64,000 nt of DNA. It comes from Podarcis bocagei. Lineage: Eukaryota. Shown here one piece after another: positions 1 to 64,000 of the stretch. A program made the translations under genes and the position numbers. The notes under the pieces were generated by a model. The model was not told the DNA's origin. It was given only the letters and a program-made list of their open reading frames with translations, and made no database searches. Every line of letters begins with the position of its first letter. Positions within the stretch are counted from its first letter, which is position 1. The stretch lies in NCBI GenBank assembly GCA_964188305.1, contig OZ076887.1; one strand, 5' to 3'.

Positions 1-2693
1 GAGCTAAGTACTGAAGGGTCATGAGTGTTTCCCAGAAGCAGAACTGCCAAAAGCACATAAATGGGGAAGAACAAAGGTCAGCTTCATGTACTTGCTATAG
101 ATAGGATTTTTGTGAAGCTGCATTTGTCTTTAAAATTGGGGTAAGATGCTAAGAACAAAGGAATGCTTTCAACATGTGCTCTTGGATACATGCTAGTAAA
201 AAAATGGCATAAATTTTCTCATTGCAAAGTGGAGCTAGGCTGGCAGGATGGAAAGGAAGAGCTTGGCATGGCATGGGTGGGGGGAACCCTAATGCTAGGC
301 AGAGGAGGAATGAAGGAAAGAGCTGGAAAACTGCCAGTGAGATTCACTTGGCTGCATGAGCATTTTCTAACAACTCTTACCCCATGTGGGTGGCTGGGGT
401 AGAAGGCTGGAACAAAAAGGATTAACCCAGGATAGCAAGTTTGGCTGCAATGAAAAACACAGTTCAAGCAAGCAGAGAATCATGAACCAGCTTCAAACCA
501 TGGTTTCATATTCTAATATCCTGGTTGTATATAAGCCATAGTTAGGTGGCTGGGGAGGGTTTGGATGTACAAACTACAGTTAAGTTAAACAGACAAACTG
601 TGGTTTAGTGTTAGGTCTGAACAAGGCCTTGTGTGAAATTGTGACTGCTATGCAGTGATGCCAAGAACTAAACTGTATCTTTAACATACTGCTGTAAGTA
701 TTCATGTCAAAAGATAACTGTTAATAAAAAAAATACAGAAGGATGATGTTTGCATATGTGCATTTCTCACATTTTAGCCAATTTAGTCAAGCATTTGCTT
801 TGTGCTTGCATCTTCACAAGAATTTTTGCCACTTTCAGATGCTGTTTATAAGTACAGGCTGAATTCTACAAGCCCGCTGAACACTCTAGACTATTTCTGA
901 AAATCCCCCTACAGTTCAGAATTGGTTCAGGAGTGGGTAATACTTATCACAGCAAGCCGTGTGGTTTGGCCCTCTTAGAGCACGTCATACAATTAGTAAG
1001 AAGTTCTCAGAGTGCACTTCAACTTTTAGATGTCAAAACATCCCCTATTTTCTCACTTTTCTTTAATCAGGATCCCCCCCCCCCAATCAGGATCTCTTGA
1101 AGCCCTTCTTGGTCACAGAGGTATCATAATAACTTTTATATTTGTGAGTCAAGGAAACAAACCATGTATTTCTGACTGCTAGTAGAAATTCTCCACTACC
1201 AAATCAAAAACTGATGAGGGTGGGAAAGGGTAACATGACTCCTATAGCCCAACGTTCAATTTCATGCCATTTGTTACTTGGGCTGCCTATGCCAATCTGC
1301 ATTATGAGTTAATATGCTAGAAATGTTGATCCCATTTTCGGGCTTTTCCAGCAGTTGAGAACATACTGCACTCCATAATTTTCCAAGTGTCAGAGTTCTG
1401 TGCAGTGTGTTTTATCAAATAGCCATAAATATAAAAGTTAGTCAACACCAAGTACAGAGAAGTTATTCAACCTATCTTAACCCTAGTGTGAAATATAAGC
1501 CAATGCTCATTTATCAATTGAAAGATAAGCAAATTAAAAATAATAAACCACAACCAAAGTGCTGTCTCTATTCGCATGATGATATTTTCTATAGCTGAGT
1601 TTCCCCCTTCTACTTATTTAACTTGAAATAATGCTTAATGCATGGTAAAATGCAGTAGAAAAAAACATCAGTATTTTAAAAGATGCAAAACTCCTTAGAT
1701 GAAGCAAAAAGTTTTATCAGATAAAATGTATTATTTAAGATACTAAAAATAACTTGAGGGCAGATTACTGGATTATGGGAGGTATGTTAGTGCACCAAAA
1801 TTCTTATGATTAGCAGTGTATCACCAGATGGCACTTCTGCTTTATAAAAAATAAGCCCTAGAATATGCTCCAGATAAAGGAACCTCAAGTCCCATTTGCA
1901 TCTCAGGATCCAGAGATCCAAGAAATCCAGGCTACAGAGGTGATTACTAATTCTGTGCCAGGCAATGGTAACTCTATGCCATGCAATGCATTGTTTTTTT
2001 TGTTTTGGAGAGAAGACCGTATGAAATGTAAGAAAGAACTGCAAAACACAACTGCCAAGAGTTAGAGCTCCCATACAATATCAGGAGACGCACAAGCACC
2101 AGAAGACACAGAACAACCATGCATCATGAGGACTGAGCACTTGTAGAGATTTCACTCCACTGATAAATATTAACAGACCACAGGGAGAAGGGGAAGACAG
2201 CAGCAAGCACACTGAGCAAAGAACTCACACAAGAAATACCACGGTCACTACAGTCCACATAATACTACATTAAGAAATAGCTGGTCAGCTAGCTGGTCTA
2301 GTTCCAAGTGCTGGTGCAGCTGTAATCGTCTAAAGACACCAACAGAATGGGGGTGCCATACAAATCAGGGTGCGGGGGACTGGTAACAGAACAAGTGGCA
2401 TAGCTCAATAGTAGAGAAATATGTGGTAATGAGCCCACAGAGAGGGGAATTTACCTCTGGATATGCAGGAATTCTGTTTATCACCAGGCAACTGCAGCTT
2501 TTGAGAAACTAGCCTTCTACGCTCAAGTTCTTTTAGTATCTACGAAGACCTAGAAACTTTATAGCATGAATATCAACAGACTAAAAAAAACACCAAGGTA
2601 TTTGGTTGTTAAACTCTGCTTCTGGGAAGAAAAGGTGCTGTCTATGGAAGACAGGGAAAACTTTTTTTTTTTTGCAAAGCTATAGTATCAGTT

Positions 2694-2706
2694 TGCCCTC
2701 TGGTGG
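2694..2706 (-). promoter_or_regulatory. Candidate CTCF site
   Basis: Minus strand reads CCACCAGAGGGCA, matching the CTCF core. Motif only. Confidence 0.45.
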
Positions 2707-3260
2707 TTAGAAGCATGTGTTAATCACATTTAAGATACATGGGTTGGTCATTAACATCTATGGTAAAGGATATGACTGAGACACCATTTTCACAACCAGG
2801 ATGACGGAGGAATTTGTTCCGTATTTTTCCGATCGTCCTTTCAGCTCAAAATGCAATCATACATTCCTCTGGATTTTGCAATAGTTTTGGTCCAAAAAAC
2901 TTGTGCACAAAAATATGTATTTTATGTAAATAAAGTCATATTAAAAGAGGAAATGCATTCAAAAGCATTGAAATCTGTGTGTTTTGTGGGGAAGTGCATG
3001 TAAAATGCCTATCTTTTAATTTGTCCTAGAATTTCCATTATTGCCACAAAAAACACCCAACCATACATGGCTTCCAAGTTATCTCTAACCCACTGTTTAA
3101 ATATTAAAAGGCTATATATCACACACTGCTAATTGTTTACAATTAAGAGGTGACATACTAAAACATACATCAATGTACTATTAGCTCTAGAGTGGCACAT
3201 CACTCACTAACTAAGCAGGCACACATAGCCAACATTCAAATTACATGCATTTACTGCTAT

Positions 3261-3302
3261 CACATTATTTATGATACAGGCCACATTATTTATGATACAG
3301 GC
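3261..3302. repeat. Perfect 21-bp tandem duplication
   Basis: CACATTATTTATGATACAGGC x2. Confidence 0.9.
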
Positions 3303-4894
3303 CAAGTAATGTCTTTGTCTATGCAAATATCAATACAGAACTAAAAGTTATCTCTCCCTTGAGTAAGAACCATGCAATGATGGAACAGAATACAAAATAT
3401 CAAGTAACAAATTATCAGAAGGAAGCAATTTAATCACAGGGAAGGAAACCAATATATTGAGCCAAATTTCCTCTGCTTGCCACCCACACACAAAAAAAAA
3501 CATTTGCAAGAATTATAAGGAACAATGCACTATAACTGGGAAAATAAATAAAAATATAAATACGGTAAGTAAATAAAAATACAATAAATAAAAAGCAACA
3601 CTCAAAAGTCTGCAAGAGTCCACCAGAAGGTTTGAATACATGAGGAGAACCTGATAAGCACACATTATGGGTAAAATCCAGAAACTCTCTGGGCTGTGCA
3701 ATATCTAGGTTGCATGTATGACGGGGCATCCAGAGTTTAAATGGTTGTGGTAGAAAAGATGCAAACTTTTTTTAGATAACACTTCCACCCTGTATAGTGT
3801 ACTGTAAGTTACAAGGGGAATGACATAGCATATAGCTTATATTTCTCCACAAATCTTCATACACAAGACTACGAAATCTGAAATATTTCAGTCATGGAGA
3901 ATGATCATACAGTTTAGACATAAAATATTTCTTTTGTAAGCAAAATTTACTGGAGTGCAAATAGTCAACAGCAATATTTATTTGAATCATGCATTTCAAA
4001 TATGCACACAGTTCCTGTGTTTTCTTTACAAACTTTTACAGTATTCAAGTAAATTAATGGTCTCTTACTCAAAACCAAGCAAACACCACTGGTGCCAATT
4101 ATTGAGATCTTATAAGGCCGCACCACTGAATCAAATTGAGAAAGGGATAATTTTGAGGAAGCTATTCCTTATTATCAACACATTAGCCCTATTCAGTGAT
4201 GTTCCCATCATGAAATTAGCAATCATGTAAGAGGAAGTGGGGCTCTGTCCACTGGTCCTGTCTTTGTGTCTTCACCTCCAACCTCTCCCTCATTGTAAAC
4301 ACATTGGGGGCAAGATTGCAAAGGGAAAGCCCATCAAGCACATGCAAGCTCTGTACATAAGGGTCGCAGTTGATGGGGAAAAGTTACATGTGTTAGGTGC
4401 GACAGATGCTCCCTCTGCAGATATCCTCAATGTGTTGACGTAAGGCTGCCGAGAATGTGAATGTGCAGGGGAGAGGCCAAAAGCCACATCACGCATCAAC
4501 TCTTCACACAACAGCTAATCCCGTTACAGGAAAACAAATGAACAGGATACTGTTTCGTAAATATATTATCATCTACATATAACCAAATTAATTTACATTT
4601 TGTTTCTATGGTACTATTCTCTTCCTTTTTTTGACATGTTTATGTGTCTGCTTTAAATTCTGCAGCCCAGACTAGAAAGTTGTTATAAAAACCAGTAAAA
4701 CATACTCCTGCTGATAAAATATTTTACACAAACAAATTCAAGATGCTTGGCTACTGAAGTAGATTAATGAAAAACAGCTCTAAAAGCCGTTGCTTTATAG
4801 CACAGTATTGAGGTCTACAAAACCAGTGGCAGAGCTTTTCTCAAGAAGCTCTACACCATGGCTAAATATGAATTGCTGGTTTTGCAGGTGATAC

Positions 4895-15633
<10,739 letters not shown>

Positions 15634-16062
15634 AGTACAAAGCACTTGAATTAACTCAAGTGCCAGTTAAAAATTACTGTTGCACATGCCAGAGGGGCTC
15701 AGCAAATATTTGCTACAGCTGCAAAGAGAAGAGTTTATTTCATAATTAGGCTAAAACTACAAACTCAGTTTACTTATACATCCACATGAAATATTTATAA
15801 ATGCACTGTAAAAGCACAATTAGTTAAAAGAGTAATAAGGAAGATTATAAATAATGATTATAAATAATAACTGAATCATTGAATTGTAGAGTACTTTCCC
15901 CAGACTTGAGCTCGATCTGTAGTATGCGTTTCCAGAAGCAGTATTAATATTCAAGAGGGACACACCTCTCACACACAACTAAAAAACATTGCCAAACTCC
16001 CCCCCCCCCCGCCCCTTAACTCAAGAGGCAGCACAACCACCATTTCACCAACACCTCAAACT

Positions 16063-16125
16063 GAGAATTGTAGAGTTGGAAGGGACTCCCAGGGTCGTCT
16101 AGTCCAACCCTCTGCAACGCAGCAA
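16063..16125 (-). mobile_element. CR1-type 3' tail fragment
   Basis: agaattgtagagttggaagggac...tctagtccaacc is the reverse of the CR1/SINE tail also seen near 19350, 48310 and 54190. Confidence 0.6.
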
Positions 16126-17100
16126 CCTCAACCCGCGCTCCCCGATCCAATTCGAAACCAACCTGGACCCGGTTCAGCTTTGCAAATGTGCGAGCAGTTT
16201 TTCGGAGGGCCACGTTTCTACGAAAGAAAGGGACGGTCGTGCGTTTAGAGACTGAAGGAAACGACTTTTTGTAAACAAAGACCTGGAAATATGATTAAAC
16301 CGTGATATAAAAATATTGAAAACAAAAAAAGGATTAGCTGAATGAGAAACTGTTCCCAGGACAAACTTTGCTTTTGCAGAGACCTCACCAATGCGACAGG
16401 AAGAAGGGAGAGCGGGCGAGAGGTCTCAAGCAGAGGAGCCCCTTTCCCTCGCTCGTTAATGGCAGCAGCTGAGGGGTCAGGAAGGGGAGTTTTACCATTC
16501 GGTGAGGGGGCTGTGGGTGGCGGGTTGCTTTTTTATTTTATTTTATTTTTGCATCCCCTCGTTTCTCTCTCGGCAGGCCCGCTTCCTATCGGCCGGGGAG
16601 GGAGCTAGCCCACAACACGCGTGGAGAGCCAACCCCGCCCCAACGGTCCTCTTCAGCCGTTGAGGGGCTGCTCTCCCAAACCGTCGGCTAAAGCAGGACG
16701 CTGAACGAAGCCCGCCCCGCAGCACGAGCGCCCCGCGCGGAGACCGAAGCAGCTCCCGGAGGGGAAACTCACCCGCCCCCGCGAGACTTCTCTCTCACAG
16801 ACACCCGCGCGCGGACGCCGAAGCGAGAGATGAGCGGAAAGACGCCGAGCGCGAGACAAGGACTCAGCGCAATCAAACCTTGGCACTCCCTCTCTCGATT
16901 GGGTGAGCGGGAAGAGGCGTGGCTTCGCTCTGCAGCCAATCCCGCAGCGATAAGGCGCCGTTTCTGGTTTGCCGCGACGCGAGCCCAACCGTAGGAGAGA
17001 CGCTTTCTGACCGCGGGGGATGATGGGAAGCGGCAGCGCGCTCTAATCGATCGGCGGCAGAATCCCCGGGGTGCTGTTGCGTCCGCTGTGTGCACAGAGG
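16100..17100 (-). promoter_or_regulatory. MTFR2: MTFR2 CpG-island promoter and non-coding exon 1 (ends at 16773)
   Basis: CpG-dense. Minus-strand donor GTGAGT at 16767-16772; CCAAT boxes at 16898-16902 and 16936-16940; E2F-like GCGGGAA (16907-16913) and TTTGCCGC (16968-16975). Confidence 0.75.
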
Positions 17101-17895
17101 CAGTGTCTTATATATGTTAAACATACGTCAGCGAGGGGTTGTGGTTTTAGTTGCACTTCTAGCTGCTTTTATGGGAGATAGCACACAAGACAAAAGCTAT
17201 AATCGCCTAATATTTCATCAAGTACCTATTGAAGCCAATGAAAACTTAACAACCGTTGCCATCCCTACCATTATTATATTTATTTATTTGTATCCCGCCT
17301 TTCCCTTTGACAGCGAATCAAGGCGGCTTAGGTGAGCCAATTGCCACACAAAGCTGCCATGGCAGCCCCTCAGCCATTCCTCTAGAGGTCCACTAGCCTA
17401 TTGGAGAACGAAGTTGTGTGCCACAAATCTTTTGTGCACCACCCTAAGCTAACAGGACTATCAAAGCTCCACTCAGGTGCATTGGAGGATGCTATCCCAT
17501 CACCAGAGCTGAAGATTCAAGTTCCGCTTCTCTACATGCTCAGGAAGCTAAACCCTAGGGAATAGTGTATACTACAAATCAATTGTTTCCTGGTGGGCTA
17601 TGCAAATATCTAAAACAGGAGTGCAATTATGAACATGCTAATGAACAGTATTACTAGATTTCACCTTCCTAAATTTAATTTTTGTGCAAAGGAAAATTCC
17701 AGGTTTCAACTTGCTTTATTTTCAAATTTAGTCTTGATTATTGCTATAAATCCCCTTCCCACAGTACGAGCCTGCTTAAAGTGTATGAGCTCCCACCACT
17801 AAACACTCTGTTGCCTGTTGTAAAGATGCCAGGTGTGCTTTCACTCCCAAGTTGCACGCTTTTTCTCTGCTTGCAACATTCACTGTTAACAGATA

Positions 17896-18137
17896 CAGTG
17901 GTACCTCTGGTTACGTACTTAATTTGTTCCGGAGGTCCGTTCTTAACCTGAAACTGTTCTTAACCTGAAGCACCACTTTAGCTAATGGGGCCTCCTGCTG
18001 CTGCTGTGCCGCCGCCACGCAATTTCTGTTCTCATCCTGAAGCACAGTTCTTAACCCGAGGTACTATTTCTGGGTTAGTGGAGTCTGTAACCTGAAGCGT
18101 ATGTAACCTGAAGTGTATGTAACCCAAGGTACCACTG
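17896..18137. mobile_element. Tc1/mariner (Tigger-like) MITE
   Basis: TA TSD; TIRs CAGTGGTACCT ... AGGTACCACTG; internal TAACCTGAA repeats. Confidence 0.85.
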
Positions 18138-19011
18138 TACGATATTGTCTCAAGAAAGCAATGCCTTCAGGTTTACCTTAGTGCTTAACCACTACTGGCA
18201 CTGTGATTGTTCCATAGTCCAAGAAACAAGCTTCTCATCTGGTTCAGAAAAATCTTGTTTCCAAATTGAGATTGTGTCTGTAGTCACTCCGATCTGTCAC
18301 ATCTTGAATCTATGGCCAATTGCAGCTTCCTGGAACATGTCTCTGTGTAGCTCTCCTTTAAACATTATGTTCATCAGGAAACACTGAAGCAGTTTCAGTC
18401 ATGTAAACACTGAATTAGTCCTGCATGTCAAAACACATACCTTATTTCACTTGTAGTGATCTCAAGTCTGACAGGGCCTTCCTTGTTTGCTACTTTGCTC
18501 AGTCAAAGTGGTTTGGAAGTCTGTATCACCACATCCATGCTTTTTACCCTTGTTCATCGTAATGTATTTGGTTCTTAAATTTAAGCCAAAACAGAAACTA
18601 AAGAATGCTATTCCAGGCCTTGCTGCTCACTGCATTTGCTCTTTGGTTTTCCCCAATGCTCAAATTCTGTGCCATAGCTCATTCTTCTTGCCATTTCTGA
18701 ACTAGTGCTGTGTGTGCCTGACTACTTGGGATTTTCACCAATATGTAGGATGGTGCAGATGCTTTTGTTACTTTTACACTAATCTTCCAAGTTTTGATAT
18801 AAATATATCTAATACACTACAAACTTTCCATCTCCTGCCACATTATAAAACAAACCAACACATTTATGTCGAAGTCATTTATTTTCATTTATCAGTTCTT
18901 TCTGGAACAGTACAAGTGGTATCACCAACACATTTTTTAAGGTGGCTGAGTTTGAATAAAGAAATAGAGCAGAAGAAGTCTGGTGTATGAGAAGGTAGAT
19001 GGAGGTGGTCA

Positions 19012-19093
19012 GTTGTTTGTTGTTGTTTAGTCGTGTCCGACTCTTCGTGACCCCATGGACCAGAGCACGCCAGGCACTCCTGTCTTCCACTGC
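19012..19093 (-). mobile_element. BovB/RTE LINE 3' end
   Basis: Minus strand encodes RSAWRALVHGVTKSRTRLN, followed by a (CAA)n-like tail. Confidence 0.8.
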
Positions 19094-19346
19094 TTTTATA
19101 TCATATGTCTGAGTGCTCTTGTGCTTGAATTCTGCTTGTGGGTCTCCCACAGACATCCAGCTGGCCACTGTGAAAAGGATGCTGGGCTAGATGGGCTCTT
19201 TTTATGTTCTCATGTTAGTAACTAAGTTGAGCCCACTGATTTTAATGGGTCTGCTCATATGATTTAGCCAGAGACAATCTATTGCTCCCAATGTTGCAAA
19301 TCTATGCTACTGTTGTAAATAGATGACTTCTGAGCTAATCTACCTT

Positions 19347-19550
19347 AGAATCATAGAACTGTAGAGTTGGAAGAGACCCTGAGGGTCATCTAGCCTAAAG
19401 CGTCCAGGACAGATGGCCATCCAACCTCTGCTTAAAAACTTCCAATGAAGGATGGTCCACCATGTTCTGAGGGACTTCGTTCCTCTTTCAAACAATTCTT
19501 ACTGTCAAAAAGTTATTCCTAATGTTTAGTTGTAAACTCTGTTCTTGTAA
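19347..19550 (-). mobile_element. CR1 LINE 3' fragment
   Basis: agaatcatagaactgtagagttggaag terminal octamer-like repeats, then cagatggccatccaacctctgcttaaaa. Confidence 0.7.
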
Positions 19551-19984
19551 CCTTGCTTGTTTAAAATAGGCACTGTGCTTCCACCCAAGGACTTATAAAA
19601 AAAATCCTGTGTGATCTGTGACTAGATTAAGAAAGCATAAATCTCCCTTTTAGATCCAAACTACAGTTTTATAAAGGAGATGCATGGTCGTATATTACAA
19701 AAGCCTAGAATTTATTTTGTGAAAACAAGTAATTTGGACAGCTGTATCTAGACTTCTTGGTTACTTAACCCAACAAGGTAAGAATAAATTAGGCTGCATC
19801 CATAATACCCATCTGCTTGTGCAACAAAGCTTCCAATTTCTCCCCTTTCACCCCCCGAGCTCCCCAAAATTGCTCCATAGGGTTCCCCAACTCTCTGGAA
19901 CAGATTTGGGGGGGCTGAAGGGAGAACAGGAAAGAGAAGCTCTGTTGTGATGTCATAATGTAGACCATAATCTTCATATCACAG

Positions 19985-21733
19985 TTTACCTTACAAAAAA
20001 ATGATTTATTTTACTACTGAATACAGTACTTTGCACATTACCATTAAGATACTGAGCAGGATGTGCTCAACGGTACACCTCAATGCTTTGCATTTATAGA
20101 TGCCATTCAGTCTAATACCTGGCAGCAGGACTAGAGAAGACGGTAGTCTGAATCTCTCAATAGCTGATGGCAGTCAGAGTACAAGTACCAACAGTGTGAC
20201 TTTCAGAACTTACTGGCCTTCAGCTTTTAAATGGACACATGAATTCAAGTTTGGCTTAAATTACTCTTTCAATATGTGGTTTTTAAATGTAAAATAGAAT
20301 GTCAGACTTTCCCCCAAGAATCTTTATAGCTTAGACTTAAACATACACAGCTTTAATAATGTTTCTATGATGTGTTGGACCTGCAAATGAAAGTCTCTTG
20401 TCATTTTAGAATTTTCACATCTTTATTCCACTGAAGACTGAAAACATGAAGATATCCAAATGGTCAAGTTATTTATCTGAAGAAAACCCACGGAAAATAC
20501 TATTTTACAAACTGGGGAAAAGATTGATACATTTGGTAGCTGGATCAATATTGCCATGAGTTTTCTGGCCAACACTTTCACGAGATGTCAGTGAGTCTTC
20601 CTCTAATGTTCCTGCAGTAATAATGTCATTTCGTTATACACACTGCTTAAATGTTATAAATGGATAGCATCTAGTGCTTTACATAAGACTATGTTTATTA
20701 TGCATGTAAACTCGGGGGGGGGGGGACACTGAAACATGCTTGTGTTAAAGGTAACTTTTTCACTACAATTTACCTCTTTCTGTCGTACGCCTAAAGGTTT
20801 GGAATGTAGGACAAGTCTTCTTGTAAGAAAAGTATGCAGAAGGTCAATCTACTTTTAGTGCTGTTGCACAAACAGTTGAGGCATTTCCCCATTAGCAGTA
20901 AGGGTATGTGGACGGAGAAACGTAGCACCTGTTAAGCTACAGCTCTACTTGTCAGATCTAGATCAGTTCAGAAGAGAACTCCCATCGTGTTCTAGAAATG
21001 TGAATGTATGAGAGAATTAATAAGATCCCAACACTGACTTGCATAATGTCCTATTTGCACTCATTTTTCAGAAAATGGGATACAAAAGATAGCAAAGTAC
21101 TCAGGTTCTCAAACGTGATCAATAGCAAGCTTTGTGAAAACAGATTGCAAATCCTTAATCTTGCAGTGCTGTTCAAATGTTGAGACATTTGGTGGCTGCA
21201 TTAAACAAATTATTAGTCTCCCACCCCAAATCAGTCAAAGTAATATTATGCTGCAATTTAAACATAAGCCACACAAATAAAAAGTTCAGGAAATTACTAG
21301 CTCCATCATAGAATTGATCTTTAGTACTGATTTATTTTAAAACGCTGCCTCAAGATTTAGATGTGCAGACCTAAGTTTTACTTTAGAATAAACACAGCTG
21401 TGGAAGGGGCAATGAAATACAACTTTCAGGGTTCTCTCACCATATATTCTGGACAAAGCAAAGTTACACTGCTTATAACAATCAGTAAACATTTTTAAAA
21501 GTTGCTCATGACAAATAGTATTGTACTTTTTCTACTTGCTTTTGTATAATCATCAACAGTTACTATTTAGTGAGATTGCAAAAGAACAAAAAACAAAAAC
21601 TAAACTAAACTACTCTCCAACAATAAAATTTAAGTAAAATGCTTACATTCATTTGAAGACAAGTCATATTATAACGCTGTGTAGATAGCACATAGATGTT
21701 TTCAGCTGTAGTTCATCTTCAAATTTACTATTC
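19985..21733 (-). other. BCLAF1: BCLAF1 terminal exon: GAA TAG (21728-21733) plus about 1.7 kb of 3' UTR
   Basis: Acceptor tttttgcacag. Repeat-free, U-rich sequence with minus-strand AATAAA at 20005-20010 and others near 20422, 20694 and 21331. The UTR end is inferred. Confidence 0.7.
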
Positions 21734-24700
21734 CTGTGCAAAAAGAGATGAAAATGTTTGCACTATTTACACTTTGGATTTTTAAGCCATTTAAAATTAG
21801 AATTAGAATTCATAGAGCAATAAAGGAGTTCATAAACCAGAACTACTTACTTTTTCTTCTTTACGTCTCTCCTTGTCTTCATTTTCCATTGTTTCTTCTT
21901 CATCTTCCACAAGCCCATCCCCTTGGTATTTGTCATGTGTCCACTTTGGACTGCTACCTGATTTTTTGAAGTTGAATCTTCCTCTGCTACGCTGGAAAGT
22001 GCCACGACCTCTTCCTCTTTTAGCCCAGTAATCTACACCATCATCTCTGTCATCATGCTAGAGTAAAACATGGATTAACAATGGAAAATTAAGCATCTAA
22101 CACACTTTATTTGGAAAAGTTTAAACTGCCTGCTTCACATAGCTAAAAACTGTAGCTGAGTCATTTGTTCTTGATGTTCTGAAGCATACAGACATACAAA
22201 ATTGCCCGATATCAAGTTAGAATATTGGGTCCATCAAACTCAGCATTGTCCATTTGGACTGGAAAGCTTGTGCAAAACTATGTCTTGGGTAGAGGCATCT
22301 CCCAGAGCTGCTACCAAAGTTCCCTTAATTGGAGATGCCAGTGATTAAATTTAGTGTGTTAGATATACAAAGCATACGCTGTACCACTGATCTAAGGGCC
22401 CTCATCAATTTGAAGGAACACAGAACAGATTATTCATAGTTTTAGGTGCAACAAAATATCTTAGTCATTTGCACAGGCTTCTGCTTGTCTGATTCAATAT
22501 AAATTGTCTATGATTCAATTATCTATACTACACCCTCGGGTTTACCAGTACTAATTGATGGAATGCAAAAATGTATGGGAAGAAACAGTAAATAATGGGT
22601 TAATATACATATTTTCTGAAAAGTCACATGGCAGGTTTTGCTACATCAAAAAAATCAAAGAAAACTAACCATGCCCACCGTATCATTCTCTCAATTTCCA
22701 ATGTTGAGGAATGAGTGTGGTTGCAACTATAACTTATATAGTCAAAACTCAGAGGAACTCCCAAGATTTGCAGAAGTACAAAAAAACAGAATAAAGTGGA
22801 GGATTCCCAAAACAGCCCAATTAGGGCTAGGTATGTACAATGCCTACAAAATGTTGGCTGACTGCTGGAGGAGGGGGAAAGGGGAACAAGCACTGTTAAC
22901 ATTTTGTTGCAGATCACACTTACATTACATTTTTTGATTTTCATCTATAAAAATCTGCCAAGTGAGCAATCAGAAAGATTTTACACAGAAATGCAAGTTC
23001 CCAATATTGACATAGTGTGTAGACCATGAAACAGAACACAGGACAGAGAAGGCTATTCAGATATAGCCTTGACTTTCTTCCCAATGCAAACAGGCTAAAA
23101 ACAAGTTAAGGAATTGCAAAGCCCAAATCACTTTGGATAGACGACAGGACTTCAGTGGCCTCCTTGAATGGATGCTTTTACTTTCCCTCCAATAAATGAA
23201 TTGCTACTGGAAATGCTACTCTGGGGGCAACCCTTTGGGGGATAAACTTGCCCATTGCCTGACACTGGACGACCAGGCTAACACTGATAGGGAAGGCATG
23301 AATAACTCTCTTTTACCTCATAAAAGCAGCACAAGGTTATGGTGCAGGTAAAGTTTGTTGTAAACACCCCCCCCCCAAAAAAAACACACCTGGGTCTAAG
23401 GTGCATCAGGAGAGAATACAATGCAAAAATGTGCTTTTCTTTCTAGTCATATATTGACCAAAGGCTTTTGGTCAGGGAAGCATTTATAACTTCCTCAGGG
23501 CCTAAAAGGTACTTGGGGGAGGCGGTTGGGGTGACCAGGGCAAGATTTTAATGTTTATTCAACTGAAACCAGTGGTGCAGTTACTATCGGTTTCTCTCAC
23601 AGGTCTTATGCAAGCCAAACACCTTACAGTTGCAGGTATTACAACTGTGAAATCTGCTATAGAATAAGGTATTTACAACTTTGTATTGCAGGAGTAAGTC
23701 AGGCACCCCCAAACTCGGCCCTCCAGCTGTTTTGGAACTACAACTCCCATCATCCCTAGCTAACAGGACCTGTGGTCAGGAATGATGGGAATTGTAGTCC
23801 CAAAACATCTGGAGAGCAGAGTTTGGGGACGCCTATTGTAAGTGCTAGACTTTCTTTCCTTTTCTCTTCACAACTGACAAGCAAGAGGTTGTGCAAAAAG
23901 ACCTGTCTTCTACTGCTAGTCATTTCTTATCAGCCTACGTAGACGGATATAAAAGCAAGTATGAGCTCTAATGCTCCCCCTATAGGACTCTTAAGATTCT
24001 TCAAATGATAGAAGATGCTTTAGATATTGCCTACATAAATTTGCTTATAAGACAAGCTTTGAGAAAAGATGCATGCATAATAGTATGGCACCCACCAAGA
24101 AGTATTTCTTGCTTTTTGGGGTATATTCAGGATCCCATTCCTCCTCCTTCGGTCTCTTTTGAAAAGTAGTGTTTGAGTTGCTGGGACCAGTATTTGTTCC
24201 AGCAAACACGCCTCTGGCTCTTCCTCTGCCCCTAATTCGAAACTGATTAACCAAAGCATTTATGCATTTAATTTGTTTACACAAAGCAAATGATAAATCC
24301 CTAATGCATGAACTAATATGCTTTGTTATCATTCATCAGATAATACCACACACAAATGAAGTGGCTTATGGATCAATCTACAGAATTTAACAGCCACTTT
24401 AAGGTAATGGCATTTTAGCTAGCAGAAGAGCGTTTACATTTTTTTTTTAAAGGGGCGTATCCAAGATAACACTTTGAAAAAGTAGTATATGATAGTGATA
24501 AATTTCTAATGTCTAGTATTCCACGGAAAACACAAAATTCAGCAATTTTTGCTGATGCTTCTAGTTCTCCAAAGAAGCAGCTTAAAAGCCTAGCTTTGAA
24601 GGATGGAGAAATTAAACACATGTGTTCGGGAGTTACTGTTCTCTTACTGCACATTACAATGAACAATCAAAGTCTGGTAGTCTAGAATATTCAACATAAA

Positions 24701-27700
24701 AAGCAAGAAAGGAGAAAAAGTAAGAGACATGGAAAGAGCCTAGATTTTTAAAAATGCATTTTAACTGAAATAGCACAACAGAGATGTAATAGGAAAAATA
24801 CTTTCAAGTAACTTAAAAGAAGTAGCATTAAAAAAACAGTCTTGACCTGTTTCTAGTTGCTGGCATGGCAAGACCCACAGTTCTGTCCAAGTCATAGCTG
24901 CCTTTCAATGTTTCATACACTATCCTATATAGAAGGCTCATTTATAACAGGAACTATATGGCACAATATTACTTACACCAAAAACATTAAATGATTATAA
25001 CTAAGGTATAAACCACATTAAGTAACTAATTTGAAGATCTTGGAAAATGGACTTTGGTAACATTTCTGAAAAGATAAAAAGATTGTGGTGTAGTGTTGAG
25101 GCAGATGTGGAGGAGCAACTGCTATAAGGAAGAAAAGAATAGGTTGCCTGAAGCTTAGGTTCTTAAAATTACATACTTACATTTATATTAAGTATGTAAA
25201 TTCTAAGTCTAATATATAACATGGGGATACAGAATTTGCATACAGGATTGCATGCTTGGGCAAGTGCGTTGTATTGCCCTTTAAGTCCACTCACATCATG
25301 TGAAGAAAACAAACCAAATTATTGAGCGCACATTAAGAGTCTGCTGAAAGACCAGCAACTTCTAGCTCTTCTTTCCCAAATCTTTCAATTCCAGCTGGTC
25401 ATTACAAGAAGCTCAAGTGCATGAGCTTGTTTCCTCGCCCCCCTTCAAACCCCTTTTGCTTCTGTGTGTCTCTCTTTTGATCTAAAGCCCAAGGGCAAGG
25501 ACTACCTTTTTGATGATTTTTGTAAGTCACACCAGAGTCGGTTTTTTTTTCTGCATGAAGAGCAGAATAAAAATACTTTAAAGAAATAAAAGAAAGCACC
25601 ACTAAATCATCTCTCTCTAATATACTTATTTTCCACCAAGTAATAGCGTTTCTTAAAATTTAAAACTGGATACACCCTCAATAATGATAACCAGTCCCAA
25701 TTCCATCTTCCCATTTAAACTACTAAAGCTGTTAAAATGTTGCTTTATATTTCACAGCATACATGTCATTCCATAACAAGAATGTTATATATCCCTTTAT
25801 TGTTGATTATATTCTTGTGTAACTTCTTAGGTCAGTTTTTACAAATATTGGTTGCTCACAGTCCAATTGAACATAACAATTTCTTGTAATTCTTTAAAAT
25901 ACTTAGCCCTAGTTTAGGTACCCTTGATAAACTATAATATTTTACTATTAAGAATTTAGCTATCCTACTCTATTCTGAAACAATGAAACCATAAGCACAG
26001 CAAAGAAGAGACCCAACAACAAGCCAACTCTGGATTATTTAAATCTTGCAATTTTAAGGGCCTCAGGATTTTGGCATTTGCAATTAACAGGCATTACTTA
26101 ACTGTGACTACGTGTCACACAAAACCAACACCTTACTAGTGAAGTTTGGGTTGAGTATAAGTAATCCATTGTTCGATTTGGCCTGCAATGAGATGTAGGC
26201 AGTAAAACTGCATCTTGCTCCTCCCCATAATGAACTCTCTCATCCCATTTTAAAGCACATGATACTATCCAGAGTGCAATGAACTTTAGCTCAATACAAA
26301 TAAGGCAACTGCTTTAAAATTGTATACACCTGTCTCTCATGCCAATCTCAAATAATGGATGAATTGGCTCCTTATTTGTCACTGAACATGAAAGCCCAGA
26401 TGGCACTGTTTCCTCTTGTAGTCACGCATTACTCTGGTTAATTTGGTCCCTCCTGCTCAACACTGCTCATGATTAAAAAGAGACTAGAACTACAAAAAAG
26501 CAAAACAAAGAATATAGAAAAAGGAATACACACAGCAGAAAAACTTACTCCTTAATTATCATCAACAAGGTAGAATATTCTGTGAGAAAATTCACAATCA
26601 ACTTTTCAAACACTTAAAATCATGACTACCAAGCATATGTGCAAGCTAATGGTAGAACACAATAGGAAACACCGCAGGTGTGACTAAATGTTTATTGCGC
26701 ATATTTTTATTATTTTAAGCCAAAAAAGATAAATATATCCCTATCTAGGATAGGATTTTATATATTTCCTCCTTACAAGCTACATTTCCAGCAGGAACTT
26801 CTTCAAAATGCACTTCCATAATATTTCACATAAAACAACTAAACCCTAATAATTTGAATGCAGTTATTATAATTATGACATTAAAAAAAAATGAGGAAAA
26901 GTATGGTAGAAACTCACAAATGTGCCTCTAGGTCTTCCAACTCCTGTAAAACCTGGGTATTCTTTCTGCTCGTGATGGGGTTTAAATTCTTCATCTCTTT
27001 CTTTCTTGCTGTCCTTTTCTTCTCGGGAACTGGATGAGGAGGAAGATGGGGAGGAAGTTGAGGAAGATCGAGAACGGTCTTGCTCTCTTTTTTGTTTACT
27101 GAAAAATAAGAAACCATACTGTTTGCTGTAGCATCCTATACATAGGATTTATTTTCTGTGCCCATAGAAGCTATCCTCTTTTCTTGTTTGAATCTAACGT
27201 GCAGTATTATTACACTATCCAGTTTCCATCTATAACTCTTTAACAGCTACTGGCTCATTAGCACCTAACAAGGAGAACCTATTAGCCAGCAAACTAATTT
27301 AAATATATATGCATGCTTTACAATGGAAGAGAGAATAAAAGGTAGGGGGAAATCCCCAAGGGTAAAATTCTAAAGTGATACTATTTCATTTATTTTGTAC
27401 ATCTTACCAAGAAGCAAAAATTGATATTGCCTTTTTGCTATATAAACCCAGGGTGCAGAAATAATCAGCAACTGATGGTTGTATGGACATCAGTGTAAGA
27501 AAGTAAACAGAAAGTGCAAGTAAATCCATGATTATGTAAGTAAGAGCAGGAAAATATGATCTTCACATTCAATTTCCCCAAAGCAAATACATTTGGCATT
27601 GATTTTATAGTTTTTATAGAATATAATACAAATCCCCAAAGGTAGATATACCTGAAGTAATTCTTATCACTGCTACAAGTTCACATTGAGTAAGTTGCTT

Positions 27701-30700
27701 TATTAAAGACTAACCTGTTTCTCTGAGCCCACTATCTGTCTTGAGGGGGGGAAATAACTCTCACCCCCCCTTTCCCACATTAAGCCTACATGTCAGTAAA
27801 NNNNNNNNNNNNNNNNNNNNNNNNNNNNNNNNNNNNNNNNNNNNNNNNNNNNNNNNNNNNNNNNNNNNNNNNNNNNNNNNNNNNNNNNNNNNNNNNNNNN
27901 NNNNNNNNNNNNNNNNNNNNNNNNNNNNNNNNNNNNNNNNNNNNNNNNNNNNNNNNNNNNNNNNNNNNNNNNNNNNNNNNNNNNNNNNNNNNNNNNNNNN
28001 NNNNNNNNNNNNNNNNNNNNNNNNNNNNNNNNNNNNNNNNNNNNNNNNNNNNNNNNNNNNNNNNNNNNNNNNNNGTACAGTGATAACTGAAAGCAATTAA
28101 GCTTATAATTACAAAAGTCTAATTAGAAACTAAAAGCCTGATTATGGGAGCTAAGCCTTTTACCTGTCATCTTTGTAAGATTTATAATCCTTGTAATCCT
28201 TTGGAATTTTCTCCTGCTTCCTTGATCCACTGGATTCCCTGGAACCTTTAGAGTCTCCTCGTTCTTTACTTCTTTCTTTTCTACGACGGTCGATGTCATG
28301 TCGAAGATCTGCCGCATCACACTTTAATTTTTTATCTCCCTGGATCAGAAATGTGCAGTGTTTTAGTATTAAAAACCCTTAAGAGAATGAAATAGGAAAT
28401 CAACCTCTTTGCATGCAATCCTATACACACTTTCCTGTAAGTAAATCATAATGAACCTAGTGGGAATGCATCTAAATAAACAGGCATAGGATTCCATTGT
28501 TACCCAGCTATGTAAGCGATATTCCCTTTCCCAATAGTTCTTTTGCACATTTAGTAGAATGATCTTTCACAGAAGAGAGTAAACTTGCTTGAATTGGGAC
28601 TGAAAAGTTACTCTTACAAAAAGAAAGCAGACCTGAAAGAAGCTTTGAAGTATTATCCAGGAACAAAACTTCAATATAACAGCATCTTTAACAATTACTA
28701 GGACAGTCTAAAGAAAAGCTTATTTTACATCCTTTGTGGATAACATTGGTAATTAATGGATTGAAGCCAGAGATAGGATACCACTCGTGAAACAGGGCTT
28801 TCTGGATATCACACCCCCACCCACCCCCACTTAAAAGGGAAAAAAAACTGCTCCTGAGAGTGAAAGACTTTAGTGCGACTGGCAAATTCGAGAATTAAGC
28901 AAATTCAGAGAATCCATTGTCTATTTTTCTAAGAACAAAAAGTACAGTAATCCTTTTGTGTCAAAGTGATAAAATGTCACAATTAGATTACACAAAACTG
29001 GTCCACTGCATCCTTCGAAAATGACCAGAACTAGGTCAGACCTATTATCACTTAAGACATAAAATGATAAAAGCAGAATTTGTAAAACATGCCTCTGGGA
29101 TAAAGGGCTTGGATGCTTTAAACCAAAACTAAAATTAAGAATATCAATTTAGAACCTACTTTCTGAGTTTCTTCTTTAAAGGCTCTCTCTTCTCCCGCTA
29201 AACGGGTATGCTTCCTCAGGGCACTTGGAGAGATGTCAATCCTCCTAAATGCAAGATTTTTAAAAGTAATAATTATGGCTGCCAACATTCATCTCTGTCA
29301 AGTGGAAAACTGGAAACACAAAAGAAGAAGTGCCATTGTGCAGTCTAAAATTGAACCCATTTAAAAAGTACAGATACATCTCAAGAATAAAACCCATAGG
29401 CCTACCAGTCAAATCAAAATAGCAACAGCTACACATTTCCACGAAGTTAAACCAACAGCAGTATTCAAAAACCACATAATGCAATTTCAGGGGCAATTTC
29501 AAACTAGAAAATTCAAATGCCTTTTTACATTAACAATACACAGACATAGCAACTCCACACAGAGAAAAACAAAACCTGTAGTTCATTTGACAGGTATCAT
29601 CATTCACTTAAACACACATAGCTAGAGTTAGGGAGTAATGTTTTATATCCTATTTAACTTTTTGCAAACTTAGGCCTTGAGTCAAAGAGCTATATATCAG
29701 AGAAAGCCCCAGTGAGAATTCCAATTCCCTTGAGCAATTGCACTGTATGTACTTTTGTAACTACATACAGTTTGTGATACAGTACAGAGGATAGCTATGG
29801 GAAAAGCACATATAGTTCCCTTTGCTCTTTGTATCCTGGCCATAAAGTTTCGTATCCCCTCCCCGACAGGCCCAGCCCATCCATTAGCTATACTGAGACC
29901 TTCTCTTCAGATGGAAGACTGAGAAGAGCATATTCACACACTGTCCCTCAGTCTGGTCATCCTTCTATTTAGCACTCAAGGAGTTCCTACAAGGCTTTTA
30001 ACTGGAACTGGGTCACCCAGCCTTGTTCTAAGGAAGAGTAAGCAGTTTAAAGTTTAAAAGTAGTACACTGTTAAATTTAAAAGGTATTTTCTGGCTGCCA
30101 TGGTGTCAAAGCAGAGACAAAGACACCCTTCAGAGCCACCTGGCCCACAATGCCTCTGTCTGCAATGATCCTATGTTCTCTAGAATTCTTCATTAGAGTG
30201 AAGCACTGCCAAGTAGGAAGCACTGGAGAGAGCTCATCCATACTGCTGCCACTGATGCAGCAAAAAAGACCAAAAGGAGTAGGCAGTAGATCAGTGCATG
30301 GGAATGGTACACTGGGAAGCAGTGCTGGCTGTGCCCTCGGGTACCAGGAAATTTTGTGCTGGTCCTGCCAATATACACAATTACCATTTAAACTGAATGA
30401 AGCACTTATTGATTTACTTACAAATATTTCTATACTGCCCATCAACAAAAAATTCCCTGGGCAGTTTACATATAGAAGTTAAGCTATGAAATGTAAAAAT
30501 AGAAGAAAGACATAAAATATTAATCAATTAAAACAGCATCAGAAAACAATAATAGTGCACAGAACTTAAAAATACACTAAATCTAAACGACGTTTGAAAA
30601 TAAAAAAGTATTCATTTGGCACCAAAAAGACCACAACCTTTTTGGAGATAACATTCTACAACTGGGGCCTCACCACTAAAAAGGCCCTCTACCCAGTGGC

Positions 30701-33700
30701 CACCCACTTCACCTCATTGGATGGGAGCACCTACAGACAGACCCCTGAATATGATCTTGGGGTCCAAGTACATCTACACGGGAGGAGACTATCTTCAGTC
30801 AATACCAACACTGAGCCCAGAAATTGACTAGGAGTTAGTGCAGTTAACAAAGCATTGGTGTTCTTTTTGTCCTATTTTAAACCAGCTGGATTTTTTGGAC
30901 TGTTTTCTAAGGCAACTCCATATATATCTCTTTGTGGTATTCCTATTGCTTGCCTTTCTGAACTGCACTGTAAATAGGCCTTTATACATCTGGAAAGGTT
31001 CAGCTAATTAACACTGAGAATACAGTGGTGAACATATTTTTTTAATTTAGCAGGAACACTCCCACAGAATAATCTCAATCTAGTGATCAGGTCTCAGCAC
31101 AAGTCTTCATTTCTCTGCACTTAAGCTGTCCTGTCTCCCTCACCATAACCATAATCATATCCCGCTTCTTCCCCAGAAACAGGTATCAGTATAGCTATAT
31201 ACCAAATGCTGCCCAGGTTCTGCTAAGGAGAAGGACACCTGGGCACTATGATGTCAACTGCCAAGTCATCTCCATATTCTACAGAGCAACTAAGGCTTCA
31301 ACAGCAGTGCCAAACATACCAGAAGTCCTACAGAGCCCCATTTCAATAGGTCTCCATCCATTCACAGGGGGGAAATCTAAACCTCAAGAGGAAGTAACCA
31401 TGACAAGGGATTCATATTAAATTCCCCACTTTCAGATCTCCAACCTCCTGCCTTTTTGAAAGAAAGAAAAACCCAGTCAGGAGTGTGTCCTATTGCAGAA
31501 ACATTTTCAATTCATGAAACATTTTCAATTATTACCAGACTTTAACAATTAAGTATGTATCACAACTGATCTGGCAATTTCCCCCAATAATTTCTTCTCC
31601 ATTCCTGCTCCATATTTATTTTAGATAAGGAACTTATTGGTTCACTAAGAAGTTATTTATCTTTTGGAGAGTAACTAGTATTTCAGCTAGGCAAGAAGCA
31701 GAGAAAACTATGTAATACTGCACCTGTGTATTTCAGGACTCTTTTGCCGGGTGCTATGTTCTTCAGTAGACTTCTGATAAGCAGTGAACCTCTCACTTAG
31801 GGTCATTCCAGCTGACTTGAAATATTGTTCTGTTGGTTGCAGAGGACAAATACTGTCTAATTTCACTACACACACACACACATATATATATCATACCAAA
31901 CAAGGATGTAAAAGAAGCAAATGAATTCTTAAAATATACAAGACACAAAAATAACATTTGTTCCCACATCTTTCTTAAAGTACAGCAACAGGTAACCATT
32001 GTATTTTACAATTTTCTCTACACATACACACTGCCCAGTACCACTACTAATTCAAAAAATGTAACTTTTTAATGTCGGAGACAGTTCTTTTTACCAAACA
32101 TTTTTGCTTTGTGCCCAGAAGAGCAGAATACATTGCTGTATTTGTAGAGGAAAATATTACAAATTTAAAGAGAGCTTCTTTGGTTATTTAATTAATTGAT
32201 ACATATAGAGCTAAGTGTTCTTCATTAATGATGTAACCCTACACACGTTTATATTAGAGTAAGCCCTCTTAAATTCACTCGGACTTATTTCTAAGTAAAC
32301 ATATATAAGATAAAGATATGGGAGGTTTTTTTCTTAAAAGAAACACAACTTCTTCTTTTCAGACCAGAATGAAGACCTTAACAGCTGAATATATTTAAAC
32401 ATCTGGCATCTTGGCAAACTTGGTAGCATATTTTAAAGTTTCCTTTTTTTACCCAAGACCATTAAATTAGTAACACACATTACATTTTGAAAGACCAGTT
32501 CAACAGATGTTTGAATGTAAATGTAAAATAGAAACACGTGTAAAATTATAACGGACTGTTAAATGCTACAAATAAAGCAAGCTATCCGCTTAACAGGTCA
32601 ATGTACATCTGTATCAACTTACCGCCCAACATCCAGCACATCTCTCATAACCAATCATTAAAACTTGATATGGCCACTACAAGGGTAGTGCCTCAATCAT
32701 AATTCCATCAAACACAGGAATTTGAGCTAGCAACTCAGTTTTTGTGCCATTTTTGCCAGGAAGATAGAAGGTTCAACTTTGCCTGTTTGTGCATCTGTTA
32801 TCTTTCAACAGCTATTTTACTTTTGTAATATGGATTTTGCCATTTCAAAACACATTCCAGGACCTAGTTGCAATGAAAAAGAAAATATCACTGGGCATTT
32901 TCAGCTCTAGGAAAGTGAAGAGCTGTTTAGTCTAGCTGCATTGCACCAATAATGTAAAATTACTACTACGCTTTTACCAAAACTCGATCCACAGGTTTTG
33001 TTTTGTTTTTTCAAGTGTGTAAAAAGATTTAAATACCTTTGGAAACAAATTATGATTTAGACACAGCACTAATTTGGTCACAGATTAGTGATATCTGGTC
33101 AAATTGTGTATTTTATATATTCACTAGAACCATTCAATTTAAATGATCTCTTTAGCTAGCATAATATCAGGGATTTCATAATTTGGTAAAACATTTTCTG
33201 GGTAGGGAAGCTTATTAAGATTTATTTTGCAGTCTCAAATTGGCATGAATAAAATCTCAAATTGGCATGAATAAAAAATGTTTAGAAGATCAGCTGACAA
33301 CCACAGTCGATGTACAAATATAACACAAGACATACAGAAATGTAACTTTCTATCTAGGCCAAGATAAATACTTCATTCTAAGGGTGACATCCAATGATGT
33401 ACACCCACTTGTATAAAGAAAATCTGCTTATGCAATATGACTACTGGTTTCTCTTCTCCACCCTCCAGCTCCTTGCAGCTCCAAAATCTGCTCAAGGGTC
33501 CCCCAACTCGCCAGGGCAGATTTGGAGGCATGCAAGGGAGAGAAGGAGAAGAAGCTGGCTTGTTACGGGAACAAATGCTGGCTCTTGCCATGTTGGATCT
33601 CATCCTATAGTAGGCAAAAAAATCAATTGTTTGCTCCTCCCTTGATGAACAATTAGCAACATCTAAGTTAGTACAGTGAGAGAAATAAAAGCATAAGAAA

Positions 33701-36700
33701 ATGATTTTTTTAGTAACTTTATTATAATATTGTGCCCCATGTTGCATAACTGTTAGAGATCTGGTCAATCAGTCCATATACTATGTTATTTTCAATATTT
33801 TCACCAGCAAATTCACATCTTTGAAATTCTTCATGATTCATTCCTATTATAACAAAACTAGCTGTTCCTCAAGAAAAAGCAACATAAAGCAGGAAATTTA
33901 GGGTGGTATTTAACTACATTCTTGAAATAGCAAAATGAAACCCCCCTCTTCTCCCCCATCATCCCCAAATCTGCTCTGGAGGGCTGGGGGAACTCCAGAA
34001 CAGATTTCATGGGTCCACAGGGGAAGAACATACCATTGCACAAGAAGAAATCCTTACACCAACATAATGTTCACATTAGTGCTACATTGAACACAACCCA
34101 AAATCTGTGCTTAATCATGCAGTCGCATGCAGTTGATATTTGCTGAGCTTGAGTGATGGTGCCTTCCAATGAATAGATTTGGCAGACCCACTACTCAAAC
34201 TAACGTATATGCATGTGGAAATGCTAGGAAAACAGCTATACATATCAGTAACATTATATAAGAGAATTAACTGTAGTTAAGCAATAAAGCACATATTTTG
34301 CAAGCTCAAGGTCCCATATTGAATCCCAGGCCTCTCAAGTTAAAAAGAGGAGTAGGTAACACGAAAGACCTCTGATTGAGCTCCTGTCAGTTAAACAAAA
34401 CCATACTGGGCTAAATAGACAAAAAGTCTGACCAAAATTAAGGCAGCTACCTATGCTCTCTTCCCAGATGCCTACTTCACCAGGGGGGGAACCCCAATGA
34501 CTAACAACAGAAAACAAACCAACGTATCACATCTCTAGACTTATAATATACTTAAATCATCCAGCTAGTGTTTTGCAGACACAGGCACATGCCTCTGGCT
34601 GCAATTGAAAATCTTCCCCTTCTAATACCAGCTTGATTCAAATATATGACTGAGCAATGTCATACGTGGATGCCTTTGTTTTGTTTTGCTGGATTCGGAG
34701 GTAAGTCTTGTGACTTGCCTACACCAAATAGCAGCTTTCTAGCTAGCAAGTAAGAGCTATCACCGTTTTGAAGAGAAACTTAGAAATCTATTAGTAACCA
34801 GGGTGTCTTTAAATATATATTTCTAGAAGAATATCATTTGAATCAGTCAGGCAATCCCAATCAGCTTTAAATATAACTAATTTAAATGCAACTCATTTAA
34901 TTACAAAATAAGAAAAGTGCTAACACACTAAAATCTAACTAAGATTGGCTTCAGTGCACTGTTCCTTGTACGTGTAACAGCTAGGCTGCAGTCTGGCCTC
35001 CAATTTGCCATTCCATCTTTCACTTTACAGGTGGTCCAGTGCACTGAAGCTGGGGTTATAATGTCTGTCTGTGCCCCCTGTACTTCCAAGTGACATAAGA
35101 TTGCTCTTACCCATAGTGTATGCACAGAAAGGGTAACATCCAAGACTACAGTTCCAACTGTGTAATATATTTCTTTGTACAATCAAACTTCCCCTTCCTC
35201 TCTTCCCACTTTTAGCTCCCATGCCCCTCAAATCTGCTTGATGGTTCAGAGACCTTTCAGAGAAGATCTGCAGAGGGCAACATGGTGGAGAGGAGAAATG
35301 GGAAGTCCCATTGAGCAAGTGGAAGTCCATTCACATGACAATGGAGGTCACCCAGAGAGTTAATGGGACTATGGAGGGGGCACACTGGGGAATTTTATAT
35401 GGCATTATTCATATTCATCTCAAAATATCAAGTATGCAACTATGGAGAGGAGCATGCATTCCATTTGCCCACTGGGGCTATGCAATGCTGTGTGTCTTTG
35501 GATTCCCAAACAACTAATGATTTTGAAGTTCAGCCCTGTACAGGTACCTAAGGACAACTAACTTCACACTCCCATGCCAATCTCTGCCCTTTGGGTACCA
35601 TCCAAGGCCTACCCAGATATAAATGGACTGCCCAAGTTCCTTACACTGGAGCAGGAGACCCAACTTCTGGCTGTAAGTTGAAAAACAAACACTTACACCT
35701 ATGCAAGGCTATTTAGTCAGCAATGCACTTAGTTCCACTACATATTGACATTAGGATGACTTAATTTGTCACTACAGAATTCCTACTGGAGTGTGACAGT
35801 AAGGATCAAGGAGACTTAACTAAAAAGAAGTTATGTTGTATTTCTCTGTTATATTAAGTTGACATGTAGTGCAAACCAAAATTATTCAAGACCAGATGAA
35901 ATCTCAGCAAGTTGTAACTGTATCAGATACACATGCACACAATTAAGATGCAAGAGACTGGCCTATGCCAGAGGTACACAACTCAAATCACCCCGAGGGC
36001 CACTTTCTTATTAGGAAACCACTATATTTCCCACAATTTTATGATTTTATGCCAGCACTTTATTTAGTCATCTCTAACTAGGTTGCTCTGTACATCATAG
36101 CACACACTCATCTTTCCACCTGAACCTTCGTTTCTCAGTTAACCCTCTTTTGAGTATTTCCTCCCAACCTACAAGGGTCTCTGCAGCTCAATTTCTGTTA
36201 CCCCCATCTTTTCACTCTGTATCCCTTAACACTATCTGCTCTCTCACCTCTATTATCCCCATCTTTTCCCATTTCTCTGTCCTACACATCTCTTTAATCT
36301 CCATCTCATTTCCTTCTCCTTTTCATCTGAATCCAGGGAAAAGAGGAATAATTTAAGTAACATCTGCCAAAGCTTCTCTAAAACTATGCAACACTCATCA
36401 AAATCTACATATCCATTTCCTAGAATGCTGAATGTTATATAACCATAAGAGGAAAGCATGAAGTCTACTTGAACATAAAAGGGCTGAATTTCCCAATGGA
36501 CTGACTTCACCGTCACTTTCCTAGTGCCATGTGATGCTCACTTTGTATGGCAAATTCAAAGCATACCTTTGACATGATGAACTAAGGACACAATGTGCTG
36601 AATAAATGACTCTGATGTGCTTTTGCTGGCCTGTGGTAGCTTAATGTGGTCAAAGATGGATCGGAATTCTTGCTCCTTCTTGACTGAATGGACAAGTGTA

Positions 36701-39700
36701 CTAGCAAGCAGCCTGTCTTTAGTCAAGGAAGCAGGTCTAAAGTGCATAACACAAAAAGAAGAATAAAAAATTATGAAAAGCAATTCCTTTATGGATAAGT
36801 GAAAACTGTTACAAATTCAGATAAATTACCTGTTTGAATCATCAAGTGGTACAGGTGCCATTTTAAGTTTAACTTCAGGTCGATGAGAATCACTGGCTAT
36901 CATTTTGATCCTAAGTGGGCTCTCCTCCCTGAAAGTAGATTTCTCTCTTGCATCCAAATTCTTGTGCAGGGGAGGACTATAATCAAAGAGTTCTTTGAGC
37001 TTCTCAGACTTTACCTGCTCAGGTGATTGGTTTTCTTTCTTCATCATTCTCTCAGATACTTTCTCATCTTCCTTGTGCTTATCTTTTAGTGCACTAGGCC
37101 TCTCCACTACATAGCTAGTTGTGTCTTTAAGCTTGTAACTTTTATCTTCTCTAAATCCTTCACTTTCTCTGTTTGCCTTTAGAGAGATTTTAGATTTATA
37201 CTTTGAGCTTTCCTCCTCAGCATTCCGGTGAGATGCAGCAAAGCCCTTACCCTGATCTGCCAAAACAGACTTTCTGAACTGTCTATAATCTTCAGTCTCC
37301 TCTGTGTCCTCCCCTTCAGAGTCATTAAATTTTTGTTTTCCAGATTCTTTATCCATATAATATTCCAAAGCTTCTTGGTCCTCCCACTCTCTCTCTCCCT
37401 CTGTCCTCCCTTTTTCTAGCCCTCTCTCCTTCTGACCATCTTTCTCCCTAGCATTACTCCTATCAAGCAGGTATACTCTAGACTCTTCATCTGTGTACCT
37501 GTGGATGGCAAAGAAGAGGAGAATAACTCCCAACTGCTTTCATTTCAGTTTGTAGCATTTATCCTTATGGCATCCCAACTCCACAAAATGAGTACCAAAG
37601 CAAACAAATTTAATTACACAATTATAACGTTTTTTATATATTGGCTGATGAGAGTCTTCAGTGGCTCTTCAGATTTTTTAACTATTTCTTGTGCCTACTT
37701 TATCTTGTAAGAAAACTGCTCTCTTTTACAAATCATTATTTTTCTTAAATACATTTCAGCACAAATACAGTATCTGTATCCCATTTAATTCCAGAAGTTC
37801 AGAGCATATAACACTGTAAAAAAACAGCTTATAAAATGTCTTCTTACACTGCTTACATAGTAGAACACACTCACAATCTGGATACAATAAATTGCAAGGC
37901 ATTTGCCAAAGCAGTTACTGAAGCAATACAATGTGATTTTTAGTCTCTCCTATATATTAAAAGTACATCTAGCCCCCTAGTCTATTTCATTTGTAATCTT
38001 CTACGATATTTGTATGCCATTTATTATATATTACTAAGCAAATAGAAAAATTTTCCTTTATAAAAAATGATATATTTCCGAAGATATATTCAGTAATTTG
38101 AGAAGTGAACAGAATTGTGCTATCTATCCTGCAGAGCTCAGATAAACAGATTTCCAATTGGTTATTTCGTTTTTAAAAGACACAACATTGCATAAATGGT
38201 TACTGCTATGTTCAGTTCTACAGATACATTATAAACAAAGGTGAGAACCTTGTCAGCTAGAAAGTTGCCAATGTCCAGTTTAAATTTAACAAATTATGTT
38301 TCTCTACTGAAGATAGATACAATCTTGCAATTTTGAAAAATCTGGGCCACCACAATGGTATTTCCTTTACCAAGACAAAAGGATCTTTCAGCACTACTGC
38401 TTAACACTGCTAGAGCAACTCTTATTAAAGCTGTAAAAAATATGGGAAAATCACTCTCTTAACAGAACTCTCAATACACATTAATCTGCAGTGTATTTAT
38501 TCTTTAATTGCTTCCAATGAAGACACTGTAACATACTAATGAAAACGTTTATTTACAGCTCTGACTGAGAAACAATGAAAAGTTCATGTATATATTCCTA
38601 AGTCAGAACCTAAGTATAACCAGCATAAAATTAGAGAAAATTCAGGTACTTTTCATTGCACAATATACATGTATAAAGAAGTATGCTTACTGTACTATTT
38701 ATGTTATCTTTATTTTTGTAGTTACGGTTCCTACCTTTTCAGAAATTTTGCACCCTTTGTACTTTCTTGATCCCCAGCTTCAGGATAAAAAGAACGTATC
38801 CGAGATTCCTCACGTGGAGCATTCTGCGATGCAACTGCTTTAGCAGGACTTCTCCTTGAAGGAATGTGATGCAGTGGGCTATTCTGGGAAGGGCTATAGC
38901 GACTAGAGCCATTTCCAAGGGAGCCAGACCCAGACCTCTCAGGGCTATGCTGAATGGAATGCGAGTGCTGAGGTGTGTTTTTTGCTGAGTGGACTGTGCT
39001 GAGTAAGTGGGCATCAGAGCATGAGGAACTCTGACTAGGTGGGGAAGCAATAGAAGGACTATGGGGAGACCTTGGACTGTTATCATATGCTGAAAGGCCA
39101 GGCCAAATATCACCTGAAGCTGCTGCAGATTTACTGAAATCATCTAGTGCCTCAGAAGGATCATGTTCAAATGCACCCTTCTCCTCCTCTTGTGATTTAT
39201 TTTTTAATGGACTGTCTTGTAAAGCAGCTCCCTCCGTTTTCTTTGCTTGCTTTTCTGATGACCCACGTCTTTTAGAAGATACAGGAGACTTGCTATATGG
39301 AGATGAAGACCGAGATGAAGAGGATCTTGGAGACCTGGAAGATCTGTAGGATCGGCGAGATCTGCTCCGAGATCTCTGGGAAGAGACTGACCTTCTCTTT
39401 GGACTTCTAGAACGTGAGCGACCTCGTCTAGGGCTTCGAGAGTGTCTTCTATTCCAAACAGGTCTGTAACCTCCACGGTGGTATCTACCTCCACCTCCTG
39501 GATAATATCCTCTACCTCTTCCTCTATAGCCATAGGGGCGTCTCATTCCTCTATTATTTCTGTAATCTCTGCGGTAATCTCTATTATAAACACGATCTCT
39601 ACTGCGAGATCGTGAGTACGTCCTAGACCGAGACCTAGAACTAAGATAAATAGAAATGTTAGTGCCCATAGTTTATGACTCTTCTAAAATAAGAGTTACC

Positions 39701-40326
39701 CATATTATGTACAGTGGCATGGCCCAGAGACACCCCTGCCCCCAAGTAACTCCATTAAGATCAGGAGGCACTCTGAACGGCAGCCTTTGAGGTTCAAAGT
39801 GCTCTGTCAATGGAATAAAATATAGAAGCTCTCCCTCAAAGAAATGTGCAGCTAGCTACTCTTTCTGTTTATATGATGGGAGCTGGAGGGGGCTGGGGAG
39901 AGTCAGGGTAAAGAATCAGAGCAACTAATTCCCTTGGTTTCTCTTGTTTATAGGCATTTCTTTCTTGACATTTCATCTGCTACAAGCATTAAGTCCTGTA
40001 CATCCTCTGTACAACTACTCCACACTCAACAGTAGCCTACAAGCTTCAGTAGCCAAAGCAAAAAATGTCTTCTAAAATCAGTTGAATCTTCTCAAAACAG
40101 CACTTAAGCTATTATGTGATTCTTAGCATGCATTTCAAATTTCTGCTGATAATAAAGTCTGTCTTTCAAATGTTTTAAAAAAACTAAACCACGGAGAAAG
40201 TTGATAAATGGAAGAAATGTACCTGTATCTCTTTTTTCTAGAGTGTGATCTGGATCTTGACCTTGAACTTGACTGTGATCTGGATTTTGATCTTGAAGAA
40301 TGTGATCTAGTGTTAGAGCGACCCAT
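21728..40326 (-). CDS. BCLAF1: Bcl-2-associated transcription factor 1, whole spliced CDS, about 918 aa
   Basis: Eleven phase-consistent exons: 40223-40326, 38735-39640, 36830-37498, 36567-36736, 31724-31829, 29160-29244, 28164-28339, 26918-27098, 24096-24242, 21851-22057, 21728-21733 (2757 nt). RS-rich N-terminus [17 protein letters not shown]; THRAP3/BCLAF1 motifs [65 protein letters not shown]. Confidence 0.97.
21851..22057 (-). CDS. BCLAF1: BCLAF1 exon ([19 protein letters not shown]...[11 protein letters not shown]...EEK)
   Basis: Manual translation; donor GTAAGT. Confidence 0.93.
23700..23835. mobile_element. Palindromic hAT-like MITE
   Basis: CAGGCACCCCCAAACT ... AGTTTGGGGACGCCT with inner inverted ACTACAACTCCCATCAT/ATGATGGGAATTGTAGT; degenerate ..GTAAGT TSD. 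Confidence 0.7.
24096..24242 (-). CDS. BCLAF1: BCLAF1 147-nt exon ([11 protein letters not shown]...[14 protein letters not shown])
   Basis: Within ORF 24045..24332; symmetric phase 0/0. Confidence 0.93.
26918..27098 (-). CDS. BCLAF1: BCLAF1 exon ([13 protein letters not shown]...GRPRGTF)
   Basis: Manual translation; donor GTGAGT. Confidence 0.92.
27801..28074. other. Assembly gap (274 N) in a BCLAF1 intron
   Basis: Run of N. The flanking exons join in frame, so no coding exon is needed in the gap. Confidence 0.99.
28164..28339 (-). CDS. BCLAF1: BCLAF1 exon ([22 protein letters not shown]...)
   Basis: Manual translation. Confidence 0.93.
29160..29244 (-). CDS. BCLAF1: BCLAF1 exon ([28 protein letters not shown])
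   Basis: Manual translation. Confidence 0.93.
31724..31829 (-). CDS. BCLAF1: BCLAF1 exon ([19 protein letters not shown]...SPEIHR)
   Basis: Manual translation; splice sites and phase fit. Confidence 0.93.
33233..33276. repeat. Perfect 22-bp tandem duplication
   Basis: TCTCAAATTGGCATGAATAAAA x2. Confidence 0.9.
36567..36736 (-). CDS. BCLAF1: BCLAF1 exon ([31 protein letters not shown]...HHVK)
   Basis: Within ORF 36556..36783. Confidence 0.95.
36830..37498 (-). CDS. BCLAF1: BCLAF1 exon 5 (includes exon-5a segment)
   Basis: Within ORF 36826..37533; 669 nt. Confidence 0.96.
38735..39640 (-). CDS. BCLAF1: BCLAF1 large RS-domain exon
   Basis: Within ORF 38731..39669; 906 nt. Confidence 0.97.
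40223..40326 (-). CDS. BCLAF1: BCLAF1 first coding exon
   Basis: [34 protein letters not shown]; donor GTACAT. Confidence 0.95.
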
Positions 40327-41784
40327 TTTCCCCCCAGTAGCTTACACCTACCAAATAGAAAATAGTAAATTGAAACACATTACCTTCGTTTCAGGATAAT
40401 TAATTCATATATGGATAGCGGTAAATTATGTTTTTAAAAAAAAAAAATTCAAGAAGAAGCCATCCCACTCTTCCAAAAAAACTTTTCAAATTATCACTAA
40501 TCTCCTCAAACATTCTGTTCCACATCATGGCAAAGATCAGTGGAAAGCACTAAAGGTAACAGGGAACAAAAATGTCAACTATTCTTTCAATATTCACACT
40601 CAATACATTTAATGCTTATGCATTTTTGTGTGTGTGCTGTTCCTTTCTTGATTAAAAAAACATTTCATTTATCCTTGTCTATATTGAACTAAAAATAGTC
40701 ACTAACTACTCTACTGTTCTTTACCCCAAAGATCTACCTTTGATCCATAACTCAGAAAGTCACTCAAAACACCAATTCTTTTTGTACTAACATAGCTAGA
40801 TCAAAACAGACTAGTAACATAGACTTCAATGAACAAAGTCATCACTGGTGTATTCCCCATCACTGAAGTACTGCAATACAGTATAAATATGACAGCCAAG
40901 GCAAGAGCTATCTCATTAATATATTTTAGTAGCTCATATTCAATGAAAAGCAAAAACAAAACAAAAAACCAAAAGACAAAATAGCTAACTCAGAACAGAC
41001 AGAAAAATATTATTTTCCTTTCTTTCCTAGCTTTCCTCCATACTTGAAAATTTGGCTGTTTTCATGTAACCTGCCTAATGCATTCAGTAATTCAACCAAG
41101 TCATTTTACTTTCCTTTTAAACAAAGGCAACACTTTAAGTCATTATTTGACAATAAAAGTCAAAACAGCCATCTTCATTCCAATTTACCAATCTATGCCG
41201 AGTTTGGGTTGAAGAAATGATAACTGAGATCTAATCTGAAATTGTTGAAATTTGGAATTTTAGAGATCTGAATATATTGGATTTTAAAAGTTATAAACTT
41301 CGAGAAATAAGGACCAAAAGGAACAAGTTTACAGCCACTTTAATAAATTAGTACCATTATTTAAAACATTATTATTACTTATTATGAAAAACACACTGGA
41401 TCACAGTAACACTGGACATATTGCTTCTTCACACAAGGGTTAGGCATCCACCAATAGTTTAATCCTTATGTTTAATTCACATGCAGGGGAACTCCCTAAC
41501 TCACTGAGGGTTTGAGACCCATCGGCTACCTTCACCTGGTTTACCCAGGTAGTTGAAGCCATTTCCAGGGTGTCTCATGCAGATAAATTTTAGGAGTCAC
41601 AGGTGAGAACTGAGTTCAGGGTGGGGACCAAAGGTGGAGAAACTACCCCAGAAGGAGCATGATGTGCCCCCCACCAGAGGTACTACCAGAGCTAAGGACT
41701 AAACCCTACACAAATATGAAGTGGAGTCCCTAAGGCAATTGGATGGCATCTTGCATGCCTCGTTCTGGCACCTCTAGCAACCAA

Positions 41785-42144
41785 AGGTAAAGGTACCCCT
41801 GCCCGTACGGGCCAGTCGTGACCGACTCTGGGGTTGCGTGCTCATCTCGCTTAAGAGGCCGGGAGCCAGTGCTGTCCGAAGACACTTCCGGGTCACGTGG
41901 CCAGCGTGACGAAGCTGCTCTGGCGAGCCAGCACCAGCGCAGCGCACGGAACGCTGTTTACCTTCCCGCTATAAAGCAGTACCTATTTATCTACTTGCAC
42001 TTAAGGGTGCTTTCGAACTGCTAGGTGGGTAGGAGCTGGGACCGAACGACGGGAGCTCACCCCGCCGCAGGGATTCGAACCGCCGACCATACGATCGGCA
42101 AGTCCTAGGCACTGAGGTTTTACCCACAGCGCCACCCACGTCCC
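41785..42144 (-). mobile_element. Sauria SINE, full length
   Basis: Minus strand begins GGGACGTGGGTGGCGCTGTGGG, has B-box GGTTCGAATCC and ends in an (ACCTTT)n tail; AGCAACCAA duplicated at 41776-41784 and 42147-42155. Confidence 0.92.
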
Positions 42145-42571
42145 ACAGCAACCAAGCTGGTGCCAAATGTATTGCTCTGCTTTCCTTTGGATCACATTAG
42201 TGTGACTGAAGGGGGGGGGGTCTTGTCGTCTAGGCAGTTCAGGATCTCCACACACACTGTCCAGGTTTGCACCACCAGAGAGTTCACTTTGGTGCTCCTA
42301 ACGCAGCAAAAACAATGTAGGTGGGAGAAGTTACAAAGTACCAATCTCTGTAGCCACAGCAGGTGCTGTGATTCTCCAGAGGTTTGAATTCACCCCTGGA
42401 GATGCACTCCATTGTCTCTTGAGACAGATGAATTCCAGCAAGCTGTCTCCATCCCCCCAAATGAAACTATAAATGATATGGTTTAATAAAATAACAACAA
42501 CAAAAAATTATTTATACCCTGCACATCTGGCTGGGTTTCCTCAGCCACTGTGGGCGGCTTCCAACAAAATA

Positions 42572-42835
42572 CAGTGGTGCCCCGCAAGACGAATGCCTCG
42601 CAAGACGAAAAACTCGCTAAACGAAAGGGTTTTGCGTTTTTTGAGCTGCTTCGCAAGACGAATTTCCCTATGGGCTTGCTTCGCAAGACAAAAACGTCTT
42701 GCGAGTTTGTTCGCTTTTTTCTCAAAGCCGCTTGAAGAGGCGCAGTTGCGACGGACCGTGCTTCGCAAGACGAAAAACATCGCAAGACGAAAAGACTCGC
42801 GGAACGAATTAATTTCGTCTTGCGAGGCACCACTG
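42572..42835. mobile_element. Tc1/mariner (Tigger-like) MITE, CpG-rich
   Basis: TA TSD; TIRs CAGTGGTGCCCCGCAAGACGAA / TTCGTCTTGCGAGGCACCACTG; internal CGCAAGACG repeats. Confidence 0.88.
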
Positions 42836-42901
42836 TATTAAAAATATTTTTGAATGTTAATGGTCTTAAAAATATTTAAAATAGCTAAGTATTTAGCTTA
42901 C

Positions 42902-42965
42902 CTTGCAATCCTGCTAGACAAGAAATGGATTTAAAATTATTGGTATGCACGCAAATGTTTAATTC
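42902..42965 (-). other. BCLAF1: BCLAF1 non-coding 5' UTR exon 2
   Basis: ttttaaaaacag|GAATTAAACATTTG...GCAAG|gtaagc; resembles the mammalian BCLAF1 UTR exon as I recall it. Confidence 0.7.
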
Positions 42966-45449
42966 CTGTTTTTAAAAAACAAAACAAAAGCAAATGTTAT
43001 TTGACTGCATAGTTAATACAGGTTTTAAAAAATGCTTGAAGTATTTAAACAGAGAAGATCTGAAGCACAGTCTGATGTGGTGGGTTATGTTGTTTCAAAC
43101 TCAAAGCAACATTTACTCAGTGCAACACTGTCTCACAGCCTGCTGAGTTTAAGTTGATTGTTCAGAAATACAGTACATGTTCACATTGACTTAATTTATT
43201 GGCCTTTCCAAAAATTGCTCAGTAAGAATATATAAGCATTGTCTCACAACGTTCTTGTATCTTACAGTAACCTATCCTAGTGCCACCACCTATTGTGGTG
43301 CCACAAATTAATAAAGATGTTTGGGTTTGGGGCATAAAAGCCAGAGCTTAGTCAGAGCCCCTTACCTGCTTGGGAGCAACAGGAAACCTAAATCTAAGGC
43401 CCTATCCTGATGTGAAGGTGCCAATGCTCTTTGCCTCTGAATGCAGTGCCCAATCCACCTCAAGTGCTGAACAATGGTATAAGGGACACACACAGAAAAC
43501 ATTTTCTGCATGTAAGAGCTCTCAATGAATCACAAAAAATATATGCTCAACATATATGGTTGCTTATACCTCAATACCTGCCTCTTTTCTGAATATGAAT
43601 GCAATTTTCAGTATTCCAGAATAGTTAAAGAATTTATTTTATTTAGTGCATTTATATCCTGTCTTTCTTTCATCATAGAGCTCAAAGTGGCATATATGGG
43701 ATTATCAGGTCGTCTCCCATCCAGGTGCTAACTAGTTACCAGACCTGTTTAACTTAAGCTTCAATGTGTGTTCTCAGACCAAGCAATGTAAACCTACACA
43801 TTTAGCAAGATAAAAATGAACTTTTTTATTTAAAAAAGCCAGATTAAAATTAATCACACATTTTTAATGTTATCTGGTAACAACCAACCCAAATGAACAC
43901 ATCTCACAATGCTTCCAGAACTGCAAGTCTATGACAAATCCATAATGGGAGAAAAATACTGCACATACTAATCTGCACCACTTACTAGCCACTTTTAAAG
44001 TGATTTATACTTCTAACATGGGAAAGTACAACGGACTCTCTTCAAAAAATGTTCTGACTAGTAAGTAACAGTGCTGTTACTTATTAACCCTACAGCAATA
44101 ACTCCAAGATGTCATTTATATACCACCCTTCTGCTGGCCTAAGCGTTCTGTAGAACTGTGATGGTTCTGTCAGGAGCTGATGAAATCTGCTCCCTGGTCT
44201 AAACTTCTTCCTTCTGTCTTCCCTCAAGATATAGTTCTTAAGAAGGTACTCAATAATTTTTCAGCTTGATTTTTTTTTATTGTCTATGCAAATCTCATTA
44301 AAGAAAACATTAAAAAAGAAAAGCTATGAGCCACCCTCCAGCACACACTCCCAAGATACATAAATGAGAGCTAGTTTGGTACAGCAGTTAGAGTGCTTAA
44401 AATAATAATAAGCATGACACACCCATTCATTAAGGAGCGTTCCTGCTGCATTTTGCATGATTTACTGATCCAGCTTGTTTTTTCTGATAAGCCTCTGCTG
44501 ATGTTGGAATATTCTACCACCACTATCAAGTGTGACTTGACCATTCAATTACTTCTGATGCAGACAGAGTAGACTGCCTGTTCCATCTCAGTGTGAGTCA
44601 CTGAGCTAGGCTTACCAGCTTTCAGAACAGGAGAGCAAGTAATCCTGACATTTACACTCTGAAAGTAAAACCTTCTCAGGTATAAGTGACCTGTTCCTTG
44701 CCATCATAATTTGGAAAATGTTGCAGCCTAACAGTGAAGTCTTTTCTTTCCTGAGTGAAAGTACAGGTACAAGCCCTAATACAATTTGCCAATACAATCT
44801 CCCTTAATGCTATTTGAAGATCTTAATACTTAGAGAAGGAAGTATACCATATCAAGAACCATAGCTCAATGGTAGAGCAACTGCTGATTGACATGCCCCG
44901 GATACAGCAAGGAAAAGACTGAAACCACAGAATGCAGCTGCCTGTCAGTGAAGACACTACTTAGCTAGATAGACTAATGAGCTGACTTGGTGTAAGGCAG
45001 CTTCCCAAGTGCCAAATAATAATTATACCAAGTTCACTGTGGAGAATGAGGCAAAGAGTCATAATTAACAACTCTTTTCTTGCTTTGACTTGGGTAAGCT
45101 CAATCACATGAAATGAATTGAAAGGGCTTGGATCACACTGTAAATTTTACCTCCAGGTGCTGCTCTCAGAGGACACATTTGCATGAGCCTGGGGCAATAT
45201 CCACACACTGCTGTAGTTGAAAGATACTGCAAATTACTGCGATAAGTCATTTTTTGTATCTGTTGGTAATGAAATTCTTAAGGATACACCCCCTTTCTCC
45301 AATATAAGGCCTCCCGTGAAACACTCTTGAGCATCATTTGGGAGCAAATTTAATCGTGCGGACTTGCCCAGAGTCCTGGCACTGTGTGAAGAAGGCACGA
45401 TCCACTGACTACTCTGCAAACCGTTTCGCCTTTCTCAACAAAAGGTCTG

Positions 45450-46700
45450 GTGCTCAACTGGGAGCCGCAGCCAGTTACGGGCAGCTGCCTGGCAGGGCAC
45501 ATGCATGGCGACATGCGTGTTCGAGGCATCCATTTAGGGCCTTCGGTGCGGCGAGTGTGCCGGGAGGCTGCCAAGGTCTCTCTCCTTCCCCCTAGCTACA
45601 CCTCGTCGCCCTTCAACTGATTGGTCAGGGTGGCGAAAGATGGAGGCAAGTCAAAACGTTATCAGGCGCCGCTCGTCGCGCGGAAAAGACTAATCAGAAA
45701 GCGACGGCCCCCCCCGGCTCTCGAGGGGCGAGGCGGGCCGCTCTCCTTGGGCCCGCCCAGCCGGCCTCGTTCCGGCCTACCTGTTTCCTCCCCCCGCCCC
45801 ATGGGGGAAAGAGGCGGGAGGGAACGGGGAGAGATGACGGGCCCTGGTCCAAACAAGGGAGGCTGCGCGCAGTGTGTGTGTGTGAGGGAGATGGGAGCCG
45901 CCTCTAGTCCCCCTCCCCTCAGTTCCTCCCGCCCTTGTGAGGCAGACCAAGCCCCTCCCCCGCCTTCAGTTAGAAAAAGGGAGGGGGGTTGCGAAGGGAA
46001 GAACTCGAGGGAATTTTTCAAAAAATAACGGCGTCTGGAAGCGGGGGGCGGGGGAGGGTTGCCGAGCGCGCTAACGAGGCTTCTCGCGCCGGAGCTCCGA
46101 AAGCTGGCGGTGGGGGGGGGGGCGTTTGGAGGGAGCGGCACCCATGGCGTCCGAGGAAAAACCCGAGCAGGCAAAAGACCTCTCTGGCTCCAGCCCTCCT
46201 CGGGCCGTTCGAAGTCCTGCGTTGGCTATGGCTCACCCTTCTCTGAGCGACAGCTCCCGTTCAGCTCTCTACCGCTCGGCGGCCATTTCCAGTCTCGGCG
46301 AAGGAAAGAAATGGGGGGTGGCGGGGGAGAGAGACAGAGAGGAAGGAACAACCATAGAGAGAGAAAACCACTTTCTGCGACGTTAGAATAGCACGATGGC
46401 ATCACTTCCGCTCGGAGAGAGGGCGGAGAGGAAATATGACCTCTTTACCTTGGCGTCTCCGGCTACCCGTATGAAAGATGGCGGTTAGAAGCGGCCGAAG
46501 CGGTGTGAGTGACGCTAGCTGCCATGGCAGGAAGTCTTCGGGATCACGTGATCTTTTCTTGTGTTGGAAGGACACGGAGGAAAAAGCCTATGCTGCTGAG
46601 GCGCATGCGCCCTGTGGCGCTTTTTTTTTCTTGTTAGGTATCGTCTGCGCAACAAATCACGGGTAATAAATAGGGTTGATTGCTCGAGTCTTCAGAGTTT
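45450..46700. promoter_or_regulatory. CpG island; BCLAF1 promoter, probably bidirectional
   Basis: CpG-dense. ETS CACTTCCG 46403-46410; YY1 sites in opposite orientations (46279-46288 minus, 46475-46484 plus); palindrome CTGCCATGGCAG 46519-46530; E-box GATCACGTGATC 46542-46553; NRF1 GCGCATGCGC 46601-46610. Confidence 0.85.
46237..46390 (-). other. BCLAF1: BCLAF1 non-coding exon 1
   Basis: Pyrimidine-rich leader with YY1-like AAATGGCCGC; donor GTGAGC at 46231-46236. TSS position is approximate. Confidence 0.7.
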
Positions 46701-48220
46701 TGCTATAGCTGCGGGATTACGCCATAGTTTTGGGGAAAACATAAGGGCAGATAATTTAGGGTTCTCATTATTTTGCTCATTTAGGAAAAGGTTCGCGCAT
46801 AGGGTTAGCAGGGAAATTGTGTAACTGCTTTAAAGCCAGCCATTGAGCTGCGTTCCTTGGTTCAAATCCAGGATACTGTACAGTCTCCTACTTTGCACTT
46901 CTCTTTTTAGTTTATTGTGCCCTTTCTTGGGAAAAGTATAGAATGGCATTTTTCAGTCTTTTGAGTCCGTTGCTGCAAAAAGAATGAATAGTTCTGTGGC
47001 ATCTTAAAACAAATTCATGCCACAATTAATTTGTTACCCTGTAAGGTGCCACAAAACTCTTCTTGTTGTTTTAGAACAGCGTTGTAGCATCACAACATCC
47101 ATTTAATGTAGGTTGGACTGAGAGACAGCAACTTGTTTCTTGCCATCCAGTCAGCTTCTGTACCTTTGGCGCTAACGCTGAGCTCATTTCCCAGCCATCA
47201 TCAGTTCCATCCCCATCAATCCCAACCATCATTACTTAGCATTTCAATTTCATAGAACCCATGTTTTAAAACTGGCTAACTGACCCTATCCGTTTTCACA
47301 TGGAGTGTCCTGGGGAAATGATCCACTGTTACTGAAACCTAGACCTGTCCATCCATCAAAATGAAATATGCTCCCAACCTCTCAATTCCTTCCCCACTCA
47401 AGGTTATGGTGTTTGCCTAGCTAGCATGGTTTTGCCATATATGAGCACTTAAGTCCACAAAGTGACTTGGGACTTTAGAGTATCCCTGATTCAACATGAG
47501 ACACCTTATTAACAGCACAATCTGACCTGGGCATGTACAAACTGTCCAAATCCCTCATTTCACATTGTCATTTAGGCTTCACAGAGAGCCAAAGCACACC
47601 TCTTGTAAATACCTTATAAGCAACAATTTACGAAAGAAATAAAGCAGCTTCTGTCATCTATCGCTTGTACATTGTGGGTCTTTACAAAATTGAATAGGTA
47701 GGGAAAGAAGCCGTATTGTATACTTTATGACTCTAAGGACAGAACATATCAATAGGTGGCACTCTTCACTCATGCTGCTATCGTTATATATCACTTAGTA
47801 CTGTATAACTTTAAGCAATTTAGGTATAGTATAGTATAGTATAGTATGTGTTTTTTTCTGGGGGGACGCAGGGGTCCCCTAAACATTTTTTGAACCTCTG
47901 TACTTTTGTCCATTTACTGTATTTATTTTTCCCATTTTGAACTATAAAATGGTGATTTTCTTGAGTCAAACCCCAAATTTTCGATCAAGCACATCCCTGC
48001 TTGCTGTGCTGCTGAAAATGTTGCCCATATGCGAAGCAGGACCTTCTCTGTGACAGCACCACAATTGTGGAACTACCTCCCATTGTTGAAATGACTGCCC
48101 CCCTCAGTATTGTCAATTTGTTGCCACTTGAAGGGCATTTATGCATTCAGGCCTTTGGAATAAATTGAATATTTGCACCATGTGGTATTTATATTTATTT
48201 TATGTAGGATTTTATGTACT

Positions 48221-48375
48221 GATTGTGATAGCTCAGTCGGTAGAGCTATGAGACTCTTAATCTCAGGGCTGTGAGTTCGAGTCCAATGTTGGGCAAAAGG
48301 TTCCTGCATTGCAGGGGGTTGGGCTAGATGACTCTTGTAGTTCCTTCCAACTCTACAATTCTAATATTCTATGAT
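48221..48375 (+). mobile_element. tRNA-Lys(CTT)-derived SINE with CR1 tail
   Basis: A-box TAGCTCAGTCGG, anticodon loop CTCTTAA, B-box GTTCGAGTCC, then CR1-like tail ttccaactctacaattct..attctatgatt. Confidence 0.8.
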
Positions 48376-48459
48376 TGGAGGCAGTGGCCAGGAAGCAAGG
48401 GTGGAATTTGTCTTAATAGAAGTCAGGACAGACTAAGATAAGAAAAGAAACAGCTAGGC

Positions 48460-48938
48460 CAGTGTTTCCCAACCACTGTTCCGCGGCACACTAGTGTGCC
48501 GCGAGATGTTGCCTGGTGTGCCGCGAGATGTTGCCTGGAGGGAGGCGGGCGAGTCGGGCGACAAGAGGCGGGGCGGCGGCGGCAAGGAGAGGCCGCCCAG
48601 CGCGGGGCTCTCGCCGTCTGCCTGCCTGGCTGCCTGCGAGCTCGGCGGGCAGCGCCTCCGTCCGCAGCGCCCGCCTCGCGGCTCTCATTCCCTGCCAAAG
48701 CTCACCCAGCCAAGCCGCGCTCTCCTTCCTGCCTCGCTTTGCTGCCTCCTCCCCCTCCACCCCCAAAGCTTGGAGGTTCCCCAGCAAGGGGGAGGGGAAA
48801 AAATTGAAACTTACACTTTCGTGCGTCCCTCCCGGCGTGACGCTGCACGCTGACATCACGGGGCTGTAATGGTGGTGTGCCTCGAGATTTTTTTCATCAA
48901 ACAAGTGTGCCTTTGCCCAAAAAGGTTGGGAAACACTG
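48460..48938. mobile_element. Non-autonomous hAT transposon (MITE), young
   Basis: Perfect 15-bp TIRs CAGTGTTTCCCAACC / GGTTGGGAAACACTG; perfect 8-bp TSD AGCTAGGC; GC/CpG-rich interior. Confidence 0.92.
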
Positions 48939-49276
48939 AGCTAGGCTACTTTAAATGAATTCAGATCTCCAGGGCCTAGTGAGCTGCATTCAAGGCTACT
49001 AAAGGAGCTTGTGGGTGTAATCTCAAAGCCTCTGTCTATAATCTTTGAGCATTCTTGGAGAACAGGTTAGGTTTAGGTCCCTGCAGACTGGAGGTGGGCA
49101 AATGTCCCCGTCCCCCCAGGTAACTACAAACTGGTCAACTTGATGTAGGTAGTAGGAAAAGGATGCTGTGATTACTAAGACCCATTATGTTTCCCCATCA
49201 TCCTGGGGGAAAGTGGCAAGTGTCGTGCTGCAGGGTTCTGCCCCTAGGAGTTGGCTCCTGTGGTGTCCTTATAAGC

Positions 49277-49348
49277 AACTTGGGTGAAGGAATTGAGGGG
49301 GTGCTCATCAAATTTGCAGATGACATCAAAGTGGGAGGGATAGCAAAC
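49277..49348 (+). mobile_element. CR1 reverse transcriptase remnant
   Basis: Translates as ..EGIEGVLIKFADDIKVGG.. (FADD motif). Confidence 0.65.
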
Positions 49349-50015
49349 TAAATGTTAATGATTGTGGTTGCATTTGTGTATTCTTCTGCGTTTGCCTACG
49401 TGAAGTATTCAAAGCCATTATGGCCGGCTGGCCAACCAGACAGTACTATTGTTTCTGTCTGGTAGAAACTGGAATTTCTTGTTAGTTTATTATTATTTTT
49501 TGTCTTTTCTGATTGGCAGCTCAGTTGTAGAGGTGGAGCCCAGCAGGTGTGCTGCCCTCACCCATGATGTCACTCCACAATATGCAAGCATTCTTTTGTT
49601 TGTTATCCCAGAGGCTGTTGCTGCTAGCCTTCCAAAACAGTTGACCTTATTCTTGGCATACAAAACATGATTTCTCTGCTACAGAACAGAGGTGGATTCT
49701 GAATGTACTGTTTTTGTTTGACCGCCTAATTTTTCTCCTTCCTAAGATAGAGGAAAGGTGATCACCCCTGGCTGCACCCTAAAGTTTTAAAAGTATTTCT
49801 TATGCTTCGCAAGAGAGAACAGCGGTTAGATTTTGCTCAGCCATGCTGCTTGGACACAGAAAGCAGCAGTAGCTTTTCCTCCCAACTTGTCTAGATAATT
49901 ATTTTTTGAGATATCTAGATCACAATCTGCCAGTACAAGGGAACACAGGAGCAACAGTGGGAGTACAAACTCTCAGTCTGCATTTCTGATTTTCTGTTGG
50001 ATCCGAAAGTTAATC

Positions 50016-50241
50016 ATGGGTCAGCTGTGTACAAAGTGTGTCCAGTTGCTTTGTGACTTGGCTCTCTCAGTAAAAACACTGTCTTTGGGTCTGGTGCAGG
50101 ATATTCAGGAGTGCTTGGGTCAGATCCATGAGTGCCCCTGTCTGAAGCGGAAAAACTTTAAAACAAAGCAGCTATACAAGCCTGCCCTTCAGACCCAGGA
50201 AGAGGAGATTGCTCAGGAGTTTCTGCAGCAGATTGAAAGAG
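50016..50241 (+). CDS. Vac8-like exon 1 (MGQLCTKC...QEFLQQIER)
   Basis: ORF 50016..50318; donor GTGAGA. Confidence 0.85.
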
Positions 50242-53200
50242 GTGAGAAGTTTCTGTTATTGAAGGTGGGGCAGCCAAAGTTGGAGAGATGTTTACTTGAG
50301 CTCGGTTGCTTTGTTTAAGATCATGCAGTTCAGTGATCCTATAAAGTGAATGACACAGAGCTGTTTATGCTTCTGCTCTTAAGAGCAATGAAGGGAGAAT
50401 GGGGGAACCAGTATTTCACCAGCACCAAATATTCAGACAAAGCAGTGGATCCCAGTTCCAGGCTGATTGATTAAATTACTCTCATTCAGCATTTGAATTC
50501 CCAGTTCTACAAAAGGCATCATAGCAAGGGGTAGACCTGTTAGCCTCTTGCATAAAAGCAACAAGAAACATTGTGGCATCTTCAAAGACTAACAAACACT
50601 TTTGCTACAAGCACGAGCACTTTCCTAAGCCAACACTGAAATACTCTCTGTAAAAACCTCTTAGGTATTAGAGGATTGGATTTGAATTTATTATTTGAAA
50701 ACAGAAAGACGTCAAATGGAATGCTGTCCACTTCTTCCAACTCTTAAGTTCTCCCATCTTTTGTTTTCATCCTTGATAATCAAGGAAATAGCATGGCTAA
50801 GCTGGTTTGCTAAATACAGTAACAGAAATCCAAGTTTGGAATGTCCCAACTACTCTCACAAACTGGCATATATAACAACTTTTTTCCTCACATGAGGTTT
50901 GGACTGCAAAAACGAATGGGGGGGGGATTAATAGTTTTTGCGGTCATTTGTTCAGCTCTATCTAGTATGCTAATTTTAAATGAGAGAATATTCCTACATG
51001 GAAGTTTGTCTCTCTTGTGTTTTATCTGTTGCTTTAAATTCTGTGCATTTGGACTCTTCAGGTATTTAACTTCTTCTGACACAATTCAGACTCTGTTATT
51101 ATCACATCTTTCTTAAGGTTTTGAAATGTCACCACTTGGCAAGGTCTCCCTGGAGGCTCTGAGGACCTTGGCGTTTTCAGAGAACCCTGGCTTGCAAAAG
51201 TCTGCTGCTCTCTATTACTTGAACATAAATCATCAAAACTGTAAGACCCATTCCATACTCTTTTTTTTTTTAATTTGTAGAAACCTGGAGAAGCAAAACA
51301 ATTTCTCCCAAACATAGCTGAGTTGTGCCCAAGGCAGTCTTATTGGTTCCCTAGAATGTGTGAATTGGGTCTAGCCCCTTCTAATGCAAGTTCTGTGAAT
51401 ATTTACTTGGAGCTCAGATAATGTGGCAGTAACTTTTGTTACTAGTCTCCCATTTTATTATTTTATAGAGGTGGGCGAGTGCTAGCTGGCTTTTTACTCA
51501 TATGAGAGGTTGGCAGAAGAGGGGCTAGTAAAAATAAGTAATACAGGTTTAGTTTTCATGTGAGTTTGCACAGACAGCTGAAAGGAGGGCTACAAGGTAT
51601 TTTGAAAAGCAAAGCAGGCCATCTAGGTGTTGCTCTAAAAGCATCAACTGTTTGAAGATGTAAGGGACAAGTGTTCCAGAAGAGCTTTTTACAATCAGCA
51701 TTTCATCTCATTCTTGCAGTGAACATCCAGCTGCCTCGAGAGCATCTGGAAATATACTATGCTTTGTTGAAGTCTAATGACTTGGAGGTTCAGCAGATTT
51801 CATCGTCATCCCTTGTGAATTTCTTACTGGAAGGAAATGGTGAGTAAATGCCCAAGATACCATAGCCTTAAGTCTCCATCAGCATCTGCTGTGATCTTAG
51901 GAACTACCACTGTCTAGTTGCCCTGGTATTTTATTTGAAGGGCAAGATATAAATTCCCAAACTAAAAAGTGATAATCAGTAGGATGGATGTTTGCCCTGA
52001 TAAAATGTGTGGGTTTTTTTTGGGGGGGGGGAGCATTCATTCAGAGGATAGGTTTTGCTTACTTCTCGTACCAAAAGGGTGAGAAATCATTTATTCTGGT
52101 GTAAGATGTACTGATATTGTGTGCTGATGGCAATCCTTTTCTCTCTCCAGTATATAGCTGAATTAAAGGCACTTTAAAAATAACATTTACTCCTGCCTTT
52201 ACTGACAAACAGTAACCAAGGATCATGTCGTCCAAATGGATCTAATTGAGCCAATTCTGGAACTGCTTGAGTCTGAAGATGCCACCGTCCAGTGTAATTC
52301 CTGTGCCTGCATAATGACACTAGCTGTCACAGGTGAGGAGCGTGCCCAAAGCATAGCGCAATAATCAGGTCCAGGGACAACGTCACATCCACACCTTGTG
52401 ATTGGGAGGTAATGATGTGCCTTATCGTTATATAAATTCTGAATCAAGAAGAGCTGAATTCTGCGAGCAGAGTGGATTATTCACACTGGTATGCTATAAC
52501 TAGTCGTGGCCAGTGTAGTGGGGCAGAGCTTGTGGAGGCACACTTCTGACACCAGTTTGACTGCAGTTTACCTGGATGGCTCTGGGTGGTGACACGCTTG
52601 GTGCTTCACAGACGCACAAGTGGAGCCAATGCAGTCCTCCAGGATTGCCTAAGAACTGCCTAGTCACTGGCCCCATACTGTGCAATAAATATAAAGTTGG
52701 CCTTGGAGTCCTGGGTTCAAATCTTAATAAATGATGAAGTGTACTTTCTAAAGTCAGGTGACCCATAGCAATAAGCTTCTTCACAAAAACCTGATGGTAA
52801 ACTCTTAACATTATTCATTCTGCCACTAGGCACCCAGGACCCCCAACTCATATGCTGCAACTGTTTTGTGCTGTCCACTCTCTGTTCTTCAAAGTGTGCC
52901 TGGAGGAACATGGATACTTCTTCCTCCAAAGACACCTCGTTGATTTCTATTTTGCCCTGTTGTTTTGCCAGATGTCAGCCATGAAGCCATCGCAACAGCA
53001 GGAGGAGTGGTACCCTTACTGGCCCTTTCTAAATCCTACGATCCAAGAGTCCAACAAAATGCAGTTGGAGCAATTTTCAACCTCACACAATCAGGTATTA
53101 GGCTGCAGAGGATTTATTTCAATGGGCCAAGTGCATTGACACAGAAATTTGTGGCAAGGGAAACTTATCGTCAAAGCTATTGTTTTCTTTAAAATGAAAT

Positions 53201-56200
53201 GTTTTACTTCAAGTACAATGCTAAATCATGTCTACTCAGCGGGAAAGCCAATTGATTCCAATTGGGCTTATTCCCAAATGCTATTTTTAGCTCTTAACTA
53301 TGCAGTGATGATAAAGAGCATGTTCATTTGGTCAAAATAGCTCATTAGCAATACCACTCTTCCCTTGCAGAATGGATTCAGCAAATTTTGTTTCGACAAG
53401 GTGCTCTTCCAGTCCTCACCCTTTTGTTACAGTCTCCCGACTCGGAAGTACAGGTAAACTTGACATTAAAACAGTTTTTGAGCATTCAAAGCTGTGGAAA
53501 TAGTCAGCTGCTCAACTGAACCTACAGACACAGGAAAAGATAGACGAGACAGTAGTCTTTTAACATTTTAACTTCCAGAAATTAGTAATTCAATGGTGAT
53601 GCACATACTTTTACTTGGAGGGGGGGTACTACATAGGGTTGTGCACCTTGGAAATGAACTGCTAACCTCTTTAGTGAAATGAAGAAACAGGTCATTGCAG
53701 CTTGAAGAAAGGTGCTCGTTTCATAGTTCAGATTTGTTGTAGGGTTAAAGAAAATAGCCAGGGGGTATTCCAGTTCCTCAGTTCTGTTCTCAACTTTTGT
53801 TTGGAAATAGCTATTAATAGGCTCTAACCTGTTTGAGATTCAAGAACTGAACAAATACTTCTTTCTCATCTTCAAATAGAGAAATGCAAACATGTAAATA
53901 CATGACTGGAGTGTAGATTTTTATTCTATTCTTACTATTACTCCTTACTATTACTATTACTATTACTCCTGAGAATTTTAAACAGCCTCATGAAGAGCAT
54001 TTTATGAATGCAAGGAGTGCCATTTGCCTAGCAGAAGGGGACAAAATAGTGTGTGAATGATTTGTTAAGAAAAGGGATCTGGTCATCTCACCGTTGCAGT
54101 ATTCTCCCCCTTTGTTGACTCTTAGACATCCAGACTCTCTACACAATGATAATTTTCTAATCATATAGGCAAATAGAGTATTTCATAGACCCATAGAATT
54201 GTAAAGTTGGAAGGGAATCCAAGGGTCATTTCAATACATGCTGGTTGACACAGTTGGCAGGGTCTAGTGCAGGACCAGCACATTCTGTGTGGACTGTAGC
54301 GATCACAGTTGTGTCTCGTTGGACAAATATTCTTTTTTTCCTGGGACATTCCCAAAACTCCTGGAGGTGTACTACAGTGCCAATCCAGAAAATGCAGGGA
54401 GATGCTGTATGCAAATACTCTTCTCAATTTGATCACCCTAGGAACGCCATCATCAGTCATGGTCCCTTTCATTTGCTGTGAGGTCTTGACCACAGTTTAA
54501 GAACCCTTGGCCACAAGCTTTCCTTTCTCTAAATCACAACACTTCTCCTTCTTACAGTATTATAGCTGTGCAGCTCTGAGCAACATGGCCACAAACTCGC
54601 AGCACCATAAAGCCATGCTCCAAACCGGTGATAGGTTTCTTCTGCGGATGCTCCTTTTCCTTCTGTATTCATCTGTAGACAAGGTAAAGCTGTCGATTAT
54701 GCAGGTTTGTTTTACTAACAGCCTCCCTGGTTTATTCAGAAATATTATATTGATACCAGTGGGATGTATTTCCAAGTAAGGTACTGTATGCTTAGGACTG
54801 CAGGCTAAATATCTTGTGTTCAGGGAAATGACTGAAAAGATGCTTTCTTCAGCATGGGGGCGCAAGAATACACAAAGGCTGGAGTTAGCTAGATGTGGCA
54901 TCTTCCATGAATTTCTAAGAGATCAATCTCAGAATCTCCTACAGTCAGAGGGGATTCCATGTTTAAATAATGGTGAGATCTCTTGGTTCAATATTTTCAT
55001 TCTCACAGTGATGGCCTGGGAATATAGGGATGGGGTTTTTCCTAATCTCTGCCTGGGGAAGATTGTGAGGTAGTGTGGGGAGTAAAATTTCACAATTACA
55101 GATCTTCCCAAACAAATGCAAAATTAACTGGATTGTTCACTAAGGCTGCATACACACCATGGATTTAAAGCACGTGACTTCCCTCAGAGTATCCGGAGCA
55201 CTGTAGTTTACCCCTCACAGAGCTTCAATTTGTAGCACTGTTAAACTACAGTTCCATTATTCTTTTCTTTTTTTGGGGGGGTTGTCATGTGTTTTAAGTA
55301 TGTTTTACATGTATGGTGTGTATGCACCTTAAGTCAAGAGCAATTTGTTCTTCTGAAAGGCTACACATCCTTGTACTATTAGGCACCCATAAGTAGCGCT
55401 TTTTTGAGTATCTCTCAGATATCTATGGCGCACTCTCACAGTTGGCTTTAAAGGCTTAGTTTTGCCTCATGTTGCCACAGAGGACATGCTTACATTTCAA
55501 CTTTACCCATCATTGACACATAATCCTGTCAGAACATTTTGGAGGTTTAGCAAGTATTGCACGAAGCTATTTGTAGACTAGTCAGTTTTGCGGCCGTTTC
55601 ACAGCCAAAAGTTGTTTCTCTGTTGGGTTCTGATTTCTTTGTTTTCTGCAACTAGGTTTCCAACCAGGCTTGTGTCTGTCTCAGGAATTTAGCCGCAAGT
55701 GGTAAGTATTACAGTCCTAGCATGCTAATAAACGAAAATTTGCAGTCACTTAAAACATACAAAAATAGAACCCCCTCCTTCCTGTGTTTTGTACAGTCTA
55801 GCCTCTGGAAGGAATGTCCTCAAGTCACTCTTTGTTCTTTTAAGTAAGATGAATACCATGTTTTGGTTTCAGGCACGTGGATGGTGTGACTTTTTTTTTT
55901 TTTTTTGAAAGTTAATAAACCCTTCAGTTACCAGAGGCTGTGAGAGTGACAGTACTGTTGTTCTAAAGTATACCAACAAACACGGATTCAGTTTTTTAGA
56001 GAAGGTGACTGCAAACCAATCCAGCATTCAGACTGATGTAAAGATTAGTAAAGCTTGATTGACCAATACCTTACAATGCTCAAGGCACATTTCTGCCACA
56101 GATGTTCAGGGCGGGGGAGAGATCATGTGGAAGTTTTACACCATCTATAAAAGGAGAAAAGAGACTGAAGAAGGAGTTGGTGAAAAATATCCCTGGTCAC

Positions 56201-56523
56201 TGACATTTTTGCTCATGTGCTTGTAATGAAAGATCTCTCTCTGTGTTTTAAACTCACAAGCAAGATCATTAATATAGATTATAACTACAAATCCATACAC
56301 TTCCTTTTACCATTCTTAAACTGTCAATTCTGTGAGGAAAAAGTAGACAAGAGTATGGATACACACACACACACACAGCTTTTTCTGGGGGGTCGCAGGG
56401 GGACGCATACCCCTAAACATTTTGTGAATCTAAGTTTGGCCTCATTGAGGGGCAGTATTTCAATAGTATTCTTATGAATAGGAAAATGAGAGTACCCCTA
56501 TACATTCCCCCCCGAAAAACGCA

Positions 56524-56555
<32 letters not shown>

Positions 56556-59500
56556 TCTAATCCAGTGGTTATCTAATCCAGAGGCTGCAGTCAACCACTT
56601 GCACCTAGCAGCTGATTTTGAACAACCACAATCCCAACCAAATTTACAGAAACACAACTCTCTGTACCCTTTCTCTCAATTTCAGTCCCCTGATTCTGAA
56701 GAGAATTCTTTCCAGCAGTGCCTTTCTACAAACATTTTGCATTGCTCAAACATCCTATTGGTCTATCTTTCCCCCTTTCTTTTATGCCATTGGCCAGAAC
56801 ACCGATCCAACCCTCTTGTGCAGTTTGGTCTTCATCTTCTTTTGACTTTTCATTAAAATGAGAAGTTTAACTTCTATACTATCATAACATAAGATTGCCT
56901 GATCTGTGAAGTCCAGCTGACTTGATTGAGTCAGTCTAGAGGAGGCCCCTTTTTCTCACAAATCCTTTTCTCCAAAGCAGCTTCTATTGATCTGCACACA
57001 TGACCTTGAGCAACCTTCTCATTTTCCAAACAGAGAGTGGTCAGACCAGCATCATTGCTTTGCAGATCCCGTCCCACCTGCTCCCTCTCCTGGCATCTAA
57101 CAAGAAAGACACTCAGCACAATTCCATCATTCTTCTCCGGATTTTATCCCAGCACCCAGACAACCAGGTACACGTTTCTGTTTTATACTACCCTTTGCCT
57201 TGTAAGCTTTAGTCAAATGTGCATGGCCGTAATATTCCGAGGCAGCTCAACCTTGAAAGATGACAGTGGACAAAAGTTTCATCAAAGGTAACACATTTAA
57301 AATGACAGTTTGACACGGCCAGGTGATCAGTAGACAATAATTCAAAATTCATTCTGAAAAGGCTTCAGCATGCATTTGAAAGTGTGGGATGATGTGGAAA
57401 GGGAGCGCTGGGAACAAATTCTGATTATAATCATATTGGGATCTAATCTGTCTTCTCAAGATTCATATTCTGTAGCAAATATCCATTTGTGGTTGTGATG
57501 GATGGTATAGCTCCTTTGGCATTGGAGAAAATGTTCTGTGACAGAGGAAACCTGAACAATTAATCCTCAGTAGAGATGTTTATATTGTCTTCTGTTGGGT
57601 CAGCTTTTCATCTTGGTTTGCTCAGACTACTTGTTTCAATGCCCTCCAGCCTGGGGTTGTTTTTTTAAAGACCTTTTCAAGGATTCCCATTCTGCTCTGA
57701 CCTGAATTCCAAGTGAAGTAGAAAAGGAGCTCTCCATGGGAACCCCAGCAGGAAAACAAACTGTGGGACAAAGCTAACATTTCCAACCAAGATGAACTAA
57801 TGTTTCAGTGGTTACCAACACTACACTGTGTTCCTAGGGAAGAAGAAATCATTTGTTCTTTGGTGACTTTGGGTTTGGTTGACTTCATAGCACCTTCATT
57901 CCTTAACAAACGGAAAAGCCCCACATCTTCATAATATAAACTTGCCTGCAAAAATGCATTCGGATGTGGGAGTGACATACGAGTCTCAATATGGTGGGAC
58001 ACAGGCATCAATAAAACGAATGGAGGTTGTAACACGGGAGGTTTGTGGTGGAACAGGAAAGTCAAATCCTGCATGCGCCATTGGATGGACACACACATTT
58101 CAGTATCATCTGATGTGGTTTGGAGGTAGTGGAGGCTCGATTTCTCCGCATTGCTGCCGTGAGTTGAGACTGAAACACGAAGAGACAATTTGTGGAGCTT
58201 TTCATAGTTCTTCATAATTGTAGCTCCCAAATTGCAATACACTTGTTTCAGTTCATCCTAAATGTAAAGAGTTTTAAAAACTTAAAGCATATCTCTTTGA
58301 TTCCTTAGTAATTCATTCACTCTACTCTTTTTGGTGCCTGCTTTAAAAAAAAAAAAAAGCATGTTTGTTTCCAAAGGCCTGTCTGGACATGCAGAATATT
58401 GGCATGTGTTTTCTGGTTTTAGTTTATTGCTGATTTTTAATTTTTTTAATGTTTTAAATACTAGTTTTAATTGGTGTTTTTTTTTACTGATAATTTTATT
58501 GTTTTTATTCTTTTTTTACCCGCTTTGAGCTTTTTATTAACAATCAAGTGATGTATATCTATATCTCAATCACCCATCTCTAGTCCCATTCACAGTGGTA
58601 TGGTAGAACCATGTCTCTTCTGCTGCCTTCATTTCAGCTACTCACTGGCTACCTTTCCCTTTGCAGGATGCACTGATGTGTGATGAAGTGCTGCAGGCGG
58701 TAGGGAACCTGCTGCTCGCCTGGAAAATGGACCCCGTGATTGTAGGTCACGCTGCCTGCTTTATTAAAAATCTCAGCCTTTCCAGAAGCATAGAGGTGAG
58801 TGCCAAGTCTCCCTTTCAGGATTACACATTGTTCTGAAGGCTTCACTTCACTGTTTCTCTTACTAAGTGATATTAAAAGGAGGTTACCAGATTTCCCCCC
58901 CAATGAATCTGGGGACACTTTTCAACTTCAATGAATTTTGTATGGGGACTGATTTGTAAATCTGGGGACTGTCTGGTAACAGGGACATCTGGTAACCTTA
59001 TAATTAAAATGAAACATCGTCTTTGCTTCATTCAAGGGAGTAAATGACCACGTGTTTCAAAAAGTACACAAGAAAAATCTTACTAACAAATAAAAAGCAA
59101 GTTGTGACTTTTACGCCTTCACTGTAGGCTTTTTGGAAATTTGGCTTTGTTGGTATACATGCTTTTTCAACTAGGTTGTTCCTCCTCCTCCTCCTCCTCC
59201 TCCTCCTCCTCCTTCATTAAATTTGTGTACTGTTCTCCATTTGAAGACCATAGGGCAGTTCACAACATAAAAATACAAAATGAGAACACAAAATGCATAA
59301 TAAAACAAAACCAAAAACCAACCAATAACGCCCCTTCCCACAAACCCATTTAAAAGGCCATAGAATTCTCAACCAACCAAAGGCCTGGTTATAGAGAAAC
59401 ATTTTTGCCTGGCACCTAAGGATATATAATGAAGGCACCAGGCAAGCCTCCCTGGGGAGAGCATTCCACAAACAGGGAGCCACTGCAGAAAAGGCCCATT

Positions 59501-62500
59501 CTCATGTTGCCATCCTCCAGACCTCTCATGGAGGAGGCACACAAAGAAGGGCCTTCGATGATAATTGCTCAAGAAAGTGGAAACCCACTGTGTATGGATA
59601 AATGTTTGCAGGAAATATGCCATATATTCTTGGCTCCTCATACCATCTCCCAGATTGCCTTGTTGACGGAAGTCCAGCCGTCATTAAATGGTGCTCAGCA
59701 TAAAATAAAGACACAGTGAGCCAGCTATATTTTCAGGAAGGTAAGAGCAGCTCCTTCGTCCACTCTCCTCCGATTTTATTCTCCCCTCTCGCATGGCCGT
59801 TTGCCAATGTCTCACGTTACCTCATCCGGTCATGGCTTTTACCCACCCATCGCCATATAAGGTAATTACTGCCCAGAGGGGGAACATAACTCCATATAAG
59901 GTTATGCACTTAATACACTGCAAGGCACGGACATGCAGGTCACCGAGGTCAGCGAGGCACCAGGTGGCGCTACAAGCCTTTGCCATGACTTCATGGCTCC
60001 CACACCTTGTTATCACACACTTGATGGTTTCTTGTGAAATGAAGGCTACTGTAACACATATCATTGCAGACTTACTCTGTATTCATTAATTTCAAGCACA
60101 TCCGTGTAATTTGAACACTCCTGGTGGGACAGTCTCAGGGCGTCATGATGCATAACTAGAGCATTTAATAGAACATGCATTTGCATAGATTAAATCCCCA
60201 CAGGTGCCTTTGTTGCACACATTTCTGGGCTTAACAGCTGAATAGGCACAGCCCTGAAGGCCCAAGGCAAACTAAGAGCTTGGCATCTATAATTGCGGGG
60301 GGGGGGGGGGCGGCACCACAATTTTCAGAATGAATGTAATAACATTATCTACTTTTGTTATTTGCAGAGAGTCATAGAAAGTCCGTGCATTGAAGGACTT
60401 TTTCAAGCTGTCCAGAGTGTAGACTTTCTAGAAGAGGAATCTCTTCACTGTGTAATGTCTTGTCTTGTTGACCTGATGAAACATGGTAAGGGGGCATTCA
60501 GTGCTGAGTGGATGGGTTGAGAGCACACACATTTTGTACTCATTAATTTCCGTTGCTGCTGCCAACTTTACAGCACAGTGTTATGCATGTCTGCTCAGAA
60601 GGAAGTGCTGTAGCCTTTACCTATGCAAAAGTCAGTGTGCATAGGGTTGCAGCAGCCTTACAATTTTGGGACACAGAGGGAACCAAAGGGCAGTCGTAAA
60701 AATCAACAGATTCCCACAGTCAGTTCTACATTATCCACTGGCTGCATAGCTACCAGAGCTGCTAATAGGAGTGAAACACCGCAGACAAGTGAATTTAATC
60801 CCAACTTAAAGAGTTGTATCAGTAACGTAGTGTTGACATTGCTAGTAATTTCTCTAGTGCTTCTAGACCAGCGGAGGCAAACATGGTGCCCTCTAGGTGT
60901 TTACTAGCTGAATGTATGGAAAGGGAGGTAGCAGAGCAGCAGGGCATCTAATTTCCCATTGGTGAAACCCTCCCTAAGGAATCTTCCCACCTATATCTGC
61001 TTCTGAACATTTTGACCCACCCCACCTTAGTCTTCTGAAATCCATTTTACTGGCCTCCCAAGCTCTGCTAGTGTCTTTTCAGCCTTGGCCCTAGGCCTGT
61101 TCATTTGTCTTCTTTTATTTCAACTGTGCTGATTTAGTCTTTTACTCTGCTCTTCTACCACCAGAGGGAGCCACAGTGTGCATGCTGGAATCGGTGGAGG
61201 ACTCAGTGGTATGCAGTCTGGCGACACTGGCTGGCCAAGTGGAACAAGCAGAGCTTTCGTTCCACGCTGCCCTTGTGATCAAACACCTCCTACAGCACAG
61301 TACGTATCAATGTAAAAGATCTGATGTTTGCATTTCCAAAATGCCTGATATCACTCAGGTGACAACAACAGAAGTCCCATGGGCCCAAACAGGTTGAATA
61401 GCAGGGGAGAGCACTGTACCAGTCAGCTTTGACAAAGCTTTTATTTATTTTCCAATCCTGCTAATTCTAGGATAGTTTTCAGAGAGTTCCCTGGGCTACA
61501 ATAGGACTCCCTAAGATGTTTTTCCCCCTCTGGACTAAGTGGCAGCTGCATCTATCAGTTGTCCCACACCAGCAGACTCCTTTGGGGGTAAAGAATACAT
61601 GTTGAGTTCATGGCAGGAGCTTGTGTTTTGCGTGTGTACATCCTTTTCTCAGGATTACATTTCCCTGTTGAAGACTGCACAAAGCCGCTAAAATATTTGT
61701 GCGTCACTGCGCACCATATGAAGTGATGCTTAATTTGAGTAACCAATGATAACATAAACATGATGTTTCTGTTGAATGCACAATATAACATTTAAAAATA
61801 ACAGCTGTCATAAGTGTCAGATTCAGAATAATCACAGTGAGTGTATATTATTATTATTATTATTATAGCAGCCAAAATCATCAAGAAATCTTATCATTCC
61901 GATTTACAAACTTCAACTTTATGAACCAAACCTGAAGTTTAAGGCTCTATTCTCCATGCCATACTGGCATTCATGACTGGTATATATGAATTCTGAATAT
62001 TATTAATTAGCTTTATAAAATCTTTATTAAGGTCTCAAGGCAAATTACATAGTAAATAAATATAAAAAACACAATAAAAATGATCACACTAAATATCTGC
62101 CCAAGCATACATTTTCCACCATAAAATTATCATAAGCATTATCAAATTATGAATACCAATGTATAATTTGTCATTCACCCAACAACTTAGTAACAAGAAA
62201 ACCAAGTAGTGCATCAGCAATGTAATGGGGTATCAACATTTTACAGTGTGTGTTTACACAGAAGAAATCCTACTTTGTTCAGTGACTTACTCCCAGGTTA
62301 AGTGTGTAAAATGTTGCCTCGTGCATTCAGTTTTGTAATTATTCCTGTCTCCAAATTAATTGCACAGAAGAGGTGGTGTCTTTGTTGAAATCTCATATGA
62401 GCAAGGTGCAGCAATACCTCATCAAGTATCTTATTCACCAAGAGAATCGCTTTCAGCATCTGGGCATATCCACTCTCTGCATATTACAGAAAGGTATGGA

Positions 62501-63449
62501 CTGCTGTATCACTCGCCACATAATATCCCATGGGATTCCTATGCTATGGCATAACAGCTAAGCTCATCAGTACTTACCAGAAGCACCGCAGCTATAATGC
62601 ACAGCTGAGTCGTGCCTGTTTCTGGTAATGAAAACCAAAGTCCTCCTTTAAAAAAGGTTTGGTGGAAAGTTAATTGACTCTCATTTCACTGAGAATGCAA
62701 TCAGAACTTTATACAGGCTCATTTGCCGTATTCATTACAAGCTTCCTACTGGAACTGAATCTGTTCTCATAATCTCATATATGAATCCTGGAAACAGCTA
62801 TTTACGGTTCTCATAAAAAAGTGGGGAGCAGTCTTCTTTTTTGGCGTTTTAAAAAAATCAGAGTGGAAAAGTAGTTATATATGCACCTTCCAGCACCAAA
62901 CCTGACTTACTTTTTAAAAAAATGTATCCGTTAACATGGAATGCAAAATAACTTCCACGCATAAATGTTTGATAAATGGCTTAGATTATCATCGCACTCT
63001 GTGTCTGAAAGTGAGGAAATACCCCTAGCAAAGAAAGCAGGAGGCAAGATTCTCAGGAGACATTGTTGAACAAGTAAACTTACTCTTGGGAAGTATTAAA
63101 ACAACAAGGAATATATTAGGTGTGAGTAATAGATAACTCCTGTTCTCAAAGTTGGTCAATTTGGCTTTGATATGAATGTCAGATTTTTGTAGATCCAAGC
63201 TGAATGCAAGACAGGAGAACAAACCCTCTCTCCAATGTTTTGTAAAGTTATGGACTAGGGCAAGATGTACACATATCGACGAGTTGTGCAGGTCTAGAAG
63301 TTGAGGTGTTGCTTCCCTATTTTTTAGATGCAGAGTTTTCATCAGCATTCAACCAAAGCCAACTGAAGAAGCACCTTGGCCAAGTCCGTCAACAAATTGC
63401 AGAAACACAGGAGCTTCTCAGTATTGCTGTCAGACATATGGACACCTGA
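50016..63449 (+). CDS. Vac8-like armadillo-repeat protein, whole spliced CDS, about 576 aa
   Basis: Fourteen phase-consistent GT-AG exons: 50016-50241, 51118-51240, 51720-51839, 52213-52332, 52972-53094, 53371-53453, 54558-54683, 55656-55701, 57034-57167, 58667-58795, 60368-60485, 61165-61299, 62368-62493, 63328-63449 (1731 nt, no internal stop). Strong Kozak context (ATC ATG G). ARM-type repeats collinear with fungal Vac8. Confidence 0.88.
51118..51240 (+). CDS. Vac8-like exon 2 ([22 protein letters not shown])
   Basis: Acceptor tcttaag, donor GTAAGA. Confidence 0.88.
51720..51839 (+). CDS. Vac8-like exon 3 ([30 protein letters not shown])
   Basis: Acceptor ttcttgcag, donor GTGAGT. Confidence 0.88.
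52213..52332 (+). CDS. Vac8-like exon 4 ([34 protein letters not shown])
   Basis: Acceptor aaacag, donor GTGAGG. Confidence 0.88.
52972..53094 (+). CDS. Vac8-like exon 5 ([35 protein letters not shown])
   Basis: Within ORF 52965..53192; canonical ARM repeat. Confidence 0.9.
53371..53453 (+). CDS. Vac8-like exon 6 ([19 protein letters not shown])
   Basis: Acceptor cccttgcag, donor GTAAAC. Confidence 0.88.
54558..54683 (+). CDS. Vac8-like exon 7 ([11 protein letters not shown]...SSVDK)
   Basis: Within ORF 54507..54779. Confidence 0.88.
55144..55328. mobile_element. Palindromic MITE, PIF/Harbinger-like
   Basis: TIRs GGCTGCATACACACCAT / ATGGTGTGTATGCACC flanked by TAA/TTA. Confidence 0.6.
55656..55701 (+). 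CDS. Vac8-like exon 8 ([15 protein letters not shown])
   Basis: 46-nt exon, donor GTAAGT. Confidence 0.85.
56360..56555. repeat. Short interspersed element flanked by (CA)n and (GA)n microsatellites; related copy at about 47847-47970
   Basis: Both sites share ttttctggggg..cgcagggg..cccctaaacattt. Confidence 0.55.
57034..57167 (+). CDS. Vac8-like exon 9 ([17 protein letters not shown]...[12 protein letters not shown])
   Basis: Within ORF 57000..57212. Confidence 0.85.
58667..58795 (+). CDS. Vac8-like exon 10 ([16 protein letters not shown]...[10 protein letters not shown])
   Basis: Acceptor tttgcag, donor GTGAGT. Confidence 0.85.
59180..59560 (-). mobile_element. L2-like LINE 3' fragment with (CCT)n microsatellite at its tail
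   Basis: ORF 59217..59483 APCLWNALPREACLVPSLYILRCQAK matches the L2 ORF2 C-terminus; (CCT)n at 59180-59213. Confidence 0.75.
59853..59972. promoter_or_regulatory. Candidate enhancer/insulator motif cluster
   Basis: CArG CCATATAAGG twice (59853, 59892), NKX site CACTTAA (59907), DR3 AGGTCAccgAGGTCA (59937-59951), CTCF-like GCACCAGGTGGCGC (59957-59970). Confidence 0.55.
60368..60485 (+). CDS. Vac8-like exon 11 ([15 protein letters not shown]...LMKH)
   Basis: Within ORF 60293..60520; donor GTAAGG. Confidence 0.82.
61165..61299 (+). CDS. Vac8-like exon 12 (...[16 protein letters not shown])
   Basis: Overlaps ORF 61176..61397; donor GTACGT. Confidence 0.82.
62368..62493 (+). CDS. Vac8-like exon 13 ([27 protein letters not shown])
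   Basis: Overlaps ORF 62373..62561; donor GTATGG. Confidence 0.85.
63328..63449 (+). CDS. Vac8-like last coding exon (DAEFSSAF...RHMDT*)
   Basis: Acceptor tttttag; TGA at 63447-63449. Confidence 0.8.
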
Positions 63450-64000
63450 AGCCTTGTTCCACCCTATGCGTTTTGCTCTAGGTGATGTCGCTGACTCATA
63501 ATGTGGGTGTCTCAGCTTCACGCCATGGCTGTGGGCAAATCCATAGCAAGCACATGCGCAATAGGACTTTTAACTTTCATATGGGTGGAAATTAGGGACT
63601 AGTTTACACAGTAATGTATTACTGCTCCATTATTCAATGCTTGATGACTCACAGTAGGATGTGTGGGCAGATTCTGCAGATTCTACTAAAAAGCACTGTG
63701 CTTGAAGTTTTATAAAAGGTCTGTTAGTGCTATTTGATCCATGATGGGTGATTCATACAATGCAGCTCATTATTTGATACATGGATGGGCCAGGCCTGAG
63801 GATACTTTCACTATCCTTAGATGTACAGACTGTAGCATTGCATTGTCCTTGTTGAGGCATTCATGAACTATGAGAGCCTATACTGGTAGACTAATCAATC
63901 TTGCTCTAGGTTCAGCTCTGGCAGCATGCAATCCGTTTCATGAGACAAATATCTTCATGCTGCCTAGGTGTTTCTGATGGCCTTAAACTCATCTGCAAGT

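Follow-up and report, generated by a model that had tools for sequence, protein, structure and literature searches.

A Vac8-like gene in the lizard Podarcis bocagei: probable identity by state at the cationic triad and apparent constraint on the ARM1-6 groove

Among known systems close to the gene reported here is Vac8 of Saccharomyces cerevisiae, which has been solved with Nvj1 (5XJG), Atg13 (6KBM/6KBN) and Vac17 (7YCJ). It is similar in size to the lizard protein, and both comprise an H1 helix followed by about 12 ARM repeats, collinear from H1 to ARM11. Contacts made by ARM4-7 of Vac8 are common to all partners; across the whole protein, the residues in contact with Atg13 are Y226, Y227, L192, N193, N186, N145, R317 and E395, and those in contact with Vac17 are R317, N318, N277, N234 and H196. 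Of the two interfaces with Atg13, interface II (ARM2-6) is tight and essential; interface I, which holds R317, is dispensable, since mutations within it leave Atg13 binding unaffected. The Vac8-binding part of Atg13 lies within residues 522-738 and is found in yeast Atg13 only, and the binding segments of the known Vac8 partners are fungal. Importin-alpha and beta-catenin likewise hold the ligand backbone with helix-3 asparagines along a concave groove, but lack the lipid-anchor motif and H1 helix and, as the next-best natural structural matches to the lizard protein, are far more distant (E about 1e-12; TM 0.55-0.63). Among vertebrate proteins, it is ARMC3, an ARM-repeat protein tied in the literature to Vac8 and autophagy, to which recent papers apply the label 'the mammalian Vac8 homolog/orthologue'.

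The window, a 64,000-nucleotide stretch of Podarcis bocagei DNA, contains an intact Vac8-like gene of 14 exons encoding 576 amino acids (50016-63449, + strand), all introns of which are GT-AG. When mapped on the Podarcis muralis locus, the window exons translate exactly to the annotated protein P0253. The P. muralis gene, LOC114594173, also has 14 exons (97.5-100% nucleotide identity per exon) and 576 amino acids, and its product is 98.1% identical to the window protein (11 amino-acid differences), whereas intron 9 measures 1.5 kb in the window and 3.9 kb in P. muralis. A BCLAF1/THRAP3-family gene flanks the P. muralis gene on one side and MAP7 on the other; a BCLAF1-family gene also lies upstream in the window. 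The gene is thus already annotated, as 'vacuolar protein 8-like', the automatic NCBI and UniProt name of vertebrate genes including LOC114594173, and it is experimentally unstudied; no functional literature on it was found for vertebrates. Its expression is low in the single dataset found. Exons 4 and 5 match PF00514 (Arm) above the gathering score, and orthologues carry PF00514 too. The features are as follows.

Exon 1, 50016..50241, + strand: residues 1-76; start ATG at 50016; N-terminus MGQLCTKCVQLLC; start of the H1 helix
Exon 1, N-terminal sites, + strand: G2 at 50019-21; C5 at 50028-30; C8 at 50037-39
Exon 1, CxC, + strand: C40 at 50133-35; C42 at 50139-41
Exon 2, 51118..51240, + strand: residues 76-117, ARM1; LEALRTLAFSEN at 51150-51185
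Exon 3, 51720..51839, + strand: residues 117-157, ARM2; N150 equivalent to Vac8 N111
Exon 4, 52213..52332, + strand: residues 157-197, ARM3; Pfam Arm E 5e-6
Exon 4, sites, + strand: invariant N185 (52296-98) equivalent to Vac8 N145; T192 in place of Vac8 N152
Exon 5, 52972..53094, + strand: residues 197-238, ARM4; Pfam Arm E 3e-7
Exon 5, sites, + strand: N226 and N233 equivalent to Vac8 N186 and N193; F232 to Vac8 L192
Exon 6, 53371..53453, + strand: residues 238-265, first part of ARM5
Exon 7, 54558..54683, + strand: residues 266-307, ARM5 helix 3 and ARM6
Exon 7, sites, + strand: Y266 and Y267 (54558-63) equivalent to Vac8 Y226 and Y227; N274 (54582-84) to Vac8 N234
Exon 8, 55656..55701, + strand: residues 308-323, end of ARM6 helix 3
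Exon 8, sites, + strand: R317 (AGG, 55683-85) equivalent to Vac8 R276; invariant N318 (55686-88) to Vac8 N277
Exon 9, 57034..57167, + strand: residues 323-367, ARM7; R358 (CGG, 57138-40) equivalent to Vac8 R317
Exon 9, neighbouring site, + strand: I359 in place of Vac8 N318
Exon 10, 58667..58795, + strand: residues 368-410, ARM8; K401 (AAA, 58766-68) equivalent to Vac8 R359; N402 to N360
Exon 11, 60368..60485, + strand: residues 411-450, ARM9
Exon 12, 61165..61299, + strand: residues 450-495, ARM10
Exon 13, 62368..62493, + strand: residues 495-537, ARM11
Exon 14, 63328..63449, + strand: residues 537-576; stop TGA at 63447-49

Exon 13 is skipped in isoforms of 532-536 amino acids annotated in other species.

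Sequence and predicted fold both point to a genuine Vac8-family member, as the earlier note had supposed. Vac8 is the best match by sequence among solved structures (phmmer E 2.2e-50, residues 84-532), the next natural proteins reaching E about 1e-12 to 1e-21, and a profile of the orthologues extends the similarity collinearly from the H1 helix to ARM11 (E 5e-83, residues 59-534), with an H1-equivalent helix at residues 60-75 aligned to Vac8 H1. In Foldseek searches with an AlphaFold2 model built on P0253, which is 98% identical to the window protein (pLDDT 87.7, pTM 0.78), the top five PDB matches are all Vac8 (TM 0.79-0.83, rmsd 3.7-6.2 A, about 29% identity), with designed ARM proteins and beta-catenin ranking below them. 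The two proteins also share a Gly2/Cys-rich N-terminus and the Asn/Tyr groove residues of ARM3-6. The lizard protein differs in its strongly diverged ARM7-11, in the replacement of N318, in an additional CxC (residues 40-42) that is invariant, and in the greater length of its N-terminal helix. Among the vertebrate proteins compared here, it is the nearest relative of fungal Vac8.

The cationic triad of Vac8 (R276, R317 and R359, on helix 3 of ARM6-8) reportedly has a role in Nvj1 and Atg13 binding, a finding that is said to come from Jeong et al. 2017. The earlier note had placed three basic codons at the equivalent lizard positions, and this register is sound: on the + strand, AGG (R in VCLRNLA), CGG (R in ILLRILS) and AAA (K in CFIKNLS) encode R317, R358 and K401, which fall on LALRNLA, ACIRNIS and STLRNLA of Vac8, and so on R276, R317 and R359, in a HMMER alignment of P0253 with S. 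cerevisiae Vac8 (5xjg_A, E 2.2e-50; chain index + 9 gives the native residue number). A 46-orthologue profile returns the same register. For exon 9 the position of the arginine codon holds; the start proposed earlier, at IPSH..., does not, as the exon begins 29 bases upstream, at 57034, which adds ESGQTSIIALQ. All three residues lie at the C-terminal ends of helix 3 in their repeats, where only 12.4% of equivalent positions in 137 unrelated ARM proteins are basic, such that three basic residues in a row are non-trivial. Nevertheless, the lizard pattern is explained by phylogeny and not by chance statistics.

Among about 150 jawed-vertebrate orthologues, only position 1 of the triad is broadly kept, and even there asparagine is found in 18/18 frogs, while many ray-finned fishes have K, W, Q or T. 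Position 2 takes the states S, C, W, R, Q, G or K: serine in cartilaginous fishes, sturgeon, bowfin, teleosts and coelacanth; cysteine in frogs and salamander; tryptophan in caecilian, tuatara, turtles, crocodilians and birds; arginine in 17/17 non-snake squamates (geckos, skinks, lacertids, anguimorphs, iguanians and an amphisbaenian) and, independently, in one turtle; and glutamine in 8 snakes. Position 3 may be K, R, Q, E, H, A, T, C or N, with K or R in most non-snake squamates and Q in agamids. Positions 2 and 3 rank at the 87th and 82nd percentiles of variability within the ARM domain, and ARM7 helix 3 is conserved no better than the remainder of that repeat. Given the distribution of states at position 2, the lizard arginine (CGG) is a secondary change, one base from tryptophan (TGG), and not an ancestral arginine that was kept; tuatara, the sister to squamates, has tryptophan. 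The earlier note's contention that the triad remains basic, read as conservation by descent, is not supported: free variation among vertebrate orthologues, which it had itself set beforehand as grounds for refutation, was found at positions 2 and 3 and in part at position 1. With R358 newly arisen and K401 at a freely varying site, the full basic triad is best read as identity by state, in which only position 1 appears to be inherited and the 'conserved triad' is apparently a lizard-specific coincidence. As a feature of the vertebrate family the cationic triad fails; this lizard is R/R/K by state.

We consider it probable that these observations are jointly explained by an intact Vac8-like gene with a triad identical by state, a constrained ARM1-6 groove, and a product acting as a lipid-anchored adaptor. 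Under this explanation, R317-N318 would be the sole inherited, constrained part of the triad, R358 would have arisen from an ancestral tryptophan in the lizard lineage and later become glutamine in snakes, and K401 would be just one of the numerous residues accepted where the sequence varies freely.

The fixation of arginine at position 2 in 17 non-snake squamates could reflect lineage-specific constraint rather than drift. A stronger form of this idea is that the W-to-R change at 358 was adaptive, and gained or strengthened binding by ARM6-8 of a lineage-specific, probably acidic or backbone-exposed partner, in parallel to yeast. Clade-wide fixation, the predominance of K or R at position 3, and purifying selection on the gene in lacertids are compatible with such convergence; a single neutral substitution in the ancestor, however, would equally give clade-wide fixation. 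Further, arginine has given way to glutamine at position 2 in snakes, agamids have glutamine at position 3, the independent arginine of one turtle indicates that the site toggles, ARM7 is the least groove-constrained repeat, and the asparagine that acts jointly with R317 in yeast (N318) is I, M or L in squamates. We judge adaptive convergence improbable. Less credible still is the original proposition, in which yeast and vertebrates have both kept the triad and it signals a ligand-binding mode that has likewise been conserved, the partner being vertebrate ATG13 or an NVJ-like tether. The exact alignment, the R/R/R found at these columns in Vac8 from two distant fungi, and the rarity of basic residues at such positions in unrelated ARM proteins speak for it, but all three positions vary across orthologues (tryptophan in tuatara and glutamine in snakes at position 2), and ARM7 helix 3 is under no extra constraint. 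With positions 2 and 3 varying freely, a binding mode marked by the triad is unsupported, and vertebrate ATG13 is a doubtful partner in view of its want of the yeast-only segment and the dispensability of interface I. A conserved triad would have meant that the docking mechanism of Vac8 is deeply conserved in vertebrates, which the data contradict. More broadly, identity by state at three 'functional' residues between distant species can be secondary, as is exemplified here by one site that runs through S, C, W, R and Q, and functional inference from matched residues needs an orthologue check first.

In the preferred reading, the surface apparently maintained by selection is instead helix 3 of ARM1-6, the concave groove. 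The Vac8 groove contacts N145, N186, N193, Y226, Y227, N234 and N277 are all kept in the lizard (7/7), as N185, N226, N233, Y266, Y267, N274 and N318, and these are invariant or nearly so in vertebrates. Entropy is 0.64-0.79 bits in ARM1-6 and 1.35-1.64 bits in ARM7-11, with 27-54% and 10-33% identity to fungal Vac8, respectively; in ARM1-6, though not in ARM7, helix 3 is better conserved than the remainder of its repeat, and helix 3 of ARM4 has the lowest entropy of the whole protein (0.24 bits). The pN/pS ratio against P. muralis is 0.29 and dN/dS against Zootoca is 0.33 (0.23 in ARM1-6, 0.42 in ARM7-11), which indicates purifying selection in lacertids and evolution about twice as free in ARM7-11. 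A decaying or non-functional relic, whose residue patterns would be meaningless, is scarcely believable: the apparent lack of a mammalian orthologue and of functional literature, and the low expression noted above, are outweighed by 14/14 intact exons with canonical splice sites, dN/dS of 0.23-0.42, and, in every other class of jawed vertebrate, orthologues of equal length that share dozens of invariant columns.

The proposed adaptor mechanism rests on homology. By analogy with Vac8, whose equivalent side chains grip the backbone and aromatics of extended partner peptides, the ARM2-6 groove may bind an extended, unstructured partner segment, to which the C-terminal repeats might add lineage-specific or weak contacts. 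Several yeast interface-II residues are altered in the lizard (V103 to Q142, A107 to S146, N152 to T192, K160 to H200, and H196 to Q236), which makes it improbable that a ligand would be held in just the yeast manner. Palmitate would be attached to C5 and C8 and, in this species, probably myristate to G2. Its acylation motif is MGQLCTKC, with Thr at position 6; C5, C8, C40 and C42 are invariant in 46 orthologues, and G2 is present in squamates, birds, crocodilians, frogs and several fishes. As turtles, caecilian and sharks have A, D or E at this residue instead, myristoylation is not family-wide. In ARM1, the residues that the earlier note correctly aligned with A51, L55 and N60 of the Vac8 interface are A89, L93 and N98 (HMMER), and A51, L52, L55, N60 and L63 are all matched; these are largely helix-core positions, and the dimer-interface residues N62, A70 and E73 have become G100, Y108 and N111, so that self-association of the Vac8 type is not inferable from ARM1.

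Non-mammalian jawed vertebrates possess a protein, as yet unstudied, that is maintained by selection and is similar to yeast Vac8 from end to end; the peptide groove of ARM2-6 is still present in it, and its N-terminal cysteines are invariant. Our orthologue searches found no copy in mammals, whereas the literature takes ARMC3 as the Vac8 counterpart. ARMC3 is a different gene; presumably it encodes about 870 amino acids with a C-terminal non-ARM domain, and it is not known to carry an N-terminal acylation motif. We tentatively propose, while rating it at rather less than an even chance, that the Vac8-like gene and not ARMC3 is the true vertebrate orthologue of Vac8, lost in mammals and still encoding a lipid-anchored organelle adaptor that works through its ARM2-6 groove. 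If so, then mammalian cell biology has sought a Vac8 counterpart that mammals specifically lack, and lizards have additionally re-created the full basic triad via a W-to-R change. Cartilaginous fishes, ray-finned fishes, coelacanth, amphibians and sauropsids have all kept the gene, and in lacertid lizards at least it lies at the BCLAF1-MAP7 locus.

The basic residues R317, R358 and K401 of the window's Vac8-like protein, which the earlier note took for a cationic triad kept from yeast to lizard and marking a conserved ligand-binding mode, vary among vertebrate orthologues, the second and third of them freely, so that the proposed conservation of the triad does not stand. The reading of the DNA itself was sound: AGG at 55683-55685 encodes the R of VCLRNLA, CGG at 57138-57140 the R of ILLRILS and AAA at 58766-58768 the K of CFIKNLS, all on the plus strand. 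The exon 9 start was placed 29 bases too late, as the true acceptor precedes 57034. Manual assembly from open frames and splice sites, with exon 13 (62368-62493) revealed by orthologues, gave a gene of 14 coding exons (CDS 50016-63449, 576 aa), with all introns GT-AG, in which the triad residues take the numbers used here and LEALRTLAFSEN is located at 51150-51185. Exon by exon, nucleotide identity to the Podarcis muralis locus is 97.5-100%, and the model is validated by exact translation of the exons mapped onto that locus to the annotated protein (P0253, from LOC114594173). The latter is the closest orthologue (98.1% protein identity; Zootoca, 93.4%), which makes the window the DNA of a Podarcis-like lacertid. 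Purifying selection acts on this intact gene, with a pN/pS of 0.29 relative to P. muralis and a dN/dS of 0.33 relative to Zootoca.

Among solved structures, Saccharomyces cerevisiae Vac8 is by far the best match in a single-sequence search (E 2.2e-50, residues 84-532), and a profile of 46 orthologues matches it at E 5e-83, reaching through the H1 helix; in the same searches beta-catenin and importin-alpha score only about 1e-12 to 1e-21, and a PDB search using exon 9 alone gave no match. The AlphaFold2 model is an all-helical ARM solenoid (pLDDT 87.7); in a Foldseek comparison of it with the PDB, Vac8 complexes with Vac17, Nvj1 and Atg13 take all of the top five ranks (TM 0.79-0.83, ~29% identity). 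Native Vac8 numbers equal the chain index plus 9 in the HMMER alignment, as verified on A51, L55, N60, N62 and R317. The blocks around the triad and the ARM1 residues are ungapped with high posterior probability, and the profile alignment agrees, bearing out the residue equivalences originally claimed for both.

Residue register between the lizard protein and yeast Vac8
Lizard R317: Vac8 R276, yeast context LALRNLA (position 1)
Lizard R358: Vac8 R317, yeast context ACIRNIS (position 2)
Lizard K401: Vac8 R359, yeast context STLRNLA (position 3)
Lizard A89: Vac8 A51, ARM1
Lizard L93: Vac8 L55, ARM1
Lizard N98: Vac8 N60, ARM1

In the AlphaFold2 model, the triad residues lie near the C-terminal ends of the third helices of their repeats (306-319, 347-361 and 390-403). 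In yeast, Vac8 R317 makes bonds to His669 of Atg13 and to a backbone carbonyl of Vac17. Jeong et al. (2017) are reportedly the source of the name 'cationic triad' and of the functions assigned to R276 and R359. At the ARM1 dimer interface A51, L52, L55, N60 and L63 are matched, and N62, A70 and E73 are replaced by G, Y and N, so ARM1 self-association cannot be inferred.

A first search seeded with the 40-aa exon 5 returned many multi-repeat ARM proteins, from which orthologues were picked by per-hit identity and position; two full-length 580-aa relatives found in this way, together with the Podarcis protein, seeded further searches that recovered over 150 orthologues, 570-590 aa in length. These span chimaera, sharks, rays, bichir, sturgeon, gars, bowfin, many teleosts and coelacanth among fishes, and caecilians, salamander, frogs, tuatara, lizards, snakes, turtles, crocodilians and birds among tetrapods. 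An absence from teleosts was ruled out by a search with the bowfin protein, which found the gene in eels, tarpon, bonefish, smelts, milkfish, salmon, tuna and gars. No mammalian sequence occurs among the several hundred orthologues listed, in which every other jawed-vertebrate class is represented. The gene is not new, being already annotated in many genomes under essentially the name that the earlier note gave it; NCBI and UniProt entries read 'vacuolar protein 8-like', 'Vacuolar protein 8' or 'uncharacterized LOC'. Our literature search turned up no work on what the vertebrate gene does; its one mention, as chicken LOC421690, is an entry in a table from a pituitary transcriptome. ARMC3 is named as the mammalian homologue or orthologue of Vac8 in recent papers on Vac8, and a Pfam check found no ARMC3 among the retrieved ARM proteins. 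The VAC8-like gene may be the real Vac8 orthologue, one that mammals lost.

Two distant fungal Vac8 proteins carry R/R/R at the triad columns; the vertebrate states are as follows.

Residues at the triad positions in vertebrate orthologues
Chimaera, sharks, rays: position 1 R (E in chimaera; K in 2 of 12 cartilaginous fishes); position 2 S (one G, one K); position 3 H, Q or N
Sturgeon, bowfin: position 1 R; position 2 S; position 3 R, C
Gar: position 1 T; position 2 C; position 3 H
Teleosts: position 1 R (eels, tarpon, bonefish) or K, W or Q (others); position 2 S; position 3 A, R or T
Coelacanth: position 1 R; position 2 S; position 3 K
Frogs: position 1 N (18/18); position 2 C; position 3 Q
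Salamander: position 1 R; position 2 C; position 3 E
Caecilians: position 1 R; position 2 W; position 3 E
Tuatara: position 1 unreadable (annotation gap); position 2 W; position 3 K
Turtles, crocodilians: position 1 R; position 2 W (one turtle R); position 3 K
Birds: position 1 R; position 2 W; position 3 mostly K
Lizards (17 species): position 1 R; position 2 R; position 3 mostly K (R in one skink, Q in agamids)
Snakes (8 species): position 1 R; position 2 Q; position 3 mostly K (R in one)

Tuatara P0212 (Sphenodon) and bichir P0061 (Erpetoichthys) have aberrant sequence over the 46-bp exon 8 (model residues ~309-323). The probable cause is that annotation missed this exon or got it wrong, not that the R-N motif was truly lost; the more complete bichir model P0300 has CLQNLS at this site.

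Ranked by variability among the ARM-domain columns of a balanced sample of 34 vertebrates, positions 2 and 3 fall at the 87th and 82nd percentiles and position 1 at the 31st; the neighbour of position 1, lizard N318, is invariant. The position 2 states S, C, W, R and Q could be linked in that order by single-base changes, judging from the codon read in the window DNA, where CGG (R358) is one step from TGG (W) and one from CAG (Q). The commonest residues at the equivalent helix-3 position of unrelated ARM proteins are A, G, R, S, W and C; four of the main states of position 2 (S, C, W and R) are among these, and its behavior fits that of a tolerant surface site. Alternatively, lizards may have re-created the basic triad adaptively, consistent with R being fixed at position 2 in 17 non-snake squamates. 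This reading is weakened, however, by Q at position 2 in snakes and at position 3 in agamids, by an independent R at position 2 in one turtle, and by absence of the Asn that partners yeast R317 (Vac8 N318), the column of which holds I, M, L, T, A, S, V or K in vertebrates. Nor does ARM7 bear groove-specific constraint, its helix 3 being no more conserved than the remainder of the repeat (1.56 vs 1.50 bits). A pseudogene is excluded by the intact frame and dN/dS values.

Constraint differs between the two halves of the solenoid. ARM1-6 have a mean entropy of 0.64-0.79 bits, 27-54% identity to fungal Vac8 and a dN/dS of 0.23; the values for ARM7-11 are 1.35-1.64 bits, 10-33% and 0.42. Within ARM1-6, helix 3, which forms the concave groove, is clearly more conserved than the remainder of each repeat (0.24-0.68 vs 0.77-0.96 bits). 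The invariant or near-invariant residues N185, N226, N233, Y266, Y267, N274 and N318 correspond to Vac8 N145, N186, N193, Y226, Y227, N234 and N277, which hold the Atg13 backbone and key Phe (interface II) and the Vac17 backbone, and contacts by Vac8 ARM4-7 are common to all three partners with solved complexes. Several other Vac8 contact residues, namely V103, A107, N152, K160 and H196, are changed in the lizard protein. At the N-terminus, C5 and C8 (50028-50039) and C40 and C42 (50133-50141) are invariant in 46 vertebrate orthologues, and G2 is present in this lizard and most groups, and absent in sharks, turtles and caecilian. The CxC at residues 40-42 lacks a counterpart in aligned fungal Vac8 N-termini; in the AlphaFold model a long N-terminal helix (6-38) comes first, and residues 41-58 then form a loop of low confidence.

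By homology, the VAC8-like protein is probably a membrane-anchored adaptor. Its attachment to a membrane would depend on palmitoylated cysteines and, in this species, also on a myristoylated glycine. The Asn ladder and Tyr pair would grip an extended, disordered partner segment lying in the groove of ARM2-6; the more C-terminal repeats, with triad positions 2 and 3 among them, would be free to vary or might make lineage-specific contacts. Vertebrate ATG13, previously suggested as a possible ligand, is unlikely to bind in the way that yeast Atg13 does, as the Vac8-binding segment of Atg13 lies within residues 522-738, which are present only in yeast Atg13.

The window also contains the following elements.

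Neighboring features
8060-8425 and 9426-9707 (possibly also 6320-6730), minus strand: mitochondrial fission regulator gene exons (Pfam PF05308, E 5e-20 and 2e-12)
36829-37539 and 38734-39672, minus strand: BCLAF1/THRAP3-family gene exons (PF15440, E 6e-30 and 2.5e-29)
40138-40341, 28163-28378 and 26876-27148, minus strand: further RS-rich open frames near the BCLAF1-family exons
45300-46700 and 48440-48900: GC-rich, CpG-island-like stretches between the BCLAF1-family gene and the Vac8-like start codon

The BCLAF1/THRAP3-family gene is head-to-head with the Vac8-like gene, as at the P. muralis locus (L001), where the latter sits between the former and MAP7; the mitochondrial fission regulator gene lies further upstream, also on the minus strand. 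We take this MTFR2-BCLAF1-MAP7 neighborhood to match a conserved vertebrate synteny block. The two CpG-island-like stretches probably represent promoters and 5' UTR exons of the divergent BCLAF1-family and Vac8-like pair, and a GC-rich stretch at ~16.0-17.1 kb may be the mitochondrial fission regulator promoter. A 274-N run (27801-28074) falls inside the BCLAF1-family region. The 238-aa plus-strand open frame at 12086-12799, without a Pfam match at E 0.01, resembles the 3' part of a CR1/L2-type LINE ORF2 (…LDYCNSL…) and is probably a retroelement fragment. Intron 9 of the Vac8-like gene (57168-58666), containing a minus-strand 150-aa open frame (57808-58257) without a Pfam match, measures 1499 bp vs 3901 bp in P. 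muralis (L001 20445-24345), a gap of ~2.4 kb between close relatives that presumably reflects repeat insertion or deletion. Finally, isoforms of 532-536 aa are annotated in many species, consistent with skipping of exon 13.
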